Sequence record: AJ697969.1
Source of the DNA: Pseudomonas phage EL
DNA length: 64,000 nt
Strand: one strand, 5' to 3'
Part shown: one piece after another, positions 1 to 64,000 of the stretch
How positions within the stretch are numbered: the stretch's first letter is position 1
Layout: the number at the start of each line of letters is the position of its first letter
Notes under the pieces: model-generated
Databases searched by the model: none
Told to the model about the DNA's origin: nothing
Seen by the model: only the letters and a program-made list of their open reading frames with translations
Made by a program: the position numbers and the translations under genes

Positions 1-30
1 AGAGCCTTCTTTCTTTAGGGAGTTAACAGT

Positions 31-438
31 ATGGCGCGGTTTTGCGTAGGGACAATGGACAGTAAGTTAGGGTGGGAGACTCAGTCTCCTGATACCGCTA
101 TTTCACGTCATGTGACCTATTGGTTTACCAGTCGAGAGAACCAAGGTAAACTGATTGGAGGTGTGCCTAGTTTCTACATGATCTTTAAAGACTTCGCTCA
201 ATACCCCGATCAAATGGTGGAACAAGTCCAGGACAAATTCAAGGCGTACCTGGAGGAATTGTTCGACGAAGTCATGGTGGGTGTAAGTCGACAAAATGTT
301 ACTGGGAGTGTCAATAATTACAGGCTCATACTGACCGCTCGTGTCGTAGTGGACAATATGAAGTATGACTTGGCGCAAACCATTCTGATCACCGGTGAAC
401 TGTACAAAGTTCTGGACTTAGAGAGACTTAAACGATGA
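31..438 (+). CDS. hypothetical protein
   Basis: 135-aa ORF with an AGGGAG RBS 9 nt upstream; its stop overlaps the next start (ATGA); protein-like composition. Confidence 0.6.
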   Translation: MARFCVGTMDSKLGWETQSPDTAISRHVTYWFTSRENQGKLIGGVPSFYMIFKDFAQYPDQMVEQVQDKFKAYLEELFDEVMVGVSRQNVTGSVNNYRLILTARVVVDNMKYDLAQTILITGELYKVLDLERLKR

Positions 439-1268
439 CTGACAAACACAACGAAGACTTCCGGGGTAAAGTTCCTGATCATATCCAAGAGATGCACCTG
501 GAGAATGACCTTGGTTGGTTGAAGGACTTGAAAGTCCACGAACTGGATGGTAAACTCCTGCTGGGTGAGCCGGGGGAAGAACTCCCCTTTAACGTGAGTC
601 ATGTGATTGAAGAGAAGGAATTCGTTCAGAAATGGTTGATTCCCTTTGCGCTGGGGAATTCCACCGGAGTGAACTACTTCCCCTTCCAGGAATGGTGCTC
701 CTTTACCTTTAACGGAACCCGGTCTGTATTGGTGGTTGCCCGGGATGCTGAAACCGGTAAATACGAACCGACTCTCTTGGTTCCGCCGATTATTTCCAAC
801 TCCCTGACTGCGGATGACCGGTACAAGCTCCGGATGGCCTCGCTGGCTATTTACAATATCAGTGAAGACAACCGCCAGAAAGAGAATCTGAACGCCAGCT
901 TGAAGGTTGCGAATGCCTTGGCGGATAGCAAAATAGGTCTGGAAGCTAAACCCACGACCTTGACGGATTTGATTACTCCGGCCTTCTTTGAGAAGTTCTC
1001 GGTCGTTCCGGAAGTGGAGCGTAAGGTTTACTGGATCCGGGATGTTATCCGGAAAGGAACTGAAACCAATCCCGACGACCTGACTCGTGCCCGGGAGTTG
1101 TTCTTTAAAGAACACAAAGGTGAAACCCTGACTCAGGAAGAGTTGAAATTCCTAAACCAACTGAGTTTAGGGGATTATGAGATTGAAGACCGTCTGGCTG
1201 ACGCACCGAGTGAACAGGCGGATAGCGAATCGCCAGACGATCCCAACTTCGATCCGTTGGCGTGTTAA
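435..1268 (+). CDS. hypothetical protein (acidic C-terminus)
   Basis: 277-aa ORF translationally coupled to the upstream gene; no recognisable motif. Confidence 0.65.
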   Translation: MTDKHNEDFRGKVPDHIQEMHLENDLGWLKDLKVHELDGKLLLGEPGEELPFNVSHVIEEKEFVQKWLIPFALGNSTGVNYFPFQEWCSFTFNGTRSVLVVARDAETGKYEPTLLVPPIISNSLTADDRYKLRMASLAIYNISEDNRQKENLNASLKVANALADSKIGLEAKPTTLTDLITPAFFEKFSVVPEVERKVYWIRDVIRKGTETNPDDLTRARELFFKEHKGETLTQEELKFLNQLSLGDYEIEDRLADAPSEQADSESPDDPNFDPLAC

Positions 1269-1290
1269 GGTAGTAAGGGGTAGATTATTC

Positions 1291-2406
1291 ATGCGGATTC
1301 TTTGGACTTCCGACCACCATACGCTGCACCAGACAACCCCCACTACTCATGTACTGGGGAATATGTCGACGTTTTACTTTAAAGATCACGATCTGAACAA
1401 TATTGATCTGTCGATCTTTGGTGGGGACCTCACAGAACGCATGGTAGAGGCCCCTAATCCTGATTTCATTAAACTCAAGGAATGGGCCAAGGTTTACCTG
1501 AACGCGTGTGACAAGGCCCATACAGCCGTTCTAGTACTGGAAGGAACCCACTCCCACGACAGGGGTCAGCCTAAACACTTGGAGACGCTGGCTCCCGAGG
1601 GAATGGATTTCCGGTATGTGGATGCCTTGTCCATTCAGTATTACCCCCAATTCAACAATCTCAGTATTCTCTGTGTTCCTGACAACATGGGAACCCTGAC
1701 ACCTGATGAGATTTGGGACAAGACTGTCGCATTGCTCAATGAACACAAACTGAAGCAAGTGGACTTGATTGTGTTTCATGGTGCGTGGGAGCATCAATTG
1801 CCGGTGCAAGTACGACACAAGGCTCACCAGTTAGCCCGATGGGAAACCATTGTTAAGTACTTCATTCTGTCGGGTCATATCCACGTCCCCTCTGAAGTGG
1901 GTAAGATGCGGTGTTCGGGTTCCTTTGACCGTACAGCCCACGGGGAAGAACACCCGAAAGGGGGGTATTTGGTTGAGCTTGACCTGGAGAAGGAAACCGC
2001 CACTTCAACCTTCCAGGAAAATAAGAACGCCCTTCCGTATTTAACTCTGAAAGTCAAGGAAGACATTACGACCGAACAATTGGTCTTGGACCTCCAGCAG
2101 TTCATCCGCCGGAAGAAACTCCCGTACCACAGCCAAATCCGGGTCATGGGTGGTGCAGCGGATATCGTTAAACCGGTTATACGTATCTTTGAGAAAGAAT
2201 TCCCCTACTTTGGCTTTAAAGCGGAGAATGCGAAAGCCAAAGAACAGCATGTCCAAGACGACCTGTTCAATAACCAAACGTACGACTACCCTCAGTTAAC
2301 GAAAAAGAACTTGGCATCAGCCCTGTTACCTGAATGTCAAGGTGTCTTCGAGAAGGAAGGGATCTCTGATGAAGAAGCCTTGAAAGTCCTGGAGGAATTC
2401 CTATGA
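1291..2406 (+). CDS. calcineurin-like metallophosphoesterase, SbcD/Mre11-like
   Basis: N-terminus MRILWTSDHH (motif I D-x-H); GGDLTER (motif II GDxxD); EGTHSHD (motif III GNH[DE]); FHGAWEH; SGHIH (GHxH). ATG at 1291 chosen over the track start 1177 because it follows the upstream stop and a GGGG RBS. Confidence 0.6.
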   Translation: MRILWTSDHHTLHQTTPTTHVLGNMSTFYFKDHDLNNIDLSIFGGDLTERMVEAPNPDFIKLKEWAKVYLNACDKAHTAVLVLEGTHSHDRGQPKHLETLAPEGMDFRYVDALSIQYYPQFNNLSILCVPDNMGTLTPDEIWDKTVALLNEHKLKQVDLIVFHGAWEHQLPVQVRHKAHQLARWETIVKYFILSGHIHVPSEVGKMRCSGSFDRTAHGEEHPKGGYLVELDLEKETATSTFQENKNALPYLTLKVKEDITTEQLVLDLQQFIRRKKLPYHSQIRVMGGAADIVKPVIRIFEKEFPYFGFKAENAKAKEQHVQDDLFNNQTYDYPQLTKKNLASALLPECQGVFEKEGISDEEALKVLEEFL

Positions 2407-3200
2407 GAAGTACAGGTGCTTTGGGAATGTCCGTAGGGACATCGTTGGCGTTTGAGAGTGATGCGGCTTCTCTAATACGTAATTCGGATACCATCCTGCT
2501 GAACCTTATGACGCTAATACGGAATGCGTATGACGCGTATGAGACCAAAGAGGAAAAGGATCAACTGACATCAGATCAACTGGTAGAGGCGGTTACCAGT
2601 GATCTGAAGATCCTGGCAAAATGGATGGAAGAGACGCGTAAAAGTAAACCGGTTGAACTGGTGGTGTATTATCCCACCTATACGGGTCTTAAGACCCGTT
2701 TCCGTCATGCGGATCTCAAACTCCCTACGACGAAGAATCAAATCCGGTACGATACCCTCTCGAAAGAGGCAGCAAAGAAGCTGTATACGAAATACGAGAA
2801 ACTGTTGTCTAAGACAGACATCGGTATGCCTGAATTCAAAGGGCGGGGTATTGTATTGACGCACCACGTGGTGGACCTCGCGGTATCGAACAGTGTTGGA
2901 CGTTTAATACTGTTGGAGTCGTATACGGGTAAAACCAAACCCTTTACCCAGTGGTACACTAAACTGACGGGAGGGGAGGATCTGTTTTACATGCCGTTTA
3001 ACCGGTTCACCATCCAGATCTTTGGTGACCGTTCAACCAATTTCATGTCGTCCTCAACAGGGATTAAGGAGCTGGTGAAGAAACTGGCGCTGGATAATAA
3101 GTGGACATCTGCCACAACACTGGGACGAATCAGAAGTCATATCAACAACCTGCCACAAGGGGTAGATCGAGCCGGTCTACAACTGATGCTGAACGGTTAG
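2403..3200 (+). CDS. hypothetical protein
   Basis: 265-aa ORF with an ATGA overlap onto the upstream gene. Confidence 0.6.
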   Translation: MRSTGALGMSVGTSLAFESDAASLIRNSDTILLNLMTLIRNAYDAYETKEEKDQLTSDQLVEAVTSDLKILAKWMEETRKSKPVELVVYYPTYTGLKTRFRHADLKLPTTKNQIRYDTLSKEAAKKLYTKYEKLLSKTDIGMPEFKGRGIVLTHHVVDLAVSNSVGRLILLESYTGKTKPFTQWYTKLTGGEDLFYMPFNRFTIQIFGDRSTNFMSSSTGIKELVKKLALDNKWTSATTLGRIRSHINNLPQGVDRAGLQLMLNG

Positions 3201-3269
3201 TCTCCCATCTATTCTCACTGAAAATTCTATCTTTATTGGTTAGGAATTTCGAATTTAAGGTAACCTCTC

Positions 3270-3968
3270 ATGAGTGACAATCAACATCGCAAGTTTACCC
3301 CCCGTAAGAAAACCCTCCTGAATGACTGGAAACAGCCTCATCCAACGACCTTGGAACCTTTGCCGGGAGCAAAGTACCCGGCGCAGGGGATGTTCGAGTG
3401 CAAGAACAGTGGGGCGTTTCCCATTGTCTTCAAGATCAACGACGGCATCTTTGAGAAAGGTTCCAACAGTAACCACAAAGAAGTCGAACTGAACTATTCG
3501 GATCGGGGCGCGCTCTTCGAAGCGATTATTGAGGCCTCGAATGATGCGAACTTTGGGTTCCGTCAGATCCCGATTTCGAAGAAGCAGATGATCTTCTCGG
3601 GTGGGAGCGCGCGTCAATCGGAGAACCCGATTGTTCAAGCGACCTTTACCATCATCCGGGATAAGAACGGTGTTATCCACCTGGGGTACACCAAAGGGGA
3701 TTACAAAGTCCCGCTGGTTTTCCGTGGTTCCAACTTCACGACGGTATACGTCAAGAATGAAGCCGGTGAACGCGTTGAAGACCAGGGTCTGATGTCCCGT
3801 TGGGTAGCTCGGGCCTGGGTGCGTTTCCACCAGGATCTCCTGAATGAGATCGAGCAGGCGGCTTGGGAACCCCCGAAACCGCGTGACGGTGGGGTAAATA
3901 ACAACCGGCAGCCTTCCAATGACTCCAGTTCTGCCACCCACGATGACTTCGATGACGTGGAATTCTAA
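3270..3968 (+). CDS. hypothetical protein, possible SSB-like (acidic C-terminal tip DDFDDVEF after a G/N/Q/P/S-rich linker)
   Basis: 232-aa ORF; the C-terminus ...RDGGVNNNRQPSNDSSSATHDDFDDVEF resembles the disordered linker plus acidic amphipathic tip (DDDIPF-type) of bacterial and phage SSBs; the OB fold is not verifiable by eye. Confidence 0.4.
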   Translation: MSDNQHRKFTPRKKTLLNDWKQPHPTTLEPLPGAKYPAQGMFECKNSGAFPIVFKINDGIFEKGSNSNHKEVELNYSDRGALFEAIIEASNDANFGFRQIPISKKQMIFSGGSARQSENPIVQATFTIIRDKNGVIHLGYTKGDYKVPLVFRGSNFTTVYVKNEAGERVEDQGLMSRWVARAWVRFHQDLLNEIEQAAWEPPKPRDGGVNNNRQPSNDSSSATHDDFDDVEF

Positions 3969-3981
3969 TTAGACCAAAAAG

Positions 3982-4008
3982 GGTAGGAGGGGTTGCCCCT
4001 CCTACCCG
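3982..4008 (+). terminator. hairpin terminator (12-bp perfect stem GGGTAGGAGGGG / CCCCTCCTACCC)
   Basis: perfect inverted repeat 14 nt after a stop codon, followed by a T-rich tract. Confidence 0.6.
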
Positions 4009-4020
4009 GTCTATTCGTTT

Positions 4021-4049
4021 GGTTAGAATATTTTAAACCTACATTATCT
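4021..4049 (+). promoter_or_regulatory. promoter-like motif, copy 1 (TGGTTAGAATATTTTAAACCTACATTATC)
   Basis: 23-nt core GAATATTTTAAACCTACATTATC is identical to the copy at 58598-58619; variants occur at 8996 and 52861; it lies between a terminator and the next gene start. Confidence 0.5.
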
Positions 4050-4085
4050 TCCCGTAATCCTGGACTATTCTGTTTGGAGTGAACC

Positions 4086-5639
4086 ATGTTTAACATCGAG
4101 GTTAAGCGGAAATCCAAGAAGACGATTAAAGCCATCATTGTTTCGTTGAATGAGAAGAGCCTCCGCTTTAACGGTGATGCAACAATCAAACTTGAACGGG
4201 TGATTAAAGAAAAGGATGCGAGTGATCCTAATCTCTTCAGTTGTTTCAACGAGTATGTGGAGAACATCTTCGATACGGATAAGAAGATTGAACTCTTTAA
4301 GTTGTATGAAAAGGCGTATCAGATTGCCGAAAGTCCTACGTATAAGGACTACCGGGTTGAAATCGCTGAAATTAAACCGATTATCAATGCTATTCTAAAC
4401 CTCATTGATGTTCCCAAGTACTGTAGCTTCATCCAGTATTCCGAACACATGGTCGTTCCTCCTGACCTGAGCGTTGCCTCCAGTAAGGGGGATTACCCGG
4501 AACAAACAACCATTACGGATTACGATTATAAAGAGTTGGTTAAGCTGACCTTTGTGATCCGTTCGGTTTATCCGATCATCTTCTCGTTAATTGCTCGCTT
4601 CGATGCGGCAATGGGAACAGGGTACAGTGAGCAGGTGTGTGGGAGTCTGATTAAAGATAACGCCCACATCGTTAACCTGTATGGGTGGAAGAAGCTTCAG
4701 ACCTATGTGAACTTTGCCTTTGGTAAACGAGGTATACCCCAGCAAGCAGACAGCATTGGGAGTGTAGAGTATTTCGTGGAGCGGGTGCTGTATGATACCC
4801 TCTTCTCCCGGCTGTGCTGTGCGGTCATCCCCGAAACCGAAGAAGGGAAGCACCTGGCCACCGCCATTAACGCTTCGGTACGCCATCATGGATCGATTGG
4901 GGGTGGGTTTAAAGCCAAGGATGCCCGGGAAGGTGAGGATGATAAGCGGTCCCTGTTGGAACGGTATCATATCAACGAAGAGATCAAGGCGGCAAATGAA
5001 ACCGTAGACGCTGAGTATTTCAGTTTAGGGTTGTTTGACGAGAATGACAATGAACGGTACGTGGATCGGTTCAAGATCCCGTGTCTGGGCCTAGGTATAA
5101 AGAATCCCCAGCTGGTGGAACAGGTCTACGACAACATGCCCCCGAACTGGGACATCACGTTGGACAATCATGTCATTACGTTGCTTCAACTGACGTTCGT
5201 CGATGCGATCTCTCCTATGATCTTCTGGAGTTGTGACGGGCATCAACTGCGGGCAGCCATTGCCTTGGCTCAGGTCCGTTTGAGCGAACAAGGGTATCAT
5301 TACCTTCCGTCGGTACTGGGAGCGAGTAATAATCCCGGAGGCATGCGATCCCTTTCGGATGGTTTGCGGTTGAACACCGAAGATAAAGAATTCCTGGTCA
5401 GTATTTGTGACATCCAAAGTCGTAATGACGAAGGACGGTCCTTTAATGAAGCCGTGGAGGTCGCAACGGAGTTCTTGGAAACCTTTGGGAATGGGCAATG
5501 GAAATCGAACCTGGAATATGGGGTATTGGATGATCCTGAAGTCTATCAACGGGTAGAACGCGCTGCGTTGTTCGACCTGGAGATTGATTTGGAAATCAAG
5601 AATGAGTTCATGCGGTTAGTTAGACAAGTCAATACCTGA
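4086..5639 (+). CDS. hypothetical protein
   Basis: 517-aa ORF with GGAGTGAACC-ATG RBS context. Confidence 0.7.
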   Translation: MFNIEVKRKSKKTIKAIIVSLNEKSLRFNGDATIKLERVIKEKDASDPNLFSCFNEYVENIFDTDKKIELFKLYEKAYQIAESPTYKDYRVEIAEIKPIINAILNLIDVPKYCSFIQYSEHMVVPPDLSVASSKGDYPEQTTITDYDYKELVKLTFVIRSVYPIIFSLIARFDAAMGTGYSEQVCGSLIKDNAHIVNLYGWKKLQTYVNFAFGKRGIPQQADSIGSVEYFVERVLYDTLFSRLCCAVIPETEEGKHLATAINASVRHHGSIGGGFKAKDAREGEDDKRSLLERYHINEEIKAANETVDAEYFSLGLFDENDNERYVDRFKIPCLGLGIKNPQLVEQVYDNMPPNWDITLDNHVITLLQLTFVDAISPMIFWSCDGHQLRAAIALAQVRLSEQGYHYLPSVLGASNNPGGMRSLSDGLRLNTEDKEFLVSICDIQSRNDEGRSFNEAVEVATEFLETFGNGQWKSNLEYGVLDDPEVYQRVERAALFDLEIDLEIKNEFMRLVRQVNT

Positions 5640-5673
5640 AAGTATCATCCGTAACTAGACAGAGGAAACAAAC

Positions 5674-7110
5674 ATGTCCGAAATGTTGGTGACATTGACC
5701 CGAGCCATTTTTGGTATGGGGAATAGCAACCACGATCACGTTCATCGTCATAACCAACTCAACCTGGACAGCACTGAGGTGGATGACCTCATCATGGAAC
5801 AGGTCAATGGAGGTGTTACCGCGGGTACCCTGAACCGCATTGCTGCCTCCAGCGGTAACCTGTCCCAGCGTCCTCAAGGCTACGTCTCCGTCGAAGAAGG
5901 CTTCGGCGTACGGCGTGGAATTGGACAACTCACGTTCGTTATTGAAAGCAATTCAAACTTCCATTCGGAAATGTGTGTGGTGGGGTACCTCTTTGGAGGC
6001 ACTGCGTCGGAACAAGGTATCTCGGATGACACCATGTTCGTTCCGGTACGGACTTGGTCAACCTTGACGACCAATACCCATGACAGTCAAGGCTTCCCGA
6101 TGACCAAGCGGATGATCGACAGTTCCCATCAGTTCCTCATGGGATCGGTGGATCAGAACAAAGACCTGAAAGCCGTACGTCCGTTGGATGTCGGGAATGA
6201 AGCCTTGGGGTTTGCCGCCAGTGAAGAAGATGGTTCTGAGATGATGTATGCCGGGACGGTGGGGAGCGACCTCAAGAACAACACCTTGATGTCGAAGACC
6301 CTCAACCTCAACCCCACGCATTATTCCCGGGAGTTGCTCAAACTGGCCACCAATGCAGGGTTCCACTCCTCCAATGGCAGTTCGTTGGAAGTGGAACTGT
6401 CCAACGGATTGATCGGCGAATCGATTGGAGAACTCTCCCCGCTCGAAAACCCTTTCATGCGGGCAATGATGCAATCCACCGGTCAGTACATGTTGGGTGG
6501 GTTCCAGGGGTTCAGTATTGGGGAAATCTATCAGGTCTTCGATAACCTGTTGGATGTCATGAACCTCAACCTGTTGAATCCCAGTTCCTTTGCGGAAGAC
6601 AACACCCTGCTCACCAGCAGTGAATATGGGTCTGCGGGTAACCATGAGGTGATTGCTACGGAACTGGCGATGATGTCGGTTCACCTGATGTTGCAGTGTG
6701 GTCTCTCCAGCCTACGGTTCTCCGCCACCAATAACCTCATGGAATATAGCACGATCATGGATGATGGTGTGGGTGTCGCTTTCGTCATCGGTGAAGCCAT
6801 GTCCATGTTGGACAATGACATGTTCGTGGAAAACCGGGTGGAGGACTTCAAGCGTCTGATTGCCCAACACTTCTTCTCGAAATACTCGGGACCTCATGTT
6901 CATTTGAGAACCTTGATGAATATTGAAGTGGAGTGTTACATGTTTGGTGAGATCGTTATTACGATTTCGTTCAATGGGGAAGCCAACGAGAAAACCTTCA
7001 CCAACGCTACCTACTACATTAATCATACCAGCAGCAGCATTGCCGGTAATGAAAACGGCCTGTTGGAAGCCAAGAACTTCCTGACCGGTATTCGTGAATA
7101 CTTCAGCTAA
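5674..7110 (+). CDS. hypothetical protein
   Basis: 478-aa ORF with an AGAGGAAAC RBS. Confidence 0.7.
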   Translation: MSEMLVTLTRAIFGMGNSNHDHVHRHNQLNLDSTEVDDLIMEQVNGGVTAGTLNRIAASSGNLSQRPQGYVSVEEGFGVRRGIGQLTFVIESNSNFHSEMCVVGYLFGGTASEQGISDDTMFVPVRTWSTLTTNTHDSQGFPMTKRMIDSSHQFLMGSVDQNKDLKAVRPLDVGNEALGFAASEEDGSEMMYAGTVGSDLKNNTLMSKTLNLNPTHYSRELLKLATNAGFHSSNGSSLEVELSNGLIGESIGELSPLENPFMRAMMQSTGQYMLGGFQGFSIGEIYQVFDNLLDVMNLNLLNPSSFAEDNTLLTSSEYGSAGNHEVIATELAMMSVHLMLQCGLSSLRFSATNNLMEYSTIMDDGVGVAFVIGEAMSMLDNDMFVENRVEDFKRLIAQHFFSKYSGPHVHLRTLMNIEVECYMFGEIVITISFNGEANEKTFTNATYYINHTSSSIAGNENGLLEAKNFLTGIREYFS

Positions 7111-7124
7111 GAGGATAACCGCTC

Positions 7125-8561
7125 ATGCACGAAACCAATGAACTGAACAAACTGTACGAAGCGATGTGTTTGTCGTGGGGCGCGCAGGTTAAAGAACAGG
7201 GACGACTCGTCTTTATGATCGATGGGGAAGAATTCCCACTCCGTATTGATGGGATGACCCTCCACCTTCCGCTGAGCGAAGTCCTGGATGGGAACTGCGT
7301 GGATAAGGTCTTCTTCCACCCGGCCTGTGAAAACATCGTGTCGAAAGAAACGGAAGTGTTCAAGATCATCCGGCGGATGACCTGTATGAAACTGCTGGAT
7401 ACCTTCCGTCGTATTCCGATGGTGTTATTCACCGTTGCAGGCCATAAGCCCAAGAGTACCTGGAACCAACGTATCCACGACATGCTGGAGCCCCTTAAAG
7501 GTGCCAAGCGTGCGGTACGGGATGAACTCAACGCATTGTTCAGCCGTATGCATGTGGAAGTGGAAGAGAATGGGTTGGATAACCGTTTCATTCACTTCAA
7601 GGTATCTAAGGGCGGTGGTACCAGTAAGACCACGGGTCAACGGATCTATTACAAGACCCGTCCGGAGTTTCCGTTCTATACGGAAATCGTTCGTCGTCTG
7701 GCACGTTCGGATGGTCAATCGGATAACCAGACCATTGAAATCAATAACCACACGGTCTCCCGAGCGGCACTTCGTCTGGCCGCCCATATCTTCCAGAACG
7801 TCCTTCCGGCGGTAAACAGTCCCAGTGACTATGAGTTTGAATCGACTTCCCCGGTGGCGTCTCGTCTAGTGTCCTACATGGGGTGCTATGCGGAAATCGC
7901 AGATCAATTGAATAAGATCCAGAATACCTTCCGATCTGATTTCGATAAAGCCGGGTTGTACCCGATTGATCTGAGCTGGACGGAACGCCTGGAAGAACTA
8001 CCGGATATTTATCGCCAAGTCCCAGTACTGGATTACAACAGCCACAACACCCATGATGAAGTCCAGCATCAAGCAGTGAGTCGGAATGACATGGGTGGTC
8101 TGCTGTCGGTTACCAGTACCAACCAACAGGGTGTTTCTCAACATCAATCCCAACCGCAGCACGTTGCAGGAATGAGCGGGGACTATGACGTATCACCTCC
8201 GCAGATGCAAGCGGGAGACCGGTATGTCCGTACTGAGATCGATTACGTCGGTCAACGCGTTCTCCACCATGCGGTTAACCAAACCACCAATAACCCGGTC
8301 GTCTACATCTGTAGCCGTAAAGGGAACTTCCTGCAACGCTCTGAAACCAACATGATGCTCCAGCAAATGGGTATGTTGGGTGGGATGGGTGGTATGATGG
8401 GTGGAACGATGCTGGCCAACGGGATGGTTCAACTGCCGAACGGTATGATCGTGAATCCGCAGATGATGGGGGGTGTTTCGATGCCCACACCTACCGCCGC
8501 ACCGAGTGTATACCCGGACGCCGGTATGGGGTTTGACCTGGGAGCCCCAGGTATCTTCTAA
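7125..8561 (+). CDS. hypothetical protein with Gly/Met-rich low-complexity C-terminal tail
   Basis: 478-aa ORF; the C-terminus reads MMLQQMGMLGGMGGMMGGTMLANGMVQLPNGMIVNPQMMGGVSMP. Confidence 0.7.
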   Translation: MHETNELNKLYEAMCLSWGAQVKEQGRLVFMIDGEEFPLRIDGMTLHLPLSEVLDGNCVDKVFFHPACENIVSKETEVFKIIRRMTCMKLLDTFRRIPMVLFTVAGHKPKSTWNQRIHDMLEPLKGAKRAVRDELNALFSRMHVEVEENGLDNRFIHFKVSKGGGTSKTTGQRIYYKTRPEFPFYTEIVRRLARSDGQSDNQTIEINNHTVSRAALRLAAHIFQNVLPAVNSPSDYEFESTSPVASRLVSYMGCYAEIADQLNKIQNTFRSDFDKAGLYPIDLSWTERLEELPDIYRQVPVLDYNSHNTHDEVQHQAVSRNDMGGLLSVTSTNQQGVSQHQSQPQHVAGMSGDYDVSPPQMQAGDRYVRTEIDYVGQRVLHHAVNQTTNNPVVYICSRKGNFLQRSETNMMLQQMGMLGGMGGMMGGTMLANGMVQLPNGMIVNPQMMGGVSMPTPTAAPSVYPDAGMGFDLGAPGIF

Positions 8562-8578
8562 GCAACAATAACCTTACC

Positions 8579-8608
8579 AGTACCTAGCGGGATATCCCGC
8601 TAGGTACT
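8579..8608 (+). terminator. rho-independent terminator (perfect 30-nt palindrome AGTACCTAGCGGGATATCCCGCTAGGTACT plus T-run)
   Basis: perfect palindrome 18 nt after the stop, followed by GTGTTTTCTCTATTTTATT. Confidence 0.75.
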
Positions 8609-8636
8609 GTGTTTTCTCTATTTTATTCCAGTATTT

Positions 8637-8966
8637 TTACGCTTGGGTCGTATTACTACGTGCAACGGCCTGGGTCAAATGGGCCTCGTCAATTATCTTG
8701 TAACTTTGCATGCCCGCACAATCCATAAAGGGATCTTCAATCCCATTCAGATAGGCGGTGACCCACAGCATATGGTTTTCAACCCCTTGAACCCTCAGGA
8801 ACCGATAGAAGTCATACCGATAGGCATACAGTTGTGCGTGAGAGACGATTGGAATCTCCTGGGTTTGACGGAGGAGTATTTCCCGTTCGGACCGCACCAA
8901 GACTTTGAACCGTTCAGTAAAGAAGAAATCACGTCCTTCACTGAAGTTAACAATAGACAGTGGCAT
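8637..8966 (-). CDS. hypothetical small protein, divergent from tnpB
   Basis: 109-aa minus-strand ORF with an ATG start and an AAGGA RBS; protein-like composition; no HUH/Y1 (TnpA) motif found; a competing plus-strand ORF 8643-8993 has a TTG start only. Confidence 0.35.
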   Translation of the reverse strand: MPLSIVNFSEGRDFFFTERFKVLVRSEREILLRQTQEIPIVSHAQLYAYRYDFYRFLRVQGVENHMLWVTAYLNGIEDPFMDCAGMQSYKIIDEAHLTQAVARSNTTQA

Positions 8967-8995
8967 GGAGAAGATCCTTATCGATGCAGCTAACC

Positions 8996-9017
8996 ATTTT
9001 TGAACCTATATTATTTC
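8996..9017 (+). promoter_or_regulatory. promoter-like motif, copy 3 (ATTTTTGAACCTATATTATTTC), 28 nt upstream of tnpB
   Basis: matches the ATTTTAAACCTACATTATCTTC core of copies 1 and 2 at 18 of 22 positions. Confidence 0.4.
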
Positions 9018-9044
9018 TGTGACCCGACATAAGGAATTATCCCA

Positions 9045-10187
9045 ATGGAATACTTAACGACCCAACGAAGTCGATTGTATCCCAACCTGGATACTCGTCT
9101 GGTATTAAACAAAACCATAGGGTGTTCACGTTTCATATGGAACGCTCTACTGGGTAATCATAAGGAAGAATACGGTCTTTGGGTAGAGGATCCAGAAACT
9201 CATCCTAAACCGAGTTGTTCTTTAAGTTCCTTTAATCAAAAGCTGAACGAACTTAAAGTTGAATACCCCTGGTTAAATGAGGTCAGTTCTGTTGCTTTAC
9301 AACAAACAGTTCTTCATTTAACCAAGGCTTTTAGTGAGTTCTTCCAGGGTATTCATGGTTATCCAAAATTTAAATCTAAACGAGATCCCGGTGGATTTAA
9401 CCTCAGTAGTGCAGCGGGAACTTTAGCCAAGGACGGCAAGATTCGAATCCCCAAGATAAAGGGATACACCACCTGTCGACCTAAGCTCCCGTTGGATCAG
9501 GAAATTAGGAACTACAGCATTGTCAAAGACCGGGTTGGGAATTACTTTGTCAATTGCTTAGTAACTAAACCTTGTCTACCGAATACGGCTAAAGGTCAAG
9601 GACTGGTGGGGGTTGATCTGGGGATTAAATCCTTAGCGGTGGCGAAGCGGTCTACAGGTGAAATCTTTACCTTGGAGAATCCTCGAACCTACATGAAGTA
9701 CCACCGTAGACGTGTACGACTTCAACGGCGATTAGCCAAGAAACAGAAAGGGAGTCAAAACCGTAATAAAGCTAGAATTAAACTGGCCAAACTAGAACGT
9801 AAGGTCGGCAATATTCGCAAGAACACCCTGGATACCTTCACCTCTAAACTGATTAGCGAAAACCAAGTAATCAGTATTGAGGATTTGAATGTTAAAGGGA
9901 TGCTGAAAAACAGCCGGTTGGCTAAGCATATCCAAGACTGTGGATTTAGCACCCTCCGGAGGATGTTGGAACACAAGGCTAAACGGTATGAATCACCGGT
10001 TATTATTAGCCTGGTCCATCGATTTTACCCCAGCACCCAGTGTTGTTCAGCGTGTGGTATTAAACGTGAGATCAAACTGACCCTTAATGACCGGGAATGG
10101 ACCTGCGCTGAATGCGGGACCTCTCACGACAGAGACATCAATGCTGCAACGAATATCCTGTATGAAGGACTTCGGTTAGTGGTCTGA
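9045..10187 (+). CDS. tnpB: TnpB (IS200/IS605-family OrfB, RuvC-like nuclease with zinc ribbon)
   Basis: N-terminus RLYPNLDTRLVLNKTIGCSRFIWNALL (OrfB N-domain); RuvC-I VGVDLGIKSLA; RuvC-II ISIEDLNVKGM; zinc ribbon CCSACGIKREIKLTLNDREWTCAECG; RuvC-III HDRDINAATNI. Confidence 0.85.
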   Translation: MEYLTTQRSRLYPNLDTRLVLNKTIGCSRFIWNALLGNHKEEYGLWVEDPETHPKPSCSLSSFNQKLNELKVEYPWLNEVSSVALQQTVLHLTKAFSEFFQGIHGYPKFKSKRDPGGFNLSSAAGTLAKDGKIRIPKIKGYTTCRPKLPLDQEIRNYSIVKDRVGNYFVNCLVTKPCLPNTAKGQGLVGVDLGIKSLAVAKRSTGEIFTLENPRTYMKYHRRRVRLQRRLAKKQKGSQNRNKARIKLAKLERKVGNIRKNTLDTFTSKLISENQVISIEDLNVKGMLKNSRLAKHIQDCGFSTLRRMLEHKAKRYESPVIISLVHRFYPSTQCCSACGIKREIKLTLNDREWTCAECGTSHDRDINAATNILYEGLRLVV

Positions 10188-10361
10188 TAGAAAATTTACT
10201 CTTTGGAGTAACTACCGAAGCCTACTCGGGATGTTAAGCCTGTGGAGCATCAGTGCGGTTAAGCTGAGCAATGAAGCAGGAAGTTTGAGGTTAAAACATT
10301 GGGATAAAGACAGTCTTAACTCATTATTGAAAAGACTGCTGTTGACTGTAATGGAGCCGTT
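9045..10361 (+). mobile_element. solo tnpB element (IS1341-like; TnpA absent) with 174-nt structured 3' non-coding region (candidate omega-RNA / right end)
   Basis: intact tnpB with no Y1 transposase in the window; the 3' region 10188-10361 contains an imperfect hairpin (GACAGTCTT...AAGACTGCT) and has no long ORF; element boundaries are not determinable from a single copy. Confidence 0.45.
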
Positions 10362-12668
10362 ATGAGTAAAGAAAAATTGAATCAGGACCTGAAAGGTGTA
10401 AGTAGTGAGATCCGTGCCGCACTGGGTGCAGAGGATACGGATCTTACCCCTGACAGTGCAGCGGGTCAATTCCTCCAGGAAGTCCGTTACAAGTATCCCT
10501 GCGGGGAGAATCAAATCCATCCTGCTTTAGTGGGTGTCAGCAGTAACCTGATTCTCTTCCCGCACGAAGCCTCCGCGGGTCGTCTCTATATGGCGGGTAA
10601 CATGATCCCTAAATCCGTGCCGACCGAAGGAGCGGGTGAACGGATGATGGTAACCGGGTACGAATTTGAGGAACATTACGGTGGAACGGCTCGTAAGGTC
10701 GAAGCCCCTGCGAATATGCTGGTGGAAGAGATCTTCTTCGTTCAGAGTCTGGTTCCGGGTAAGGATACGGATGACTGGAATTCGATTTACGTGGTCTTTA
10801 AGAACGACGAACAGAACGCCTACGACCTTCTGGAGCTACCTCGGTATAACACCCATAACCACTACGTTGGGTTCGAATATAAATACGATAAAGAGAAACT
10901 CCGTAAGCTCCGTAAAGGTGCCACTTTCGCTAAAGGGACCGTCTTCGCTAAGAGTCCCCGTATCAGTGAGAATGGGGAATGGTGTTTTGCAATGCCGACC
11001 TTGGTAGCCGCCTATTCGGACCAAAGGACTGAGGAGGATGGCGTGCTTATCACCCGTTCCTATGCGGAACGTTCGGCTTGTATGTTCAAGCACGAGTTCA
11101 GCTATGAATGGAATGAGGATGAATGGATTCCTCTGATGCTGTACGGAACGGACGAGAACCCCCAACCGCTCCCTGAGTCGGGTGATAACATCCGTGAGGA
11201 TGGGATCGTCATGGGCTTCCGTCGCCGCATCAAAGAGAACGCGCTGGTTTCCCTGACCAAGAAGTCCCTACGAGAACCGGATCTGGTGTACGACAAGTTG
11301 TTCTATGCGCCGGTGGATGCGGTTGTGATGTCAGTCACTGTTCGGTCGGATCGGATGAAGAACCGGTCCAATAACCGGGGAACGGATTACATCGAACAAC
11401 ACCACAATGCCATGCTGGACCGCTATGAGAAACGCCAGAATGAAATGTGGAACAATGTGATCCGGTGGTACGAAGGGAAGATCGCTGCCAACCGCGGGGA
11501 AGACATTCCCATTACCTTTGACCTCGATACCTTCATTCGGAACGCGTATGGTAACTATACCCGCAATGGGTTGGGTCGTATTAACCCGTTGGCCCGAGTG
11601 GAACGGTGGGATAAACTGAAAGATTGGAACGTGACCATCGAACTGAAGGAACGGGTCAAAGGTCGTGTTAAATTCAAGTACGCGGGTTTGAACGGTGACA
11701 AAGGGGTGTGTGTACGGGTCATTGAAGACGACGAAGCTCCCACCTATCCGGATGGGACTCGGGCGGAGTTCATTAAAGATAACGTACCGGCGTTCCGTCG
11801 CCAGATCTTTTCGTTGCTCATGGAACTGAGTATCAACTATGTGAACATGAACGTTCAACGGGAAGTCAGACACCTACGGCTACAAGGGGATTATGAAGGC
11901 GCTTTCCAGGCGTTGATGACGTTCTATGAAACCGGTTTCCCTGAATTCAGTGAATTGGTTGCTCATGCGTTGGTTACGGAGGAGGAGAAACGTGAGCACG
12001 TCGACGATGTCTGTCGCCGGAAGATTTCCGTGCATGTGGTCAGTAACACGAAGTTGTATGGCGTGAACCTGATCAACGCCCTGCGTCGTCAATACCCGTA
12101 TAAGCCGCAGAAAGCCATTATCGTGAACGCACTGGGAGAACGGGTGGAAACCGAGAACCCTATCCTTATCAGCTGTCAGGACATTATGCTCCTGGATAAG
12201 TTTGGTACGGACATGAGTGCGCAGAGTATGCCGAAGGCTAACCTCTTTGGTATGCCAGCGAAGATGAACGAAGGCAGTAAATACGCCACCCCCATGAAAG
12301 ACAGTAATAACAAGAATACCGGTGAAACCGAAGGCCGGTTGCAAGTCAGTCACGCGGGCGGGCAGGAAATGATCAAGCAACTGGCTCTGGCGTATTCCCC
12401 CGAGAACCAGAAAAAAGCCTCCCAACGGGTTATTCGTGCGGATGATCCGTTTGAGATTCCTCGGTTGATTAAACCGGAGGAGTATTTGGGGAATCGGGCG
12501 TTGAAAATGGCGGTGGGAATGTTGTCGGATTCGGGTTATCGGCTGCGAGCTGAACTACCCAGTGATCGTCGGGAATATCCAACCTTTAACATGGATGAAA
12601 TCCCAGGGTTAGATGACGAGACCTTGAAGCAGCTTCAGTCATCCGAGAAACCCACTCAAGAACCTTAA
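10362..12668 (+). CDS. multisubunit RNA polymerase beta-subunit homolog, N-terminal/middle fragment
   Basis: the segment RLYMAGNMIPKSVPTEGAGERMMVTG aligns to RpoB fork-loop-2 / beta-D-loop ([14 protein letters not shown]...[12 protein letters not shown]); 768 aa; followed immediately by the second beta fragment. Confidence 0.55.
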   Translation: MSKEKLNQDLKGVSSEIRAALGAEDTDLTPDSAAGQFLQEVRYKYPCGENQIHPALVGVSSNLILFPHEASAGRLYMAGNMIPKSVPTEGAGERMMVTGYEFEEHYGGTARKVEAPANMLVEEIFFVQSLVPGKDTDDWNSIYVVFKNDEQNAYDLLELPRYNTHNHYVGFEYKYDKEKLRKLRKGATFAKGTVFAKSPRISENGEWCFAMPTLVAAYSDQRTEEDGVLITRSYAERSACMFKHEFSYEWNEDEWIPLMLYGTDENPQPLPESGDNIREDGIVMGFRRRIKENALVSLTKKSLREPDLVYDKLFYAPVDAVVMSVTVRSDRMKNRSNNRGTDYIEQHHNAMLDRYEKRQNEMWNNVIRWYEGKIAANRGEDIPITFDLDTFIRNAYGNYTRNGLGRINPLARVERWDKLKDWNVTIELKERVKGRVKFKYAGLNGDKGVCVRVIEDDEAPTYPDGTRAEFIKDNVPAFRRQIFSLLMELSINYVNMNVQREVRHLRLQGDYEGAFQALMTFYETGFPEFSELVAHALVTEEEKREHVDDVCRRKISVHVVSNTKLYGVNLINALRRQYPYKPQKAIIVNALGERVETENPILISCQDIMLLDKFGTDMSAQSMPKANLFGMPAKMNEGSKYATPMKDSNNKNTGETEGRLQVSHAGGQEMIKQLALAYSPENQKKASQRVIRADDPFEIPRLIKPEEYLGNRALKMAVGMLSDSGYRLRAELPSDRREYPTFNMDEIPGLDDETLKQLQSSEKPTQEP

Positions 12669-12707
12669 CCCCATGATAGACTCACGGTATGGAGAGGAAT
12701 GTAACTC

Positions 12708-15700
12708 ATGGTAATGAAGATCAAACTCCGTGAATGGGCTAATTTACCAGAAGAAACTGTTCTCCGTTGGTTAAACACCCGCCGGTGGGTGGAGGTCACG
12801 GATGACCTGGACCAAGTCGCTCTAACGGATACCTACGCTCTGATCATTACCTGGCATGGAATGATCATCCACCGGCATTATAACGATGTCCCCTATTCCA
12901 TTAAGGAGATGGTACCCAGTAACAAGGTGGAAGGGGGTGAAGACACCGTCTATAACGATGGAACCAACGCGACGCCTATTAACCAGTTCTTAAAGGTCAT
13001 TCTTCCTACGATTATTGACCCGGTGGAAGTGGACGGGATTAAACGGCTTATTCATATCTGGCAGAATAAGCTGAATAACCTGCTGGTGGTGATGAGTGAA
13101 CGTTACGTTATTTCAGCCACCGCTGAATCCGTAGCGGAGTTCATGGAAGATGAAGGGATCTCTGGAATACGGGACCGTGTCCTGAGCAAGGAGATTTCAA
13201 TTGATGAGGGTGAGCGGGAGTTTGCGGATTATGTCCGGACCGCTCATTCCATTGCCAACAACACCCTCACCCTGCTGTCGCGTACGGGCGGGGTGGCCAT
13301 TAACCAGGCGTATCAGAAGACGATCATCCGGGGTAAAGTCTTTGACCTGAACAACTCGATCATGCCGAATGCGATTACGGTTCCGTATGCGCATGGGATT
13401 ACCAACCTGGCTGATATGCTGGGTGAACGGAATGCAGCAGGTAAAGCCGGGGTTTTGTCTTCAAAGATAAAAATCCCTGGTGGATGGAAGACCATGGGTA
13501 ACATCCGGGTGGGTGATGAAGTCGTTACACCCGATGGAGGTACCGCTAAGGTGCTGGCAGTTCACCCACAAGGTGTAACCAAGGTTGTACGGGTGCACTT
13601 CAAAGACGGTCGATATACTGACGTTAGTCCAGATCACCTGTGGAAGGTTAGACGTCATCATTGGTGCAACGATAAAGCCATGGCTAAACTCACTCGGGAG
13701 GAAGTGGAAGAACGTGTATGGCGAGTCATCACCACCAATGAGTTGAAAGACTATATTGGTCTGTCAACTAAGGTATACGTCCAACTGATTGAACCTGAAA
13801 GAAATGCCGATAAACCCTTCAAAATTCACCCGTATGTGCTCGGTGTCTTGTTGGGGGATGGATGCATTAGTCAAAAGGCTGTGGATATCACCAAACCTTA
13901 TCAACAGCTATTCGATAAGGTCCAATCGCTATTGCCAGAACATTTGGAATGTGTTTGGCGACCCAACCGTAAAGGTGATGGAGAACCTAAAACGTTTGGG
14001 ATCCGTTTTAAAGATCGTCGGTCCGAACAGCACATCAACTGGCATATCCGTGATGGCCTGAAGGAACTGGGCTTGTATGGAATGCGGTCGTGGGGAAAAG
14101 TCATTCCCGAAGAATATCTTCACGGATCGGCTAAACAACGTTTGGAGCTCCTCCAAGGACTGTTGGACACAGACGGAACTGTGGACAAACACAAATCGGT
14201 TAGCTTTAGCTCTTCGTCTAAGTTACTCTCCCTCGGAGTGCAATACTTGGTCAGAAGCCTAGGGGGGATGGCACGTCTCCAAGAACGTACTCCCCACTAC
14301 ACCCACAATGGAGAAAAAAGGGAAGGTCGTACGGACTATCGGGTTTATATCCGATACCCTCGACCAGAAGAACTCTTCACCCTAGACCACAAACGGGAAC
14401 GTGCGGTCTCGCACCAGCATACGGAAACCCTGAGACTGCAAGTAACTCATATTGAAGAACGTCCTGATGAGGAGACACAATGCATTACGATCGATCATCC
14501 TGATCATCTGTACATTACAGACGACTTCATTGTCACCCACAACAGCCTAACCAATAACGGCAAGGCCCTGAAATCATCGGAATGGTTCCACCGGAAGGTA
14601 CACATCCTGTCCGCTGTGGTGGCGGATATCGATCATTTCATGGACTGTGGAACGACCACTACAGTGCCGATCCGAATTCCCAATATGCAAGCGGCAATGG
14701 CACTGTTGGGTAAATTCAGGGTAACCGATACAGGAGAATTAGAACTCATTGATCAAACCACGGTGTGGTCAATTAAGCCAGGGGAGTGGGTTAATATTCG
14801 TAGTGTGGCCTTCTGTAATCACTACAATAGTGCTTCACCCTGCCGGGTATGCTACGGGATGATGGCGAGCTCTATCCCGTATAACGTGATGATGAAGAAA
14901 GGGGCTGATGTCGGGATGTGGTGTACCACCTCGATCTGTAACCCCATCGGCCAGGGAATGCTCTCCACCAAGCATTTCATTAGGAATGCAACGACCCGTA
15001 AGTTCGTTCCTGCGACTAAGGATAAGAACGTTATCTATTCCAATGGTGACGATATTTTCCTGACTAAGGAACTCTGTGCACCGGGCACTGAATTGGTGCT
15101 CAAAGCCGATATTGTAAACATCCTCTCGGATATCCGTTCCTTGGATGTTCTGGACAACTTGAGCCTGGATAAACTCCCGTACTTCTCTGAAGTCACATTC
15201 CGCTATGAAGTCGAAGACATCATGATGGGGGGTAAAACCCTCCAGCAGCATGCGGCTTGTACCTCGGTGTCGTCTCGGAATGCCCGGTTCTCGTTGGAGT
15301 TCCTGAACTATCTCCTGAGTAAAGGTTGGGCGAACGAAGGTAAGAAACATATTACCGTTGATTTGAGTGAATGGAATACGCTCAGTCCTATCTTCACACT
15401 GCCGTATGTTCGTGAAGACTTGGACATGCACCGGGCTCGGGTAGAGAACTTCATCACGTTCAATAAACGCAATAACGCCTGGAGACAGCAGATCGTTACA
15501 CCCCGTCTCTTTGGTGAGGTCTTAGCGGAATACTGGGGATTGATCAACCAGGAAACGAAAGGGATTAACATCATCCATCCTGAGGTCTTGCTCTATTCCA
15601 CGTTGTGTCGGGATCCCATGCGCGGGGATTATTCCCTGGCGAATGGTAAAGGACCTAAGTATTTCGTGAACTTCCAGGAGTGTATCAAAGGCAGGGGGGC

Positions 15701-15818
15701 GGGTATGCTCATGATCTACGAGAACCAGCAAAATGTGCTAAGTGATCCTAAGACATTCCGTGTGGTAAACCGTCAGGGGAGTCCGCTGGAGTGCTTCTTT
15801 AGCTTAGCGGTGAGTTGA
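12708..15818 (+). CDS. RNA polymerase beta-subunit homolog, C-terminal fragment, interrupted by an intein (precursor 1036 aa)
   Basis: the N-extein ends GERNAAGKAGVLS (candidate counterpart of RpoB GRHGNKGVIS); the C-extein contains NPIGQG (compare RpoB NIGQ); it sits next to the beta N-fragment; it contains a full intein (see separate feature). The beta assignment of this half is weaker than for 10362-12668. Confidence 0.5.
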   Translation: MVMKIKLREWANLPEETVLRWLNTRRWVEVTDDLDQVALTDTYALIITWHGMIIHRHYNDVPYSIKEMVPSNKVEGGEDTVYNDGTNATPINQFLKVILPTIIDPVEVDGIKRLIHIWQNKLNNLLVVMSERYVISATAESVAEFMEDEGISGIRDRVLSKEISIDEGEREFADYVRTAHSIANNTLTLLSRTGGVAINQAYQKTIIRGKVFDLNNSIMPNAITVPYAHGITNLADMLGERNAAGKAGVLSSKIKIPGGWKTMGNIRVGDEVVTPDGGTAKVLAVHPQGVTKVVRVHFKDGRYTDVSPDHLWKVRRHHWCNDKAMAKLTREEVEERVWRVITTNELKDYIGLSTKVYVQLIEPERNADKPFKIHPYVLGVLLGDGCISQKAVDITKPYQQLFDKVQSLLPEHLECVWRPNRKGDGEPKTFGIRFKDRRSEQHINWHIRDGLKELGLYGMRSWGKVIPEEYLHGSAKQRLELLQGLLDTDGTVDKHKSVSFSSSSKLLSLGVQYLVRSLGGMARLQERTPHYTHNGEKREGRTDYRVYIRYPRPEELFTLDHKRERAVSHQHTETLRLQVTHIEERPDEETQCITIDHPDHLYITDDFIVTHNSLTNNGKALKSSEWFHRKVHILSAVVADIDHFMDCGTTTTVPIRIPNMQAAMALLGKFRVTDTGELELIDQTTVWSIKPGEWVNIRSVAFCNHYNSASPCRVCYGMMASSIPYNVMMKKGADVGMWCTTSICNPIGQGMLSTKHFIRNATTRKFVPATKDKNVIYSNGDDIFLTKELCAPGTELVLKADIVNILSDIRSLDVLDNLSLDKLPYFSEVTFRYEVEDIMMGGKTLQQHAACTSVSSRNARFSLEFLNYLLSKGWANEGKKHITVDLSEWNTLSPIFTLPYVREDLDMHRARVENFITFNKRNNAWRQQIVTPRLFGEVLAEYWGLINQETKGINIIHPEVLLYSTLCRDPMRGDYSLANGKGPKYFVNFQECIKGRGAGMLMIYENQQNVLSDPKTFRVVNRQGSPLECFFSLAVS
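13446..14543 (+). other. intein 1: Hint splicing domain with inserted LAGLIDADG homing endonuclease; class-3-like (WCT) intein
   Basis: block A-like KIKIPGGWKTMGNIRVGDEVVTPDG; block B SPDHLW (Trp at B:12); LAGLIDADG motifs PYVLGVLLGDGCIS (~13828-13870) and RLELLQGLLDTDGTVD (~14143-14190); block F ETQCITIDHPDH (Cys at F:4); block G DDFIVTHN (Thr at G:5), +1 Ser at 14544. The N-terminal boundary is ambiguous between 13446 (A) and 13461 (S) because there is no N-terminal Cys. Confidence 0.75.
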
Positions 15819-15845
15819 GTGGGTGACCCCGTTCGTTAGTGTGGA

Positions 15846-15881
15846 CCTCTTAAGGGGGTCCTCGGAATCCCCCTTAAGAGG
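15846..15881 (+). terminator. hairpin (13-bp stem CCTCTTAAGGGGG / CCCCCTTAAGAGG, 10-nt loop) between the RNAP-beta gene and the helicase gene
   Basis: perfect inverted repeat 28 nt after the stop; there is no T-run and it abuts the next start codon, so it may act as terminator/attenuator or an RNA processing site. Confidence 0.45.
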
Positions 15882-15887
15882 TTGATT

Positions 15888-18170
15888 ATGCGAGCAACAG
15901 CAACTATCAGCAAAGCGAATCATTACTTCAGAATCAACGGGTTCTATGAGGAATTCGCGGTTCGGGTAATCCTACCGTTTTGTAAACTGAATCTCTGCAA
16001 GATGGCTAAGAAGCCAATACCGGGTACCCGGAAGCAGGCGTGGTTTGTTCAACACGTCTTTGCTCGGTCGAATTATGACAAGAGTGAATACCGGCTACCC
16101 ATTGAAACCCTTAAAGAGTTTGTGGAATTTGCGGGCTACCGGGGGTATAAAGAATCCCGCTTGAAGATTCAGGATGAACCGGAGATCGAAGGCAAGGATG
16201 TTGTATTCGAATTCAATCCAGGGTTTGATCAGTTCAGGGAAGGTCAAGGTGAATGGATTGAGTACATGCTGAGCGATGGGCACCTGAAGGTCAATAACGC
16301 CTCCACAGGCTTTGGGAAGATGCAACCGCTGTACGCGAAGATCAAAGTCCCGGGTGGTTGGAAGACAATGAGGGAGATGACCGTCGGTACCGAGGTCATT
16401 GCAGCGGATGGTACGGTCACTCAGGTGACTGGTGTTTACCCACACGGTAAACAACCCATTTACCGTTTGCACTTCGAAGACGGGCGTTATACCGATGCAG
16501 GACTGGATCACCTGTGGAAAGTGTTCACAGAGGAGACTCAGGCATGGACAGTCGTTAATACCCGTTCCGTACAGACCCTGTTGGCGAAAGAGCCGGATGG
16601 GGTATTTATCCCTCTGTGTGAGCCTGAAGACGGTCCGGAGAAGCCCTTTGTAACGGACCAATTGGAAGGTTCCCGCCAACAACGGTTGGAACACCTACGA
16701 CGACTCATGGATGAGAAAGGGTATGTGCGTGATGACGGTAGTCTGTCCTTTTCCAGTGAGGATGAGGTGGAAAGCACTACGGTTCAATACCTGGTTAGGA
16801 GTCTAGGGGGTATTGCCCGAAAGGTACCGTCTACAGGACTGTACCGCCGCAGGCAATACCGGGTGTACATCAAGCACCCTCGTCCTGAGGAACTCTTTAC
16901 CCTGACGAATAAGGGTGGCTACCTGACATCAAAGTCGGGTAACCAGTCCCTTAAGCTCCGGGTGAACCGCATTGAATTCATTGGGGAACATGAAGCCCAG
17001 TGCATCTCTGTAGCACACCCGGATCGTCTGTACATCACGGATGACTTCATCGTCACCCACAACACCTATATGGCCATCCACAGCATGGTGAAGATTGGTA
17101 AACGGACCTTAATCACCATGCAACCCCGTTACCAGATCAATTGGGTACGGGAACTCAACAAGATCGTTAAACTCATTCCAGGGGATCTCTTAATCTGGGA
17201 GAATACCCTGGAATCGTTGTATGAGTGTTTAGAAGACGGGAAGTTTGATCCTAAGATCATTATTATTCCGATGTCTCGTATTGAGGTCTTCCTCCGTAAA
17301 GGGAAAGAGACCCGAGACGGGTTACACATGGATGATTTGATCAAACGGATCAATCCGGGATTAAGGATCATTGATGAAGGGCATGAAGCGATTCATCAGA
17401 TCTTCTTGTCCTTAATGTTTGGGAATATCAAGAAACTCTTCCTGCTCTCAGCCACCTTGAAAGCAGACGATCCCTTTACGAACAAGATGTACCAGTACTT
17501 GTTCCCTAAACGGTTACGGTTAAAGGAGGCGGAACCCGAGCATTACATCGATGTAGTGGCGTACCTGTATCGCCTCAACACCCGTCGTTATCATCTCAAG
17601 ACGGAGCAGTTTGGAGCGTATAACGATAAGACGTTTGAAAAGAGCATCTTAAAGTCGGGTGTACTCCTGGCATTCTACTTTAAATTGGTCAATAAGGCCT
17701 TTAAGGAGTATTACCTCAATGTGAGGCGTGAAGGAACGAAGTGTTTGTTCTTCTTCTCCAGGGTCAGTATGTGCGATGCCATGTTGGAACTGTTCAGGAA
17801 AGAATATCCCGGCTGGGATTTCGAAACCTTTACTGGGGACGATTCCAAGCTGAAAGATAAGAAGGACAAGTACTTAAAGCACGAGATCATCATTACAACT
17901 CCGAACAGTTGTGGAACAGGTAAGGATATCGGGGGGTTGGTGACGGTGATCTGCGCCCACACGGTTGCGTCGACTCAGGCTAATAAGCAGATCATTGGAC
18001 GACTCAGGGCGTTGTCGGGTAAGTTCAATAATGAGATCGACCCTGCCTTTGTGTTCCTGGTGTGTTTGGACTTAGCGAAGCACGTGGAATATTTAGCCAA
18101 ACGGGAACAGGTGTTCTTTGAGAAACAGAAGACCTTCAAGCGTATCAATTCGGAATGCTCCCTGGACTGA
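15888..18170 (+). CDS. SF2 (DExH-box) helicase/ATPase interrupted by an intein
   Basis: motif I NASTGFGK (completed to GFGKT if the intein is excised at K|T); motif II RIIDEGHEA (DEGH); motif III LFLLSATL (SAT). ATG at 15888 preferred over the TTG at 15882. Confidence 0.6.
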   Translation: MRATATISKANHYFRINGFYEEFAVRVILPFCKLNLCKMAKKPIPGTRKQAWFVQHVFARSNYDKSEYRLPIETLKEFVEFAGYRGYKESRLKIQDEPEIEGKDVVFEFNPGFDQFREGQGEWIEYMLSDGHLKVNNASTGFGKMQPLYAKIKVPGGWKTMREMTVGTEVIAADGTVTQVTGVYPHGKQPIYRLHFEDGRYTDAGLDHLWKVFTEETQAWTVVNTRSVQTLLAKEPDGVFIPLCEPEDGPEKPFVTDQLEGSRQQRLEHLRRLMDEKGYVRDDGSLSFSSEDEVESTTVQYLVRSLGGIARKVPSTGLYRRRQYRVYIKHPRPEELFTLTNKGGYLTSKSGNQSLKLRVNRIEFIGEHEAQCISVAHPDRLYITDDFIVTHNTYMAIHSMVKIGKRTLITMQPRYQINWVRELNKIVKLIPGDLLIWENTLESLYECLEDGKFDPKIIIIPMSRIEVFLRKGKETRDGLHMDDLIKRINPGLRIIDEGHEAIHQIFLSLMFGNIKKLFLLSATLKADDPFTNKMYQYLFPKRLRLKEAEPEHYIDVVAYLYRLNTRRYHLKTEQFGAYNDKTFEKSILKSGVLLAFYFKLVNKAFKEYYLNVRREGTKCLFFFSRVSMCDAMLELFRKEYPGWDFETFTGDDSKLKDKKDKYLKHEIIITTPNSCGTGKDIGGLVTVICAHTVASTQANKQIIGRLRALSGKFNNEIDPAFVFLVCLDLAKHVEYLAKREQVFFEKQKTFKRINSECSLD
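16320..17063 (+). other. intein 2: mini-intein related to intein 1 with degenerate homing-endonuclease remnant; class-3-like (WCT)
   Basis: AKIKVPGGWKTMREMTVGTEV; GLDHLW (Trp); a single LAGLIDADG-like remnant RLEHLRRLMDEKGYVRDDG; YLVRSLGGIAR...YRVYIKHPRPEELFTL almost identical to intein 1; EAQCISVAHPDRLYITDDFIVTHN (Cys at F:4, Thr at G:5), +1 Thr at 17064. The N-boundary is 16320 (M, which yields a perfect GFGKT P-loop) or 16335 (A). Confidence 0.7.
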
Positions 18171-18210
18171 GGTCCCAGGGGGTTTCCCTTTATGTCGGGG
18201 TACCGCTACT

Positions 18211-18636
18211 ATGCCGCTATTCAAACGTCAGCCCATGCTGATCATTTCATGCCCTAACATCGGACAGATCAGCTGGGTAGCCACCCAGTTGGTCGAGGAC
18301 TCCCTTTACCACATCTTTGCGGATGGTTCACTCGTTGAAGATGATATTCTGGAAGAATGGTTAGAAACCGAAACCGAAAACATCCTTTTTGATGAAGAGG
18401 GACAGGTTAAAATGTCCCCCCTACTGCACGAGCAGGAATATTGGAACCTGGTTAAGGATCCTCACGCCATGACCGAGTTTTACATGGACGAAGCCCTCGG
18501 TATTCTGGATCACCTTTTCCAGTTAAATAAGGACAAGCTCGCAGAGGTGTCAAATACGCTCTCTGTTGAACGTTACTGGGTAATCCGACATCTCCCTAAC
18601 CATTGGCTCATAAAACTCTATGGTGACCCTAAATGA
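18211..18636 (+). CDS. hypothetical protein
   Basis: the ORF track gives 18118-18636; the first ATG not overlapping the helicase gene is 18211 (MPLFKRQ...). Confidence 0.5.
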   Translation: MPLFKRQPMLIISCPNIGQISWVATQLVEDSLYHIFADGSLVEDDILEEWLETETENILFDEEGQVKMSPLLHEQEYWNLVKDPHAMTEFYMDEALGILDHLFQLNKDKLAEVSNTLSVERYWVIRHLPNHWLIKLYGDPK

Positions 18637-19013
18637 CCTATTCCTGCAACCCTCACAGCCGTACTGTTAAGTCCCAGAACATCAGAACCCCCGGAATGGA
18701 GTTTTTGCGTCAGAAATTCATCCTGAAGATTCTGGTAACCGAACGGGTTCGATGCTTCATGGATGAAGTGAACTTTGATATGTCGGGTGAATTTATCCGT
18801 AAGTTCATTACAGTGCCTCCGGAGTATACGGAACCTGAAACCATCGAACAGTACATCCAAACCGAAGTCCTGGACATCATGGAAGCGTTTAAGCAGTATG
18901 AGGAGAACGCAGTGTACCAGGAGGATTTAAAAGCCCTGTTGCCGTATAAAGGCCATCGGTGGCATCTGGTGTCTTCAACAGACTCCGGAGTCCTGATTAC
19001 AGTCGAGGCGTAG
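18633..19013 (+). CDS. hypothetical protein
   Basis: 126-aa ORF with an ATGA overlap onto the upstream gene. Confidence 0.55.
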   Translation: MTYSCNPHSRTVKSQNIRTPGMEFLRQKFILKILVTERVRCFMDEVNFDMSGEFIRKFITVPPEYTEPETIEQYIQTEVLDIMEAFKQYEENAVYQEDLKALLPYKGHRWHLVSSTDSGVLITVEA

Positions 19014-19018
19014 GGTGT

Positions 19019-19498
19019 ATGAAGTCTGTTATCATTAACCTCGATCCTGATACCCGAGCGGAGCTGTATGCGGATGTTTCCAATACACTCATGGATTTCA
19101 TCCTGATAGAAGCCTTAACGATCGCTTTAAAGGACTATTCGTCATCCGTAGAAACGCTCCAAGACGCAATAGCGGATCCTGAATACTACAAAAATGATCC
19201 GGATACGAACATTGAACAGTCAATTGAATTACTGCTCGATGTACTGAAAGAGCTAGACCGACAGGACGGAGAAGATGTTGAGTCTCCCTTCTACGACGTG
19301 TCCAGTTATTCGGATTGGCTCAGGGATAAACTGTGTTTAGCCATTAGCTCCATAACAGATGCTAATAGCCCCTTGGATTTCATGATGTTGAATGATGTCC
19401 TCACTCTTCCTGAACTCAGTAAACAGTTCAACTTCCAAGGGAAACACCTGAATAACCGTGTTGTCATGTTGCTAACCGGAGTCGATGACCATCTCTAG
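19019..19498 (+). CDS. hypothetical acidic protein
   Basis: ATG at 19019 (MKSVIINLDPD...), the first start after the upstream stop; the track version 18959 overlaps the preceding gene. Confidence 0.55.
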   Translation: MKSVIINLDPDTRAELYADVSNTLMDFILIEALTIALKDYSSSVETLQDAIADPEYYKNDPDTNIEQSIELLLDVLKELDRQDGEDVESPFYDVSSYSDWLRDKLCLAISSITDANSPLDFMMLNDVLTLPELSKQFNFQGKHLNNRVVMLLTGVDDHL

Positions 19499-19511
19499 AC
19501 AGTACACATAT

Positions 19512-19543
19512 ACTACCTCCCTTCCGCAAGGAAGGGAGGTAGT
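19512..19543. terminator. bidirectional terminator: 14-bp perfect stem with GCAA (GNRA) tetraloop, flanked by an A-run and a T-run
   Basis: ACTACCTCCCTTCC-GCAA-GGAAGGGAGGTAGT followed by TCGTTTATTTATTTATTT; lies between convergent genes. Confidence 0.75.
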
Positions 19544-19557
19544 AGTCGTTTATTTAT

Positions 19558-20859
19558 TTATTTCAATGCCATCTCCAAGTCTAAGAGGTTCGTACGGCTG
19601 CCCGCTGTGTGGTGTGCCTTCATGCGCTGCAATAAAAATGCAGTAGGAATCAAGACCACCTCAGAGCTGAGACGATGCCCTAAAGCCCCTAGACCTTCCC
19701 CACAACAGGTCTTACAATAGTAACCGTCCTTTAGGGTACAGAACTGAGGGACTCTGGCTTGTACGGGTTTATTAACGTAACGATCCAGGTTTTCAGCGGT
19801 GAGCTGTATCAGGACTTTCCCATCCTGGATCCACGTTCCTACCCAGTATCCTTTATTGGTTGGTAGGATCGTAACGGTTTCGGTCACCGGGGTACCGCAA
19901 TCCACGACATCCTCGCTAACGGCCGTACGGCCTATTAGACGCAACGTTTCCTTAACCCTAGCCCCACCTTCACCGGTGGACATAGAACGGCTGTAAGAGC
20001 CCTCTACGGCCGTGTTAATGTAGTCTGCCAAGAAGTTCGGATCCCAACCCTCCGCCAGGGAGTTAGGGAGCAGTACCCAACCGTCTCCTGAGGCATTGGG
20101 TTCAATACCGAAGGAAATGAACATCCGTTTACGCGAGTTGTCAATAAACTTCTTTGCAATAAAGAACTTACGGCTAGGACCAGACATTACGATCTTCATG
20201 TCCAGCGCCACACACTGATCAATAATCGAGGTAGCAACAACCGGATCATTGAGTTCGTCTTTATGCTCTTTAAAGAGACGATCCCTGAGTTTAATGACTT
20301 CAGGACTCACCGTTAGGGCATCTACTCCACCCGGTTTAATGAAGTGAGACCCTAACCCTTCCAGGAACTGGCAGTTATGGGAGAACTTCAAACACTGGTC
20401 TACACTGGCCTTCCCTTCAGGTACCGCTTCCCCCGGTGGGGGATTATCCACCATGAGAGTTTCCAAGATCTTCAAGATAACCGGTTTGGTGAACTCCTGG
20501 TTAAGGTAGGGTTGGGTCTTCCCGAAGCATTCCCAGAAGAGGATAACGTTGAAGAGTAAGAGTCCAAAGGTAGTCGTGACCGCTTTACCTTGCAACACGG
20601 GATGGAAGTCTCCCGGGAGTTCCAGGATTTCATCCATGTAGAACAGGGGTTCATTCACCTCCCCATTTACGGTATGGGTAGAACCCTCTACCACGACATT
20701 GAACCGATTATCCTCCACAAAGACAGCATAGGGGTATTTCTTGAACTGTCCAGAGGAATCTTCGTCTTCAAACTGGATAGTAATAATCGATTGAATAGCC
20801 GCCTTTTCGTTATAGGCTCGGTTATTCAGAAAGAGTTTAAGGTAGTCGAGTTTAGTCAT
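19558..20859 (-). CDS. hypothetical protein (433 aa; C-terminal Cys cluster CKTCCGEGLGALGH)
   Basis: long minus-strand ORF with an ATGA overlap onto the upstream minus gene. Confidence 0.65.
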   Translation of the reverse strand: MTKLDYLKLFLNNRAYNEKAAIQSIITIQFEDEDSSGQFKKYPYAVFVEDNRFNVVVEGSTHTVNGEVNEPLFYMDEILELPGDFHPVLQGKAVTTTFGLLLFNVILFWECFGKTQPYLNQEFTKPVILKILETLMVDNPPPGEAVPEGKASVDQCLKFSHNCQFLEGLGSHFIKPGGVDALTVSPEVIKLRDRLFKEHKDELNDPVVATSIIDQCVALDMKIVMSGPSRKFFIAKKFIDNSRKRMFISFGIEPNASGDGWVLLPNSLAEGWDPNFLADYINTAVEGSYSRSMSTGEGGARVKETLRLIGRTAVSEDVVDCGTPVTETVTILPTNKGYWVGTWIQDGKVLIQLTAENLDRYVNKPVQARVPQFCTLKDGYYCKTCCGEGLGALGHRLSSEVVLIPTAFLLQRMKAHHTAGSRTNLLDLEMALK

Positions 20860-21785
20860 GGGAGTTCCACTCGCTGAATAAGGTCTTCAATACGGGTCAA
20901 CGTCAGAGGGTCTTCAATGACCGAATAGAGGTATTGGGTCATCTTATCCTTAAGCCATTCGTTATTGATTTCAGACACCAGGAAGAACCCAATAACCTCC
21001 TTGGCATACTGAAGGGTACTGTCTTCCGTTTGTTGAGCCAGGAGAACTTCCAAGTTACGACTGTAGAAACTCAGGAAGCTCTTTACACTCCCTCCCAGTT
21101 GTCCGTTCTTCTTAACGTGTTCAAAGGCCAGAGTTCCTTCAATAAGGGTTGCATTCGCCCGAATACGCTGTTCAATAGGGGTGGGAACGTTCTCAATCTC
21201 CTCGGGGTTAAAGAGAGCGTCCTTAATGGCTTTAAGGGTGACTTCTGAAACATCCTCAATAAAGGTTTCGTACTCTGACAGATCGAGGTCTTCACCCAGG
21301 TAGAGTTGCATCACCAGGAACAGTCGGTTCACAGGGGGGATGTCATACGCCTCCAAGACGTGTTTAAGACCAATCAGGTCTTCGTACTCCTGCAACTCCA
21401 TAAAGAACGACAACAACCGAGTTAAAGCAGGGAGGTTGTCTTCACCCAGGAAATCGTGATTGAAAACGAACCCTAGCTGTTCCAGCACATCGATTATATT
21501 GGTCGTTAGGATCAAATACACCTGATGCTTCTTAGCCGGGATTTCCAAAGCTTCATTAATCAACAGATCAGTCAGTTGACTGGGCATCAAGGACTCAGGT
21601 TGACTGAGCATAATTAAATTAAACGATTCATCCAATTCTTTAGCCTGATTGGCGGGTATGGCGTTCCGGAGTTCTGACCAGAGACCCCCTACCAGGGTGT
21701 CAGCCAGGTACGCTCCCTCTTCCAGGGTAACAGATTCTTCATGCTCAATAATCATTGGGTTAACTCTCGTAAAGTGCGTTTCCAA
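20856..21785 (-). CDS. hypothetical protein
   Basis: 309-aa minus-strand ORF heading the minus block. Confidence 0.65.
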   Translation of the reverse strand: METHFTRVNPMIIEHEESVTLEEGAYLADTLVGGLWSELRNAIPANQAKELDESFNLIMLSQPESLMPSQLTDLLINEALEIPAKKHQVYLILTTNIIDVLEQLGFVFNHDFLGEDNLPALTRLLSFFMELQEYEDLIGLKHVLEAYDIPPVNRLFLVMQLYLGEDLDLSEYETFIEDVSEVTLKAIKDALFNPEEIENVPTPIEQRIRANATLIEGTLAFEHVKKNGQLGGSVKSFLSFYSRNLEVLLAQQTEDSTLQYAKEVIGFFLVSEINNEWLKDKMTQYLYSVIEDPLTLTRIEDLIQRVELP

Positions 21786-21800
21786 AGGGAATCATAGCAT

Positions 21801-22670
21801 ATGTCGACTAAACAGCAACAGCGTCGGGTTAAGAAACTCAATAAACGCAAGCAAGTGAGTAAGCAAAAACAACGGGCTAAGAACATCCAGGACGCTTACC
21901 TCCGACAGGACTTTGGTAAAGGCTACCAGGGGGAGGCCCTGAGTAAGGATGCCTTGTACGATAAGGTCAGGGGTGAAAACAAAGCCTTCTCGGTACGCGA
22001 CCTTATTAATAACCGTCAACGTCTGGCTGAGCTGGCTGAACAGATGAAGCTGACGGGTGATGAGGACATCCCTCAGCTCTTCAGTGGGGAAGAACTCCTC
22101 AACGCTATCAACGACATGATTACCGTCACCATTAAGCTCCACAGTGGGGTGATCGTGTACAACCGTCTGGTTGAAGAACGCCGCTTTGATATCAGTGAGG
22201 ATGACCGTGCCTTACTGGAGAACTACGAACGCAAAGTGGTGGAGTTTGCGGAAGATGTCTCAGTCGTCACGACCCTGCATGAAGCAGGTCAACAACCCGA
22301 GGATTACTTTGAAGTCGTCCTTAACCTGGCCGATGTCATGGCAGCCCTCAGTGAGGAGTTTGGGGAACCGGTTCTGGATCTCATTACCCAACAGGGTGAT
22401 CTGATCGAAGCCTATGCCGTTGAACACAAACCTGAAGGACTGTCTGTCTACGATTACATGTGTCAACTTCATAGTGAACGTATTACGGTTATCCAACAGT
22501 TGTACGGTGAGAGCCGGCTGAATGACGTCTTTAACGAATTGCACACCCTGGAGCAGGAACTCCCAGATTCCCCTGAAGAGATCCCAGGTGATAACCTCCC
22601 CTTCCCTGAGAAGGAAGAGGTTGGCGAATTCATCGCTATTTCCAACGATCCTGTCATTAACCCCCAGTAA
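21801..22670 (+). CDS. hypothetical protein with basic K/R/Q-rich N-terminus and acidic C-terminus
   Basis: 289-aa ORF; MSTKQQQRRVKKLNKRKQVSKQKQRAKN. Confidence 0.65.
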   Translation: MSTKQQQRRVKKLNKRKQVSKQKQRAKNIQDAYLRQDFGKGYQGEALSKDALYDKVRGENKAFSVRDLINNRQRLAELAEQMKLTGDEDIPQLFSGEELLNAINDMITVTIKLHSGVIVYNRLVEERRFDISEDDRALLENYERKVVEFAEDVSVVTTLHEAGQQPEDYFEVVLNLADVMAALSEEFGEPVLDLITQQGDLIEAYAVEHKPEGLSVYDYMCQLHSERITVIQQLYGESRLNDVFNELHTLEQELPDSPEEIPGDNLPFPEKEEVGEFIAISNDPVINPQ

Positions 22671-22682
22671 GGGACTGTTTGT

Positions 22683-24407
22683 ATGTCTGAGAATGTAACC
22701 CCGAACGAAAACCCTGAACTGACTCCCCCTTCGGAGTTGAGCAAAGCTGTTGAACAAACGATTCCCAAAACGGAGCCTTCCAGCCACTTTGGCTTCATGG
22801 ATACCCACACGCCTCAGAATACACCCATGAAGGAGGTGGTGGAACCGCTCAACCCCATTACCAAAGAACTGGTTGAAGACGATCGAGCTAAGGGGTTCAC
22901 CAGTATCTTCCTGGGGGTTGGTAAAGAAGAGAATGAGAAAGCGGCTGAACTGATTACCAACTGGAGTGCGTGGAACACGTTCAAAGAATTGAATAAGGTA
23001 GGGGAGGTTTCCCCAACAGTCTTTGCATCAGCTAAGCAAGACTGGGATGCCTTTGTTCAAGAGAACTACCCGGATGTGAATCCCAATGAGTTGGAGAAGA
23101 CCGCTAGTGATCTGTTCAAGTTCATGAACAGTCTTCAGGAGAACCTCCAACTTCGTACCCGCATGGTGCGGGAAGAGAATATTACCAACGCCTCGCGCCG
23201 GTGTGATAAACTCACCACGACCGATATCGTTGGTAAAACCCCGTCGGTGAATAAGAAAGGGTTGAGTATTGCAGATCGCATGATTCGCTCGACCATTCGT
23301 TCGTCGGGGGGTGTATACCAGTATAACCAACTGCTGCGTAATTCGTTCCTGAGTATTACGTGGGAACGTCCTCAGAAGCTGGAAGTCGCCGATCTCATCA
23401 ACAACATTAACCGCCGTATTCGGGGGTATGTACGACGGGTCGGTGGGAACGCCATGGCGTTGTCTTACATCGCGGGATATATTGAGATCTGGGATTGGTT
23501 GAAGCCCCGCTTGGTCAGCAGCAGTGTCAAAGGCCTGGCGGATTTCGATGACCTCAGCAAGGTGATCCGTATTACGGACATGCCGGTGATCTGTGCAGGT
23601 CTCTTGGCGTCGATCACGGATGACGGCGTCCAAATGGACCTCCGCTGCATGAACCCCAGCTGTGACTGGTATCAGTTCGATCTCATTGATCCGACTAAGT
23701 TGGTGCAGCGTCGTCCGTCGATTGAAACCGATGAAGAAGCCGCCTTCTTTGGTAATATCTTCAGTGGGCGTGAACAACACACCGTCGATGAAATCCTCAA
23801 GATGATCGAACAGTCCACCTACGGGATGGACAATCGGTACGTGTACAACGAGGATCAATCCATTCGTCTGAAAGTAGGACCTCCCAGTCTGTCGGATGCC
23901 TTCGCTACCTTCGACTATTTCGTAGGGCGTGTAGATAAGCAGTTGGCGGATATTAGCAACAAAGTCAACACGGAACAAGACCTGGAAGAGCAACGTCTCC
24001 TTCTGCTTAACAGCTTGAGTGGGGCGGAGTACATGCACTGGGTGGAAGAGTTCGCTATTATGCCACCTCCGGGTGAGGACAGTGAACCCCAGGTCATTAA
24101 GCGGGCCAAGGAAGACCCTAACGAGTTCAATAAAGGTCTTATGGACTCCCTGCTGACCGATGAGGTGATGAATAAGAACTTGGTGTTGTTCGTCTACAAT
24201 AAAGCGCCTTATCTGACCCGGACCTTTATTGGTGTCCGTAACTTCGTGTGTCCGAAGTGCGGTACGGAGTCGGATGCTCACCAAGAGGATCGTAAACTCG
24301 GGTATACCCCGATCGATGCCTTTATGAGTTTTTTTATCCATTCCCAGCTGATGTTGATGAATCTGGCGATGGAGCGTCAAAAGGTAAACAACGAAGCCCT
24401 CTCCTGA
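22683..24407 (+). CDS. hypothetical protein with C-terminal zinc-ribbon-like CxxC pairs
   Basis: 574 aa; CMNPSCDWY ... CPKCGTESDAH. Confidence 0.7.
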   Translation: MSENVTPNENPELTPPSELSKAVEQTIPKTEPSSHFGFMDTHTPQNTPMKEVVEPLNPITKELVEDDRAKGFTSIFLGVGKEENEKAAELITNWSAWNTFKELNKVGEVSPTVFASAKQDWDAFVQENYPDVNPNELEKTASDLFKFMNSLQENLQLRTRMVREENITNASRRCDKLTTTDIVGKTPSVNKKGLSIADRMIRSTIRSSGGVYQYNQLLRNSFLSITWERPQKLEVADLINNINRRIRGYVRRVGGNAMALSYIAGYIEIWDWLKPRLVSSSVKGLADFDDLSKVIRITDMPVICAGLLASITDDGVQMDLRCMNPSCDWYQFDLIDPTKLVQRRPSIETDEEAAFFGNIFSGREQHTVDEILKMIEQSTYGMDNRYVYNEDQSIRLKVGPPSLSDAFATFDYFVGRVDKQLADISNKVNTEQDLEEQRLLLLNSLSGAEYMHWVEEFAIMPPPGEDSEPQVIKRAKEDPNEFNKGLMDSLLTDEVMNKNLVLFVYNKAPYLTRTFIGVRNFVCPKCGTESDAHQEDRKLGYTPIDAFMSFFIHSQLMLMNLAMERQKVNNEALS

Positions 24408-24502
24408 TTGGCGGTAAAGCGATTCACAATCCGGAGTTCTCGGCGGTTTACTTAAACCTCCAGAAGCAAGATCTCAGTGGTCTCAAGGAAGAGACTATCC
24501 TG

Positions 24503-24877
24503 TTGAACAACCAAGCGTTGCATGACATCAACATGGGATATGTCTCACCCCGTAATCTCCCCCCTCACCAATCGATTAAGTTCTTTCCGTCTGAAGTCAG
24601 GTATTACCACCCCTTCTCGTATGAGAGTATAGGGGAGTATTACGGGACTTTTCGGCTGGATGAATACCTGCCCTTAAGGGATTACTTGGAATTGCCCGCT
24701 AACTGTGCAGACACGTTGGTTAAGGCCGTTCAAAAGGGACGGGAAAAACGGTTGGTAATGGAGAAAGAGCATCTGAAGGAAGAGGAAGAGAAACAGGCGA
24801 AGAATGGGGGTAAACGAACCGCCTCGGAGTCGGTTTCTATGGATGCATTACTGGATCAATTGTCTAAACTTCGTTAA
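24503..24877 (+). CDS. hypothetical protein
   Basis: 124-aa ORF. Confidence 0.5.
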   Translation: MNNQALHDINMGYVSPRNLPPHQSIKFFPSEVRYYHPFSYESIGEYYGTFRLDEYLPLRDYLELPANCADTLVKAVQKGREKRLVMEKEHLKEEEEKQAKNGGKRTASESVSMDALLDQLSKLR

Positions 24878-24886
24878 GAGAATGGG

Positions 24887-24915
24887 TAACCTGGGGGCCT
24901 AGAGCCCCCAGGTTA
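24887..24915 (+). terminator. hairpin terminator (TAACCTGGGGG / CCCCCAGGTTA)
   Basis: 11-bp perfect stem 10 nt after the stop. Confidence 0.55.
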
Positions 24916-24979
24916 TCTTATGACATACATGGTGACACCTCGTCTCTATACCGCTGTCTAACTGAAAAGGGCCCTCCTA

Positions 24980-25588
24980 ATGTCCAACGATTACAAAGCA
25001 CCTGAGGTTACTGACCTCGGTAAGAAAGAAGAAAGTCCGAAGACCCAACCTACGCCTTCCATCCCCAATACGGTGGCTAAGGCTCAGGGTGCTAAATTCG
25101 AACCCGTACCTCTCCGTATTGGCATTGGCCAAATGGTCAATGGCAAAGGTAATGCGGTCACGGATATCATGAAAGAACGGATTGACCGTCACCTGACCTA
25201 CCTGGCCGGTAAGAAAGGCTTCACCAGTGATAGTGAACGGGAGGATGAACAAACCTCCTTTATCGAGATCATTGGTTCTACACTGACCCTTCCGTTTCCC
25301 CAGTACGTCATCGTTACTGACTACCTGTTGGCGGTTATCCGGGAGAACCGGGAAATCTTTGCCAACGGTACGGCATTCCGCTTTACCTACAAGCTCCGTA
25401 AGGAGTACCCGATAGAGAACGTTAAACTCTATCACACCTACATGACCTTCCTGACGTTCATCGCGGGTAACTGGGAAGCTCGTCATCGCCTTAACCGCAT
25501 CATTGATCTGGGAACGGCTATCCGCGATCTTCCTCGTAAGGGCAAAGAGAACGCCACCCAGTACTTCAATAAGCTGCAAAACGTTTGA
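24980..25588 (+). CDS. hypothetical protein
   Basis: 202-aa ORF; the plus strand is preferred over the antisense 533-aa shadow ORF. Confidence 0.6.
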   Translation: MSNDYKAPEVTDLGKKEESPKTQPTPSIPNTVAKAQGAKFEPVPLRIGIGQMVNGKGNAVTDIMKERIDRHLTYLAGKKGFTSDSEREDEQTSFIEIIGSTLTLPFPQYVIVTDYLLAVIRENREIFANGTAFRFTYKLRKEYPIENVKLYHTYMTFLTFIAGNWEARHRLNRIIDLGTAIRDLPRKGKENATQYFNKLQNV

Positions 25589-25624
25589 TTTCCCTTTAGA
25601 CTCTTTATCCAAGGAACGCTTCCA

Positions 25625-26701
25625 ATGGACAGTGTTGTACTTACCGAAGAAGACGGTAATGGTTATGAAATCCCGGATCTCCCTCATATCGGGATTGTGT
25701 ATGATGCGCTTAACGATACCCTGGATCAAGTGGATCGGGGTGTTGCAGGTACGGAAAGCCTGACCGCCTCCCAACAGTACCTGGTGGGTGCACTCGCTGC
25801 GAACCGACCTGGTTACTCGGTGACCGGTAACGAAGGCTTTATGGCCAATATCGGTGCAGGTCTTAAAGCCGCGTATGACTACGTGGTGAAGATGTTCAAG
25901 AGCCTCTGGGACTTCTTCTTCAAGCGTGATGTCTCTCAGAAGACCTCGGATGCTAAGAAGGAGATTGATGACCTCCAGACAAAACTGGAGGTGGTTCAGA
26001 CCGGGGGTAAGACGGAAGCGGAAACCCAGGAAGCCCTGCACTCCATGAAGGTCCAGGTTAAGGAACAGGCACAATCTGGCTTTAACATCGACGGGGTAGA
26101 CGCAGAAGAATGGGTGGAGAAAGAGACGAAGGCCTCCGCTACCCATGAGGAGAAGAAAGTCGCGGTTAAGACCCTGGCCAGAGAGCTTCCTAAGGTCAAC
26201 ACCCGGGGCAAGAAACGCCTCCAAGGTGTCATTGAGCGGATGATCAAAACTCAGCAATATTTGGTCAGTGTGATTGATATCGCCGATAAAGAAGCTCGGG
26301 AAACCCTGAATGAAAACCTCATGCGGGTAACGGACTCTATGAAACTCCTCCGCACCAATGTTCATCAGTCTACTGAGCAACTGAGTCGAGTGAAAGACGT
26401 CAAAGACCTGACGGCTGTACACAACGTCATGAACGGTGTTATTAAAGAGATCGATACCTTTAAGAATGCTGCTCAGGCCGTGCAGAGTGTTCGCGGCAAA
26501 ATGGCTGACAAGATTAAGATCGTTGAACAGCAATTGGCCGAGGTGGCTAAAGGTGGAGGTGACACCAAAGCGACTCAAGCAGCGCTGGATGAACTCCGCA
26601 AGATCATGAACTTCCTGGTTAAATGCGGTAAATGTATTACTAACATCATTGAAGACAGTGTGAAGCTCCAGAAAGCCTTTAATGGTGTCTTCGGGCTGTA
26701 A
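25625..26701 (+). CDS. paralog-family protein (probable virion/head protein); coiled-coil rich
   Basis: contains the family motif TGNE-GFMANIGAGLKAAYDYVVKMFKSLWDFFF shared with 30459, 41677 and 43061. Confidence 0.6.
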   Translation: MDSVVLTEEDGNGYEIPDLPHIGIVYDALNDTLDQVDRGVAGTESLTASQQYLVGALAANRPGYSVTGNEGFMANIGAGLKAAYDYVVKMFKSLWDFFFKRDVSQKTSDAKKEIDDLQTKLEVVQTGGKTEAETQEALHSMKVQVKEQAQSGFNIDGVDAEEWVEKETKASATHEEKKVAVKTLARELPKVNTRGKKRLQGVIERMIKTQQYLVSVIDIADKEARETLNENLMRVTDSMKLLRTNVHQSTEQLSRVKDVKDLTAVHNVMNGVIKEIDTFKNAAQAVQSVRGKMADKIKIVEQQLAEVAKGGGDTKATQAALDELRKIMNFLVKCGKCITNIIEDSVKLQKAFNGVFGL

Positions 26702-26710
26702 CCCTGGTAA

Positions 26711-26752
26711 CCCTTACTACCCCTCTCCCCGTGAAGGGAGAGGGGTAGTAAG
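26711..26752. terminator. bidirectional terminator, 18-bp perfect stem (CCTTACTACCCCTCTCCC / GGGAGAGGGGTAGTAAGG)
   Basis: lies between a convergent plus gene (stop 26701) and a minus gene (stop 26758). Confidence 0.75.
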
Positions 26753-26757
26753 GTCTA

Positions 26758-28563
26758 TTATGCGGTGTCTTGCACGGGTTCTTCCGTATCGATGTTAATA
26801 CGGGATTTACGGTTACGAGCGTTCGCTTGCATCTCCTTAAGCAGTTCCTCTCGACCTGTTTCCACCATTAACCGTTCAAACTCATCCTTCAATTGATCTA
26901 ATTGAGGGAATCTAAACAAATCATGGCATAATCCAATGGCGTTCGCTTCTGCACTGCTCGCAAAGTTCACCCCAATCTGCCTGAACTTATTGCCGTCAGC
27001 GCCTTGAATCCGAAACACTTCCATTTGTGTGGTACGATTCCCGACGTTCAATGCCAAGGTCGCGTGAGGGTACGCACCTTCAACATCGATATCGGACGAA
27101 TCTGTACGCCCAGTGCTGTATACATCAGCGAGTCCATGGAAGAGCTGAGCGCCGACATCCGCATTCTTCTCGGTATCGAGTAACGCAATCCAGTTTGACA
27201 ACGGAGGCAGTTTATCAATAATGGATTGATCGCGTTTACGAGGGGTACTCCCCCACACAAACCCATACCGGCGTGCAAAGAAACTCAAGGTATCACTGAC
27301 CAACTTGGGTTGAGAGACGTAGTTAAAATACTCCGAATACTTCAACAACATAGGAAGTGACAATGACAAGTCATTGGTCTTCTCATTGATCTCTTCAATA
27401 ACGAAGTCATCCCCAATGTTGTACATGCAATACAGATACGGCCATTTCCGTTGCATGTAACGGTGCCACTGAGGCGTACCCGGTCGGATATGAGCACCTT
27501 CTTCGGTATACAGTTTACCCGGTACGTTCACATGCTTCGCTGCTCCTTCTAACGAAACATCAGGAAGTTTACCTTCAGACGGTTGACGCTTAATGCAGAA
27601 GAACGACATCGCGTCTAACCATTGCCAGGTGGCCATGGTTCGAACAGTGGGCCATTTCTCTTGAGGTTCCAAGGGCATTTTAGAACCGTCTTCCTTGACT
27701 TTGTGGGTTCTCCCTAAGTTCAGCTCGTAATACCGAAATTCCTTAGGAATACTGGGATCGCAATACACATCCTCCAATCGATACCCTTCATTCCTAAGGG
27801 CTTCCTCATTCTTGGTCATGTCGTATTCAGCATTCCAACTGGCGACCCAGTCCGGTTGCCATTCGTGCATCTTGTTGATACACGCCACCACCACTTGACC
27901 TGGGGTATCAAAGAGTTCGTATTGAACCACACACTGACGCCGTTTAAGGTGTTCACTCAACCACTTGCCTTCAGCGTCTTTAAGGTGCTTAAGAATCGTG
28001 GCGTCATCCGGTTCTTTAAACCAACTCCGTACGGCTGCAAAATACGCCTTACGCTTCATGGTAACCGAGGCCATCATAATGGGGTTACCGGGAGCATCCA
28101 TGTCGGTTTCAACGTCGTACGCTGCTACGGTAAAGGGTTCCTTCTCCTGATGTTCTCCATATTTCTTAAAGAACTGGTGTTTAATGTGCACCGGAGGGGT
28201 TTGGTCTAAGCCGAAGACGTAAGGACTTTCTTTAGCTTCCGCTAGACTGGCTTTATAATCTGCTCGTCCATAGAGCTGTTTAATCACATTAAAGGCAATC
28301 TGTGCCCGGGGAGCCTTGTACTCCCGACACCAGGATTCTTCAATGTAATCTTTATGCTGTTTGTACTTCCGTTTGTTCTCTTTAACAATGTAGTACGGTT
28401 GCTTATAATCCTTAATCGAAATAAACGATTGACTTCGACCACCATCTTCATGAATATTGGTGATCTTTACACACGTTAAATCACTGCCCCTGTTGAACCT
28501 GCTGACCGAGTAATTACTGTGTTTGCAGACTTTAGCGACAATGGGTGAAGTATTCTCGACCAT
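26758..28563 (-). CDS. family B DNA polymerase, N-terminal fragment (3'-5' exonuclease Exo I-III plus polymerase motif A); C-terminal motifs absent
   Basis: Exo I AAYDVETDM; Exo II WNAEYDM; Exo III YNIGDD; motif A-like DVEGAYPHATLALNVGN (compare DxxSLYPSII). The ORF ends about 100 aa later with no YGDTDS. Confidence 0.55.
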   Translation of the reverse strand: MVENTSPIVAKVCKHSNYSVSRFNRGSDLTCVKITNIHEDGGRSQSFISIKDYKQPYYIVKENKRKYKQHKDYIEESWCREYKAPRAQIAFNVIKQLYGRADYKASLAEAKESPYVFGLDQTPPVHIKHQFFKKYGEHQEKEPFTVAAYDVETDMDAPGNPIMMASVTMKRKAYFAAVRSWFKEPDDATILKHLKDAEGKWLSEHLKRRQCVVQYELFDTPGQVVVACINKMHEWQPDWVASWNAEYDMTKNEEALRNEGYRLEDVYCDPSIPKEFRYYELNLGRTHKVKEDGSKMPLEPQEKWPTVRTMATWQWLDAMSFFCIKRQPSEGKLPDVSLEGAAKHVNVPGKLYTEEGAHIRPGTPQWHRYMQRKWPYLYCMYNIGDDFVIEEINEKTNDLSLSLPMLLKYSEYFNYVSQPKLVSDTLSFFARRYGFVWGSTPRKRDQSIIDKLPPLSNWIALLDTEKNADVGAQLFHGLADVYSTGRTDSSDIDVEGAYPHATLALNVGNRTTQMEVFRIQGADGNKFRQIGVNFASSAEANAIGLCHDLFRFPQLDQLKDEFERLMVETGREELLKEMQANARNRKSRINIDTEEPVQDTA

Positions 28564-28647
28564 TCCTTAACCCTGCATTTTATGATTGCTTTGGAGACTA
28601 TACCAATAGGGGTATAGGTCGGTATTTACAGTAGGAGTAACCCGTTA

Positions 28648-30009
28648 ATGTTGGACATGAGTTTTATTACCCGAAAGGTAGCGGGTACGGAGTTCATTGA
28701 GTTCCAGAATGCCACCTTTAAAGACGAATTAACCGCTTGTTTGGATCAGTACATTACGATTACTGATAAGCGTGTGGTATTATCCCCTGATTGCCAAGTG
28801 GACGTACTGGGACTCATTAAGAAACACACCGGCTTTAGCAACATAAAGCTGGAGTTGAACGACAGTGGTAACCTGTACATCGACGCGGGGTATTTCTCCC
28901 CGAACCATGTTCTGAACAACACGGGTACTGATGTGTTGATTCCAGCCTCTAAGACTACCCTGTATCGGTGGTTTGTGGAGAACAAGAACAAGATCTTTAA
29001 AGGAGGTGTTGATTACCGCTCCGGTAAAGTGACTGGTTCGTTCCAAGACGTCCCCTTGACTATTGGGATCAATGTCAACCTGCATCAGTTCTTCCCGTTG
29101 GATAAGATCACCAAATGGAAAGTCTCCATGGGGGGCGCGCTAGCGGGTGGTATTGCTCACGAACTGGGACATGCCTTTGGGGGGTGTGCGCTCCTGCTGA
29201 CTCACCTGGAAGACAACCTGGTAGCCCGAGCTGGCTTGGATCAGTACCGTAAAGCCACCAAAGCAGAAGAACGGGTGATTATCCTGAAAGACACCGCTGC
29301 TATTCTGGATGTCCCAGAAGCCAAGTTGGAGGAACTGAAGAGCTTTGCCGCCCAAGAAGATGGAGAGAACTACCTCCTCTACTACACCAAACTGCTCTCT
29401 CAACGGAATAACCGTCGTGCCCTGTCAGTTGGGGTTCCTGAGATGACCAGTGAAGTGATTGCGGATATGTACGCCATTCGTATGGGCTTCAGTAAGGAAG
29501 TGATTGCTGGGATCAGCGCTTTGGTGGACCGTGGTGTTTTTACCATCGCGACGGAGACCTTCCTGTTCGGTGCCGTTGCAACACTCTTCTTGTTTTGGCC
29601 TACAGCCGCTGTCACTATCATTGTTACCGGGGGAACGACGGCGCTGGGGGGTATGTTGTGGGGGGTCTTTGCCCTCAGTTCGGCCTTCGCGTATTTCCAA
29701 GCCGGGTATTCCGGGGTCTACAATTCCGACCACCGCCGTATGGAAGATGCTCTGCGTCAATTGATTGCTAAACTGAAAGCCAGTAAAACTGTTTCCAGTG
29801 AGGAACGGGTACGGTTGATTGACGACATCACCAAAGCCCTGGAAGCGGTTAAGAAACTTAAACCCTGGTACGACAACACTGTCCTCTACCGCTTTATTGG
29901 TTGGGTTTTCTCAGGCAGCGATTTCCGTAAGCAAGAAATCGAACACTTTACTCAATCCCTTAATAACCATGAACTGGCAGTCTTGTCCAGTCAACTGAAA
30001 ACGCTCTAA
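28648..30009 (+). CDS. membrane-associated zinc metalloprotease (HExxH; HtpX/M48-like or ImmA-like)
   Basis: GGIAHELGHAFGG, followed by two hydrophobic helices (TFLFGAVATLFLFWPTAAVTIIVTGG and LGGMLWGVFALSSAFAYF). Confidence 0.55.
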   Translation: MLDMSFITRKVAGTEFIEFQNATFKDELTACLDQYITITDKRVVLSPDCQVDVLGLIKKHTGFSNIKLELNDSGNLYIDAGYFSPNHVLNNTGTDVLIPASKTTLYRWFVENKNKIFKGGVDYRSGKVTGSFQDVPLTIGINVNLHQFFPLDKITKWKVSMGGALAGGIAHELGHAFGGCALLLTHLEDNLVARAGLDQYRKATKAEERVIILKDTAAILDVPEAKLEELKSFAAQEDGENYLLYYTKLLSQRNNRRALSVGVPEMTSEVIADMYAIRMGFSKEVIAGISALVDRGVFTIATETFLFGAVATLFLFWPTAAVTIIVTGGTTALGGMLWGVFALSSAFAYFQAGYSGVYNSDHRRMEDALRQLIAKLKASKTVSSEERVRLIDDITKALEAVKKLKPWYDNTVLYRFIGWVFSGSDFRKQEIEHFTQSLNNHELAVLSSQLKTL

Positions 30010-30019
30010 GGAGTTTATA

Positions 30020-30466
30020 ATGTCTCACCTCGCCCATGTAAACGATTACCGGGGTTACCTGACCAGTCAAGGGGTTACGTGCCCGTATGCGTTGACCACG
30101 GCCTGCCAGGAAGCCTACATCCGCGCCATTCTCAAACGCCATGCTCGTTCCCAGGACAGTTTCACCCTGGCAGAAGACGAAGAGAATAGCATCTGGGTGC
30201 AGCTCGATAAGTGGAATTCGGTGTATCCGATCAATGCTTCCTTCATCGTGGAATCGGTTAAACTCCGTCTGACCCGTATTCGCGGCTGTCTGATGAAAGA
30301 AGGTAAAACACCCGGTAATGCGGAATTCGATGTGTATCTGGATGTGAAGCGAACCTGTCCCGAGTCGGGTGACACCACGGTGGATAAACTCGATGCCACG
30401 GACAATGATCTGTTCTGTGAGCTGGTTCATTTCCTCTACAATGAATTGGTGAAAGGCAATGAGTAA
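30020..30466 (+). CDS. hypothetical protein
   Basis: 148-aa ORF. Confidence 0.55.
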   Translation: MSHLAHVNDYRGYLTSQGVTCPYALTTACQEAYIRAILKRHARSQDSFTLAEDEENSIWVQLDKWNSVYPINASFIVESVKLRLTRIRGCLMKEGKTPGNAEFDVYLDVKRTCPESGDTTVDKLDATDNDLFCELVHFLYNELVKGNE

Positions 30467-31976
30467 TCCAGTGAGTTCGTATTTCCAATTGAGTGATCCG
30501 GTTGACGGCGTGCTCCCAGGTGATGATAAACAACTCATTGACCTGGATGAGTACTACGAAGAAACCGGTCAACCCGTGGTGGATGCGATGGTCCAAGGGA
30601 GTGAGAGCCTCGCGCTCAATCGCTTCTCTCGGGACATTGCTATCCAACTCAAACTGAAGAATGCGTATGAAATGGATCCTTTCCCAACGGAACGTAATGC
30701 CGTGATGGGAGCGGAAGGGTTTATCTCTACCATTACGGAAGGGTTCAAGAAGTTCATTGAAGGGATCATCAAGTACATCAAGATGGCCTTTAAATGGGTT
30801 ATGGAACACATTAAAGGTCTCCTGGGCTTCCGTAAGAGCGCGCGTATTAACCAGGCGATTAATGACTCCTTTGAGAACCTCCGGGAGGAGTTCCGTCAGA
30901 CCTTGAACGGTCTGGGCTTCCCAAGTGCGAATTACAACCTGGAGAAGTTCATTGGGGAGTTCCCTAATGCCACCGACCGCATTGGTCAACTGACGATCCT
31001 CCGTACAAAGTTCGAAACCGATGAAGAGAGTATCGAGGCTCTTCGTAAAGTCTTCCCACTCTTCGAACAAATCATTGGTAAACTAACGGAGGCTTCTGAC
31101 AAGGCAATACGTGCGTCTGAAAACCTTAAAAGGACCATCCGTAACGAATACAACGCTACCCGGGGTCGGGCTCACCTCCGAGAGTACGTAGACGGTGCGA
31201 ACTCCCCTGAGGTTAACCGAGTCCAGAAAGCGGTGTTGGAAACCCTGACCTTCGTTAAACCGGATGGTTTAGTGGAACAGATCGGTCAGCTCCTGGAAAC
31301 CCTCTACAAGGTGAAGTTCGAAAACGAGGCGTTGAATGAAGGGTTCCATACCGTCCGAGAGACCCTTAAAGAGAACATTCAGGCTCAACGGGTGAAGTTG
31401 ACTCGGGTGAACACTCCGGTGATCATGGATCTCGTTCAGCAGCTCAACGCAGCGTATCTGACGATCTCGGATAAGGCGATCGACATGTCTCGGATTCGTC
31501 TGAGTGAGTTGGGTAATCTGGTGGATGTAACCGATGCTGAGAAGGTCAAGAGCATTGCGGGATACTACCAAGTCCCTGGACTCCTCAGTGATTACCAGGG
31601 CGTGGCGGTTGCCATGCGTAACTTCAGCCAATATTGCCAATCTGTAACCAGTCAGCTGTTGGCGGTTGAAAACCAAGTAGCAGCGTTGGTGGGTTGGTAT
31701 CACCGTTCTCACATGTGGTATTACCATGGTCTGCTGGATGACATTGAAAAGCTTCGTGAAATCAATATCCAAGCTCGCGAGGCGGGGCACTCTCCTGTGG
31801 CGAATGCGGAGGGTTATCCGACATTGACGTTGGATTTTATTCCGGAAGCGGATGCAAAGACCTTCCTGGAGAAGATGAGTGGGACGATGAAAATCGTGAT
31901 TGAAAACGACATTGGTGAGCTTCGTTCCAAGTACAATGCCTTGGCACGACAAACTGGATGGGGGAGACCCGTATGA
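30459..31976 (+). CDS. paralog-family protein (probable virion/head protein)
   Basis: family motif GAE-GFISTITEGFKKFIEGIIKYIKMAFKWV. Confidence 0.6.
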   Translation: MSNPVSSYFQLSDPVDGVLPGDDKQLIDLDEYYEETGQPVVDAMVQGSESLALNRFSRDIAIQLKLKNAYEMDPFPTERNAVMGAEGFISTITEGFKKFIEGIIKYIKMAFKWVMEHIKGLLGFRKSARINQAINDSFENLREEFRQTLNGLGFPSANYNLEKFIGEFPNATDRIGQLTILRTKFETDEESIEALRKVFPLFEQIIGKLTEASDKAIRASENLKRTIRNEYNATRGRAHLREYVDGANSPEVNRVQKAVLETLTFVKPDGLVEQIGQLLETLYKVKFENEALNEGFHTVRETLKENIQAQRVKLTRVNTPVIMDLVQQLNAAYLTISDKAIDMSRIRLSELGNLVDVTDAEKVKSIAGYYQVPGLLSDYQGVAVAMRNFSQYCQSVTSQLLAVENQVAALVGWYHRSHMWYYHGLLDDIEKLREINIQAREAGHSPVANAEGYPTLTLDFIPEADAKTFLEKMSGTMKIVIENDIGELRSKYNALARQTGWGRPV

Positions 31977-32704
31977 ATCGTGAAGTGTGTGAACTGGGTA
32001 TTAAAGCCCTGCACGAACTGGAATTGATCCGTAAGACCAGTGAGGACGACCTCGCTCTGCTGAAAGAAGGGATAGGACCTGAAGCCGCTTATGCCATCAT
32101 TGACCGGTACTGGTCGGGTGAACAGGCGGAAAAAATGAAGGTTCGTGTTACGGCTCAGTTCCCTAAGGACAACGGGGGTATTATCCTCAGCACGTCGTTG
32201 GGTGAACAGGCTGGTTATATCCTGGCTCTGGGGGCTACCAAGGCCTTCTTTGCGGTGGCGTTCCCCAGGATCGGGGCTCGACTGGAACAGGTGTTCTCGT
32301 CCATTAACCAAGCAGACCTGAATGACCCCGTCGCCCTGGAGAAGTACAACGAACTCCGTAAGGAACCAGCCCGGTTCTTTGAGTACTTTGCTAACGGGTT
32401 TTTCGAAGGGAAAGAGAAGGTTGCAGACGGTGAGATTACCTGTTGGACTCAACTGCGTGATCACGCCCGTTGTGTGGATGACGGAGATTACCTCTTCCTG
32501 GATGACTATGACTTCGAATTGAAGCAGGTTAAGGAGAACTTCTACCAGTATTACCTCTCACCCTCTTCGATCAAAGAGCAATCTCTGGCCGGTATCGATT
32601 ACTACACCCAACAACTTGGTGTTCGGGTGCGGTTGGCTAAGTTGTTCTCGTGTTTCTTGGACGAGTTGATTGAGGGTAATCTTCCCTCTAAAGACACCGA
32701 GTAA
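31973..32704 (+). CDS. hypothetical protein
   Basis: ATG 31973 with a GGGGGAG RBS; the track start is 31958. Confidence 0.55.
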   Translation: MNREVCELGIKALHELELIRKTSEDDLALLKEGIGPEAAYAIIDRYWSGEQAEKMKVRVTAQFPKDNGGIILSTSLGEQAGYILALGATKAFFAVAFPRIGARLEQVFSSINQADLNDPVALEKYNELRKEPARFFEYFANGFFEGKEKVADGEITCWTQLRDHARCVDDGDYLFLDDYDFELKQVKENFYQYYLSPSSIKEQSLAGIDYYTQQLGVRVRLAKLFSCFLDELIEGNLPSKDTE

Positions 32705-32716
32705 CGTAAAGGTGCT

Positions 32717-32748
32717 CCTACCCACTCCCTTAACGGGGAGTGGGTAGG
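32717..32748. terminator. bidirectional terminator CCTACCCACTCCC-TTAACG-GGGAGTGGGTAGG (near-identical to the hairpin at 58536)
   Basis: 13-bp perfect stem between convergent genes. Confidence 0.7.
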
Positions 32749-32758
32749 GGTATACGTC

Positions 32759-35689
32759 TTAAATGGTGGTCGTCATTCTGACGTCATGGGGTTGGAAGAT
32801 GATATCAATGGCTTCCTGTATCGATACCAATCCATCGCTGGTTAAGGCGAGTCGTTTACGGATGCTGAAACCAGTGAGGTCATCCAAGTTACTGATGACA
32901 TCCACGGTACTGTCGCCCGCAAACGCACTCAACTTAACACTCACCACCTCTTCACTCACATTCTCCTTTAAGGCTTCTGCAAGGTCTAAGGTACTGACTG
33001 TTGTCTTATCAAACAACGCCATATTGAGTTGGCGAGGAGTGCTCTCCTCCAAGGCGGCGCGGAGGTTGGGGTTACGGTAGCCATTTTCCGTGAGGTAGTA
33101 GGTGACCGAGAATGCCAGATCCTGCCGAAGGGTGGATTCATAGTTACTGTTGATCACCACCCGCTGATACCCCAGCTTACTCCGAGGTTGATAGAACAGG
33201 TCAGTTTGGTCAATCGCTTCCGAGCTAAAGGCCAGCATGTCTTGGTTAATACCGTTGACAAAGAAGTCCTTCGTGTATTTAGCAAATTGGATATCGTATT
33301 CGTCTTTGCTGAACTGATAGTTCGCATCGAAGGCAATGAAGTCCCAATAGTACTTCAGTTTACGGGGTTCCAACTCAACCGGAACACCATTCTCGTAAAC
33401 GATATCAATCCCCCTCCGGTACAACAACCGCATTGTACCATCCGGGTTATAGACGATGTCACCCGCCTTATGTTCGATCACTGGTTTCCCTTCACTGTCG
33501 AACACAATCTGACCATTCTCCCGTTTCACCTGGGTAGTCTCATACCGTTCCGGGACATCCGCTTCGTAGTGCTTGTACTGGGCTTCACCCACCAGGGGAC
33601 GAATCCGACTGTACAGGTTACCCAACCGACGACCGAACTCAACTTTGTAATGGGTTTCAATCACCCCCACCATCGGGATATCAAAGATGGTCTCATCAAT
33701 CTTGTCATCGATTTGAGACTGAGTCACCTCTTTATCCCCCGCCCGGGTAAAGATAAAGGTGACATCTGTGGTCAGTTCACTACCGGTCTTACTCTGCTGA
33801 CTTCCAAACTGCCAGAAGTTAGTAAAGTACAAGACGTCTGCCACATCCACATCAAACTGGGTGTTTAAGGTGAACTCCCAGACCCGTTCCTTATTGGGCA
33901 ACACTCCCACCAGTTTACCTGCTACACTGGCCAGGCTGTTACTGTCCAGTGGGTTAATGGACAGTTGGACCCCTACACTGGTATTCGGCAATTCCTTATA
34001 CGAATCCCCCGATTGAGTCACCAAGGTGATGAGATACCCGGTTTCTCGGTGTTCAATGGTGATTTGTCCTACGCCCAGTTCCAGACCCAACGCCGCGTTA
34101 TCGTCCACAAAGGTTTGATACCGAATGATCGGAGAGTCCAAATGATAGGTCCTGAGGACGGCTTGCTTGTTCGTGGTATCCAGTACGTAGTAGAAAGGGG
34201 TATAGACCAGGGTATTCTCCGCCATCATGTCCACCTGCTGTTCAGGGGTCATGTTGAAGTAGGCATCCCGAGTCAACTTGTTCACCAGAACACTGGTGGG
34301 TTTATTGATGTTGAACAACACATTGTGAGGAATAGTCACCCGTTCCCCGTTGTCCAATACCACCCCGCTAGCCACCAGGTCTTCGACTGACGCTAAATAG
34401 CTCCCGACGTAACACGCCATCGGTGCGTAGAAGCCTTTGTTATCCTGAATAGGCAATTCCTTCGTTAATGCAAAGGAACGCTTCGTCATGTAGTCAATGA
34501 CCTTAACCGAACTGTACCCGCGGTTCTCCGCCGCCCCTTTCAGGTTGTTTTCGGTAATCGGGAGGGTGCGTTGTTGGCGACCGTCGATCACCCGTTGTTT
34601 AATTTCCGTAAAGGGAATGGGATCTGTACCGCCCGAGACAATCGCATCCATCTTCCAGGCAACACCCCCCGCATTCACCAGAGGGACTGAATAGGGATCC
34701 AACTTATCAGACCCATACCGATAGTCCCGGTAGGCGGGTTTAATGTCCATCGGGGACACCGTGGTAAGGTCTTTGGTTAACGCCCCTTTGGTGGTATACG
34801 TGTAGATGTTGATAATCCCCCGGCCAATGTCATTCCCTGACGTGATGTACACATCTGGGATCTCATACGAGAACCGTTTATTCACGGTATCGATACTGAG
34901 GGCTAGGGTTACATTCAACGGATCAAAGACATCTTGGTCGTAGGACACCCGGATCTCTTTCAGTTCCCCATTCCGTTGCAACATCGCACGAACCCCATAC
35001 AGGTTGTCCGTGTACTCAATAATCCCCCGACAGCCAGAGGCTTCGTTAGACGTGAGGTTCTCCGTGGCCTTACAGCTCAATTGAGCTACGGGAATCGATA
35101 CCATCACATACCGACGGTCATCCACTTGCTTGAAGGTACGGTCCAAGAGGTTCGTGGAAATAGGAATAAAGGGGTTAGGCGAGCTGTCGTCGTAAACGAT
35201 CTTCCACCCATTCCGTTCGTTGTACTGGATCCGTATCCCATTGACGACCCAGAAGTCGTATCCGTTGACATTCAAAATGGTATCCTTGGGTACGAGGATC
35301 TCTTTATACACCACGGTGTTCTTACCGACGGTTTGACGACGGTCCACAGCAATCTTCAGGAAGTTCTCAATATCCATGGTGAGAATCATCACTGAAGTCG
35401 AGGGATTCGCAAACAACCCAAACCGCTCTTCATCCGACATGTTCATGCTCAGCTCACTGACATTCCGAGCGTGCAGCAGGAACTTACGGCTGTTGACATC
35501 CAAGAGGCGGTTAATGAAGCCATGCGACGTACCCAGGATTAAATCCATGGCCAAGACAAAGGGGTGACTCTTACTGTTGAGTTTAACGGTCCCGTTGAAC
35601 CAGTTATTCTCGATCTCATTCACAATGAGGTTAATACCCCGAATGGGGTTGTTTGCAATACGTTCCAATTCATCTTGACTAATAGCCAT
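32759..35689 (-). CDS. large hypothetical protein (976 aa), probable structural
   Basis: long minus-strand ORF; no motif recognised. Confidence 0.7.
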   Translation of the reverse strand: MAISQDELERIANNPIRGINLIVNEIENNWFNGTVKLNSKSHPFVLAMDLILGTSHGFINRLLDVNSRKFLLHARNVSELSMNMSDEERFGLFANPSTSVMILTMDIENFLKIAVDRRQTVGKNTVVYKEILVPKDTILNVNGYDFWVVNGIRIQYNERNGWKIVYDDSSPNPFIPISTNLLDRTFKQVDDRRYVMVSIPVAQLSCKATENLTSNEASGCRGIIEYTDNLYGVRAMLQRNGELKEIRVSYDQDVFDPLNVTLALSIDTVNKRFSYEIPDVYITSGNDIGRGIINIYTYTTKGALTKDLTTVSPMDIKPAYRDYRYGSDKLDPYSVPLVNAGGVAWKMDAIVSGGTDPIPFTEIKQRVIDGRQQRTLPITENNLKGAAENRGYSSVKVIDYMTKRSFALTKELPIQDNKGFYAPMACYVGSYLASVEDLVASGVVLDNGERVTIPHNVLFNINKPTSVLVNKLTRDAYFNMTPEQQVDMMAENTLVYTPFYYVLDTTNKQAVLRTYHLDSPIIRYQTFVDDNAALGLELGVGQITIEHRETGYLITLVTQSGDSYKELPNTSVGVQLSINPLDSNSLASVAGKLVGVLPNKERVWEFTLNTQFDVDVADVLYFTNFWQFGSQQSKTGSELTTDVTFIFTRAGDKEVTQSQIDDKIDETIFDIPMVGVIETHYKVEFGRRLGNLYSRIRPLVGEAQYKHYEADVPERYETTQVKRENGQIVFDSEGKPVIEHKAGDIVYNPDGTMRLLYRRGIDIVYENGVPVELEPRKLKYYWDFIAFDANYQFSKDEYDIQFAKYTKDFFVNGINQDMLAFSSEAIDQTDLFYQPRSKLGYQRVVINSNYESTLRQDLAFSVTYYLTENGYRNPNLRAALEESTPRQLNMALFDKTTVSTLDLAEALKENVSEEVVSVKLSAFAGDSTVDVISNLDDLTGFSIRKRLALTSDGLVSIQEAIDIIFQPHDVRMTTTI

Positions 35690-36762
35690 TAGCGTTTACC
35701 CCACAATTCCAGTTCCATAGTCGCCAGATTAATCCAGGGATACGAGCCGTAACCCGACAAGTACCGTTCCCTGAACGGAAGTTTGTAGTAATACTGATTC
35801 CTGACCCGAGGGTGCAGGTTAGGGTTGACCCTCAACGTGGTACGGTTAAAGGCATCTGCAATTTGGATATTGTTAAACCGGAATCCCTGACAATCAAAGG
35901 AGATATCCAGTTCATCAAGCCCTTGACCCCTCAGACTGTTCTGAGTACGGTCAATGGTACTGTACGCCCCCGACGGGAAGGTCGTAGGCCACCCACCCCC
36001 ACAGCAGAAGATCCATTCGATATTCCGCATGTTCTTGTTCATGATGAGGTGGTAAATACGGGTGGTGTAGTCCTTATAGTTCTGGAACAACGCATTGGGG
36101 TACGGTTCCATCCCTTCATCCCCGAGGGTCACCGCTTCAATGTAGTGAACCCACACTTCGTACATATACGCCAATACGTTGTGTTTAATGCCGTGATAGG
36201 TTTGTCTCAGGGTATAGTCGTAGTTGACTTTCAAGACCCCATCGACCCACGCATACACTTCTTTACGGAACCCAGGCTCACTTTTGCCCGACGGTAACGA
36301 GAGATCAGGAAACCCTGAACTGACTTTAAGAAAGTTCGTTGCGGGTGGGATCCAAGGGTTCAAGGGATCCAGGGGAGTAATATCGTTCGCATTCGCCGCT
36401 CCCCAAACCGGATCCAGTAACCCTTTTACGTACGCGTTCAAACTGTTCCGTTGAGGACGGTACAATGAGACCAATTGAGGATGAAGGATTACATTCTCAT
36501 CCGACAGATTCAGCATGGGACGCGACATAAACGCTAATCCTATGGTGTCGTCTGGGATGGGCGCTAACTGATTGCCAGGCCCTAGAATACGAAATCCACG
36601 TAACAGGTTTGTCAAGGCGTTATCAAAACCAGGACCGCCATTCTCACGGAACGCGTAATTCCACCATTCCAGGATGGTTTCTTTCGTGACTTCTCTGCTG
36701 GGTGGCGTATTCCCAGGTGTTCTGTCCAACCAAGCGTCGTAATTATTCGGGTCTTCAGCCAT
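35689..36762 (-). CDS. hypothetical protein
   Basis: 357-aa minus-strand ORF overlapping the downstream minus gene by 1 nt. Confidence 0.65.
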   Translation of the reverse strand: MAEDPNNYDAWLDRTPGNTPPSREVTKETILEWWNYAFRENGGPGFDNALTNLLRGFRILGPGNQLAPIPDDTIGLAFMSRPMLNLSDENVILHPQLVSLYRPQRNSLNAYVKGLLDPVWGAANANDITPLDPLNPWIPPATNFLKVSSGFPDLSLPSGKSEPGFRKEVYAWVDGVLKVNYDYTLRQTYHGIKHNVLAYMYEVWVHYIEAVTLGDEGMEPYPNALFQNYKDYTTRIYHLIMNKNMRNIEWIFCCGGGWPTTFPSGAYSTIDRTQNSLRGQGLDELDISFDCQGFRFNNIQIADAFNRTTLRVNPNLHPRVRNQYYYKLPFRERYLSGYGSYPWINLATMELELWGKR

Positions 36763-36795
36763 TGTTTATTACCTTAAAGTGATCAGGGGTTTATC

Positions 36796-37890
36796 ATGAT
36801 AGGACAAGTATTGTCTCTAGGTTCCTTCTTCTTGGACATCGCCAAGCAGCTGTATCCTGAGAGCAAGGATATCGCCTCGGCGGCCCAAGTAACGGACCGG
36901 GCCAAACATTCATACAATGTGATTTCCACGAGCTCGGTACAACGTAGTGCAGCCCGCACTATTTTGAATCCGATGGTCGCCATTGAGGGGTCCCTTATCC
37001 ACCAGGAATACACCCCGGATCTCATGACGGTGGTGACCCTACGGGATATTACCGCAACACTGACTCACCTGGCGTTGCAGAATTCCGTAGAAGTGGGGGT
37101 TAAGGTGGAGAACCTAATCGGGAGCATCAGTCCCAACCGCGGTGGGATGATGAGTCTCTTCTCGGGACTGGAAGCGATGGATAACAACATCAAACCCAAA
37201 GACCCAGCTACCCCGAACCAAGTTCAGGTCAATAGCAAGACCTACAGTGAACTGATGGAGTTCACCCCCCTGGCGGTGGGTAAAGTGGTGAACGCCACGC
37301 TCTACGGAGCGAATGGTAACAAGATCGAAGTTCCCCTCACCATTCGTCAGATCCCGATTCCGGTGACCCATGAGAACCTGGTGACCCTCTTCTCTGCCGC
37401 TAAACCCGATGAAGGGTTGAAGATGCGATGGATCATGAAGAAGAGTGGTGAGATCACCACGCCTCAGTGGTTCGATGGCAGTGACATCGTTAAAGCCCGT
37501 TTTAAAGCGAAAATGGGTGATACCTCCGGGTATTACAAGGAAGCCATGAAACGGGATACCCAGAATAAACTGGAAGCGATTCGTACGGGGATCATTAGCA
37601 TGAACTCCATGGCGAACACGGTCATCATCACTCAAGATACGGCGACTCAGCTCGAACTGGAAATCGGTCGTAAGTTTGCGGACCCGGTTAGCCGTGAAAA
37701 AATCTTCGAGAGTATTTCGGCGAATACCCTCGTTATCGTGAATGATGACCGGGGTATTTTCACGTTCTACACCGATGGTCAAACCATGCCGGAAGTTTAC
37801 ACACGTCGAGACTTGTCCGTTAAGTCCAAGAAAGAAGGCTCTGCGAACACGCTACAAGATCTCGTTAAACTGCTCAACGGGGGTCTCTAA
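36796..37890 (+). CDS. hypothetical protein
   Basis: 364-aa ORF. Confidence 0.65.
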   Translation: MIGQVLSLGSFFLDIAKQLYPESKDIASAAQVTDRAKHSYNVISTSSVQRSAARTILNPMVAIEGSLIHQEYTPDLMTVVTLRDITATLTHLALQNSVEVGVKVENLIGSISPNRGGMMSLFSGLEAMDNNIKPKDPATPNQVQVNSKTYSELMEFTPLAVGKVVNATLYGANGNKIEVPLTIRQIPIPVTHENLVTLFSAAKPDEGLKMRWIMKKSGEITTPQWFDGSDIVKARFKAKMGDTSGYYKEAMKRDTQNKLEAIRTGIISMNSMANTVIITQDTATQLELEIGRKFADPVSREKIFESISANTLVIVNDDRGIFTFYTDGQTMPEVYTRRDLSVKSKKEGSANTLQDLVKLLNGGL

Positions 37891-38774
37891 TGAATATCTT
37901 TGAATACGTGAAGGGTGTTAAGACGTTCAAGAAGAACGAACTGATAACCAAGCTCACTACCCTCACGGTGGCCAGTAACGACCTGATTTCGAACCTCGAA
38001 CGAATGGTAGCGAATAAGGTGGATTTGAGCCATGAAATCAATCAGTGGGTGATTACCAAGAGTATTGTTCGTGAACTGGACAATAACGGGTACCGGGGTG
38101 TAGGCTTGGTGGGTGCTACCCGGGGATCGTGTGAAACGATTATCAGTTTGGTCCCCGGGTTAACGAAACGGGTGAATGGGTATAAAGACGAAGTCTGGGA
38201 CGGTAAGCTCCTGACCTTGCGTCAAGTCAATATCCTGAACCTGATGGAACACGTGGAGTATTGGTTGAAATACACCAATATGGTCTACAGTGTTCTGCTG
38301 GACTTGAACAACCAGTCAGTCACCACCCCTGAGAAGGCCTTGGATAAGGCCGACTTGAAACTGGTGAATGGGACCCTGGAGTTCTACAAGTCGGTTACCT
38401 TGGACCTCCTGAAAGGGTCTCGTCGTCTCCTGGAGGGTCTGGATGATCTTCCGGATGTGGAAGTCAGTGAAACCTCGTTGGCTGTTCTGGAAGCCACTGA
38501 TCCTAAAGCCGCTCCGGATTACCTGAAGCGAGGCTTTGGGGTCCATCTGCTGAATCCGAAGTATTGGATCGGTTTGGCGAACATGAACCTGAACATTGCA
38601 CGTATCGAGAAGATGCGTCGGGACAACGAACTCTTCGCCATGAAGATCTCGAAAGCTGTGAACATGAAGAACGGTGTCAACGACGCCGAAATCGATCGTC
38701 AGATCGAGGTGCTTCAGGACGAGATCATCAAGAACGTTAACACCATTGAAACCATCGAGAGACGCTATGAATAG
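37890..38774 (+). CDS. hypothetical protein
   Basis: 294-aa ORF overlapping the upstream stop. Confidence 0.65.
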   Translation: MNIFEYVKGVKTFKKNELITKLTTLTVASNDLISNLERMVANKVDLSHEINQWVITKSIVRELDNNGYRGVGLVGATRGSCETIISLVPGLTKRVNGYKDEVWDGKLLTLRQVNILNLMEHVEYWLKYTNMVYSVLLDLNNQSVTTPEKALDKADLKLVNGTLEFYKSVTLDLLKGSRRLLEGLDDLPDVEVSETSLAVLEATDPKAAPDYLKRGFGVHLLNPKYWIGLANMNLNIARIEKMRRDNELFAMKISKAVNMKNGVNDAEIDRQIEVLQDEIIKNVNTIETIERRYE

Positions 38775-39279
38775 TTTTCGTCGCTCCCCCAATGGGTTTG
38801 TGAACGCAAAGCTGACGGATGCGGAGATGACAGAGGCCTTTACCAACCTCAATCTCCTCCGGAAGGATGCGTACAGTGATTTCGAATTGGTCATCAAAGG
38901 TCATGTGGCCATTGAAACCATTCGGGATGTCAGTCGGCTGGTGGGTCCCAGTTTCCGTCAGTTTATGGAAGCCAACTACGACAGTGGCCGTGGACCTATT
39001 GCAGGGTTGATCAAAGACATTGTTCATTACCTCAATGGGCGTATGGGTCACCACTCGCTGATTACGTCGCTCCGTATTGAAGAGCGTAAACTCCTGAGTG
39101 CGTCGAAAGTGCGTAAAGCGACCTACCGTCAAACCCAAACCACGGGCAGTCCGCTTCCGCTCCTGGAAGACGACTACATCGTCCACGACTACGATCTCTA
39201 TCGCCTAATGTCCGGTATCAGTCCTTCCAATGTAGGGCGGACCTTGTTGCTACTGGGCGGTGAGAATTACTACAGCTGA
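38767..39279 (+). CDS. hypothetical protein
   Basis: ATG at 38767 (MNSFRRSPNG...) overlapping the upstream stop; the track start 38674 is an upstream extension. Confidence 0.55.
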   Translation: MNSFRRSPNGFVNAKLTDAEMTEAFTNLNLLRKDAYSDFELVIKGHVAIETIRDVSRLVGPSFRQFMEANYDSGRGPIAGLIKDIVHYLNGRMGHHSLITSLRIEERKLLSASKVRKATYRQTQTTGSPLPLLEDDYIVHDYDLYRLMSGISPSNVGRTLLLLGGENYYS

Positions 39280-39301
39280 CCCTTAGGTGGAGAAGAGTGC
39301 A

Positions 39302-40597
39302 ATGAATGATGATGAAAAGACGTTGGCTGCTGAAATGGCTGCGGTCAGTGCAGTCAAATCCCAGGAGATCGTGGAAGCCGCCCGTTCCACGGCGGAACTG
39401 TCGGAGTACCAGAACAGCCTCGATGATCTGTTCGATCGCGTGATTGAAGTCCAACGCACGTTGAACACTCTGGAAGCCCACGAGGTGACACCGGAGTTGG
39501 CTGAACAGCTCGATAAAGAACTGATTGCGGCAGAAGCCCTCCCAGAGGCCGTAGAAGGGGCGGAAGCCTTGGGGTTTACCCTTCTCCCTAAGGCATACCT
39601 TGCGACGCGTCTAGCGGGCTGTGAGAGCTTCCTGAGCGACTTCTTTAAGAGCTCCCGGGAAGTAGTCAGTTTGATTGGAACCTTCTTCCGGGATTCGTAC
39701 GTTCTCTTTATGGAATCCCAGGAGAGTCTGAGTAAGCAGATTGACCTGCTGGAAACCCGGTTGTCCTCTGTCGAGAAGTTTGGCAGTCAAGGTACCTTTA
39801 TCCTGGGTCACCGTCTCTTTAACCGGTTTAAGATCAACGGTAAAGTGGATGAGAACTGGTCCGGTAACCTGACCAAGCTCAACCAAACCCTGTCGGGTCT
39901 GAGTAATAACTATTACCTCAACAGCAAGAATGCGTTGGCGGCATCATTCAGTTACTTCGGTGGGTTTGCAGGTCTGACCCAAGTGGAAGTGGATGAACGC
40001 CTCTGCATGATGCCGGTGAGTCTACCATCAACGCCGTTTAAGGAATGTACTTATCCGGATAAACGCCGTTCGGGACCTAACGTGGTGGCTAAACGGTCGG
40101 TCGAGCTGATGGGTGGTGCGTACTTCTACGATGTTCGCAGTACCGTTAAACCGGTGATCCTGAAGAACCCTGACGACATTCAAGACTTTGTGATCCGTTA
40201 CACTGAAATTGATCACACCGGTTTCGATAACAACGAAGAGTATACCCTTCGGGATGTTGGGGCTGAAGTGAAGGCGTTGTCGAGTGAAGACATTAAGACT
40301 GTCATCAAACTCCTGCGTCAGCTCTTGAAAGACTGGGGTAAGGTCTTTGAAATGGCGGAGACCTACCGCGTAACGGATTCGGATTACAACGACATCATTA
40401 AAGGTTTCCTGGAAGCCGATATCAGTGATGAGGCGAAGACGGTGTTGTCGAAGACGTTCGCTAAAGTCGTTCGTAAGAACCAAACCGAGCTCTTGGGTAT
40501 TCGCGCTGAGGTCTCGAACTACCTCACTCTGATTGTCAACGGGATGGTGTCTATCTGTAACGATTCCATTGGGCTTTACGAAGAAAGCCTGGACTAA
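39302..40597 (+). CDS. paralog-family-like protein with acidic N-terminal region
   Basis: motif AGCE-SFLSDFFKSSREVVSLIGTFF; ATG 39302 with a GGAGAAG RBS (the track GTG is at 39287). Confidence 0.6.
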   Translation: MNDDEKTLAAEMAAVSAVKSQEIVEAARSTAELSEYQNSLDDLFDRVIEVQRTLNTLEAHEVTPELAEQLDKELIAAEALPEAVEGAEALGFTLLPKAYLATRLAGCESFLSDFFKSSREVVSLIGTFFRDSYVLFMESQESLSKQIDLLETRLSSVEKFGSQGTFILGHRLFNRFKINGKVDENWSGNLTKLNQTLSGLSNNYYLNSKNALAASFSYFGGFAGLTQVEVDERLCMMPVSLPSTPFKECTYPDKRRSGPNVVAKRSVELMGGAYFYDVRSTVKPVILKNPDDIQDFVIRYTEIDHTGFDNNEEYTLRDVGAEVKALSSEDIKTVIKLLRQLLKDWGKVFEMAETYRVTDSDYNDIIKGFLEADISDEAKTVLSKTFAKVVRKNQTELLGIRAEVSNYLTLIVNGMVSICNDSIGLYEESLD

Positions 40598-40610
40598 GCG
40601 GGGTGAGGGT

Positions 40611-41624
40611 ATGAGCGCGGGTTATAAAAGCCAATACGTTGATGCCCTCGAACAACACCAGGACCTGATGCAGGCTCACTCAGAACTCCTTGAGTTGGGC
40701 AGTATCATGGGAATGGATGATGTCGAGGGCAGTGAGGCGTTGAAAGAAGCCGCCATGGACAGTTTGTCTTCGGTAGGTCGGGGTTTGTTCAGTGTGAGTA
40801 AATGGGTCGGGGGTAAAGCGATTGATGGCTTTATTCGTGGTATGACGACCGCAGGTAATCAACTGAACAAGAGTTTCAATGACAACCAAGGACTTATTAA
40901 AAATGTCCTTAAAGACGCTGGTAAGGTGGCTGACAAAGATATTCAGGTTACTGGCAAGAAGATTGGACTGATTACCGCGACCGGTAATCCTGACCGTATT
41001 CTCCACGACATGGAACTCCTGGTTAAGGACCTCGAAGTCGTTGAACAGCACGCCAAAGACCTGATGGGGTTCTTGGACCGTGAATTGGTGACCTTGAGGC
41101 AGTTGAAATCGGCTAAGAAGTCCGAAGACATTCACAAGGTCATTGACGCGTTCAACGGGTTGGAATACCCGGTTATGAAGTTCGCTGACCGGTTGGATAA
41201 GGCGTATAAGTCTGAGGTGCTACCGGGTGGTCGTTTCTTCCTCTTCAAACAGGAAGAAGACGATAAACCTGCGGTGTATTCCATTGGGGGTGAACCGCAT
41301 GAAGGGGAAGGGGTGACCCTGAACCTGTCTAAAACCGAGGTCACTGACATTCTGAATAAACTCGGGAAGGTCAATGCGTTGCACTTGCGGGTTAAGGCAT
41401 CGTATGAGAGTTATCTCGGATTCATCAAATCTTGGGCAGAAATGGTCAAAGGTGTTGATGGTAACTTGAGTCAATTGGATCAAGTGAGTAAGACGGTAAT
41501 AGGCGAAGCTGAGAAGCTAATGGCCGGGAACATGGGGGCTCTCGCATTTTATAGCGGATTCACTCCTCGTGTGGTCGGTTATACCGATAAGTACATTCAT
41601 GGTGTACTTGGGGTATTCGCTTGA
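40611..41624 (+). CDS. hypothetical protein (weak paralog-family resemblance)
   Basis: ATG 40611 after the upstream stop; GLFSVSKWVGGKAIDGFIRGM. Confidence 0.6.
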   Translation: MSAGYKSQYVDALEQHQDLMQAHSELLELGSIMGMDDVEGSEALKEAAMDSLSSVGRGLFSVSKWVGGKAIDGFIRGMTTAGNQLNKSFNDNQGLIKNVLKDAGKVADKDIQVTGKKIGLITATGNPDRILHDMELLVKDLEVVEQHAKDLMGFLDRELVTLRQLKSAKKSEDIHKVIDAFNGLEYPVMKFADRLDKAYKSEVLPGGRFFLFKQEEDDKPAVYSIGGEPHEGEGVTLNLSKTEVTDILNKLGKVNALHLRVKASYESYLGFIKSWAEMVKGVDGNLSQLDQVSKTVIGEAEKLMAGNMGALAFYSGFTPRVVGYTDKYIHGVLGVFA

Positions 41625-41676
41625 TTTGTTTATAAACAATCATTCCATTTCGTTAACGAAACAAAGGAAACAACTC

Positions 41677-42933
41677 ATGAGTATTCTCGATCGCTACACT
41701 GGCATGGAAGAGCTTCTGGAGAACGGCGCGGACAACCTCGAAGATGGTGTGACCGAAGCCGCTGTCGAAGAAGTTCGTGCTGACATCGCCGAGGTTGTGG
41801 CAGAGGTAGAACAGGTCGCGGCTGAAGTCGAAGAACTGCGTGATGACCTGGAAGAGCACGAAGAAGTCGTCGAAGAACTGGCTGAAGAAGTCGAAGGCCT
41901 GGAAAGCATGCTGAGCTCGGGTCAGTTCAGCTCCGTTGGTTTCGCTCACAGCTACAACAAGGCCCTGCGCCTGAACGCCAAGCTGGGCGGCCAATCCTTC
42001 GAACGCCTGGGTGCGGAATCCATCTCCGACGCTGCCACCGCCAAGATCGCTTCGGTGACTGGCGTTGAAGCCTTCATGGACACCGTGAAGAACGCCGGTA
42101 AGAAAGCCGCCGAGTTCATCAAGGCGATCTTCAACACCGTCATCAACTTCTTCGTGGGTCTGTTCAGCACCGCTGCCGGTATCGACCGTCGTCGCGCACA
42201 GCTCGCCGACAAACTCGGTAAAGCCGACAAGCTGAAAGAGAAAATCAAGCTGGGCAAATGGAACATCGGTGTCGACTACGCCAAGAACGGCGCGGACATC
42301 CTGGACAAAGGTCCGTTCACCAAAGTCCTGAGCGATTCCCTGCCGGCCTTCATCGACATCGGCAAGAACCTCGACGGCGTCAACGCCTCCCAGTTCAAGA
42401 CTGCGTACAACAGCCTGGTCGCTGACGTCAAAGCCGTTGTGAAAGAAACCGGCGGAAATGCCACTGAGAAAGGTTCCGGTGACAAGCGTCAAGTCCTGGC
42501 TGCACGTGCCGGCTTCGGCATCTATCTCACCTTCGAAGAGAAGGTCGATACCGATGAAGAAGTCCTGGCTGCCGCGCGTTCCATCAAGCTGTCCTTCGGC
42601 AAGAACAAGGACGCCTCCGAGTTCGCCAAAGGTGAAGCGGCTGTCAAGGCAACCAAAGCACAACTGGAAAGCCTGCTGAAAACTGTGAGCAGTACCGTAT
42701 CCGTTCTGAAAGACAGCAAGATCAGCCAGAAGTTCTCCAAGGCTGAACGTGACCGTGTCGTCGGCACCCTGAACGCCAAAGGTGGTGACAAGGACGCCAA
42801 GGCCGGCACCGACAAGGCGATCAAACTGGTGCGCGCGCTGTACAGCACCGGTGCGAGCCTGACCCAGTCGGTCAACCGTCTGCTGGCTTACCAAGCCAAG
42901 CAATCGCTGGATCTGGTTGCGGCTCACCTGTAA
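41677..42933 (+). CDS. abundant paralog-family protein with acidic coiled-coil N-terminus (probable major internal head / scaffold-like protein)
   Basis: strongly optimised GC3-rich codon usage (ctg, cgt, ggt, aac, ttc, gaa) unlike neighbouring genes; motif TGVE-AFMDTVKNAGKKAAEFIKAIFNTVINFF; AAGGAAAC RBS; the track start 41569 precedes the bias change. Confidence 0.7.
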   Translation: MSILDRYTGMEELLENGADNLEDGVTEAAVEEVRADIAEVVAEVEQVAAEVEELRDDLEEHEEVVEELAEEVEGLESMLSSGQFSSVGFAHSYNKALRLNAKLGGQSFERLGAESISDAATAKIASVTGVEAFMDTVKNAGKKAAEFIKAIFNTVINFFVGLFSTAAGIDRRRAQLADKLGKADKLKEKIKLGKWNIGVDYAKNGADILDKGPFTKVLSDSLPAFIDIGKNLDGVNASQFKTAYNSLVADVKAVVKETGGNATEKGSGDKRQVLAARAGFGIYLTFEEKVDTDEEVLAAARSIKLSFGKNKDASEFAKGEAAVKATKAQLESLLKTVSSTVSVLKDSKISQKFSKAERDRVVGTLNAKGGDKDAKAGTDKAIKLVRALYSTGASLTQSVNRLLAYQAKQSLDLVAAHL

Positions 42934-42964
42934 GGTCGAGTGTTAGGATCTATTCCTAGAGGTA

Positions 42965-42996
42965 CTACAGGTAGGGGGATCTCCCCCTACCTGTAG
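42965..42996 (+). terminator. hairpin terminator (CTACAGGTAGGGGGA / TCCCCCTACCTGTAG)
   Basis: 15-nt arms 32 nt after the stop. Confidence 0.6.
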
Positions 42997-43060
42997 CCTT
43001 TATGTCGCAATACTGTAATTTCGATGCTATGTACTCAACTTGACTATTAGGTTGTTAACG

Positions 43061-44107
43061 ATGAATACGCATCCTGTAGCGCCCCTCCGATACGTGAATT
43101 CACCGACGGTGTATGAAGAGTATGAGGAGGATAGGGAGGGTTATAATCTAGTCAACGACGAAACGACTATGGTTGCACTCTCCAGAGAGAACGACAAGAT
43201 CAGTGGATTAGAAAGTGTCTACAACTACGTTCTCCACCGACATCAGAATCGGTTGACTGCTTCGACCGGTACTGAGGGGTTTATTGATTCCGTTAAACAC
43301 GGTATCGGTAAACTCATTCAAGTGGTTAAGGATTTCTTTAAGTGGATTTGGAGTTTCTTTGGGACCAAAGGGAAAGCCCTGAAAGACAAAGGAGATGAAC
43401 TGGAGGTCGCTCTTAAAGCCAATGGTGTACGGGAGGATGACATTCCGTATCCCAAAGCCGCCTTTTATATCTTCCCTAAAACGACCAAGTTACCGTCGAA
43501 TGTGGCGTGGGTGGGTAGCGTCATCGGGGATATTGAGCGTGGGATTAAGACGATTGAACGGTACAGTGCAAGTGTGGGGAACTTCTGTAAGGAATTAGGT
43601 CGTCTGATTGACCATTCGAAATACGCAGAATTCACCACCAAACAGAAGGCCTTCTACCAAGAGGTTAAGGGTCTGTTAGGAGTGAACGCGAACCAGGAAG
43701 CCACCCTGGTGGTTAAAGATGACCTGGTCGTGGGTAAGAACACCGTGGAAGTGACGATTAACCTGACGCGGGGGCTGGGTGTCCTGTCGGCTGATCGAGT
43801 GAAGAACGCGACCTTTAAGACTAATGTTTCGCAGGTGCGCGAACTCCTGGTCAAGCACAATCGTCTAACAGAATCCCTCAAGGACATGAACACTAAAGTC
43901 CATTCGTTGGAGAATGACTTTGTAACGGCGCTAATGGCAAGTTTGGACGTTAAAGAGGCGTCTCCTGAAGCTCAGGCTGCCATTAAGGAGATGAAAGCCG
44001 TGATTCGTAAAGCCATGGCGAGTCTTAAAGTCATGGAGACGGAAGTGTATCGGAGTGCTAACGCTGTTTACGCGGTGTTGGAAGCCGCTGTGAAGAGAAG
44101 GAGCTAA
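43061..44107 (+). CDS. paralog-family protein (probable virion/head protein)
   Basis: motif TGTE-GFIDSVKHGIGKLIQVVKDFFKWIWSFF; ATG at 43061. Confidence 0.65.
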   Translation: MNTHPVAPLRYVNSPTVYEEYEEDREGYNLVNDETTMVALSRENDKISGLESVYNYVLHRHQNRLTASTGTEGFIDSVKHGIGKLIQVVKDFFKWIWSFFGTKGKALKDKGDELEVALKANGVREDDIPYPKAAFYIFPKTTKLPSNVAWVGSVIGDIERGIKTIERYSASVGNFCKELGRLIDHSKYAEFTTKQKAFYQEVKGLLGVNANQEATLVVKDDLVVGKNTVEVTINLTRGLGVLSADRVKNATFKTNVSQVRELLVKHNRLTESLKDMNTKVHSLENDFVTALMASLDVKEASPEAQAAIKEMKAVIRKAMASLKVMETEVYRSANAVYAVLEAAVKRRS

Positions 44108-44112
44108 AGGTC

Positions 44113-44598
44113 ATGCAGCTTAGCTTATTGAATCAATCTGTTGTGGTGAAAGCCGCGCTGGGTGATTACACGGACATTAACCCTCGGTTTGGGATTACCA
44201 CGAGGATTAACGATACTGTGTTCAAATACGCCCCTCATGGAGAACTGCGTCAGAGTGTTCTGATTGAGCGCTTGGATCTTGGAGAATTCCTGAAGGGGAT
44301 TCCCCAGGACATTAGCCAGGTGACGTATAAGGAGACCCCTGAGATCGTTGTGAGTCTTCTCCAGGAAAAGCTGGGGGTGTTCCCAGAGGAACAGGAACCA
44401 ATTGTTCAACCCAGCACCCCCCTCGTCCTCAAGGAGGATGATCCTCATACCACGTACTTTGAACTCTGGCGGAGTTTTGTAGGGTTACCCGGTCTCTACC
44501 GTCACGAAGTCGACTTGGGCCTGGTTAACGACACTCTCATAATTGACGCACGTTACTCGACGATTTACAAGGGTAATGTCACCGTTAAGGTTAAGTAA
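44113..44598 (+). CDS. hypothetical protein
   Basis: 161-aa ORF. Confidence 0.55.
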   Translation: MQLSLLNQSVVVKAALGDYTDINPRFGITTRINDTVFKYAPHGELRQSVLIERLDLGEFLKGIPQDISQVTYKETPEIVVSLLQEKLGVFPEEQEPIVQPSTPLVLKEDDPHTTYFELWRSFVGLPGLYRHEVDLGLVNDTLIIDARYSTIYKGNVTVKVK

Positions 44599-44605
44599 GG
44601 GGACG

Positions 44606-46015
44606 ATGATGAACGCAGCCTATCGTTTAGGTTTGCTGGGGATGATCCTGGGGGAAGTGGGTAAGGACGTTCTCTCCGAGGAGAAGACCCCCGAATTGGT
44701 TAACTACCTGGAAAAACATGGGGTTAGTCAATTAACTGAAGAACACATCATGGGTCAGATTGTCAACACACTGAATATTATCAGTCGTGAGTTTGACTAT
44801 TACGACGCCAGTGAGTTGAAAGTGAATACTGTCCTGGACCGTTACCTGAAGGAAACCCTGAGCAGTATTGAGAATGGAATCTATCAATTCCCTCGGGATA
44901 TTTCCATGCTGATTTGTTCGTTGGGGAATAAGGGTGGGGCGTTTACGGAGACGGAAGGAGTAGGTGAACTGATCAGCACGGGTAAAGGGTTGGTCAATTA
45001 CCTGCTGGAACAGGATGAGGGTAGTTTGAGGAATACCCCAGCTGAGGTGTATTCTGCTACCGCTCGTAAACTGGAATACATTGACAAGATTCTGAGTTTG
45101 GTGGACATCTTTGTAACCTCTCGTCAGGGGCTGTTGGCGGGCTTGGAAGAATATGCGCCGATGGACTACACCTACCTCCATCCGATTGAGGTCAATCATT
45201 GGGGGGTTCCTGGGTTGGAGTGTGCGGGAGGTGATACCTGTGAATGCGGGTGTGTGCTCGACCACCCATTGCATGTTCTCCAGGGCTTGGAAGATTACCT
45301 GGATGGTATTCAAAGCACCGACCGTGATTATTTCCTGACCGTTGCTGAAATGAACGGGGTTAAACTCCGTTCCATTGAAGGGAGTGAGGGTCAAGTTTTC
45401 GACTCCATTAAAGCGGTTGCTCGGAATGCGTACCAAGCGGCTTTGAGTGGGTGGGAACAACTGAAAGCCTGGTACGAGTCGTCTGAGAAAGAGAAAGCTG
45501 ACAACGACGCGGTAGCAAAGACTGGGGAGGACAATAAGAAAGCAGTCCAAACCATGCCCACTAAGAATGTCACTATCAATGACAAGGCGCGTGAGGGGAT
45601 TAAGACCCTGGCGGAGAAGGTGGATGTCTCTGGGGCAATGTCTCAGGTTGTGAATCGGCTTCGGACACCCACGGACGTAGGGGGTGTGATCGATGGATTG
45701 TTGGGTCTTCTTAAGAAAGAAGAAGTCAACGGTGAGAAACTCCGGGCTGATAAGAAAGCGGTTGATACCACCCTGGCTGAATTGAGAAAAGCCTCACAGC
45801 AGACCAGTGGGAATGATGAAGACAAAGAAGCAGTTAGTGCGGCTAAGGCAGCGGTGCAGGAAACGGTTAAAGCTGCTAAAGAAGCCGTCGCGGAGGCCAA
45901 GAAGAAGATTGGTGAACACGATAAGTTGGTTAAAGGTCTTCGTAAAGCCATTAAAGGTATTACACCCCACATCTTTATTAAAGAGGGTGGGAACACTGGG
46001 GGGACGAACACATGA
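44606..46015 (+). CDS. hypothetical protein (C-terminal Lys/Ala-rich coiled region)
   Basis: ATG 44606 after the upstream stop with a GGGGACG RBS. Confidence 0.6.
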   Translation: MMNAAYRLGLLGMILGEVGKDVLSEEKTPELVNYLEKHGVSQLTEEHIMGQIVNTLNIISREFDYYDASELKVNTVLDRYLKETLSSIENGIYQFPRDISMLICSLGNKGGAFTETEGVGELISTGKGLVNYLLEQDEGSLRNTPAEVYSATARKLEYIDKILSLVDIFVTSRQGLLAGLEEYAPMDYTYLHPIEVNHWGVPGLECAGGDTCECGCVLDHPLHVLQGLEDYLDGIQSTDRDYFLTVAEMNGVKLRSIEGSEGQVFDSIKAVARNAYQAALSGWEQLKAWYESSEKEKADNDAVAKTGEDNKKAVQTMPTKNVTINDKAREGIKTLAEKVDVSGAMSQVVNRLRTPTDVGGVIDGLLGLLKKEEVNGEKLRADKKAVDTTLAELRKASQQTSGNDEDKEAVSAAKAAVQETVKAAKEAVAEAKKKIGEHDKLVKGLRKAIKGITPHIFIKEGGNTGGTNT

Positions 46016-46767
46016 AGACACTTCATCCACGTGTCTTGGAACAGATTCAAGCACAATTGCCCAAAGACAGCGTTATCCTGGGTACTCAGCCTGGTGATGA
46101 AGACGTCGGGTATGTGGTGGTTCAGTTGAATAACGACGAAACCATGCTCCCTATCCCGAAGAAGGATATTGGAGATTACATGGGGGTCAGTATTCCTGAA
46201 CTCCCGGTGGGTGACCAGGAGCCGTTGGCTCAGGTGTTTAAACGGCTCAGTAATGCGTTTAAACTCTTCCTCGTGGAAGGGGTGGACTATACGGTTCCAG
46301 AAGGGAAGGTAGACCTGCCCAAGAACGCACCCTCTCCTTTCCAGATAGTCACCCTGGAGATCGCTCCGACCAGTATCCTGTGGAAAGGACGCCTGGTCCT
46401 TAAACTGCTCAATAAAGCCCGCTTAGGACCTTCAGGGGTTCTTAAAGCCACCGACTTGGATACCCCTCGTCTCCAGATGGCGTTAAGTTCTAAAATCTTC
46501 CAGGGGAATGGGAACCTCTTTACGGAGAACCGGTCTCGGTTGTCTGACACCTTCTGTCAGCAGGTGGTTGATTACCTGAACATCGTTAAGATCCAGTCGG
46601 TTACGGTGGATCGGCTGAAAGGGGGAGAACTGATCGATAACGTATCGGATTGTTTCTCAGGCTTGGTGATCATTAAGCTTGAGGAGGGTCCTCATCTGTT
46701 TATTCGGTACCGTTCCGAAGGGGAAGAAGATCCTCAACCATCGCCCGGTGACGTAGACCCGGAATAA
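46012..46767 (+). CDS. hypothetical protein
   Basis: 251-aa ORF with an ATGA overlap onto the upstream gene. Confidence 0.6.
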   Translation: MKTLHPRVLEQIQAQLPKDSVILGTQPGDEDVGYVVVQLNNDETMLPIPKKDIGDYMGVSIPELPVGDQEPLAQVFKRLSNAFKLFLVEGVDYTVPEGKVDLPKNAPSPFQIVTLEIAPTSILWKGRLVLKLLNKARLGPSGVLKATDLDTPRLQMALSSKIFQGNGNLFTENRSRLSDTFCQQVVDYLNIVKIQSVTVDRLKGGELIDNVSDCFSGLVIIKLEEGPHLFIRYRSEGEEDPQPSPGDVDPE

Positions 46768-46784
46768 CCAACGTCTGGTACTGG

Positions 46785-46815
46785 GGAGGGAGAAGGGGGG
46801 AACCCCTCTCCCTCC
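46785..46815 (+). terminator. hairpin (GGAGGGAGAAGGGG / CCCCTCTCCCTCC, one bulge)
   Basis: lies 18 nt after the stop. Confidence 0.5.
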
Positions 46816-46826
46816 TAGACCACATC

Positions 46827-48335
46827 GTGCAGGCAGTGAATATGCTTAAAACTTTTGTTGAATGCGAAGAAAACTACGACGCTTATTTGCGTCCTGCGAT
46901 TTATGATTCCATTAAGGCTGTATTGAACTTCTACGGGCTAGACTCCGCCACCGCCATTTACTACAACGGTGAGAATGAGATTGCGAAGACCGTAGGGAGC
47001 AATATGAGTGACGGTCCTCATGCAGATCGGTACACGGATGGAATTTTCAGGAACAAGATCTTTATTGTTCCTGAGGTGAACCGTAGTGAAGCTTGGACGA
47101 ACCGTCGTCAGATGGTGGAGCGTCCCGTACTGTACAACAAGGAACTGGGTATCCTGTTGTGCCCTACGTTTGAGAACAAACGGATTGATGTCAAAGTCGT
47201 CTCGATGTTCAACTCAGAGAACACCGCCCGGCAAATGAAAGACCGTATGAATCGGCTCAAGGAGAACCAAGTCGTTGACTTCACCTTCTCCCCAACGACC
47301 CATATGGTCATTAATCCTCCTATTCTGGAATTCCTAGAGGTGATTTACGACCTCTTGAAGAAGAACAACCCGTCGGTACCCGACCCGTCTGAATGGTTGG
47401 GTAAGATGTGGCAATTTCCGGTGCGTGTGATCAGTAACGTAGCGGGTAACCACAAACGGGTAGTTATCCCGCTTAAACAGAACCGGGTCGGCATTCAGTT
47501 CTCCGAACCCTTTGTAGCGAAGACGAATAAGAGCGCGACTTATGGTCGGTGGGAAGTGGAGTTTACGTACAGCTTCTTCTTCAATGATTTCATTGGGTGG
47601 GAGTTTGAGTATCCCCTGAACATTTATCAGGATGAAATACCCAGTCAGTATATTCCGAGGGTCCAACCTCAACATGAATTACCGGAGTTCATTAAAGCCG
47701 CTCCTGAAGTAGAAGCCGGACGGGAGATTATGTTCCCGGAAGGGTTCAGACACACCCCCTTCTATTTGAAGCTGCCTAAGCATGACCCTTGGGCGTGGCC
47801 TAACTTCGATTGGATGCAACCGGTGATCCAAGCACGACTCAAAGTCGAGGATGAACCCACTCAGGTACTTTGTAACCTATTTGATATTCCTGACTTTGTT
47901 TGGTACGACAATGCTAAGGCGTATTTACTTCGTCGTCATGCGATTGCCTTCCAGCATTTTGAAACCCCTTTTCTGATTCAAGTCTTTGAAAATGACCAGT
48001 TAATTGCCCCTGAACACCTGACCCTGGATGAGAAGGGGTCTATAACGCTTCACAGCAGGCCTGTTTTAAACAAAACATATCGAGTAGTGGTAACCCTCGA
48101 CTATGCGATAAGAGACTATTCTGACGCATTCTGGAGCGATTTAATCGATCATCCTGAAGACTGGGGTATTTTGCCTCAAATCTTTGATTGGTTCGATTTC
48201 AGTGAAGTGCCTGAACCGTGGTACTTACACATCAACTACCTCCGGAAACACATCCATAAGGGATGGGGTCGTTGGACCGAGCGCTTTAACCGATATGAGA
48301 TGGGCTTTGGTTTGTGGGCCTACCGGAACGATTAA
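46827..48335 (+). CDS. hypothetical protein
   Basis: 502-aa ORF (alternative ATG at 46842). Confidence 0.65.
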   Translation: MQAVNMLKTFVECEENYDAYLRPAIYDSIKAVLNFYGLDSATAIYYNGENEIAKTVGSNMSDGPHADRYTDGIFRNKIFIVPEVNRSEAWTNRRQMVERPVLYNKELGILLCPTFENKRIDVKVVSMFNSENTARQMKDRMNRLKENQVVDFTFSPTTHMVINPPILEFLEVIYDLLKKNNPSVPDPSEWLGKMWQFPVRVISNVAGNHKRVVIPLKQNRVGIQFSEPFVAKTNKSATYGRWEVEFTYSFFFNDFIGWEFEYPLNIYQDEIPSQYIPRVQPQHELPEFIKAAPEVEAGREIMFPEGFRHTPFYLKLPKHDPWAWPNFDWMQPVIQARLKVEDEPTQVLCNLFDIPDFVWYDNAKAYLLRRHAIAFQHFETPFLIQVFENDQLIAPEHLTLDEKGSITLHSRPVLNKTYRVVVTLDYAIRDYSDAFWSDLIDHPEDWGILPQIFDWFDFSEVPEPWYLHINYLRKHIHKGWGRWTERFNRYEMGFGLWAYRND

Positions 48336-48350
48336 GAAGGAAATGAAACC

Positions 48351-49646
48351 ATGTCTCTGGATATTAACCCTATCGGAAGGGATATTCCGATTGAACCTGA
48401 AACGCCCCGGATCTACAGTGAGACGTATCGACATTCCATTGTGGATTCCGTTTGGCAACCCGAACAGAGCCTGCTCTCTGAAGTTGAAGGTCGTCCTCGT
48501 CTCTGTCAGTACTTCCGTCAATTCCTGAATCCAGGTGAAGAACCTAAACCCTTCTACCCTGGAAACACCGATACGTATCAGAGTTACGTGCGTATTGACC
48601 GGTTACCCCTCAAGATCGATGGGGATGAGACGTTTAACTTTGATCCTCAGACCGGTGAATCCACCAAGATCTTTAACTTCTGGTTTACCACCGATGCCAA
48701 CCCTATTCGTCATGATGTGTTTATTGTGGATATTGGGGATGGTCGAGCAGGGCTCTTTGCGTGTACGGAACAACCGGAAATTCGTAATTTTACCGCAAAT
48801 AAGGTGTACTTCGTTACCGCGGTATTGAGGGGTATCCTCGACCAGGAGACGGATGCCATTCTCCAAGGACGGGTGGTCCAACACCGGGTGTATTCCAAAG
48901 ATTCTGTACTCCATGGAGGGGCTTCCCTGATTACTAAAGGGGAAGAGGAGGTTGGACAGAAACTCTTCCAGTGGAATCAAACCATCGCCAGTCATATCCT
49001 GAAACGGTTCTACTGGAACCCTGAACGCACCATCGTGTTCGATAAGAAGGGGACCAATGAGAAGGATAAGGTGTATGACCCTTATCTGGTGAACTTCCTG
49101 TCTGCGTTCATTACCCCGGACATGCGACAGAACTACCCACCCATTAACCAGTTCTCGGTTCAGTACGGGGGATTGGAGTACAGCCGGTGGGGAACGAACA
49201 ACATTTGGGAAGTGTTATTGAGGGGGGATTTGAATCTCTTGAAGGTGTGCGACAACAAAGCCGCCTTGGTGGAAGTGACCCGGTTAATGAACAGCCGGCT
49301 GTACGGTAACCTGGCGTCGAGTAAGATCCGGTGGTTCGTGACCACCAACCCTAAGGACTTCATTGCGTATCGGGTTCATTTCAATATGGATGGGTATCCC
49401 ATTGTTATTCCCGGGAAACAAGAGGACATTACGTACCTCTTTAGTCAAGGCTTTTACCAAGGGAAACCCGAAGGCGCCTTTGAGAACCTCCTGTACCGAA
49501 CCCTCACCACGAAAATCACGGATCATAAAGAACTCTTAGCCTATTGCGAAGGGTACTTTGATAAGGAACCGGTGGAACAACTGTACGAAGGGGCTATTCT
49601 GCTGATGCTGCTGAAGTACGCGCGTAAATTTGGAGGTCCGCTATGA
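48351..49646 (+). CDS. hypothetical protein
   Basis: 431-aa ORF. Confidence 0.65.
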   Translation: MSLDINPIGRDIPIEPETPRIYSETYRHSIVDSVWQPEQSLLSEVEGRPRLCQYFRQFLNPGEEPKPFYPGNTDTYQSYVRIDRLPLKIDGDETFNFDPQTGESTKIFNFWFTTDANPIRHDVFIVDIGDGRAGLFACTEQPEIRNFTANKVYFVTAVLRGILDQETDAILQGRVVQHRVYSKDSVLHGGASLITKGEEEVGQKLFQWNQTIASHILKRFYWNPERTIVFDKKGTNEKDKVYDPYLVNFLSAFITPDMRQNYPPINQFSVQYGGLEYSRWGTNNIWEVLLRGDLNLLKVCDNKAALVEVTRLMNSRLYGNLASSKIRWFVTTNPKDFIAYRVHFNMDGYPIVIPGKQEDITYLFSQGFYQGKPEGAFENLLYRTLTTKITDHKELLAYCEGYFDKEPVEQLYEGAILLMLLKYARKFGGPL

Positions 49647-50377
49647 GCATGCCCTTAAGTCGGTATAACACCATACGCACCCGACTAATCGAACTCTACA
49701 ACATTCTGAATAACCGGTCCTTCGATGTGTGGGTAACGCCCGCAATGCTCATGAGTTTGGAAGAACTCCGGGATCGGGAAGAATACTCCCAGGAGGGGTT
49801 CGTTGGAGATCCGAATTACTACAACGAATACCAAGTTCGACGGATGAGTGTTCCCAGGATCATTGATATCCTACCTAACTTGTCCAGTGAGAAGGATTTG
49901 GGATTCAGGGAACCTCAGATTGTGATTCCGTTGATCTACGAATCCATTCAGGAGTACATTTGCCTCTGGTGTGAACTCTTTAAGAAAGCACCGGAGTTTC
50001 CAACACCCTCCATTGATGAACTCCGTAAGCTGGAACTCCTGGCGTATACCCTCTTTAATTTCTACAAACGGATTAAACCGTACCTGGATAAGAAGAAACT
50101 ACGGGAACTGGGGGGTGATGTTCAAGAGACCGATAAACGGAACCTAATGCAGTTGTCAGCGCTGTTTAGTATCAACGCCATGGGAACCCCCAAAGCTGAG
50201 ATCAGTTTCGTCAGTCATTTGGATGAACTCTTCGGGGACGATACGTTGAACCCGGGTCTCTCACTCAGTGAACAGCCGTATATCACGAACAAAGCTGTAG
50301 CGGATAGTTTAGCCACGCATGATACACCTGAGGATCTCGGTCCTTGGTTGTTCAATAAACCGACAGGATTACTGTGA
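49643..50377 (+). CDS. hypothetical protein
   Basis: 244-aa ORF with an ATGA overlap onto the upstream gene. Confidence 0.6.
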   Translation: MSMPLSRYNTIRTRLIELYNILNNRSFDVWVTPAMLMSLEELRDREEYSQEGFVGDPNYYNEYQVRRMSVPRIIDILPNLSSEKDLGFREPQIVIPLIYESIQEYICLWCELFKKAPEFPTPSIDELRKLELLAYTLFNFYKRIKPYLDKKKLRELGGDVQETDKRNLMQLSALFSINAMGTPKAEISFVSHLDELFGDDTLNPGLSLSEQPYITNKAVADSLATHDTPEDLGPWLFNKPTGLL

Positions 50378-51717
50378 GTATGGAATTACCACGTCCATTA
50401 GCTAACTTAATCGCCTTAGCAAACTCGGTGAATACGCAACGGTCGGATAAGAAGATCCGACTGTTTGCAACGATCATTACTCCGGTGGAACAGATTGAAC
50501 TGATTATCCCCACGGGGATGGCTCGGTTGTCGATGTATTCAGCGAACTGTTCCGATGACTGGCGTATTCAGGGCAACTTGCAACCCGGGGTTTACCTGAA
50601 CCGAATCCTGCCCTATAAGGACAATCTCTTTATTGAAGTGGTCGAACGTCAAGGCCTTCATCAAACCATGAGTCGGTTCCGGTGTATCCCCTTGAGTGAC
50701 TCGAACCCTGAGATGGCCGGTAACAGTGTCCATTTGGCTCACCTGGAAGGTAAGGACAGTATTAACCTGATAACGGTTAAGTTCCAGATGATTGAACTGG
50801 GGTACGCTTTGCTGAAGAATGAGATGGTGTCTGACAAGCACTTAATGACCACCTTGGACGATGCACTCCACTACCAACTCACCAAATACGGTAAGCAACT
50901 TCAGTTGACGGGTAAGGATGCCTTTAGAGGGGTGGACATTGAGCGTCCTATCGATAACCCTCGGGTCTTTAAGTTGATTGATATACCGTCTGCGGTGCCT
51001 TTACCCCAGTTAGGGATGTGGATGCAGACCCATGAGGAGTTTGGGATCTATACCAAAGGCTTTGGGATGTATTACCAGAAAGGCCTTTGGATGATTTACC
51101 CGCTCTTCAAGATCGGTCGGTATGAGAACGGTAAACGGGTACTGAGTATTTATCGACTACCGCCTGATGCAGTCCCTACCCTCCACGCCACGTACTTTAC
51201 CCAGGACCGGGTTACAACGATTCTGGCAACCGGTACAGGCCGTCATGTAGATGGAGCAGACATTGATCGTCAGAATGAGGGTACGGGTAAACGGTTGATC
51301 AGTTCGGATGCGGTCATGGGTGAAGTGGGTAACTACTACGCTAAGGGTCAGTCAGCATCAACCCGTCCTGATTCCCTCTCCGAATACCAAACCGCTAAGC
51401 GGAGCAGTGGGGAGGAGATTATACCCTTTGAACCGACCCCTACCAATAACCTCTGTAAGCACTTATCTGTGAACGCTTACAACGATGGGTCGTTGGAAAC
51501 GATTCAGTGGAATAATTCGAACAGGGACTTACTAGAACCAGGTATGCCTGTACGGTTCTTCTTTATGAGTGGAGATGATCGCTTGAAGTACAAGGAGGGT
51601 ACTCTGATTGGTGCTCGTACTGAACTCATGAAGGATACGGAAAGTCCAGATATTATCTTTAGGGAACATTCTGCTTTAACCCTCTTCTTGAATGATAAGG
51701 TGTTTGATGCTCCTTAG
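50374..51717 (+). CDS. hypothetical protein
   Basis: 447-aa ORF with an ATGA overlap onto the upstream gene. Confidence 0.65.
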   Translation: MSMELPRPLANLIALANSVNTQRSDKKIRLFATIITPVEQIELIIPTGMARLSMYSANCSDDWRIQGNLQPGVYLNRILPYKDNLFIEVVERQGLHQTMSRFRCIPLSDSNPEMAGNSVHLAHLEGKDSINLITVKFQMIELGYALLKNEMVSDKHLMTTLDDALHYQLTKYGKQLQLTGKDAFRGVDIERPIDNPRVFKLIDIPSAVPLPQLGMWMQTHEEFGIYTKGFGMYYQKGLWMIYPLFKIGRYENGKRVLSIYRLPPDAVPTLHATYFTQDRVTTILATGTGRHVDGADIDRQNEGTGKRLISSDAVMGEVGNYYAKGQSASTRPDSLSEYQTAKRSSGEEIIPFEPTPTNNLCKHLSVNAYNDGSLETIQWNNSNRDLLEPGMPVRFFFMSGDDRLKYKEGTLIGARTELMKDTESPDIIFREHSALTLFLNDKVFDAP

Positions 51718-52066
51718 GTAATTTATCACTTAATGTATTTATTGTATTGTAAACTGGCTGACAAGCGGGTGGGGAAAGGGGTTTATTTCCTAATAAAGAG
51801 TGGAGTAGTTACGGAGTAACTACGACTTCCTTGTTCTATCTTTTGATCTTTCTCTATTCTCTTTAGATCTTTCTTTTGATTTATACGGAATACAGAGAGG
51901 GAAGAGAGGGAATACCCCTTATACCCCCGAAAAAAAGGGGGGATGAGGAATAAGGAGAGAGAACCGTAGGTTAATCAGTATTCCAACACGTTCTGATTAA
52001 TACATTCAGCAAGCAGAGCTGAGAAGATTGCTCTGCCATTACCGATTCACTACCGGAGTAACTACC
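51718..52066. promoter_or_regulatory. 350-bp non-coding region with AT-rich tract, iteron-like direct repeats, homopolymer hairpins and inverted repeats (candidate origin / regulatory hub)
   Basis: AT-rich 51718-51760; hairpin GTAGTTAC-GGA-GTAACTAC 51805-51823; GATCTTTCT twice 21 bp apart (51845, 51866); TACCCCC twice; CCCCCG-A7-GGGGGG 51925-51943; inverted repeats TTAATCAG/CTGATTAA 51972-52001 and GCAGAGC/GCTCTGC 52014-52037. Confidence 0.45.
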
Positions 52067-52312
52067 ATGACTGGGGATTTCGACCATCTCAGTAACCGTC
52101 AACTGGCAGACTTACTGGCGGGTTACCATTTGTACGGCACTAAGCGGACGAGCGAGATACCCGGGCCTGTAATGCTCAAACTCATCCGAAAACGCCTCCG
52201 GGCAACTGAACCTCTACCTGATATCATTCCCTGTCTCGACGACGGCAAAGACGAACGTGTGCTCGGTCTGTTTGGTGAACGCATCACGGTTAAAGGAAAA
52301 GAAAAACAATGA
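52067..52312 (+). CDS. hypothetical small protein
   Basis: ATG 52067 with a GGAGTAACTACC RBS context; 81 aa. Confidence 0.4.
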   Translation: MTGDFDHLSNRQLADLLAGYHLYGTKRTSEIPGPVMLKLIRKRLRATEPLPDIIPCLDDGKDERVLGLFGERITVKGKEKQ

Positions 52313-52749
52313 CACATCGTGGGAATAATGAAATTAAGAATACATTTGATCTCTTACACGTGAGTGTAGAGGATCAAACGAATGCGGGGATATTAATACG
52401 GTTATTGGAAAGGGAGGCGAAGATTACCTTTGCTAAGGCGGATACGTTGTTTGTGATGCTGGTAAGGCGTCTAGCAGCGCTTAGGCGAGGCGATCAGGTA
52501 GAAAGGAGTACGGTAGAGGCGGGTAAGGGCAATCGGCTCTATTGGAAGCTTACAGAAGCGTACAGAGTACTTCAAGATAAACCCCCTACTGATCCTCCGT
52601 TGTGTAAAGTCCCTGACGGGTTGGAAGATGTCTTCTTAGCCTTTACGAAGACAGAACCGTTGTATCAAGAAGGCCCCGGGTATTACGGGGCGGTGTATGC
52701 AGGTGACCGCTTACTGACCGCACCCCCGCCTGTAGACTTTGAGTCATGA
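52309..52749 (+). CDS. hypothetical protein
   Basis: 146-aa ORF with an ATGA overlap onto the upstream gene. Confidence 0.5.
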   Translation: MTHRGNNEIKNTFDLLHVSVEDQTNAGILIRLLEREAKITFAKADTLFVMLVRRLAALRRGDQVERSTVEAGKGNRLYWKLTEAYRVLQDKPPTDPPLCKVPDGLEDVFLAFTKTEPLYQEGPGYYGAVYAGDRLLTAPPPVDFES

Positions 52750-52797
52750 AAACAGTAAATGTTTACGGGTATACCCACTCACTACCCCCTTACTGAC

Positions 52798-52828
52798 CTC
52801 CCTACCTAAGCCGAGCTTAGGTAGGGGG
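52798..52828 (+). terminator. hairpin terminator (CCCTACCTAAG / CTTAGGTAGGG)
   Basis: lies about 50 nt after the stop. Confidence 0.55.
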
Positions 52829-52860
52829 TGTTATACCGCATTTAAGCTAAAGGGGAACTC

Positions 52861-52874
52861 AAACCTATATTACC
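52861..52874 (+). promoter_or_regulatory. promoter-like motif, copy 4 (AAACCTATATTACC)
   Basis: core variant located 33 nt after a terminator hairpin and 40 nt before the TAGGAGA RBS of the ORF at 52916. Confidence 0.4.
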
Positions 52875-53016
52875 GGCGTGATTATACCCAATGGATCATT
52901 TAGGAGATTCGGTTTATGCATTACCAAGTGGTGTTTGAACAAGACCTATTGGGTAAAACCCATACACATGACACCGGTCTGTTCATTAACGGTGAATCCA
53001 AACGGTTTTTACCACG

Positions 53017-53622
53017 TTGTTGGATCATAACGAATCGGTGTTGTATGACGTGTACGACGGACACCTGGTGATTATCCGTGAAACCAGCGAGGGGGAAGTG
53101 GAGGAATACCTAAGCGATCGGTCGTATGATTACCAGACGTTACCGTTGTTGGTGGTGATTGCGTGCTATAAGCACAATAAGCGGGTGGTGAAGATGGGGC
53201 GGAGTACCCATACCCTGATGTTCCACGACAACAAGGACGGGCGGTTTGAAGCCGTATTAGAAGCCGGTAAAGTCACCCTCCACGATAAGGAGGGGTTAGT
53301 CTTTACCCAAGACGGGGATTATTACCTGTCTCTACCGGAAGAACACGTGGCGAATATCATGCTGGAACGGTTGAATCACAGCTTGAAGTTCTTTGACGAG
53401 AAATACAAGGTTCGGTTTAAAATAGGACGGAACTATGCGTATTTCCCGTTAACGGAAGTCTTTGCAGACCCTGAGGTTCGGAATATACGACTGCGGTTGG
53501 ATAACCTAACGATTACTCAACAGAGCTGGGATCGTATTCGGGAGCAGCTCATGGACCTGTTGGAAGATTACACCCAACCTACTCGAACTGTTCGTATGGA
53601 TCTACCCATTAAGGGGGACTAA
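53017..53622 (+). CDS. hypothetical protein (start uncertain; TTG start or -1 frameshift from the upstream 46-codon ORF 52916-53056)
   Basis: the 201-aa ORF opens with TTG and has no RBS; a strongly RBS-preceded ATG at 52916 is in the +1-offset frame and overlaps by 40 nt. Confidence 0.45.
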   Translation: MLDHNESVLYDVYDGHLVIIRETSEGEVEEYLSDRSYDYQTLPLLVVIACYKHNKRVVKMGRSTHTLMFHDNKDGRFEAVLEAGKVTLHDKEGLVFTQDGDYYLSLPEEHVANIMLERLNHSLKFFDEKYKVRFKIGRNYAYFPLTEVFADPEVRNIRLRLDNLTITQQSWDRIREQLMDLLEDYTQPTRTVRMDLPIKGD

Positions 53623-53981
53623 TGGCGTATCAGGAATATGGATCTACGTTCGTTCACGACGGTAAAGTCTACCACCTCAATGACTTCCTCCGTCGAAGTG
53701 AAACACTCCCCGTTAAAACGGTTCCCTTAAAGGACTTTGAATGGCTCCTGGCGTATGCCGTTGAAGAGGATAAGGACAGGATTAAGCGAGCGGACTATTC
53801 CTTTCCGTTGTTGATTACGGAATGGGAAGGGGAGTGGGTGATCATTGATGGCTGGCACCGGTTCCTTAAAGCCCATTGGGATGGGCAATCCGCCTTGAAC
53901 GTTAAGGTCATTCCAACGGACTGGTTTAAAGGTAAAGGAAGGCCCTTTAAACTAAAGGGTTACCGTAATCGCGTTACATAA
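53622..53981 (+). CDS. ParB/Srx-like nuclease-domain protein (DGxHR motif)
   Basis: PLLITEWEGEWVIIDGWHRFLKA fits the ParB-N/Srx signature Y/W-x-hydrophobic-x-DG-x-HR; 119 aa. Confidence 0.4.
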   Translation: MAYQEYGSTFVHDGKVYHLNDFLRRSETLPVKTVPLKDFEWLLAYAVEEDKDRIKRADYSFPLLITEWEGEWVIIDGWHRFLKAHWDGQSALNVKVIPTDWFKGKGRPFKLKGYRNRVT

Positions 53982-53990
53982 CGTGACATA

Positions 53991-54026
53991 CCCCTACCCC
54001 CTAGCGCTCAGGCTAGGGGGTAGGGG
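53991..54026. terminator. bidirectional terminator (CCCCTACCCCCTAGC / GCTAGGGGGTAGGGG)
   Basis: 15-bp perfect stem plus a T-rich tract, between convergent genes. Confidence 0.7.
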
Positions 54027-54046
54027 GTCTATTATTCATTTTGTCT

Positions 54047-55579
54047 TTACATGGCGTCCCAATCTTTCACGACATCACCATTCTCATTAAAGCGTTGTTG
54101 CAAAGACCGTCTAAAGGCGGGTTTACCATTAATGTCATGTACAAGCCCTAACACGGGATCAAGATCATAGATAAAGAACCGCTTCTCAGGTGAACACCCT
54201 TCACCCCGTTGTTTACCAATGGAACAGGTAAAGTAATTCTTCATGGACGTCTTCGCCACATGAATGGTAATGACACCATCCACTTCGTTGGTAATCTTCG
54301 TAGACGTTTCTGTCATTGACTTACCAGAGACTTCCCGAGCGAAGTAGACCTCAGACTCATCATCCAGTTCTTTTAGTAGTTTCTTAGCTTCAGGGCTCAA
54401 CTGGTGAGGTGTTAAGAAACAAATACCCCGCGCAATCATAAATGACCGGACAGTGCGGAACAGTAATTGAAGTTTATCGGACTTATTCTCCCCAGGGAGT
54501 TTATCGAAATTCTGCAACGCCAAGTAATCATACCCGTACAGAATGATCTCGTGACCTTTGAGTTCCAATTGCCGTACCCGAGCGAACATCTTATCCCGGT
54601 TGTCTTTATGGGCTTCAATCTGGTTAATCACCAGGTACCACCCATTCTTCCGGAAGCAATCCGCAATAGCGGTTACAATGTCTACGCTTTCAGTCACCTG
54701 AAAGTCCCGGTCTTCTTTGTACTTGGTGGTTACCGCCAGCTTGTAGATCCGACGAATCACCAGCTCCATGGCATCCTCAGCCGATTCATACAGGATCGTT
54801 GGAATCTTAGCCTTATTCCGCAGCATGGGTTTGTTGTACATCCCCGCTGAAGCAATCAGGTGAGCCATACCGAAAGACTTACCTCGGTTCGTCATGGCTT
54901 CTAGGAGGTACATCTTACTTCGACGTAATCCTCCATCTGGTTCCAATCCTTGATTGAGACCTTGAATACCGGTTTTAATGATCCCTTCTACACTGTTCTC
55001 CGTCTTCGCCATCTCGATGATATCGAGCATACTTTCCGGCGTGCCTGTATTGACGGAACTCACCACTTCGGATTGACGTTCCCCATACGCGTTATTCACC
55101 CGCTCTTGGATCAAATCAATCAGTTTAGCAAAGTCTTCGGGTTTGGTATCAACGAGGTCCTTATACAGGACTTCTTTCATAGCCTTCTTGAACTGCTTCT
55201 CGAAGACCTCATCTTCCATACTGGAACGAATCTCTGTGATCTGTTTATACACCAGACGACGAGACAGTTCCTCTGTTTCCAGGTCTTCCAATCCAACATT
55301 CACCGCATCCCTGAGACTGTCATCATTCTTGCAGAAGATCGCTACCCGCTGCATCAGCAACGATTTTATAAGTGGATCGTCATTGGACTGGTCCAGCAGC
55401 CAGCTGATTGAAGACCGGATGCTGTCCCTGACACGTCGGTCTTGTGACATCACATCGGGATTTGGGGCTGGGAGTTCTTCCAGTAAGTCTGTCAGTTCTT
55501 CGATCAGGTTAGTGTCTTTTAGTTTTTTGGCCTGATAAATTGCTGATAACAGTTTTACTAACACCAGCAAATCGTTCAT
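54047..55579 (-). CDS. DnaB-family replicative helicase (RecA-like C-terminal domain)
   Basis: Walker A LEAMTNRGKSFGMAHL; ILYESAEDAMELV (compare DnaB FSLEMS H1a); Walker B-like IILYGYDYLALQ (compare IVIDYLQLM); ATG at 55579 with a GGGG RBS preferred over the track GTG start 55672, which would overlap the divergent gene. Confidence 0.65.
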   Translation of the reverse strand: MNDLLVLVKLLSAIYQAKKLKDTNLIEELTDLLEELPAPNPDVMSQDRRVRDSIRSSISWLLDQSNDDPLIKSLLMQRVAIFCKNDDSLRDAVNVGLEDLETEELSRRLVYKQITEIRSSMEDEVFEKQFKKAMKEVLYKDLVDTKPEDFAKLIDLIQERVNNAYGERQSEVVSSVNTGTPESMLDIIEMAKTENSVEGIIKTGIQGLNQGLEPDGGLRRSKMYLLEAMTNRGKSFGMAHLIASAGMYNKPMLRNKAKIPTILYESAEDAMELVIRRIYKLAVTTKYKEDRDFQVTESVDIVTAIADCFRKNGWYLVINQIEAHKDNRDKMFARVRQLELKGHEIILYGYDYLALQNFDKLPGENKSDKLQLLFRTVRSFMIARGICFLTPHQLSPEAKKLLKELDDESEVYFAREVSGKSMTETSTKITNEVDGVITIHVAKTSMKNYFTCSIGKQRGEGCSPEKRFFIYDLDPVLGLVHDINGKPAFRRSLQQRFNENGDVVKDWDAM

Positions 55580-55604
55580 GCTAACCCCTGAGAGTGTAAA
55601 GTAG

Positions 55605-56150
55605 ATGATTTTTAAATACCCTAACGGTTTACCGTTCGAGTTGTATGTGGTAACCGGGGAGTTGGTTGACACCCTGGTGGCTCAATCCATCCCGCTCTGT
55701 GGATTGAAAGAAATTTCTGCATACCATGACAAGATCACCTTTGGTGAAATGGCTAACTTTGTAGCTTTGCAGTATGCGGCGGCCAAAGTCTTTGGTGTAG
55801 AAATGCCTGACCCTACGGCGTACTTTGGTCATGGGTATAACGCGGGGATGGTAGCCGAAGCATTTAATGGGGTGGACAGTGATGCAATAGCCACCCTCCT
55901 TCGTACCGCCAATCATTTCCGATCGACGGTTAATGGTCAAGTGATTCTCATTGGAGTCGAGGTAGGGGACCATAAAGCCACCGCTAGCTGGGAGAAACTT
56001 CAAGCCAAAACAATCTCAACCGCCGTATTGGAAACACTTTATGCAAGGGTCGGTTATTTGGAAAGTCATTTCGGTCCCGTACCGAAAGCAGGTTTAGGGG
56101 AATTGACTCTGGCTGAAGTGTTCAAGCTGATCCACCTTCAAAACCCCTGA
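55605..56150 (+). CDS. hypothetical protein
   Basis: 181-aa ORF. Confidence 0.55.
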   Translation: MIFKYPNGLPFELYVVTGELVDTLVAQSIPLCGLKEISAYHDKITFGEMANFVALQYAAAKVFGVEMPDPTAYFGHGYNAGMVAEAFNGVDSDAIATLLRTANHFRSTVNGQVILIGVEVGDHKATASWEKLQAKTISTAVLETLYARVGYLESHFGPVPKAGLGELTLAEVFKLIHLQNP

Positions 56151-56190
56151 TTAAAAGGCTGCATGCATTTTATGTGCAGTTCTATTGCGC

Positions 56191-56206
56191 AACAAACATG
56201 TTTGTT
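56191..56206. promoter_or_regulatory. perfect 16-bp palindrome AACAAACATGTTTGTT, 27 nt upstream of the capsid-candidate start
   Basis: perfect dyad symmetry; the adjacent TGCATGCA palindrome at 56162-56169. Confidence 0.4.
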
Positions 56207-56232
56207 ACTCATCTCGAACAGGATTTATATCC

Positions 56233-58458
56233 ATGGCAAAGCAACTACGAACCTCCATTAATGGAGACAACAATCTTTTCAGCGATGTCTGCAAGTCCCT
56301 GGTAGCCGGTAGTCTTTCCAACATCACCGGTAACGAGAGCTTCGCAGACTTCCGTAGCACTCTTCAGAGCGCGGGCGGTCAGGAAGGTTTTCTGGTCAAC
56401 CGTCTGATTGGTCGTTCGCTCCCGAACGTCAGTGGTAACGAGAGCGCTGACCTGCACACGGGCTTCAACTCGGCTACTTACGACATCGTCCAAGGTATCC
56501 TGGAACGCAAGAGCCGTGACCTGATCCCCATGGACTGCGTTCGTATCTTCCAAGAAGCCGGTGATAACTTCGCCAAGGTGGAAGGTGCTGAAGGCTTCTC
56601 GATGCAGAACTTCGAGGGTCGTGAGCAAGAGATCCGTGCCGCCAACCTGACCCTGAACGCCCAGAGCCACCTTCAAACCGAAGGCGCTGAAGCCCTGTTC
56701 GCCACCGTCGGTGTGCGTTATCAAGACGAAGGCGCTGAGCTGATCGTTCGTGCAGCAGGTCTGGGTACCTACGCGTACGGCAACACCCCGTGGCAATCGG
56801 CTTCTGAACTGCGTCCGATCTTCGGCCTGCTCCGCAGTGGCGATATGTTCAAAGACGAAGCCCTGGCCGTCTACCCGGTATACCCGGACGATAACGCGAG
56901 CGAAGACCGTGCCTTCTTCGTGGCTGAGAGCGTCATCGCCCCGCGTCCTGTGAAATACGCGCAAGGTGATGCCTACGGTCGTGGTGAGCACGAAACCCAA
57001 ATGTTGGCGGTTCCGGTATCGATTCCGAACCTGCTCGCCCTGACCCAAGCGCCGGGCCAACGTCCGTGGAATTCCACCGACGAACTCGAATCCAACTCCA
57101 TCTCCGTGTCTCTCATCGCCGCAAGCGGTAAGCTGGACGGTACTGATATTTCGTTCTTCATCAAAACCGGTGCGATGTCGAACAACACCTTCGCACCAGC
57201 CAACAACGCCCAGACGAGCGATGAGCGCCAACTGAACCTGCAAGTCAAGCAACTGCCGGGCTTCTCGGTGAGCGACAAAGACGGCAAAGTGGTGGGTGAA
57301 ACCATTTTCGCCAGCTTCAAGTCCGCAGGTTACGAACCGCTGCTGGCCTTCCGCCTGACTGGTAGCTACCAACGCCAGACCAACGAGTTCAACCTGCAAC
57401 CGGGTACTGTGACCATCACCGCTGTTCGCAACATCACTACCGGTGTGGTCACCAAGATCGGCTTCGCTGACAGCACGGTTAAAGCCCTGATGCGCTCCTT
57501 CACCGAAGGTAAACTGATCGGTGCTATTACCACCCAGAACGTATCGAACACCAACCGCGGTAACTTCGGTTATCGGATTGAAGTGTACGATGCCAAGAAA
57601 CACCTGTCGGTGAAACGTCGTTCTCCGATCTCGGTGAAATACCCGATCTCGGCTGATGACGTCAACCAGGCCAGCCTGGACTTCGCACTGAGCCAGATGT
57701 CGGTGGTGATTAACAACCAATGCTCCGCTCACGCTTTCCAAGCGGCTGAGCAGCACCTCGAGTACGTCACCTCGATTACCGGTCAACCGGTGGTGGCCAA
57801 CGACCAAGGTTCGGAAGTGCTCGCGGGTCAGCACTTTGTAAGCCCGATCGCCATCAACCGTAGCTTCAAGCTGGTTGATGTGATCTCGGCTAACAGTTCT
57901 TCGGATGTGTTCGTGTCGGTGGCATCCGCCATTACCAACGAGATCGCTGATATCGTTGCGGCCCTGAACACCAAGTCCGGCTTGGCATCCATTGCGGAAT
58001 ACAGCACTGGTAATACCAAGAACGCCTGGACGGTGGTCGTCCATCAGAACTTGAGCCGTTTCATCTTCCGTTCGGGTGATGCACGGACCATTGGTCCGAT
58101 CAACAACCTGAAAGTGGTTGAAACCAACTTCGACAGCATGATCGGTAAGATGTACATCGTTCCGACCAACGATTCCAACAACGAAACCATTAACCCGCTG
58201 GCGGGTATTGGTGTTCTGGTATCGAAGGAGAACGTCGTTGTACAGGGTAACATCACGCGTGACAACAGCGACTTCGGTGTCGTGATGACCCTGCCGAGCT
58301 ACAAACACTGGCCGCTCAACGTGGTCATTGGTTCTCTGGTCATCGAAGATGCTGAAGACCTGCTGAGCGACAAAGGTCTCATCAACCAACTGGCCGTCAA
58401 ACGTGTCAAGGTTGAGAACATCGAGGATGCGAAACCCGACCCAAACGCCGGTCCGTGA
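56233..58458 (+). CDS. probable major capsid protein (742 aa)
   Basis: strongly optimised GC3-rich codon usage (the antisense strand stays open for 766 codons); the size fits jumbo-phage HK97-fold MCPs of about 750 aa; S/T/N/A/G-rich; the track start 56185 is upstream of the bias change. Confidence 0.5.
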   Translation: MAKQLRTSINGDNNLFSDVCKSLVAGSLSNITGNESFADFRSTLQSAGGQEGFLVNRLIGRSLPNVSGNESADLHTGFNSATYDIVQGILERKSRDLIPMDCVRIFQEAGDNFAKVEGAEGFSMQNFEGREQEIRAANLTLNAQSHLQTEGAEALFATVGVRYQDEGAELIVRAAGLGTYAYGNTPWQSASELRPIFGLLRSGDMFKDEALAVYPVYPDDNASEDRAFFVAESVIAPRPVKYAQGDAYGRGEHETQMLAVPVSIPNLLALTQAPGQRPWNSTDELESNSISVSLIAASGKLDGTDISFFIKTGAMSNNTFAPANNAQTSDERQLNLQVKQLPGFSVSDKDGKVVGETIFASFKSAGYEPLLAFRLTGSYQRQTNEFNLQPGTVTITAVRNITTGVVTKIGFADSTVKALMRSFTEGKLIGAITTQNVSNTNRGNFGYRIEVYDAKKHLSVKRRSPISVKYPISADDVNQASLDFALSQMSVVINNQCSAHAFQAAEQHLEYVTSITGQPVVANDQGSEVLAGQHFVSPIAINRSFKLVDVISANSSSDVFVSVASAITNEIADIVAALNTKSGLASIAEYSTGNTKNAWTVVVHQNLSRFIFRSGDARTIGPINNLKVVETNFDSMIGKMYIVPTNDSNNETINPLAGIGVLVSKENVVVQGNITRDNSDFGVVMTLPSYKHWPLNVVIGSLVIEDAEDLLSDKGLINQLAVKRVKVENIEDAKPDPNAGP

Positions 58459-58535
58459 GTCCTGCGAATTACGGGCGGCTTGAGTATCCCGAGTTGCCCT
58501 AGTAGGTACCTCACGGAAATTGCGTGTACCATTAG

Positions 58536-58569
58536 CCCTACCCACTCCCCTAACCGGGAGTGGGTAGGG
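58536..58569 (+). terminator. hairpin terminator CCCTACCCACTCCC-CTAACC-GGGAGTGGGTAGGG
   Basis: 14-bp perfect stem, near-identical to the hairpin at 32717. Confidence 0.65.
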
Positions 58570-58590
58570 TTATATTTGCAGTTATACCGT

Positions 58591-58619
58591 TTATTGGAAT
58601 ATTTTAAACCTACATTATC
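58591..58619 (+). promoter_or_regulatory. promoter-like motif, copy 2 (TTATTGGAATATTTTAAACCTACATTATC)
   Basis: 23-nt identity to copy 1; lies 22 nt after a terminator and about 70 nt before the next start; a TTGACA hexamer at 58665. Confidence 0.5.
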
Positions 58620-58690
58620 CTTGGGTACAAGACAATAGGTTATCTGACCGCGCACCAGATGATCTTGACACTAACTTGAGGATCCTCACC

Positions 58691-59827
58691 ATGAATGACG
58701 TTTCACCCTACCGGCATTTCCGGCTGACTTATGATATCACCAATATGAGCAGCAAACAGATTATTGTCAAGGCGAAAGGAGGGTTGAGTTACCTTATTCG
58801 CAAACCACTAGAGGCTTCGTGGTATCCCGGGGCGATGATCGATATCAAATTCGATCGTCTGTATGTCGGTGATTTCAGTTTTGATAAGTCAGCAGCGCGG
58901 AGTAAATTCGATCGTCTGTTGATTGATAAGATCCAAGCTCACCTGAGCTTTGTGTCGAGCAAAGAGTCGCACGTGGACATTCGGCAGTATCATGACTTCG
59001 GCGTCACGATCAAACTGAACAGGGATGTGGTTGAAGACCTGGAAGGTGAACCGATCCACAGTGATATCCTCGGTATCACGTTGTATAACCGGGAAGAGAA
59101 TACCGGCGATCTTTATCCCCTGAATACGCCAGACTACACCCTCAATGACCTGATGAAATGGGGAATCGGTGAGAGTGATGAGCCGGGAGGTCTTCATTAC
59201 TACGTGTATCTGAACGATCCCCTGAGTGTTCAAAACCCGTTGTACACCAATGTCATGGGTAAAGCGGTAATGGTCCCTACGGTCAGGGAGATGAATAAAG
59301 ATCATGGGTTGTATGTGGGATTGGTCTGCGGTAATTCACTACCGAAGAAGCTATTCTACACCTTTGACCATCTCTGCGATGAAACCCTGGGTTTCCTGGG
59401 TATCTTTAAGACCAAAGCAGAATGTGAGATGGGAGGGAACACGGAACGGGCAATGACTGCCGAGAAGAAAGTGGTTGAACTGAATAAACAACTGAGTTCA
59501 GCCAACAACGAGATTTCCAAACTGAAGGACTTGGTAGACGAGAATGTCCGTAAGAGTGTTGAGTTGGGTATCGAGCTGACCCACCTCAAAAGTGCTCATC
59601 GGTTGGAACTCATGCAAGCGAGAAATGAACGTCAACTGGAGGTGAATCGGCTGCAAATCAACAATGATGCGACCAAAGTACGGAGTGAAATGGACAAGAC
59701 CTTGAGTAAGGCGAATCTGGAGTTCACCCGCCAGCGGGCCAGCGCTAACAACTGGGGAGAAGTGGCTAAGGCGGTTGGGGCTATTGCAACCGTGTTTGCT
59801 GCGGGGTATAAACTATGTACTTCCTGA
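58691..59827 (+). CDS. hypothetical protein with long C-terminal coiled coil and hydrophobic C-terminal anchor
   Basis: ATG 58691 with a GAGGA RBS (the track TTG is at 58676); the C-terminus reads WGEVAKAVGAIATVFAAGYKLCTS. Confidence 0.6.
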   Translation: MNDVSPYRHFRLTYDITNMSSKQIIVKAKGGLSYLIRKPLEASWYPGAMIDIKFDRLYVGDFSFDKSAARSKFDRLLIDKIQAHLSFVSSKESHVDIRQYHDFGVTIKLNRDVVEDLEGEPIHSDILGITLYNREENTGDLYPLNTPDYTLNDLMKWGIGESDEPGGLHYYVYLNDPLSVQNPLYTNVMGKAVMVPTVREMNKDHGLYVGLVCGNSLPKKLFYTFDHLCDETLGFLGIFKTKAECEMGGNTERAMTAEKKVVELNKQLSSANNEISKLKDLVDENVRKSVELGIELTHLKSAHRLELMQARNERQLEVNRLQINNDATKVRSEMDKTLSKANLEFTRQRASANNWGEVAKAVGAIATVFAAGYKLCTS

Positions 59828-59844
59828 TATGGTAGGTAGGTAGG

Positions 59845-61557
59845 ATGGACCGGCAACTCATTAAACACATTGAAAATTCCATGCCGAAGTTCAATAAGTT
59901 ACTGGTGGATGGATTTCATCAGAAGGAGTTTAGTAATGCGTTAGGAGTGTTCGATCATTCCATGAGGGCCATTCTGAAAAGTGTTGAGAAACGGGGTGTC
60001 TTTTACAAGAAAACCGTACGAGCTTCACCTCGGGAGTTCATTGACTACTTGATCAACAGCAGTCGTAAAGTCTTCGATGTCCATAAGGAAAGCTTGTATC
60101 CGGTTAAGATCTGGATCCAGTATAAGGACCGAGGGGGTAAGTTAACGGACTTTTACACCTACACGATGCTCCCGTATACGGATAAGTACGGGGATCTGTG
60201 GTTGAGGGGATCGTTGTATAACCCTCAGATCGTACTCGCTGAACAGGGTCTACCCGTAACGAAAGAGAACGCCTTGTTCGTGAAAGTGCTGGGTTTCAAG
60301 TTTAAGATTGGAATCGAGCATTTCAATTTCTGTCAAGTCTTTACCGACACAGGGATTGAGACCCATCGTCACACGGATATCAACCTGGCGGCTAACCGGT
60401 TCTACAGTCCAACCGAATCCCGGAAGATCAAGGACAGTAAGACCCCTGTTCCGTTGTTGGCGTGGTATATCTTTGCGGACATGGGCTTCAGTACGGCCAT
60501 GGAGGAATATGCGGAGTGTGACTTCCGTATAGGCTCTCTGGATGCGCTGCTTAACGAATGCAAGGCAGAAGACCGGTGGGAAGTCTTTACCGGTCCTAAG
60601 CGTGCTTCGGATAATAAACCTTCGTTAGGTGATTATGTCAGTTTGGACATCGGTATTGCGGTACGGAACAAGTCTAGCAGTCGTAAGGAACTGAGCGCAG
60701 TCGGGTTACAGTACAGCTGTGCTTTATTGTTCATTGCGAACTGTTGTTCGTCGTACTTTGATATTGAACGGTTGGATGATCCGGACTATTGGAAGCTGAT
60801 CATAGGGCGGTGTTCCGTTAAGGCGGGTGACAGTGACGAGTACATCATGCGTTTGATGTATGAGCACTTCGATTCCATTCGGGAGTACCTGGATGAAGAT
60901 TCGATTAAGAAGTTCGCTGCTAAATCGATCGTAGTGACCAATATGTTTGATCTGTTCAACTACATCATTGCGAACCGCAGTGAGATTGTCCAGACCACCG
61001 ACCGTGCGTCAGCGTTCAATAAAGACTTGGCCAGTTTGGAATTCACGCTGGACAGTCTGCTGACGTCTGCCAATAACTTCAAGCACGATATCAAGAACAA
61101 CTCGGAAATCAACCAGAAAAAGGTGGCGAGGTTCTTGACTCACAATTTCCCTATTAAGGAGATCGACAATGCACAATACGCCAACCTTATCCTGGAACCC
61201 ACCCCTACGGATAATCCGTTCGTAGACTACGGGTTGGGCTGCATGCCCCAACACAAGGTCTATACCGGTGGTGGTAAGCGTAAACGGGGTGACTTCGACA
61301 CGTCAGATAGCTCAACCTTTACCCACGCGTCGCTTCCCTTTGTTCATAGTTTTTTACGGGTTACGAATCCTAATCCTGATGCACGGGGATTCCTTAATCC
61401 AAGCATTTATCTGATCAATAATCGTACAACGGGCTTAGACCCTCAATTTAAAGAACTCTACGAACGAACAGATAAACGCCTCAAGAAAAGAGAACCATGG
61501 CCATGGCAAACATCCTCCGTCCATCCGGACAAGTCAACCGAGGAACCGTCTCAATAG
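59845..61557 (+). CDS. hypothetical protein
   Basis: 570-aa ORF with a GGTAGGTAGGTAGG RBS region. Confidence 0.65.
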   Translation: MDRQLIKHIENSMPKFNKLLVDGFHQKEFSNALGVFDHSMRAILKSVEKRGVFYKKTVRASPREFIDYLINSSRKVFDVHKESLYPVKIWIQYKDRGGKLTDFYTYTMLPYTDKYGDLWLRGSLYNPQIVLAEQGLPVTKENALFVKVLGFKFKIGIEHFNFCQVFTDTGIETHRHTDINLAANRFYSPTESRKIKDSKTPVPLLAWYIFADMGFSTAMEEYAECDFRIGSLDALLNECKAEDRWEVFTGPKRASDNKPSLGDYVSLDIGIAVRNKSSSRKELSAVGLQYSCALLFIANCCSSYFDIERLDDPDYWKLIIGRCSVKAGDSDEYIMRLMYEHFDSIREYLDEDSIKKFAAKSIVVTNMFDLFNYIIANRSEIVQTTDRASAFNKDLASLEFTLDSLLTSANNFKHDIKNNSEINQKKVARFLTHNFPIKEIDNAQYANLILEPTPTDNPFVDYGLGCMPQHKVYTGGGKRKRGDFDTSDSSTFTHASLPFVHSFLRVTNPNPDARGFLNPSIYLINNRTTGLDPQFKELYERTDKRLKKREPWPWQTSSVHPDKSTEEPSQ

Positions 61558-63842
61558 ATCCTAATGCACCCATCCCCGGGGCTTCTGGTACGACGATGGG
61601 CCTCGGCGCCCGTCAAGGTATGTACAACCAGATGTCACCCTCCATGCAACTCCGTGGTGTTCTCGAACACGGCCTGCAAGGGAATAGTCAGGGTGGGGGT
61701 GGGGGTTCCATCCATTGGGAACGCTACGGTAACTCCCTCTATGAAGACGCTGCACTCCGGGAGATCCGGGAGAATGCGAATTCTGAAATAGACAGTAACC
61801 AACTCTTCTTGGAGAAGTTTTCCCGTGCTGGGGTGGAATTGATTCAGCAGCTAGGAAGACGACAAGGGGCGTTCTATAACGAATACCGGGAGACCTTAGA
61901 AAACTTTCGTTTTGTTCCCAAAACCCCGGTTAAATGTCCCATTCGGGATGAATTCGTTAACAACCTGAACAAGTACCCTGAAACCCTCCGCTTTATCTCA
62001 ACGGCCTCTGTGCCGATGTTTGTCCAGCGACTGATTGTCCTGGGTAAACAAGGGTCTTCGGAGTTGACGACGTCGGACTATATGGGATCCGCAGTCTTTG
62101 CCTATCGGTCTGTTTTAACCATGGAGATGATCTCCTGGTTGTGCAAGAGTCCGGCAGGTCGACAGTTCACGTATAGGTTGACCCCTGAAATCCAGAAAAT
62201 GATCGCTAACCTGGAGCATTTCAAGGATACGTTTAGCCTCGCCTGTAACACGTTAGGTTGTACGAATCCTTATGCGTCCCTGGTGTATGAGGTGAAGACG
62301 CCAACCACGACGGAGAGCCATCTCATCCACGAAGCACAAACCGCCTTCCTTCATTCTAACTTTGGAGCGAACAACGGCGTGGAATCCCAGAACGATCCAA
62401 CCACTGAAGACATCTTTGAAATGGTGAGGAAACGGGCTGAGCTGGCCAGACGGGACAACCAGGTGTATACTCGCCCTGAAGATCCTCGGTTCCAACCCCC
62501 AGAAGTCCAACGCTGGAATAAGGTCCGGAATGATCTTGAAAACCTGACCGTTAAGAACAAGGATGAGTTTGATCTCACCAGTTATTTCCATTACATCGGT
62601 AAACCCAAGCATTATCTGATTCCGGAAACGGATTGGAAGCGGATAAAGAAGGTTTATAAACGCCACCCTGAACAGTCTCCTCAAGAAGAGAGTATCCTCC
62701 CGGGTTGTTTCCGTATTGTGATTATTGACCTGGAAAAGGATAACGGCTGGTTCAGCACTGTTGTAAGGAGTCGTACACTCGATATGGTCACTGCTCTGTC
62801 TAGCCCTGAAAAGCTGTTGCCGTTGCTGGAAGCTACGGAAGACGGTAATGACGTGGTGGTCCTGCCGGTGGAGAAGGTGGTAGAAGATACCAAGTCCCTG
62901 GAGATCACGCTGGAGACCTGTGAAGAATTGGAAGGGATCCCAGTGGTTACGGTGTCTGAAGGCATCGTCAGCGCGACGTCTAAGAAGCTGATGGCGGCTG
63001 TGGTGACGACCAACACCGCCCTGAGTAAGAACATGCCAGGGACCAACGCCACGTCGTTCTCCGCTACGATCTGGGATACCTTCACCTGTTCCGATGCTCG
63101 GGATAAAGTCCGACTCAAGAACGATCTCCCGTTCCTGTTTAAAGACTTTAAGGAGGGCGATCACTCCCTGTCGTATTACCACCGGATGAAAGCGGTTAAG
63201 GAGTACTTGGATGAAGGGATTCTGGATGAGGAGTTGGGTGAGTTCATTCGGACTCGTCTGACCGCAACGGTGAATGCGTGGTTCGTCAGTTCCCTGGGGT
63301 ACGAACGCCTACCAAGCTCACGGAACCATCTGTCGGTAACCGACATCGTCGAAGACTTCGACGAGCTGGATAAGATCCTGGAAGAAGATCATCCTGAAGG
63401 GTACCGACGGTTCAATGAACCGGGAGGGCCGGGTAACTACCTGACGGAACAAATGAAACTGTTCGTTCCCGATGGGAAATACGATGGTGTGGAAAGTGAA
63501 GAGGGTGGTCTAATCCAAGAAGCTCAGAAGAAGTTGGAGTTACCGTTGGAACGCCGCTTCCACATCACGGTGATCAATAAGCGCAATGGCCCGTTGCCGG
63601 ATCCATCGGGAGAACCCTTGATCATTAAGCGCAGTCGATTCCCGGAGTACTTCGATCTCATAGAGAAAGGATTCAAGGGAACGATGAAAGAGACGGATAA
63701 CCTGGACGTTATTGATAAACTGATTCAATTCTCCGGAGGTGATCAACTCTGGTTATTCAGTTACTCAGCCGTCGATAAGAATGTCGCCACTCTTCGGGTG
63801 GTCAGTCGAAGAAGCCCCTTGGTCCTGTTGGATCTCTTCTGA
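61497..63842 (+). CDS. hypothetical protein (Gly-rich N-terminal segment)
   Basis: 781-aa ORF; the start is uncertain (61497, 61503 or 61596) and overlaps the upstream gene end. Confidence 0.65.
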   Translation: MAMANILRPSGQVNRGTVSIDPNAPIPGASGTTMGLGARQGMYNQMSPSMQLRGVLEHGLQGNSQGGGGGSIHWERYGNSLYEDAALREIRENANSEIDSNQLFLEKFSRAGVELIQQLGRRQGAFYNEYRETLENFRFVPKTPVKCPIRDEFVNNLNKYPETLRFISTASVPMFVQRLIVLGKQGSSELTTSDYMGSAVFAYRSVLTMEMISWLCKSPAGRQFTYRLTPEIQKMIANLEHFKDTFSLACNTLGCTNPYASLVYEVKTPTTTESHLIHEAQTAFLHSNFGANNGVESQNDPTTEDIFEMVRKRAELARRDNQVYTRPEDPRFQPPEVQRWNKVRNDLENLTVKNKDEFDLTSYFHYIGKPKHYLIPETDWKRIKKVYKRHPEQSPQEESILPGCFRIVIIDLEKDNGWFSTVVRSRTLDMVTALSSPEKLLPLLEATEDGNDVVVLPVEKVVEDTKSLEITLETCEELEGIPVVTVSEGIVSATSKKLMAAVVTTNTALSKNMPGTNATSFSATIWDTFTCSDARDKVRLKNDLPFLFKDFKEGDHSLSYYHRMKAVKEYLDEGILDEELGEFIRTRLTATVNAWFVSSLGYERLPSSRNHLSVTDIVEDFDELDKILEEDHPEGYRRFNEPGGPGNYLTEQMKLFVPDGKYDGVESEEGGLIQEAQKKLELPLERRFHITVINKRNGPLPDPSGEPLIIKRSRFPEYFDLIEKGFKGTMKETDNLDVIDKLIQFSGGDQLWLFSYSAVDKNVATLRVVSRRSPLVLLDLF

Positions 63843-63878
63843 ATACTTGATTTAATCGCGATTGAATTAAAACTATTA

Positions 63879-63910
63879 ACCTACCCTAGTGGATCTCCAC
63901 TAGGGTAGGT
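63879..63910 (+). terminator. hairpin terminator (ACCTACCCTAGTGGA / TCCACTAGGGTAGGT) plus T-rich tail
   Basis: 15-nt arms 37 nt after the stop, followed by ATTCCTTATTGGTTTATTTATTT. Confidence 0.65.
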
Positions 63911-64000
63911 ATTCCTTATTGGTTTATTTATTTAACTTACAGTTATTTTCAGATCTAAATAATCAGGGTGAATAGCAACAATCCTATTAATTGTTAACTG

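What the first reader, a model, noticed from the sequence alone, without database searches (positions are those of the whole stretch)
8996..10361. Intact solo TnpB (RuvC plus zinc ribbon) embedded in a jumbo-phage genome, preceded by the phage's own promoter-like motif and followed by a structured 174-nt non-coding tail
The gene has all three RuvC motifs and the C4 zinc ribbon, so it is probably catalytically competent. No Y1 TnpA is present, and the only neighbour is a divergent 109-aa ORF without an HUH motif. A variant of the repeated phage motif AAACCTAYATTAYC lies 28 nt upstream, which suggests the phage promoter network drives tnpB. The 3' region 10188-10361 has a hairpin and no convincing ORF (only a 44-codon ORF at 10232-10366), as expected for an omega-RNA scaffold plus guide. 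A phage-borne RNA-guided TnpB nuclease could act in inter-phage competition or homing rather than transposition.
Basis: partly seen in the sequence, partly recalled or inferred. Interest (0 to 1): 0.7.

Follow-up and report, generated by a model that had tools for sequence, protein, structure and literature searches.

The report
Phage-borne TnpB nuclease with guide RNA
A Pseudomonas jumbo phage of the EL group carries an intact RNA-guided nuclease gene (tnpB) with its guide-RNA scaffold, wedged between an early phage promoter and an RNA polymerase gene. It has no transposase, and its pattern across related phages suggests it spreads like a homing element, though that is not proven.

Summary
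ORF 9045-10187 is a full-length TnpB with its catalytic residues and zinc-finger cysteines in place. A covariance model built only from relatives finds one omega-RNA scaffold in the 64-kb window, at 10182-10282 (E 2e-18).

The window is an Elvirus, a nucleus-forming Pseudomonas jumbo phage. The upstream motif is the published EL promoter consensus and belongs to the phage, not the cassette. In phages without the cassette it lies directly upstream of the RNA polymerase gene.

The cassette (9018-10313) has no TnpA and no end hairpins. It is present in 5 and absent in 11 of 16 Elvirus sequences. Copies differ by at most 0.5%, while their flanks differ by 1.6-2.1%. The "empty" alleles are scars that keep about 19 nt of the right end. 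They sit in the most variable 28-nt stretch of 4.2 kb.

Relatives at 47-61% identity whose context I examined all lie in jumbo or large lytic phage DNA, usually just after a TAYATTA motif.

Best reading: a transposase-less TnpB/omega-RNA cassette, transcribed early, that persists and spreads between co-infecting phages by RNA-guided homing or recombination. Nuclease activity, TAM and target are untested. It is a new member of a known kind, of moderate interest.

The parts
8637..8966 (-). Conserved phage gene (109 aa), left neighbour. Not part of the cassette.
   Evidence: phrog_3455, E 7e-21, with no Pfam hit. The identical protein is present in filled and empty Elvirus genomes.
8997..9015 (+). 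Elvirus promoter motif TTTTTGAACCTATATTATT (core CCTATATTAT, 9005-9014). It is native to the phage.
   Evidence: It matches the published EL consensus WTTTYAAACCTACATTATY (PMC7058600). It is kept in all 11 empty alleles directly upstream of the RNA polymerase gene. Motifs of this class are early promoters read by the virion RNA polymerase (PMC7598289).
9018..9044 (+). Left end of the cassette, which is also the tnpB 5' UTR. RBS AAGGAA at 9031-9036.
   Evidence: Homology to empty-site phages stops at 9017. No hairpin: the 9005-9060 stretch that contains this left end folds at -2.0 kcal/mol, no better than shuffles.
9045..10187 (+). tnpB, an RNA-guided nuclease of the IS200/IS605 family (380 aa, intact).
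   Evidence: Pfam, PHROG and PDB matches. D191/E279/D364 and four zinc-finger cysteines are present.
10182..10282 (+). Omega-RNA scaffold core: P1 hairpin, CUACC, P2 hairpin, GGGAUGUUAAGCCUGUGGAG, a variable hairpin, then GAAGCAGGAA.
   Evidence: Only covariance-model hit in the window, E 2e-18. 98.1% of cells are paired against 31-48% in slid controls, with 143 double-sided changes. All 18 relatives fold on their own into the same shape.
10283..10313 (+). Right-end tail, ending AAAGACAG. It contains an imperfect tandem unit: TGAGGTTAAAACAT / TGGGATAAAGACAG.
   Evidence: The end motif is homologous to AAGACAG/AAGACAC, which closes the Miami-like cassettes exactly at their filled/empty junctions. 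No terminal hairpin, unlike canonical relatives.
10314..10329 (+). Candidate guide, TCTTAACTCATTATTG. This is an inference and the boundary is uncertain by a few nt. An alternative guide starts at 10283 or 10286.
   Evidence: Its position directly after the inferred right end. It has 3 alleles among 5 filled genomes. No second match in the window at up to 3 mismatches.
10362..12668 (+). RNA polymerase beta-like subunit gene, right neighbour. It is the orthologue of phiKZ gp71-73.
   Evidence: phrog_3295, E 7e-244. tblastn matches PHIKZ071-073. No + strand terminator-like site between tnpB and this gene.

Best explanation
This is a transposase-less TnpB/omega-RNA cassette of the IS200/IS605 family (tnpB-only, IS1341-like). 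It lives in the genome of an Elvirus, a nucleus-forming Pseudomonas jumbo phage.

**Shown**
- The nuclease gene is intact.
- A covariation-supported omega-RNA scaffold follows it.
- The cassette sits between a phage promoter and the first gene of an RNA polymerase gene cluster, with no terminator-like site in between.
- It is present in some and absent in other closely related phages, always at the same site.
- Its copies are far more alike than their flanks.
- Its closest examined relatives lie in other jumbo or large lytic phages.

**Inferred**
- The virion RNA polymerase transcribes tnpB, the omega-RNA and the polymerase gene as one early transcript.
- TnpB binds the 3' UTR as its guide RNA.
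- In mixed infections the complex cuts genomes that carry an intact target at this site. Repair from the cassette-bearing genome then copies the cassette in, as in homing.
- Alleles that survive uncut are those with a disrupted target. This would explain the scarred, hypervariable "empty" alleles.
- Movement to new sites occurs by recombination at repeated promoter motifs, not by TnpA.
For: **Identity.** establish the TnpB. establish the omega-RNA.

**Host genome.** Elvirus, family Chimalliviridae.

**Promoter.** Native to the phage, of a motif class read by the virion RNA polymerase.

**Polymorphism.** 5 filled and 11 empty among 16 Elvirus sequences.

**Diversity.** There are 7 variable sites in 1296 nt among 5 copies: 4 synonymous, 2 non-synonymous, and none in the omega-RNA. 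Pairwise differences between copies are 0.08-0.46%, against 1.6-2.1% in the flanks of three of the same genomes. By flank identity, the three filled genomes compared over the 4.7-kb flanks are not a clade: filled PaBa1 versus empty MIZ-Pa99 is 99.04%, while window versus PaBa1 is 97.9%.

**Linkage.** Flank SNPs are not linked to the cassette beyond about 100 nt.

**Target region.** It is the most variable 28-nt window in 4.2 kb among the empty alleles: 13 variable columns by MAFFT and about 8 by hand, with the next best 7 and a mean of 1.15. All empty alleles lack 7 nt of the guide region.

**No route for TnpA.** No adjacent tnpA, no end hairpins, and the empty alleles are not seamless.

**Relatives.** A second EL-like contig has a 61%-identical TnpB at a different promoter copy, also beginning 4 nt after CCTATATTA. 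Miami-like jumbo phages carry copies at several polymorphic sites. Three more relatives lie in contigs that look like large lytic phages. A TAYATTA motif lies 10-75 nt upstream of tnpB in 7 of 11 relatives.
Against: - No sequenced empty allele matches the predicted guide for more than 4-5 nt, so no susceptible target has been seen.
- The TAM is unknown. The left junctions of the three EL-type elements differ: TTTC, CCAG and TCAG.
- The right-end boundary, and so the guide, is inferred by homology and could be off. Alternative guides start at 10283 or 10286.
- The phage clade lacks the terminal hairpin that canonical relatives have next to the guide. The RNA might therefore be impaired.
- No extended co-conversion tract links flank SNPs to the cassette.
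- The low diversity of the copies could come from ordinary recombination plus drift or selection.
- There is no expression, processing or cleavage data.
- In a nucleus-forming phage the protein would have to enter the phage nucleus to reach phage DNA.
Confidence: 0.55

Rival explanations
1. It is a non-autonomous insertion sequence moved in trans by a host or co-resident Y1 transposase (TnpA). TnpB only helps retain it, as in bacterial IS605 elements.
For: Most tnpB genes in nature are solo and are assumed to be moved in trans. The protein and RNA core are typical of the ISDra2 branch. In one Miami-like site the empty allele has a TTGAT-like TCGAT right before the target.
Against: - Neither end has a hairpin for TnpA to bind. 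The left end is 27 nt long, and the canonical terminal hairpin is missing from the whole phage clade.
- Empty alleles are scarred rather than seamless.
- Miami-like insertions are flanked by 9- and 17-nt duplications, which TnpA does not make.
- No tnpA was found next to any relative examined.
- DNA of a nucleus-forming phage is shielded from host proteins. This last point rests on established knowledge, not on a test here.
Confidence: 0.1
2. It is a passenger with no present activity: an old insertion carried vertically, reshuffled by ordinary phage recombination, and lost in most lineages by deletion.
For: - Empty alleles keep a piece of the right end. The site was therefore occupied in, or visited by, the ancestor of all sequenced Elvirus, and loss by deletion did happen.
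- No target for the guide was found.
- The terminal hairpin is lost.
Against: - Catalytic and zinc-binding residues are invariant across relatives that are only 44-61% identical to this protein.
- The RNA helices are kept by compensatory changes, including inside the phage clade: CUUGU/GCAAG in L083 and L084.
- There are 4 synonymous against 2 non-synonymous differences among copies, and none in the RNA.
- The copies are much younger than their flanks.
Confidence: 0.2
3. It has been co-opted by the phage as a weapon or regulator. It could cut competing phages or host DNA, or act through RNA processing on expression of the downstream RNA polymerase gene.
For: - Its placement in an early transcript, just ahead of an essential polymerase gene.
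- A nuclease of a related jumbo phage is known to attack a competitor's polymerase gene (Birkholz et al. 2024, as cited in PMC13565253).
Against: - The guide region is not conserved: it has 3 alleles in 5 genomes and derives from the local flank. A fixed weapon target would predict a conserved guide.
- The cassette is dispensable, since 11 of 16 genomes lack it.
- The nuclease triad is intact, unlike the known co-opted TnpB-like repressors (TldR).
Confidence: 0.15

Closest known systems
ISDra2 TnpB with its omega-RNA (reRNA), IS200/IS605 family, Deinococcus radiodurans
   Same: - Same domain order, with an end-to-end alignment (E 6e-51).
- Same D-E-D catalytic triad and CxxC...CxxC zinc finger.
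- The guide RNA scaffold is encoded at the 3' end of the gene and runs into the right end of the element.
   Different: - No TnpA partner and no end hairpins.
- The scaffold lacks the guide-adjacent terminal hairpin seen in canonical relatives of the same RNA type.
- It resides in a strictly lytic jumbo phage, under a phage promoter.
- The TAM is not known.
IS1341-type (tnpB-only) members of IS200/IS605
   Same: Solo tnpB with an omega-RNA. Bacterial relatives with the same RNA core, such as those in Halomonas and Vreelandella, are also about 1.4-kb tnpB-only units.
   Different: Those bacterial copies have defined ends (...GGTCAA) and multi-copy, clean boundaries. The phage cassettes have variable left ends, scarred empty sites and flanking duplications.
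Free-standing homing endonuclease genes of T-even phages (Seg and Mob; intronless homing)
   Same: A nuclease gene sits between conserved genes and is present or absent among close relatives at one locus. Its spread across backgrounds is inferred. It lies next to essential genes.
   Different: Target recognition here would be by RNA, not by protein. Cleavage of the empty allele and marker exclusion are not shown.
Other phage-borne tnpB genes: cyanophage A-1(L), Thermus Lalka phages, Lak megaphages
   Same: tnpB annotated in lytic or large phages, with function untested (bioRxiv 10.64898/2026.02.14.705889; PMC11437467).
   Different: Here the omega-RNA is defined, filled and empty alleles are compared, and a clade whose examined members all lie in jumbo or large lytic phage DNA is delineated.

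Membership tests
TnpB (RNA-guided nuclease of IS200/IS605) | Domain set: HTH_OrfB_IS605, OrfB_IS605 and the Cas12f1-like TNB zinc ribbon | tested here: met
   All three Pfam models score above their gathering thresholds. phrog_506 matches at E 3e-114.
TnpB (RNA-guided nuclease of IS200/IS605) | RuvC catalytic triad D-E-D | tested here: met
   D191, E279 and D364 sit in the motifs GVDLGIK, SIEDL and HDRDINAA. They align with the same motifs of ISDra2 TnpB and are invariant in 25 relatives.
TnpB (RNA-guided nuclease of IS200/IS605) | CxxC...CxxC zinc finger | tested here: met
   C334, C337, C354 and C357 are invariant.
TnpB (RNA-guided nuclease of IS200/IS605) | Omega-RNA scaffold encoded at the 3' end of the gene | tested here: met
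   An independent covariance model hits 10182-10282 at E 2e-18. Covariation supports the structure.
TnpB (RNA-guided nuclease of IS200/IS605) | Guide taken from the DNA just outside the right end, matching a TAM-flanked target | tested here: inconclusive
   The right end is placed at 10313 only by homology. No TAM could be derived, and no empty allele matches the candidate guide.
TnpB (RNA-guided nuclease of IS200/IS605) | RNA-guided cleavage of double-stranded DNA | not testable with these tools
   Needs biochemistry or an interference assay.
Autonomous IS200/IS605 element (IS605/IS608 type) | Adjacent Y1 (HUH) transposase TnpA | tested here: not met
   The neighbours are phrog_3455 and an RNA polymerase subunit. 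A rough HxH-motif scan of ORFs of 90-220 aa in the window found no candidate.
Autonomous IS200/IS605 element (IS605/IS608 type) | Subterminal hairpins at the left and right ends | tested here: not met
   Folding gives -2.0 and -1.7 kcal/mol, no better than shuffles. No inverted repeats at the ends.
Autonomous IS200/IS605 element (IS605/IS608 type) | Seamless insertion 3' of a fixed 4-5 nt target, with no duplication | tested here: not met
   Empty alleles keep about 19 nt of the right-end tail. Relatives show 9- and 17-nt flanking duplications.
Free-standing homing nuclease gene of phages | Presence/absence polymorphism at one locus among close relatives | tested here: met
   5 filled and 11 empty.
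Free-standing homing nuclease gene of phages | Nuclease cuts the allele lacking the gene; biased inheritance with co-conversion of flanks | tested here: inconclusive
   Copies are younger than their flanks, but there is no linked flank haplotype beyond about 100 nt. Cleavage cannot be tested here.
TldR-type co-opted, nuclease-dead TnpB relatives | Loss of RuvC catalytic residues | tested here: not met
   The triad is intact.
Type V CRISPR-Cas (Cas12) | Adjacent CRISPR array | tested here: not met
   No repeat array in 8400-10900.

The most novel reading that the evidence does not exclude
A lineage of TnpB/omega-RNA cassettes has become a resident selfish element of jumbo phages. It no longer depends on any transposase. 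It is transcribed from the phages' own early (virion-polymerase) promoters and works inside the phage nucleus. It spreads between co-infecting phages as an RNA-guided homing drive. The scarred, hypervariable "empty" alleles would be drive-resistant alleles left by aborted homing or target mutation.
Probability: 0.3. Interest if true: 0.75.

Novelty: new member of a known kind. Interest (0 to 1): 0.5.

Why it matters
TnpB is the ancestor of Cas12 and is used as a compact genome editor. Its natural role, shown so far in bacteria, is to keep its transposon from being lost.

This lytic, nucleus-forming phage offers a natural case without TnpA, with filled and unfilled genomes isolated in several countries. 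That makes one question directly testable by mixed infections: can TnpB alone drive its own spread between viruses? A positive result would add an RNA-guided member to the homing nucleases that shape phage genomes. It would also imply that a DNA-targeting nuclease is admitted into the phage nucleus.

In practice, the cassette sits in phages being considered for therapy and is simply labelled "transposase" in the deposited records.

Tried and rejected
- **Rfam.** Nothing relevant in 8000-11500 at E up to 10, so no omega-RNA family reached threshold.
- **More Elvirus alleles.** The IMG/VR and JGI metagenome collections have no exact match to the local promoter context. Extra alleles came from looking up the exact 109-aa protein instead.
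- **Protein-seeded search of viral contigs.** This gave only relatives of about 40% identity.
- **Right end at 10277 or 10282.** I first placed it there because homology with one empty allele seemed to start there. I dropped this after seeing that canonical relatives extend past CAGGAA, and that Miami-like cassettes end at AAGACAG/AAGACAC exactly at their junctions.
- **TAM.** I could not derive one from the left junctions. TTTC, CCAG and TCAG disagree, although TCGAT or GTGAT appears at three Miami-like sites.
- **TnpA sequence for a genome-wide search.** A motif heuristic on the bacterial loci found none, so whole-genome absence of tnpA in Elvirus was not formally tested.
- **First polymorphism profile.** The seven-genome profile was distorted by misalignment of empty against filled alleles. 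I redid it on the empty alleles only.
- **A possible imperfect repeat.** 8990-9004 resembles 10316-10331, but the match is too weak to use.
Full report
**1. What is at the coordinates**

ORF 9045-10187 (+, 380 aa) is a TnpB.
- It matches OrfB_IS605 (1.3e-22), Cas12f1-like_TNB (1.5e-20) and HTH_OrfB_IS605 (5e-8), all above Pfam's cut-offs. It matches phrog_506 "transposase" at 3e-114.
- It aligns from residue 10 to 376 with the solved ISDra2 TnpB (8bf8, 8exa, 8h1j; E 6e-51).
- The catalytic motifs GVD(191)LGIK, SIE(279)DL and HDRD(364)INAA, and the cysteines C334, C337, C354 and C357, are present. They are invariant in an alignment of 25 relatives that are only 44-61% identical to it.

G+C falls from 0.50-0.53 in the flanks to 0.39-0.47 across about 8850-10350. 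This is the usual mark of imported DNA.

**2. The genome and the neighbours**

The window is 98.5% identical to Pseudomonas phages phiRU and IR-QUMS-PaBa1. These belong to genus Elvirus, family Chimalliviridae, at about 211 kb.
- The divergent 109-aa ORF (8637-8966) is a conserved phage gene (phrog_3455). The identical protein occurs in genomes with and without tnpB.
- The downstream gene (10362-12668) is an RNA polymerase beta-like subunit (phrog_3295, E 7e-244). Its phiKZ counterpart is PHIKZ071-073. From my own knowledge of Yakunina et al. 2015, that protein is a subunit of the non-virion RNA polymerase.
- No TnpA lies next to the cassette. There is no CRISPR array, terminal inverted repeat or target duplication in 8400-10900.

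**3. The promoter motif**

The stretch 8997-9015 (TTTTTGAACCTATATTATT) matches the predicted EL promoter WTTTYAAACCTACATTATY in Table 2 of PMC7058600.
- In RNA-polymerase-encoding jumbo phages, motifs of this type are early promoters. They are read by the virion RNA polymerase and are centred near -10 (PMC7598289).
- The core CCTAYATTA occurs four times in the window, always on the + strand and 35-50 nt before an ATG, against about 0.9 expected.
- In all 11 genomes without tnpB the motif is kept and lies 60-65 nt before the polymerase gene's ATG. It therefore belongs to the phage, and the cassette lies between the promoter and its gene.
- No terminator-like site separates tnpB from the polymerase gene on the + strand. 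Read-through from this promoter is the simplest expectation, but that is an inference.

**4. The non-coding tail is an omega-RNA**

Sequence conservation among relatives continues past the stop codon: CUACC, a hairpin, GGGAnGUUAAGCCUGUGGAG, a variable hairpin, then GAAGCAGGAA.
- I built a covariance model from 17 relatives, leaving the window out. It finds one hit in 64 kb: 10182-10282, 61.2 bits, E 2e-18.
- On 100 matches from phage, bacterial and archaeal DNA, 98.1% of cells pair, against 31-48% when partners are slid. There are 143 double-sided changes, and 0 of 500 shuffles reach the observed score.
- Each of 18 sequences folds by itself into the same closing helix around a hairpin of unrelated sequence. 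L083 and L084 carry the compensatory pair CUUGU/GCAAG.
- Rfam has no family that matches.

**5. Where the cassette ends**

The left boundary is 9017|9018.

The right boundary needed relatives to settle.
- In bacterial and archaeal copies the element runs 30-88 nt beyond CAGGAA, through a terminal hairpin, to ...GTCAA or ...GTTCAC.
- The jumbo-phage copies have instead a short A/U-rich tail ending AAGACAG or AAGACAC. In Miami-like phages the filled/empty junction falls right after it. The same tail, GTTGAAATATACAAGACAG, recurs at different sites.
- By homology, the window's right end is ...GGGATAAAGACAG at 10313. The candidate guide is then 10314-10329, TCTTAACTCATTATTG. This is an inference. 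Starts at 10283 or 10286 remain possible.
- Neither the left end nor the tail folds (-2.0 and -1.7 kcal/mol, no better than shuffles). A canonical relative has a stable terminal hairpin.

**6. Filled and "empty" alleles**

Of 16 Elvirus sequences, 5 carry the cassette: the window, phiRU, PaBa1, an ENA metagenome scaffold and a Logan contig. The other 11 do not.

The empty alleles are not clean. Between the promoter and GTCTTTATTG they read TT(C/T)(A/G)GGAA-TGAG(G)TT(A/G)A(A/G)AC...
- This is AGGAA, the end of the scaffold core, followed by one copy of a roughly 14-nt unit. That unit is tandemly doubled in the filled right-end tail.
- AGGAA is part of a universally conserved helix of the RNA, so I read these roughly 19 nt as a remnant of the element. 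On that reading the site was occupied in, or visited by, the ancestor of all sequenced Elvirus.
- The same alleles lack 7 nt (AACTCAT) of the guide region. None of them matches the candidate guide beyond 4-5 nt.
- This patch is the most variable 28-nt window in 4.2 kb among six empty genomes: 13 variable columns by MAFFT and about 8 by hand. The next best window has 7; the mean is 1.15 and the sd 1.44. The 189 nt to its left have no variable site in 14 genomes.

**7. Age of the copies**

The five copies differ at 7 of 1296 positions: 4 synonymous, 2 non-synonymous, 1 in the left end and none in the RNA. Pairwise differences are 0.08-0.46%.
- The flanks of three of the same genomes differ by 1.6-2.1%.
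- By flank identity, the three filled genomes compared over the 4.7-kb flanks do not group together. PaBa1 (filled) is 99.04% identical to MIZ-Pa99 (empty), but only 97.9% to the window.
- Flank SNPs show no association with the cassette beyond about 100 nt.

The cassette has therefore moved between diverged genomes at this one site more recently than those genomes diverged. Homing predicts this pattern. Ordinary recombination in a freely mixing phage population could also produce it.

**8. A group of relatives in large phages**

After the 99% cluster, the nearest proteins are 61% and 59% identical, followed by a group at 47-54%.
- The 61% protein lies in a more distant EL-like contig with the same local gene order. 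It sits about 5 kb away from the equivalent site, at another copy of the promoter motif. It also begins TGTG exactly 4 nt after CCTATATTA.
- Others lie in the roughly 250-kb phages Miami, phiKp_32, BUCTxx100 and VB_ZK_P1. They occupy several sites that are empty in sister phages.
- Three further members lie in contigs that look like large lytic phages, carrying genes for NAD ligase, RNase H, thymidylate synthase, thymidine kinase and Cpn60.
- All copies are solo and co-oriented with their neighbours. In 7 of 11 a TAYATTA motif lies 10-75 nt upstream.

**9. Mechanism**

*Shown:* an intact nuclease gene with its RNA scaffold, sitting in an early-promoter context; no route for TnpA; recent spread at one site; and long-term conservation of the protein and RNA among relatives found in phage DNA.

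*Inferred:* early co-transcription, self-processing of the RNA, entry into the phage nucleus, cleavage of susceptible alleles in mixed infection, and repair from the filled genome. The scarred and variable empty alleles would then be resistant alleles.

I put this reading at about 0.55. The rivals are an inert passenger (0.2), a co-opted weapon or regulator (0.15) and mobilisation in trans by TnpA (0.1).

**10. Comparison and novelty**

It is a member of the TnpB family: every sequence-level defining feature that could be tested was met. It is not an autonomous IS605 element, because tnpA, the end hairpins and seamless insertion were each tested and not met. It resembles free-standing homing nuclease genes of T-even phages in its population pattern, but the defining cleavage is untested.

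tnpB genes in phages have been reported before. This one is annotated "transposase" in GenBank. I therefore class it as a new member of a known kind. The interest lies in the group of relatives found in large phages, the link to early promoters, and the testable homing hypothesis.

**11. Unexplained**

- The 9- and 17-nt duplications flanking two Miami-like insertions.
- The recurrence of scars that begin CAGG at two independent sites.
- The lack of a common left-junction motif.
- The exact 4-nt spacing from the promoter core in two EL-type elements.

Noticed in passing
window 12708-15818: The next RNA polymerase subunit gene (1036 aa) contains a LAGLIDADG_3/Hom_end domain at aa 466-539. This is probably an intein with a homing endonuclease. 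Elvirus contigs vary: most encode 1029-1036 aa, and one (L250) encodes 670 aa.
   Followed up: partly
window 10362-12668, compared with phiKZ AF399011 63245-66574: The phiKZ orthologue of the gene just downstream of tnpB spans PHIKZ071-073, so it is itself interrupted by an inserted ORF. The RNA polymerase gene cluster seems to be a repeated landing place for selfish nuclease genes in this phage family.
   Followed up: no
L087 vs L231; L088 vs L090 and L092: In Miami-like jumbo phages the TnpB cassettes are flanked by direct duplications of 9 nt (TAAGTAGTT) and 17 nt (ACATTATCT[GG/TT]TCGGAG). IS200/IS605 transposition does not produce these. In L087 the 9 nt follow TCGAT in the empty allele.
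   Followed up: partly
L086 vs L089 and L091: The empty allele at the phage Miami site holds 21 nt (CATCAGGGTGTATAAACAAAT) in place of the cassette. This stretch contains CAGG, as does the Elvirus scar.
   Followed up: partly
window 10231-10365: This 44-codon ORF is annotated as a CDS in OP599913. It lies on the omega-RNA and 5' UTR, and about two thirds of it is absent from empty-site phages. It is most likely not a gene.
   Followed up: partly
window 8578-8609: A perfect 16+16-nt palindrome followed by a T-run sits between convergent genes. It looks like a strong terminator.
   Followed up: no
GenBank records PV472050, OP599913, PV400809, PQ516283: Annotation problems. MIZ-Pa99 is filed under Straboviridae and has the 109-aa gene on the wrong strand. 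An RNA polymerase gene is labelled "terminase large subunit" in PaBa1 and GXNNE2. vB_PQ1 (184 kb, 488 features, fragmented ORFs) looks like an error-rich assembly.
   Followed up: no
L111-L190 (genome contigs): The omega-RNA core motif GGGANGTTAAGCYTGYGGAG is multi-copy in Asgard "Borrarchaeum" MAGs, Selenomonadaceae, and Halomonas/Vreelandella. The Halomonas/Vreelandella copies I compared are tnpB-only units of about 1.4 kb.
   Followed up: partly
L254 8001-10922: A related TnpB sits directly upstream of a Cpn60 (GroEL-like) gene in a phage-like contig. A phage-encoded chaperonin is a hallmark of EL-type phages.
   Followed up: no
window 10314-10329, compared with 8990-9015: The filled-allele flank TTAACTCATTATTGAA weakly resembles the promoter region (CTAACCATTTTTGAA / CCTATATTATT). 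It could be a degenerate second promoter copy for the polymerase gene, or it could be chance.
   Followed up: no

Follow-up and report, generated by a model that had tools for sequence, protein, structure and literature searches.

The question raised by this locus is which RNA polymerase subunits are encoded by two long adjacent ORFs, and whether they are pieces of one subunit. We investigated it in a stretch of 64,000 nucleotides (the window), whose source is a nucleus-forming, EL-like jumbo phage of Pseudomonas (Elvirus) with ~98-99% identity to phiRU. Both ORFs are indeed present on one strand, at 10362-12668 (768 aa, ORF1) and 12708-15818 (1036 aa, ORF2), as an earlier sequence-only reading had claimed, and so are the three peptides that it quoted: YMAGNMIPKSVPTEGAGERMM (ORF1 aa 76-96), GKAGVLS (ORF2 aa 245-251) and NPIGQG (ORF2 aa 745-750). 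That reading took the ORFs for a beta subunit split into an N-terminal and a C-terminal half, with GKAGVLS as the catalytic HGNKGVIS segment. Our data imply, with high confidence, that two subunits of the five-subunit non-virion RNA polymerase (nvRNAP) are encoded here, namely the C-terminal half of beta and the C-terminal half of beta-prime, and that the latter has its bridge helix interrupted by a class 3 intein. The split-beta claim is thus right about a fragmented polymerase of the phiKZ type and about the beta-like nature of ORF1, and wrong about ORF2. The split polymerase of phiKZ-like phages is itself known biology, textbook for the group.

ORF1 encodes the C-terminal half of beta

10362..12668, + strand: nvRNAP beta-like subunit, C-terminal half of beta, phiKZ gp71-73 ortholog (PHROG 3295, 7OGP_C, Foldseek, hhalign)
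10587-10664, + strand: beta region-D-like motif of ORF1
11682-11720, + strand: double-psi beta-barrel (DPBB) lysine motif AGLNGDKGV of ORF1

ORF1 matches the profile of PHROG 3295 at E 7e-244 and the structures 7OGP_C (phiKZ gp71-73; E 1.4e-39) and AR9 7S00_C (E 8e-13). Its AF2 model (pLDDT 81) retrieved 8QUE_C in Foldseek (2e-47, TM 0.73-0.79) and next the bacterial RpoB chains (~1e-26), and Pfam PF00562 is present in many ORF1 homologs of 55-65% identity. Residues 55-615 were placed by hhalign on E. coli beta 659-1239 with a probability of 97.3%; YMAGNMIPKSVPTEGAGERMM does align with the E. coli beta motif to which it had been likened. In the same comparison K439-YAGLNGD-K447 is aligned with K-MAGRHGN-K of E. 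coli, which identifies the two DPBB lysines (K386/K394 in phiKZ, K1065/K1073 in E. coli), and both are invariant among 51 homologs. The true equivalent of HGNKGVIS is therefore LNGDKGVCV at ORF1 aa 443-451, and not GKAGVLS of ORF2. The phiKZ counterpart, gp71-73, is the C-terminal half of beta with the DPBB lysines (PMC8287921, PMC4666361).

ORF2 encodes the C-terminal half of beta-prime

12708..13445, + strand: N-extein of the beta-prime-like C-terminal subunit, precursor aa 1-246; its last residues, ...LGERNAAGK, fall in the bridge helix (N-terminal part)
14544..15818, + strand: C-extein of the same subunit, precursor aa 613-1036 and stop codon (7OGP_D residues 256-667, E 2e-21)
14544-14621, + strand: remainder of the bridge helix from Ser+1, C-extein
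14643-14660 and 14811-14858, + strand: zinc cysteines, C-extein
14913-14990, + strand: trigger loop including NPIGQG, C-extein

ORF2 matches 7OGP_D (phiKZ gp74) at E 2.6e-23, and its N-extein can be aligned to gp74 until residue ~254. Foldseek with the AF2 model returned phage chains first and bacterial chains after them, the matches among cellular polymerases being exclusively to beta-prime (chains D/J). The structure prediction that had been suggested as a check on the split beta bears it out for ORF1, which matches bacterial beta, and contradicts it for ORF2. By hhalign ORF2 lies on E. coli RpoC 714-1058, with the bridge helix, the trigger loop and the Cys4 zinc site all covered: SLTNNGKALKSSEWFHRKV is placed, precursor K246 corresponds to beta-prime K781, the zinc cysteines fall on the C814/C888/C895/C898 site, and NPIGQGMLSTKHF of the trigger loop falls on GEPGTQLTMRTFH. 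NPIGQG, taken previously for a beta segment, is part of this trigger loop and aligns with beta-prime GEPGTQ. In spliced numbering the zinc cysteines are C281, C337, C346 and C349, none of which varies among 51 homologs. The N-terminus of the bridge helix is modeled with modest confidence (pLDDT 45-74, residues 211-260). A bridge helix (L242-Y279), a trigger helix and a zinc site are described for gp74 (PMC8287921, PMC4666361).

It could be argued in favor of a split beta that PHROGs and the GenBank annotators name both ORFs 'RNA polymerase beta subunit', and that such split genes are known in these phages. However, the E. coli beta region 659-1239, with the HGNKGV equivalent, is already found in ORF1, ORF2 has its alignment and its structural matches in beta-prime only, GKAGVLS is cut by an intein junction, and an N-terminal half of beta similar to gp123 lies elsewhere in the window (59845-61557). 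We give this explanation next to no credence. We also considered whether ORF2 carries the beta regions H/I, with HGNKGVIS and the C-terminal clamp, and rejected this, since those regions reside in ORF1 and ORF2 aligns to beta-prime. The database labels 'beta subunit' and 'terminase large subunit' for these genes need correction.

Other polymerase genes in the window

59845..61557, + strand: nvRNAP beta-like N-terminal half, phiKZ gp123 ortholog (7OGP_E, PHIKZ123, E 2.3e-6; PHROG 2943, E 3e-162)
19558..20859, - strand: virion RNAP beta-prime-like C-terminal subunit, phiKZ gp80 ortholog (PHROG 2962, E 3e-144)

The gp123-like gene, 47 kb away, is the real partner of ORF1, gp123 being the N-terminal half of beta (PMC4666361). 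The phiKZ-type nvRNAP set comprises gp55-like (DFDGD), gp68-like, gp71-73-like, gp74-like and gp123-like genes, three of which are in the window. The earlier statement that no beta-prime (DFDGD) gene is visible holds for the motif, as neither DFDGD nor DxDGD occurs in the six frames of the 64 kb, but it overlooks two beta-prime-like C-terminal genes, ORF2 and 19558-20859; what the window lacks of beta-prime is only the DFDGD-bearing N-terminal fragment. The syntenic 517-aa ORF at 4086-5639 gave no match to gp68, even at E 10, and the missing nvRNAP genes may be located outside the window.

Could ORF1 and ORF2 belong instead to the polymerase packaged in the virion? The two enzymes share PHROG names, and the PDB structures are of nvRNAP only, which makes best-hit logic one-sided; because there is no solved virion RNAP structure for comparison, the nvRNAP assignment rests on phiKZ orthology and synteny. 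The synteny with phiKZ gp69-gp88 agrees across the locus, and the order beta-C, beta-prime-C, helicase is that of gp71-73, gp74 and gp75. Additionally, the gp80 ortholog is a separate gene (25% identity to phiKZ gp80, E 5e-30 by BLASTP); gp80 is listed among the virion RNAP subunits (PMC8287921), and this ortholog is part of the phage's second polymerase and not of nvRNAP. The match of ORF2 to the gp80 family, PHROG 2962, is marginal (E 8e-4). Thus it is very unlikely that the two ORFs encode virion subunits.

The nvRNAP of phiKZ (gp71-73/gp74; PDB 7OGP/8QUE; PMC4666361, PMC8287921) shares with our locus the succession of beta C-half, beta-prime C-half and helicase, as well as the two DPBB lysines, the bridge helix, the trigger loop and the Cys4 zinc site. 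The orthology is clear from E values of 1e-39 and 3e-23 and TM-scores of 0.6-0.8, though the identity is only 20-25%. Two differences stand out: the phiKZ beta-C gene contains an intervening ORF72 (HNH/NUMOD4-like), whereas ORF1 has no interruption, and gp74 is without an intein and has Ala at +1, whereas ORF2 has the intein and Ser+1.

An intein in the bridge helix

13446..14543, + strand: 366-aa intein of class 3 type, precursor aa 247-612, first residue Ala1
13626-13649, + strand: intein block B SPDHLW (W312)
13833-13871 and 14142-14183, + strand: intein LAGLIDADG motifs
14472-14513, + strand: intein block F ETQCIT (C592)
14520-14546, + strand: intein block G FIVTHN/S (here and below the slash marks the junction)

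The borders of the intein are exact because an intein-free allele reads AAGK/SLTNNGK. This empty site is found in phage GXNNE2 and in the 100%-identical metagenomic P0121; the GXNNE2 allele is 670 aa long, shows a clean 366-aa gap against ORF2 and equals the ORF2 exteins at all but four positions (among them G77A, M645T and K981N). The insertion point lies between the equivalents of E. coli beta-prime K781 and G782, that is, between precursor Lys246 and Ser613. GKAGVLS is therefore no single motif: it straddles the junction and consists of the end of the N-extein (GK) and the five first residues of the intein. The sequence-only reading did not notice the intein, which lengthens ORF2 from 670 aa to 1036 aa.

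Comparison with the intein-free allele gives Ala247 as a non-nucleophilic first residue, and the intein ends in ...THN612/S613, with a C-terminal Asn and Ser+1. The WCT triplet, defined as Trp B:12, Cys F:4 and Thr G:5 (PMC2807308), was located by motif and pairwise alignment, with no curated intein profile, at W312, C592 and T610. Spacing and alignment agree with the class 3 intein 6BS8 (Msm DnaBi1), and PDB matches to 6BS8 and gp41-1 inteins span both splicing termini; the Pfam Intein_splicing model gave no match in the ORF2 intein. These features make up the class 3 signature (PMC2807308, PMC5050341). The intein reaches 43.7 bits with Pfam LAGLIDADG_3 (PF14528; cut-off 22.5), and both motifs, YVLGVLLGDGC and LLQGLLDTDGT, retain their acidic residues, so that it appears to contain an intact double-motif LAGLIDADG homing endonuclease. 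The MIZ-Pa99 and HHBS8_1 records have frameshifts in the endonuclease region; should these be genuine, and not errors of sequencing, they would be at odds with a precursor that has to be intact.

The Bethlehem DnaB prototype from a mycobacteriophage, M. smegmatis DnaBi1 and TerL1-a are class 3 inteins of P-loops. Like the ORF2 intein, they have no Cys, Ser or Thr at position 1, a WCT triplet, an HN terminus and Ser/Thr at +1, are inserted directly after Gly-Lys, and carry a LAGLIDADG endonuclease between the splicing halves. The host differs: the typical, though not defining, location of class 3 is the Walker A P-loop of a helicase-like ATPase, and Tori et al. reported that no class 3 intein known in 2009 lay outside such ATPases, whereas here the host is RNAP beta-prime, no ATPase. 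Its bridge-helix 'AAGK/S' mimics the Walker A 'GxGK/T', and the local GERNAAGK/S resembles GxxxxGK[ST], yet it is no true Walker A.

Inteins of multisubunit RNAP are otherwise represented by archaeal rPol inteins (Mja rPol A', Mja rPol A'', Nph rPol A'') and by eukaryotic and NCLDV RPB2/RPA2/RPC2 inteins (PMC1635734). These likewise carry LAGLIDADG endonucleases and occupy conserved, catalytically important sites, but they start with Cys (class 1-like) and their hosts are cellular or eukaryote-virus polymerases. In the searchable literature we found no description of a bridge-helix intein, and none of the searchable papers reports an intein in a bacteriophage RNAP.

Mobility and probable origin of the intein

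15882..18170, + strand: SF2-type DNA helicase at the phiKZ gp75 position, next gene downstream (PHROG 16 helicase, E 2e-49)
16320-17063, + strand: paralogous 248-aa class 3 intein in the helicase Walker A (GFGK/MQPLY...FIVTHN/TYM; junction set by the intein-free GXNNE2 allele)

The intein is polymorphic among 98%-identical EL-like isolates, being present in six of eight. It is precisely missing from GXNNE2 and GXNNA8, phages otherwise 99-100% identical, and the junction bears a footprint of four synonymous differences within 6 nt, compared with a background of 1.8%. Three divergent lineages, represented by P0140, P0155 and P0190, have inteins at the same beta-prime site, and 36 of 51 homologs have Ser+1, including all that bear an intein.

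Could the 366-aa insert nevertheless stay in place, as a lineage-specific domain or as an intein that is dead, with a polymerase that works despite it or with ORF2 as a pseudogene? Large lineage-specific insertions are tolerated by bacterial beta-prime, the relatives at the beta-prime site show degenerate endonucleases and end in the non-canonical TRN/TSN, and the splicing of the ORF2 intein is itself a prediction. Against this, the insert would break the bridge helix, an element needed for catalysis (PMC8287921), while no class 3 catalytic residue is missing and the terminal HN/S is intact, the reading frame is open over 1036 codons, the deletion in near-identical phages is exact to the residue, and the carrier phages are plaque-forming isolates. 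We consider a permanent insert highly improbable, and prefer an active intein.

The 394 homologs of the intein are nearly all at Walker A GK/..THN/T sites. The closest relatives (53-59% identity) are at P-loop sites, and a Raoultella phage helicase intein among the close ones has the same start, AGVLSS.IKIPGGW. The neighboring helicase intein, 39-51% identical to the beta-prime intein, begins with Met and is degenerate, having lost ~100 aa with the first LAGLIDADG motif. Among IMG/VR relatives 27 of 76 have the helicase intein, at the same site in the gene immediately 3' of beta-prime-C, and none of 76 has the beta-prime intein. Class 3 inteins of Walker A 'GK/T' sites are most likely the source of the element, which would have colonised the P-loop-like 'GK/S' of the polymerase. 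The helicase-to-polymerase direction is not proven: the intein tree has bootstraps of 18-47%, and monophyly cannot be demonstrated for the inteins of the beta-prime site. The locus offers a natural example of a P-loop intein in a look-alike 'GK/S' site of an unrelated enzyme encoded by the adjoining gene.

Proposed splicing and homing

We infer that ORF2 would be translated as a 1036-aa precursor, in which the class 3 intein splits the bridge helix. Block-F Cys592, assisted by block-B Trp312, would attack the Lys246-Ala247 peptide bond, the N-extein would be handed to Ser613, and cyclisation of Asn612 would free the intein and leave a subunit of 670 aa whose bridge helix is continuous. In co-infection the LAGLIDADG enzyme of the freed intein could then cut intein-free alleles (AATGCAGCGGGTAAG/AGCTTGACC), and homing would copy the intein in. 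Judging from the sequence, the bridge helix of a phage multisubunit RNAP would thus be assembled only after splicing, by a class of inteins otherwise almost exclusive to the P-loops of ATPases.

A related case is the group I intron of PhiPA3 with the HNH endonuclease gp210, in the virion RNAP beta gene (PMC11620839). It too is a polymorphic mobile element at a conserved catalytic residue of RNAP in a nucleus-forming Pseudomonas jumbo phage, and gp210 has to reach the phage nucleus to act. It differs in splicing at the RNA level, in its free-standing HNH enzyme and in residing in virion beta instead of non-virion beta-prime; a competitive advantage has been demonstrated for PhiPA3 (PMC11620839) and is conjecture here. 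Since the polymerase subunit needs import into the proteinaceous nucleus, its precursor, whether unspliced or freshly spliced, could carry the LAGLIDADG endonuclease inside. That the precursor ferries the endonuclease past the import barrier and that class 3 splicing gates polymerase assembly is an unlikely combination in our estimate. If true, an essential polymerase gene of intein-free EL-like competitors would be cut, an interference competition like that of the PhiPA3 endonuclease, and thiol-dependent class 3 splicing would be a redox- or temperature-sensitive gate on the assembly of the middle/late transcription machinery. The near-isogenic pair of intein-plus (phiRU-like) and intein-minus (GXNNE2) phages is suited for tests of homing and competition in the phage nucleus.

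Identity of the two ORFs

Our analysis demonstrates that the adjacent genes at 10362-15818 encode the C-terminal halves of two different polymerase subunits, beta in the case of ORF1 and beta-prime in that of ORF2. The sequence-only reading had both ORFs with exactly the right ends, quoted peptides that are all present and correctly called a phiKZ-type split RNA polymerase (RNAP), but its "two halves of beta" is incorrect, as ORF2 aligns with beta-prime. The observation is partly confirmed and its interpretation partly supported.

Polymerase genes and inteins in the window
10362-12668: ORF1 (768 aa), beta C-terminal half
12708-15818: ORF2 (1036 aa), beta-prime C-terminal half (beta-prime-C)
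13446-14543: intein within ORF2
15882-18170: helicase gene
16320-17063: paralogous intein within the helicase gene, GFGK/MQPLY...THN/TYM (slashes mark junctions)
19558-20859, minus strand: ortholog of phiKZ gp80, virion-RNAP beta-prime-like fragment (E 5e-30)
59845-61557: ortholog of phiKZ gp123, beta N-terminal half (7OGP_E, E 2e-6)

The RNAP-domain profile search that had been proposed as a check, run with Pfam, found no RNAP domain in ORF1 or ORF2 at E <= 1, and the NCBIfam rpoB matches of ORF1 were all below threshold. Pfam is silent on the RNAP domains of these proteins, and therefore the lack of a Pfam hit is unusable as the refutation it had been meant to be. RNAP identity was established via PHROGs, PDB sequence search, profile alignment and fold search, all of which match RNAP. 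ORF1 matches PHROG 3295 from end to end (E 7e-244) and, among solved structures, chain C of two phage enzymes, the phiKZ non-virion RNAP (nvRNAP; gp71-73, E 1.4e-39) and that of AR9 (E 8e-13). Many of its homologs at 55-65% identity have a precomputed Pfam match to Rpb2 domain 6. In phiKZ, gp71-73 is the C-terminal and gp123 the N-terminal half of beta (PMC4666361). The fold search with the AlphaFold model of ORF1 (input 51 homologs, pLDDT 81) retrieved phage chains at the top and thereafter bacterial beta chains only, at about 1e-26. In the profile alignment ORF1 residues 55-615 fall on E. coli RpoB (beta) 659-1239 with a probability of 97.3%, and the earlier pairing of RLYMAGNMIPKSVPT with its RpoB counterpart is reproduced. 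The catalytic-site motif had been placed in ORF2, where it is not found: K439 and K447 of ORF1 (K439-YAGLNGD-K447-GVCV), invariant family-wide, pair with K1065 and K1073 of E. coli beta (K1065-MAGRHGN-K1073-GVIS), therefore the motif sits in ORF1.

ORF2 matches gp74 (7OGP chain D; E 2.6e-23), the beta-prime-like subunit of the phiKZ nvRNAP, with the match split into two blocks that meet between gp74 residues 255 and 256. With a model of ORF2 in its spliced form (pLDDT 84), the fold search found gp74 and its AR9 counterpart, followed by bacterial beta-prime chains only. The profile alignment places spliced residues 179-491 on E. coli RpoC (beta-prime) 714-1058 (probability 96.9%): ...GERNAAGK-SLTNNGKALKSSEWFHRKV maps to ...STHGARK781-G782..., the bridge helix, DCG...C...C..C to the zinc site C814/C888/C895/C898, and ICNPIGQGMLSTKHF to IGEPGTQLTMRTFH, the trigger loop. 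The NPIGQG segment, wrongly taken as a beta feature, lies in the region aligned with the trigger loop and is therefore a beta-prime hallmark.

The gene order near ORF1 and ORF2 mirrors phiKZ gp69 to gp88, and this synteny supports the assignment of both to the non-virion enzyme. The claim that no beta-prime (DFDGD) gene is visible holds for the motif, which was not found in any frame of the window, but not for the subunit, since C-terminal beta-prime fragments exist in ORF2 and at 19558-20859; the N-terminal beta-prime fragment probably lies outside the window. A gp68 homolog was sought in the syntenic 517-aa ORF at 4086-5639, but with a cut-off as loose as E 10 the PDB returned nothing for it, and the ORF at 22683-24407, tested as chimallin, had no PDB match. 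The phiKZ gp69 and gp70 positions, upstream of the polymerase genes, are taken by two ORFs in a row on the same strand (5674-7110 and 7125-8561), each of 478 aa and each in a PHROG of its own without assigned function (3141 and 3520). The gap from the stop codon of beta-prime-C to the start of the helicase gene holds a perfect 14-bp inverted repeat (15845-15882, ACCTCTTAAGGGGG...CCCCCTTAAGAGGT; RNA fold -31.8 kcal/mol, z -5.6), whose 3' arm contains the helicase Shine-Dalgarno sequence AAGAGG. The true helicase start is likely the ATG at 15888, and the hairpin might act in transcription termination, as a processing site or in translational control.

A putative homing intein in the bridge helix

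The most informative feature, a bridge-helix homing intein, had been missed. PHROG 3015, with 653 positions, extends over ORF2 residues 2-1034 and so points to some 380 inserted residues, and Pfam places a LAGLIDADG_3 domain at 477-534. The allele of the EL-like phage GXNNE2 (670 aa) is without exactly residues 247-612 and matches the window at all but four extein positions, and P0121, a protein from metagenomic data, equals the spliced ORF2 sequence at 100% identity. Therefore, the insertion is AGVLSSKIKIPGGW...DDFIVTHN between Lys246 and Ser613 (DNA 13446-14543). At its termini it matches inteins of solved structure, best of all the M. smegmatis DnaBi1 class 3 intein 6BS8. Every sequence feature of class 3 as defined in the literature (PMC2807308, PMC5050341) is found: a non-nucleophilic Ala as the first residue, Trp B:12 (SPDHLW312), Cys F:4 (ETQC592), Thr G:5 (T610-H-N612) and Ser at +1. 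Neither LAGLIDADG motif (YVLGVLLGDGC and LLQGLLDTDGT) has lost its acidic residues. From these features we infer a class 3 splicing route and endonuclease activity. Splicing would join the N-extein to the C-extein with the junction peptide ...RNAAGKSLTNNGKALKSSE, and the predicted endonuclease target is the intein-free GXNNE2-type site GAACGGAATGCAGCGGGTAAGAGCTTGACCAATAACGGCAAG. A search of the whole window against Rfam at gathering thresholds returned nothing, neither a group I intron nor an annotated TnpB guide RNA.

Origin of the intein

At E <= 1e-10 the intein has 394 homologs, the best of them 53-59% identical. These directly follow the Walker A lysine (GxGK/AQPL...THN/T or S) of PhoH, AAA, ABC, SNF2 and Rad50-like ATPases, which is the "classic" P-loop intein site (PMC5050341). 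The helicase gene immediately downstream of ORF2 holds a paralog, 39-51% identical to the beta-prime intein, shortened by about 100 residues with the first LAGLIDADG motif gone, and likewise absent from GXNNE2. Among sequenced isolates the nearest relative (56.8%) is the full-length intein of Raoultella phage VB_ZK_P1, which has the same start, AGVLSS.IKIPGGW, and occupies the P-loop of the orthologous helicase. In that phage no insertion interrupts the beta-prime gene, and the +1 residue is Ala. In IMG/VR the beta-prime intein was found in none of the 76 retrieved beta-prime-C loci, and 27 of the 76 had an intein of the same family, ending in VTHN/T[YF], in the gene directly downstream. The simplest reading of these sequences is that a helicase P-loop intein would have made an ectopic jump into the P-loop-like GK/S of the adjacent polymerase gene. 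A neighbour-joining tree of 23 inteins, built to distinguish monophyly of the beta-prime-site inteins from descent from the resident helicase intein, had bootstraps of 18-47%, too low to prove either the direction of the jump or a single origin.

A recognition sequence common to the beta-prime and helicase sites was considered and dropped because of too little DNA similarity: only the core GGTAAA/A is common, with 13-21 of 42 nt matching across the pairs compared. A second GK/S case of the P-loop intein family occurs in protein P0011, a dCTP-deaminase-like host without a P-loop ATPase Pfam match (...GTCVGK/AQSL...THN/STWARLG).

Mobility and allele variation

Five EL-group jumbo phages of Pseudomonas aeruginosa (phiRU, IR-QUMS-PaBa1, MIZ-Pa99, HHBS47_1 and HHBS8_1) match the whole of the 10362-15818 region at 98.0-98.5% identity, and in two others, GXNNE2 and GXNNA8, the match is confined to 80% of the length. 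The beta-prime intein is present in six of eight EL-like isolates and absent from two. Phage vB_PQ1 was left out of the comparisons for its shattered ORFs and spurious CRISPR annotations; in its record (L003) the RNAP genes carry many such "CRISPR" repeat_region features. GXNNE2 is listed under Chimalliviridae; Elvirus, and in its record the intein-free beta-prime-C and helicase genes (L002 8347-11967) are mislabelled "terminase large subunit, intein-containing". The public MIZ-Pa99 record (L001) is assigned to Straboviridae, an annotation problem.

Compared with the empty GXNNE2 allele, the window differs at four synonymous positions that lie no more than 6 nt from the junction (13439, 13445, 14547 and 14549; GCA GGT AAA/AGC CTA versus GCG GGT AAG/AGC TTG), against a background of 107 differences in 5967 nt. 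Such clustering would be expected from homing co-conversion, or from divergence of the target site. The 100 clusters of spliced-protein homologs include 4 with an insertion, all at the identical GK/...N/SL site, in lineages with extein identity of only 52-61%; the endonuclease region is shortened in three of the four, and two have TRN or TSN termini. One divergent contig with the intein at the beta-prime site has an intein-free downstream helicase. The +1 residue is Ser in 36 and Ala in 15 of 51 aligned homologs (Ala also in phiKZ), and every intein-bearing allele has Ser.

Within the endonuclease domain, a localized, strongly divergent patch at 13961-14039 (L001 about 9600-9680) distinguishes two alleles, the window type RPNRKGDGEPKTFGIRFKDRRSEQHINW and the type of P0122 and MIZ-Pa99, RSNGDKEPKTFAIRFKDHVGGPLNKW. 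In MIZ-Pa99 this patch has a 5-nt out-of-frame deletion and ORF2 is annotated as two overlapping CDSs; ORF2 of HHBS8_1 is likewise fragmented. Both breaks are probably sequencing errors; if real, they would resemble a nascent split intein.

Comparison with known systems

Split phiKZ-type polymerases are already well described. Inteins in RNAP subunits are known from Archaea (A', A'') and from the second-largest subunits of eukaryotes and NCLDV (PMC1635734), and jumbo-phage RNAP genes are known to harbour homing elements in the form of introns, for example PhiPA3 gp210 (PMC11620839). The phiKZ ortholog of ORF1 is itself split by ORF72 (L085 4487-5437, between PHIKZ071 and PHIKZ073), which explains the name gp71-73. 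ORF72 has near-threshold HNH (HNH_3) and NUMOD4 matches; thus the homing elements in nvRNAP genes differ from one chimallivirus to another. None of the papers covered by our literature search reports an intein in phage EL or in the multisubunit RNAP of a phage, and a 2025 review of nucleus-forming phages makes no mention of inteins. The 2005 EL abstract of Hertveldt et al. reportedly lists LAGLIDADG/HNH endonucleases "associated with intron and intein sequences" together with a transposase, and inteins in EL were probably already noted then. The host protein and the insertion site appear to be new for an intein, and a class 3 intein outside an ATPase is atypical. The interest lies in an unusual intein target and in experimentally tractable pairs of intein-plus and intein-minus phages.

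Other elements

Directly upstream of the beta-C gene lies a 1.3-kb TnpB-only IS200/IS605-type element (9018-10320; tnpB ORF 9045-10187), recognized by NCBIfam guided_TnpB (301 bits) and by Pfam OrfB_IS605 and Cas12f1-like TNB. It is without tnpA and has no guide-RNA family in Rfam, and its GC content is 0.44 versus about 0.49 for the window. The element occupies this site only in this phage, phiRU and IR-QUMS-PaBa1, and MIZ-Pa99 has 20 bp instead. Finally, a distant beta-prime-C relative with 25% identity (L071 4001-6401, IMGVR_UViG_3300000233_000006) matches over a span that exceeds that of its peers by about 135 codons; the extra length may stem from an unrelated insertion or from a mini-intein sited elsewhere.

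What the first reader, a model, noticed from the sequence alone, without database searches (positions are those of the whole stretch)
13446..17063. Two closely related class-3-like (WCT) inteins in adjacent RNAP-beta and SF2-helicase genes, one with an intact and one with a decayed LAGLIDADG endonuclease
Both proteins carry an insertion beginning ...KIK[IV]PGGWKTM...VGxEV..DG with block B [SG][PL]DHLW. Both end in near-identical text, YLVRSLGG[MI]AR...YRVYI[RK][YH]PRPEELFTL...Q/A-C-I-[TS]...LYITDDFIVTHN, followed by Ser or Thr. Neither has a Cys/Ser at the position equivalent to residue 1. Both have Trp two residues after the block-B His, Cys at block F position 4, and Thr before the terminal HN. 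This is the WCT signature of class 3 inteins, which splice through a branched intermediate on the block-F Cys. Intein 1 retains both LAGLIDADG motifs; intein 2 retains only a degenerate second motif (LMDEKGYVRDDG). That pattern is consistent with one homing intein having spread ectopically within the genome and the second copy decaying to a mini-intein. Both insertion points directly follow a Lys in a nucleotide/phosphate-binding motif (AAGK| in the beta-like protein, GFGK| in the helicase). Excision at K|T restores a canonical Walker A GFGKT in the helicase.
Basis: partly seen in the sequence, partly recalled or inferred. Interest (0 to 1): 0.75.

Follow-up and report, generated by a model that had tools for sequence, protein, structure and literature searches.

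The report
Two class-3 inteins in phage EL
Two adjacent essential genes of Pseudomonas jumbo phage EL (an RNA polymerase beta-prime fragment and a helicase) are each interrupted by a self-splicing class-3-type intein, a known kind of phage element whose only unusual feature here is that one copy sits in the polymerase bridge helix rather than in an ATP-binding loop.

Summary
The window is Pseudomonas phage EL. A 98%-identical phage (vB_PaeM_GXNNE2) has both genes without the insertions, and the gaps fall exactly at 13446-14543 (366 aa) and 16320-17063 (248 aa). Both insertions start with a non-nucleophile (Ala, Met) and follow a Lys. Both carry His-x-Trp in block B, Cys at block F4 and Thr-His-Asn at the end, followed by Ser or Thr. 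These residues align with the catalytic residues of the solved class 3 DnaB inteins. Predicted folds are HINT plus LAGLIDADG (pLDDT 93).

Intein 1 has both endonuclease motifs intact. Intein 2 lacks the first half-domain and has Lys where the catalytic Asp of the second motif should be.

Corrections:
- Host 1 is the beta-prime C-terminal half of the non-virion RNA polymerase (phiKZ gp74 homologue), and the insertion lies inside its bridge helix, not in a nucleotide-binding motif.
- The two inteins are about 50% identical and never sisters in bootstrapped trees.
- Intein 1's closest relatives sit in the Walker A of orthologous helicases in other jumbo phages.
- EL-type genomes carry four such inteins.

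This is a known kind of element (class 3, phage-borne, spreading to non-allelic sites). Interest is moderate to low.

The parts
12708..13445 (+). N-extein of the non-virion RNA polymerase beta-prime C-terminal subunit (EL YP_418072; phiKZ gp74 homologue), ending ...GERNAAGK
   Evidence: Exact match to the EL protein. The intein-free form hits PDB 7OGP_D PHIKZ074 at E 1.5e-30 and phrog_3015 at E 1e-217.
13446..14543 (+). Intein 1, 366 aa, class-3 signature, with a full LAGLIDADG homing endonuclease. It is inserted in the beta-prime bridge helix between Lys246 and Ser.
   Evidence: Exact gap against the GXNNE2 allele. PDB sequence hits to class 3 DnaB inteins 6BS8 and 6RIX. AF2 pLDDT 93.3, and Foldseek top hits are PI-SceI and TliVMA.
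13608..13649 (+). Intein 1 block B (GRYTDVSPDHLWKV): His64 at B10, Trp66 at B12
   Evidence: Aligned to His65/Trp67 of MchDnaB1. His is invariant and Trp at least 90% conserved in 66 homologues.
13833..13868 (+). Intein 1 LAGLIDADG motif 1 (YVLGVLLGDGCI)
   Evidence: The GDG is at least 90% conserved in the family alignment. The region matches PI-SceI residues 206-385.
14142..14183 (+). Intein 1 LAGLIDADG motif 2 (LELLQGLLDTDGTV)
   Evidence: Pfam LAGLIDADG_3 scores 43.7 bits against a 22.5 cutoff. D-x-D-G is invariant in 66 homologues.
14472..14543 (+). Intein 1 blocks F and G (ETQCITIDHPDHLYI..DDFIVTHN): Cys346 at F4, Thr364 at G5, His365, Asn366
   Evidence: Aligned to Cys124/Thr143-His-Asn of MchDnaB1. 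C, T, H and N are invariant in 66 homologues.
14544..15818 (+). C-extein of beta-prime-C, starting with Ser(+1)LTNNGKALKSSEWFHRK (rest of the bridge helix, Zn finger, trigger loop region)
15882..16319 (+). N-extein of the SF2-type DNA helicase (the gene next to YP_418072), ending ...NNASTGFGK (first part of Walker A)
   Evidence: The intein-free form hits phrog_16 DNA helicase at E 2.6e-49.
16320..17063 (+). Intein 2, 248 aa, class-3 signature, with a half-deleted and catalytically dead LAGLIDADG remnant. It is inserted in Walker A between Lys146 and Thr.
   Evidence: Exact gap against the GXNNE2 allele. PDB hits to 6RIX, 6RIY and 6BS8. AF2 pLDDT 93.1; the HINT part matches 6BS8_B at TM 0.87 and rmsd 2.4.
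16482..16523 (+). Intein 2 block B (GRYTDAGLDHLWKV): His64, Trp66
16686..16727 (+). Intein 2 degenerate LAGLIDADG motif 2 (LEHLRRLMDEKGYV). Lys replaces the catalytic Asp, and motif 1 plus about 100 aa are missing.
   Evidence: Aligns to LELLQGLLDTDGTV of intein 1. There is no Pfam LAGLIDADG hit. The model shows a single alpha-beta-beta-alpha-beta-beta half-domain.
16992..17063 (+). Intein 2 blocks F and G (EAQCISVAHPDRLYI..DDFIVTHN): Cys228 at F4, Thr246, His247, Asn248
17064..18170 (+). C-extein of the helicase, starting with Thr(+1)YMAIH. It completes Walker A (GFGKT).
   Evidence: Helicase_C gives a weak hit of 20.4 bits, below its cutoff.

Best explanation
Both insertions are genuine inteins of the class 3 (WCT) type, belonging to a large phage-borne family that normally sits between the Lys and the Ser/Thr of Walker A loops.

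Proposed splicing mechanism (inferred from the family, not shown here):
1. The block-F Cys (Cys346 in intein 1, Cys228 in intein 2), activated by the block-B His and Trp and the block-G Thr, attacks the Lys(-1)-residue 1 peptide bond. This gives a thioester branched intermediate.
2. The N-extein is passed to the +1 Ser (RNAP) or Thr (helicase).
3. The terminal Asn cyclises.
4. An O-to-N shift restores the native bridge helix (..NAAGK-SLTNNGK..) or Walker A (..GFGK-TYM..).

Intein 1 carries an apparently functional two-motif LAGLIDADG homing endonuclease, so it should still home into empty alleles. Intein 2 has lost one endonuclease half-domain and the catalytic Asp of the other. It can persist only by vertical descent, recombination, or co-conversion with its neighbour 1.8 kb away.

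The RNAP site is a non-allelic target that mimics a P-loop at both protein level (A-G-K|S) and DNA level (GGTAAA|AGC against GGTAAA|ACC in helicase sites). It was most likely colonised from a helicase Walker A intein circulating among EL-related jumbo phages, not copied from EL's own decayed helicase intein.
For: Boundaries:
- Intein-free alleles in a 98%-identical phage have exact junctions.

Class 3 signature:
- His, Trp, Cys and Thr-His-Asn align with the catalytic residues of the solved class 3 inteins MchDnaB1 and MsmDnaBi1.
- The definition of class 3 is taken from PMC2807308 and PMC5050341.

Family context:
- The 120 best homologues (33-55% identical, full length) almost all read GxGK|A...H-x-W...C...THN|T/S inside PhoH, AAA, SNF2, RecA or ABC ATPases.
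- Invariant columns in the 66-sequence alignment are H64, C346, T364, H365 and N366, plus D-x-D-G of the second LAGLIDADG motif. The first-motif GDG is at least 90% conserved.

Structure:
- AF2 models have pLDDT 93.
- They match PI-SceI-type bifunctional inteins, and the HINT parts match class 3 DnaB inteins.

Host identity:
- phiKZ gp74 homology and the published bridge-helix coordinates.

Origin:
- The nearest relatives of intein 1 sit in the Walker A of orthologous helicases: ZK_P1 gp46 at 65% identity and L012 at 62%.
- The same bridge-helix site is occupied in three diverged metagenomic relatives.
- All four presence/absence combinations of the two sites occur.
- The two kinds of target site share a DNA core.
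- Non-allelic spread of class 3 inteins is already described (PMC10710043).
Against: - No biochemical data: splicing, the block-F branched intermediate and endonuclease activity are all inferred.
- Grafting WCT onto a class 1 intein does not by itself give splicing (PMC7664689), so the signature alone is not proof of mechanism.
- Standard Hint and intein-splicing HMMs do not reach threshold on either insertion.
- The intein tree is poorly resolved. Intein 1 + ZK_P1 is recovered in 45-84 of 200 bootstraps and a monophyletic RNAP-site clade in 5-8 of 200, so the direction and number of site switches are uncertain.
- Outside the 9-nt core the two target sites share little DNA (12-18 of 36 nt).
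Confidence: 0.85

Rival explanations
1. One reading: one intein copied itself from one gene to the neighbouring gene within the EL genome, and the second copy then decayed, so the two are each other's direct descendants.
For: The two inteins are clearly homologous (E 2e-39). They lie 1.8 kb apart, share the -1 Lys and +1 Ser/Thr context, and fall in the same wider clade of jumbo-phage inteins. The faster evolution of a decaying copy could hide a sister relationship.
Against: - They are only about 50% identical over 221 shared columns.
- They were never recovered as sisters in 2 x 200 bootstraps.
- Intein 1 is 62-65% identical to helicase-site inteins of other phages.
- Intein 2 groups with a metagenomic intein, P0019, in 171 of 200 bootstraps.
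- In L012 the two inteins of one genome are also not sisters (0/200).
- Each site is occupied independently in relatives.
Confidence: 0.12
2. They are inteins but do not use the class 3 route. For example, the +1 Ser/Thr could attack the N-terminal junction directly (class 2-like), with the WCT residues only structural.
For: Mechanism is inferred from sequence only. Residue 1 is Ala in intein 1, as in class 2 KlbA inteins.
Against: Class 2 inteins lack the WCT triplet by definition. In every WCT intein tested (MP-Be DnaB, Dra Snf2, MP-Catera gp206, Msm and Mch DnaBi1) the block-F Cys is obligatory. Cys F4 is invariant in 66-70 homologues.
Confidence: 0.06
3. One or both insertions are dead inteins (pseudo-inteins) or permanent domain insertions that stay in the mature protein.
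For: A non-splicing class-3-like intein pseudogene is documented (Arth_1007, PMC3196547). Intein 2 is visibly decaying in its endonuclease part.
Against: - The insertions split a bridge helix and a Walker A loop of proteins that relatives keep uninterrupted.
- All splicing residues are intact in both inteins.
- Six viable phage isolates carry them.
- Both HINT domains are predicted with pLDDT above 90.
Confidence: 0.03

Closest known systems
Class 3 DnaB inteins of mycobacteria (MsmDnaBi1, PDB 6BS8; MchDnaB1, PDB 6RIX/6RIY) and mycobacteriophage Bethlehem DnaB intein
   Same: - They are the best solved-structure sequence matches for both EL inteins.
- Both start with a non-nucleophile.
- His-x-Trp, Cys F4 and Thr-His-Asn fall in register.
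- The insertion follows the Walker A Lys with Ser/Thr at +1; the MchDnaB1 N-extein is modelled as SVGK.
- The fold is HINT.
   Different: The mycobacterial DnaBi1 inteins are mini-inteins without an endonuclease. Sequence identity to them is low and confined to the splicing blocks. One EL copy is in an RNA polymerase rather than an ATPase.
P-loop ('classic Lys|Thr') class 3 inteins with LAGLIDADG endonucleases in phage terminases, SNF2/SF2 helicases and PhoH (for example mycobacteriophage TerL1-a, Dra Snf2, PhiPA3 gp233)
   Same: They share the full-length architecture (HINT-N, two-motif LAGLIDADG, HINT-C). Identity is 33-57% over the whole intein. They have the same GK|A...THN|T junctions. 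601 phage records carry relatives.
   Different: Intein 1's host site is the beta-prime bridge helix. No hit among the 120 best homologues was in a polymerase. [quoted passage not shown]
PI-SceI / TliVMA / PI-PfuI bifunctional intein-homing endonucleases
   Same: These are the best structural matches for the whole intein 1 model (Foldseek E 5e-16, TM 0.66-0.69). The domain arrangement is the same.
   Different: They are class 1 inteins (Cys1), have only 14-16% identity, and have different hosts.
Inteins in RNA polymerase large subunits of archaea, fungi, amoebae and giant viruses (RpoA'', RPB2, RPA1 and others)
   Same: Each is an intein interrupting a catalytic subunit of a multisubunit RNAP. 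NCBIfam's intein-containing RpoA'' model gives a weak endonuclease-region hit.
   Different: As far as I know those are class 1 inteins at other sites. No relationship of the splicing domains was found here.

Membership tests
Class 3 (WCT) inteins | No Cys/Ser/Thr nucleophile at intein residue 1 | tested here: met
   The boundaries are fixed by intein-free alleles. Intein 1 starts with Ala and intein 2 with Met.
Class 3 (WCT) inteins | Trp at block B position 12 (two residues after the block B His) | tested here: met
   DHLW in both inteins. His64/Trp66 align to His65/Trp67 of MchDnaB1. Trp is at least 90% conserved in homologues.
Class 3 (WCT) inteins | Cys at block F position 4 | tested here: met
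   Cys346 and Cys228 align to Cys124 of MchDnaB1 and to the Cys of MsmDnaBi1. The position is invariant in 66-70 homologues.
Class 3 (WCT) inteins | Thr at block G position 5, followed by His-Asn | tested here: met
   VTHN in both inteins, aligned to the THN of the solved class 3 inteins.
Class 3 (WCT) inteins | Ser or Thr (rarely Cys) as first C-extein residue | tested here: met
   Ser613 in the RNAP subunit and Thr395 in the helicase.
Class 3 (WCT) inteins | HINT fold | tested here: met
   AF2 pLDDT 93. The HINT parts match 6BS8, 6RIX and 6RIY at TM 0.75-0.87 normalised to the target. Pfam and NCBIfam Hint/intein HMMs did not reach threshold.
Class 3 (WCT) inteins | Splicing that absolutely requires the block F Cys and passes through a block F thioester branched intermediate | not testable with these tools
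   This needs expression and mutagenesis. It is inferred only from the signature and from characterised relatives.
LAGLIDADG (DOD) homing endonucleases, two-motif monomeric type | Two LAGLIDADG motifs, each ending in a catalytic acidic residue before Gly | tested here: met
   This row applies to intein 1 only. It has LLGDG and LLDTDG; LAGLIDADG_3 scores 43.7 bits against a 22.5 cutoff; D-x-D-G is invariant and the motif 1 GDG is at least 90% conserved in the family. Intein 2 is tested in the next row.
LAGLIDADG (DOD) homing endonucleases, two-motif monomeric type | The same feature, tested for intein 2 | tested here: not met
   Motif 1 and about 100 aa are absent. Motif 2 reads LMDEKG, with Lys in place of Asp. 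There is no Pfam hit. The model shows one half-domain only.
LAGLIDADG (DOD) homing endonucleases, two-motif monomeric type | Site-specific cleavage of the empty allele, and homing | not testable with these tools
   The only indirect evidence is the presence/absence polymorphism at identical junctions among 97-99% identical phages.
Multisubunit RNAP beta-prime, C-terminal fragment (phiKZ gp74 type) as host of intein 1 | Homology to gp74, including the bridge helix | tested here: met
   7OGP_D at E 1.5e-30 and AR9 7S00_D at E 2e-6. EL ..AAGK|SLTNNGKALKSSEWFHRK aligns with AR9 ..GARKALITNYQQVRNSGYLTRK. The gp74 bridge helix spans L242-Y279.
SF2 helicase as host of intein 2 | Walker A GxGKT and a helicase C-terminal domain | tested here: inconclusive
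   GFGKT is restored after excision. phrog_16 DNA helicase hits at E 2.6e-49. Pfam Helicase_C scores 20.4 bits, below its 23.5 cutoff, and there is no PDB sequence match.

The most novel reading that the evidence does not exclude
Class 3 inteins were described as confined to helicase-like P-loop proteins. Here they have colonised the catalytic bridge helix of a phage multisubunit RNA polymerase by exploiting a GK|S P-loop mimic. The resulting precursor could make assembly of the non-virion RNAP depend on a redox-sensitive Cys-initiated splicing step. That would be a post-translational timer or stress gate on middle and late transcription in a nucleus-forming jumbo phage, analogous to the oxidative-stress control reported for MsmDnaBi1.
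Probability: 0.08. Interest if true: 0.6.

Novelty: new member of a known kind. Interest (0 to 1): 0.33.

Why it matters
Practical value:
- The two genes are mis-annotated in public records as terminase large subunit, putative ATP-dependent DNA helicase, LAGLIDADG endonuclease or RNAP beta subunit, because the intein dominates similarity searches.
- The exact junctions given here allow correct extein models of the EL nvRNAP beta-prime-C subunit and of the helicase.

Biological value:
- It is a clean natural example of a P-loop-specialised class 3 intein lineage occupying a non-ATPase target that mimics its usual junction.
- Empty and filled alleles, and intact and decayed endonucleases, are all available in cultured, nearly identical phages.
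- This makes a convenient system for measuring homing, co-conversion of a linked endonuclease-dead intein, and class 3 splicing with Ala1 versus Met1.

It does not change the current picture of inteins.

Tried and rejected
- **Standard profile searches.** Pfam found only LAGLIDADG_3 and Hom_end in protein 1 and no Hint or intein-splicing family in either protein. NCBIfam intein_Cterm scored 10.8 bits against a 15.6 cutoff. I did not treat this as evidence against inteins, because phmmer against the PDB, the family alignment and the fold all agree.
- **SNP cluster at site 1.** There are four synonymous differences within 6 nt on either side of the intein 1 insertion point between EL and intein-less GXNNE2 (binomial P about 7e-5). 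This looked like a homing or resistance footprint. However, the intein-containing HHBS47_1 shares three of the four with GXNNE2, so only AAA versus AAG at Lys(-1) tracks intein state. I dropped it as evidence.
- **Intein phylogeny.** Neighbour-joining trees of 15-20 inteins cannot resolve whether the bridge-helix inteins are monophyletic, or which helicase intein was the donor.
- **Hitchhiking of intein 2.** Among sequenced Elvirus isolates both inteins are present or both absent, which fits hitchhiking on intein 1 homing. More distant relatives show all four combinations, so any linkage is short-range at most.
- **Literature.** No held paper mentions inteins of phage EL or a class 3 intein in an RNA polymerase. 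Tori & Perler 2011 (PMC3133030) and the supplementary tables of Tori et al. 2010 are not held. From memory, InBase lists 'PhiEL ORF39' and 'PhiEL ORF40' inteins; I could not verify this.
- **RNA scans.** Rfam and tRNA scans of the window found nothing.

Full report
**Identity of the window.** The 1036-aa product of ORF 12708-15818 is, residue for residue, Pseudomonas phage EL protein YP_418072.1 / CAG27133.1, from a 211,215-bp contig. The 5.5-kb region is 97-99% identical to other Elvirus phages of the family Chimalliviridae: phiRU, HHBS47_1, HHBS8_1, IR-QUMS-PaBa1 and MIZ-Pa99. The window is therefore part of the EL genome, published in 2005.

**Checking the observation.** Two Elvirus isolates, vB_PaeM_GXNNE2 and GXNNA8, match only 66% of the query, in three pieces.
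- Their two genes encode 670 and 512 aa.
- Protein alignments show one clean gap in each gene: residues 247-612 of EL protein 1 and residues 147-394 of EL protein 2. Flanking sequence is 99-100% identical.
- In window coordinates the insertions are 13446-14543 (366 aa, AGVLSS...VTHN, followed by Ser) and 16320-17063 (248 aa, MQPLYA...VTHN, followed by Thr).
Intein-free orthologues exist, and in them the segment is absent rather than part of the host fold.

**Are they inteins, and of which class?** By sequence, the best solved-structure matches of both insertions are the class 3 inteins MsmDnaBi1 (6BS8) and MchDnaB1 (6RIX/6RIY), together with the WCT-engineered gp41-1 intein (6RIZ).
- The alignments run from residue 4 of query and chain, so residue 1 is in register.
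- They place His64/Trp66 of both EL inteins on His65/Trp67 of MchDnaB1.
- They place Cys346 (intein 1) and Cys228 (intein 2) on Cys124.
- They place the terminal Thr-His-Asn on Thr143-His-Asn.
- These are the residues that the crystallographic study calls the catalytic triad plus the WCT Trp (PMC7664689).

[quoted passage not shown] All of these are met in both inteins.

AlphaFold models built on 66- and 70-sequence alignments are confident (pLDDT 93.3 and 93.1).
- The intein 1 model matches the bifunctional inteins PI-SceI, TliVMA and PI-PfuI (Foldseek E down to 5e-16).
- The HINT parts match the class 3 DnaB inteins. For intein 2 against 6BS8_B the TM-score is 0.87 and the rmsd 2.4 Å.

Curated Hint and intein-splicing HMMs miss both inteins. 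This probably explains the inconsistent public annotations. The splicing chemistry itself is inferred, not shown.

**The endonuclease parts.**
- Intein 1 has both LAGLIDADG motifs, with their acidic residues (LLGDG, LLDTDG). It passes Pfam LAGLIDADG_3 at 43.7 bits against a 22.5 cutoff. D-x-D-G is invariant and the motif 1 GDG is at least 90% conserved across the 66-sequence alignment.
- Intein 2 aligns to intein 1 over residues 4-110 and 115-248. It lacks the roughly 100 residues that carry motif 1.
- Its surviving motif reads LMDEKG, with Lys where the catalytic Asp should be.
- Its model shows a single alpha-beta-beta-alpha-beta-beta half-domain.
- So the endonuclease of intein 2 is dead. 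Intein 2 is nevertheless not a minimal intein.

**What the hosts are.** The intein-free form of protein 1 matches phiKZ gp74 (PDB 7OGP chain D, E 1.5e-30) and the AR9 non-virion RNAP chain D.
- gp74 is one of the two beta-prime-like subunits. [quoted passage not shown]
- In the ungapped part of the alignment, EL Lys246|Ser247 corresponds to gp74 Lys254|Ala255, which is inside the bridge helix.
- The AR9 sequence at this point, GARKALITNYQQVRNSGYLTRK, is recognisably the bacterial bridge-helix motif. That last statement rests on my own knowledge of the E. coli beta-prime sequence.
- Host 1 is therefore beta-prime (C-terminal half), not beta, and AAGK|S is not a phosphate-binding loop.
- Host 2 is an SF2-type helicase (phrog_16, E 2.6e-49). 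Here the insertion is the classic Walker A Lys|Thr position.

**The wider family.** A search with intein 1 returned 401 proteins.
- The best 120 are full-length relatives (33-55% identity) embedded in PhoH, AAA, AAA_30, SNF2, RecA, ABC and ClpX-type ATPases.
- Mapping the key positions shows that about 100 of the 120 read GxGK|A...H-x-W...C...THN|T/S.
- In the phage collection 601 records carry relatives, mostly mycobacteriophage terminases and jumbo-phage SF2/SNF2 helicases.
- Each Elvirus genome has four. Besides the two in the window there is one in the terminase large subunit (QQGK|QQRNS...THN|T) and one in a second, SNF2-like helicase (GSGK|AMPLS...THN|T). Both carry WCT.
- Of the four, only the RNAP copy is outside a Walker A.

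**Relationship between the two inteins.** Over 221 shared columns, intein 1 is:
- 65% identical to the intein in Raoultella phage VB_ZK_P1 gp46;
- 62% identical to the intein in the helicase of a 228-kb metagenomic phage (L012).

Both of those hosts are orthologues of the EL helicase, interrupted at the same Walker A site as intein 2, and both inteins have intact endonucleases. The ZK_P1 beta-prime-C orthologue is uninterrupted. Intein 1 is only about 50% identical to intein 2. The two were never sisters in two sets of 200 bootstrap replicates, whereas intein 2 groups with a metagenomic helicase-like intein, P0019, in 171 of 200.

**Distribution of the two sites.** The bridge-helix site is occupied in three further diverged beta-prime-C orthologues: P0154, P0168 and P0204 (52-61% extein identity). 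Their endonucleases are degenerate, and two have Arg or Ser in place of the penultimate His. All four occupancy combinations of the two sites occur:
- EL: both occupied.
- GXNNE2: neither occupied.
- ZK_P1: helicase only.
- L010: RNAP only.
- L012 and L013: both occupied.

The tree does not resolve how many site switches occurred. The data favour a lineage of homing-competent P-loop inteins circulating among EL-related phages that can also use the bridge-helix site. In EL, intein 2 would be an old, decaying resident and intein 1 a younger, intact one.

**Why the bridge helix?** In intein-less orthologues the site reads [GSA][SA]GK[SA]L (for example GSGKS), which mimics the end of a Walker A. 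Some lineages have GKA or GMS there and could not support splicing. At the DNA level the RNAP and helicase targets share GGTAAA|A(G/C)C and little else. An endonuclease tolerant of flanking variation, plus an intein that needs Lys(-1) and Ser/Thr(+1), would explain the jump. This is inference. Non-allelic spread of class 3 inteins between unrelated hosts has been proposed before (PMC10710043; PMC5050341).

**Novelty and score.** Class 3 inteins, their phage association, their P-loop preference, endonuclease decay and non-allelic spread are all established.
- EL's own genome paper, as I recall its abstract, already mentioned LAGLIDADG endonucleases associated with inteins. I also recall InBase entries for PhiEL ORF39 and ORF40. 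Neither could be checked here.
- Public annotations already flag these genes as 'intein-containing' or 'Hint domain-containing'.
- What I did not find described is that one host is the RNAP beta-prime bridge helix. This is a counter-example to the 2010 statement that such inteins occur only in helicase-like proteins.
- I therefore rate the finding as a new, or at least newly characterised, member of a known kind, with modest interest (0.33).

Noticed in passing
window 9018-10320: A 1.3-kb insertion is present in EL but absent from GXNNE2 and HHBS47_1. It carries a TnpB/OrfB_IS605 gene (9045-10187; Pfam OrfB_IS605, Cas12f1-like_TNB, HTH_OrfB_IS605) with no TnpA, and lies just upstream of the nvRNAP beta-C gene. 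The 133 nt after the stop codon could encode its guide (omega) RNA, but there is no Rfam hit.
   Followed up: partly
outside the window; HHBS47_1 L006 ~541-1482 and L008 ~25040-25825 (- strand): Elvirus genomes carry two more class-3 (WCT) inteins. One is in the terminase large subunit Walker A (QQGK|QQRNS...THN|T, 313 aa). The other is in a second, SNF2-like helicase (GSGK|AMPLS...THN|T, 262 aa). They are only 29-40% identical to the two in the window.
   Followed up: partly
L010 3264-6212; L012 5001-7946; L013 2034-4799: Metagenomic EL-related jumbo phages have inteins at the same beta-prime bridge-helix GK|S site. Their LAGLIDADG motifs are degenerate. Two of them have a non-canonical penultimate residue (TRN|S and TSN|S instead of THN|S).
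   Followed up: partly
window 13439-13444 and 14547-14663: Synonymous differences between EL and intein-less GXNNE2 cluster around the intein 1 insertion point: four within 6 nt on either side, and eight in the first 120 nt downstream. Intein-containing HHBS47_1 shares most of the GXNNE2 states, so the cluster does not track intein presence.
   Followed up: yes
window 10362-12668, 12708-15818, 19558-20859 (-); public records H4, H6, H7: Public annotations of these genes are inconsistent and partly wrong. The intein-less GXNNE2 genes are labelled 'terminase large subunit, intein-containing'. UniProt calls the beta-prime-C protein 'Putative ATP-dependent DNA helicase'. All RNAP fragments are labelled 'beta subunit', whether they are beta-like or beta-prime-like.
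   Followed up: no
L003 (Pseudomonas phage vB_PQ1, PQ516283.1): This 184-kb record matches the region in many short pieces. It has fragmented ORFs and numerous 'CRISPR' repeat_region annotations inside coding genes. It looks like a poor-quality or error-rich assembly rather than real biology.
   Followed up: no
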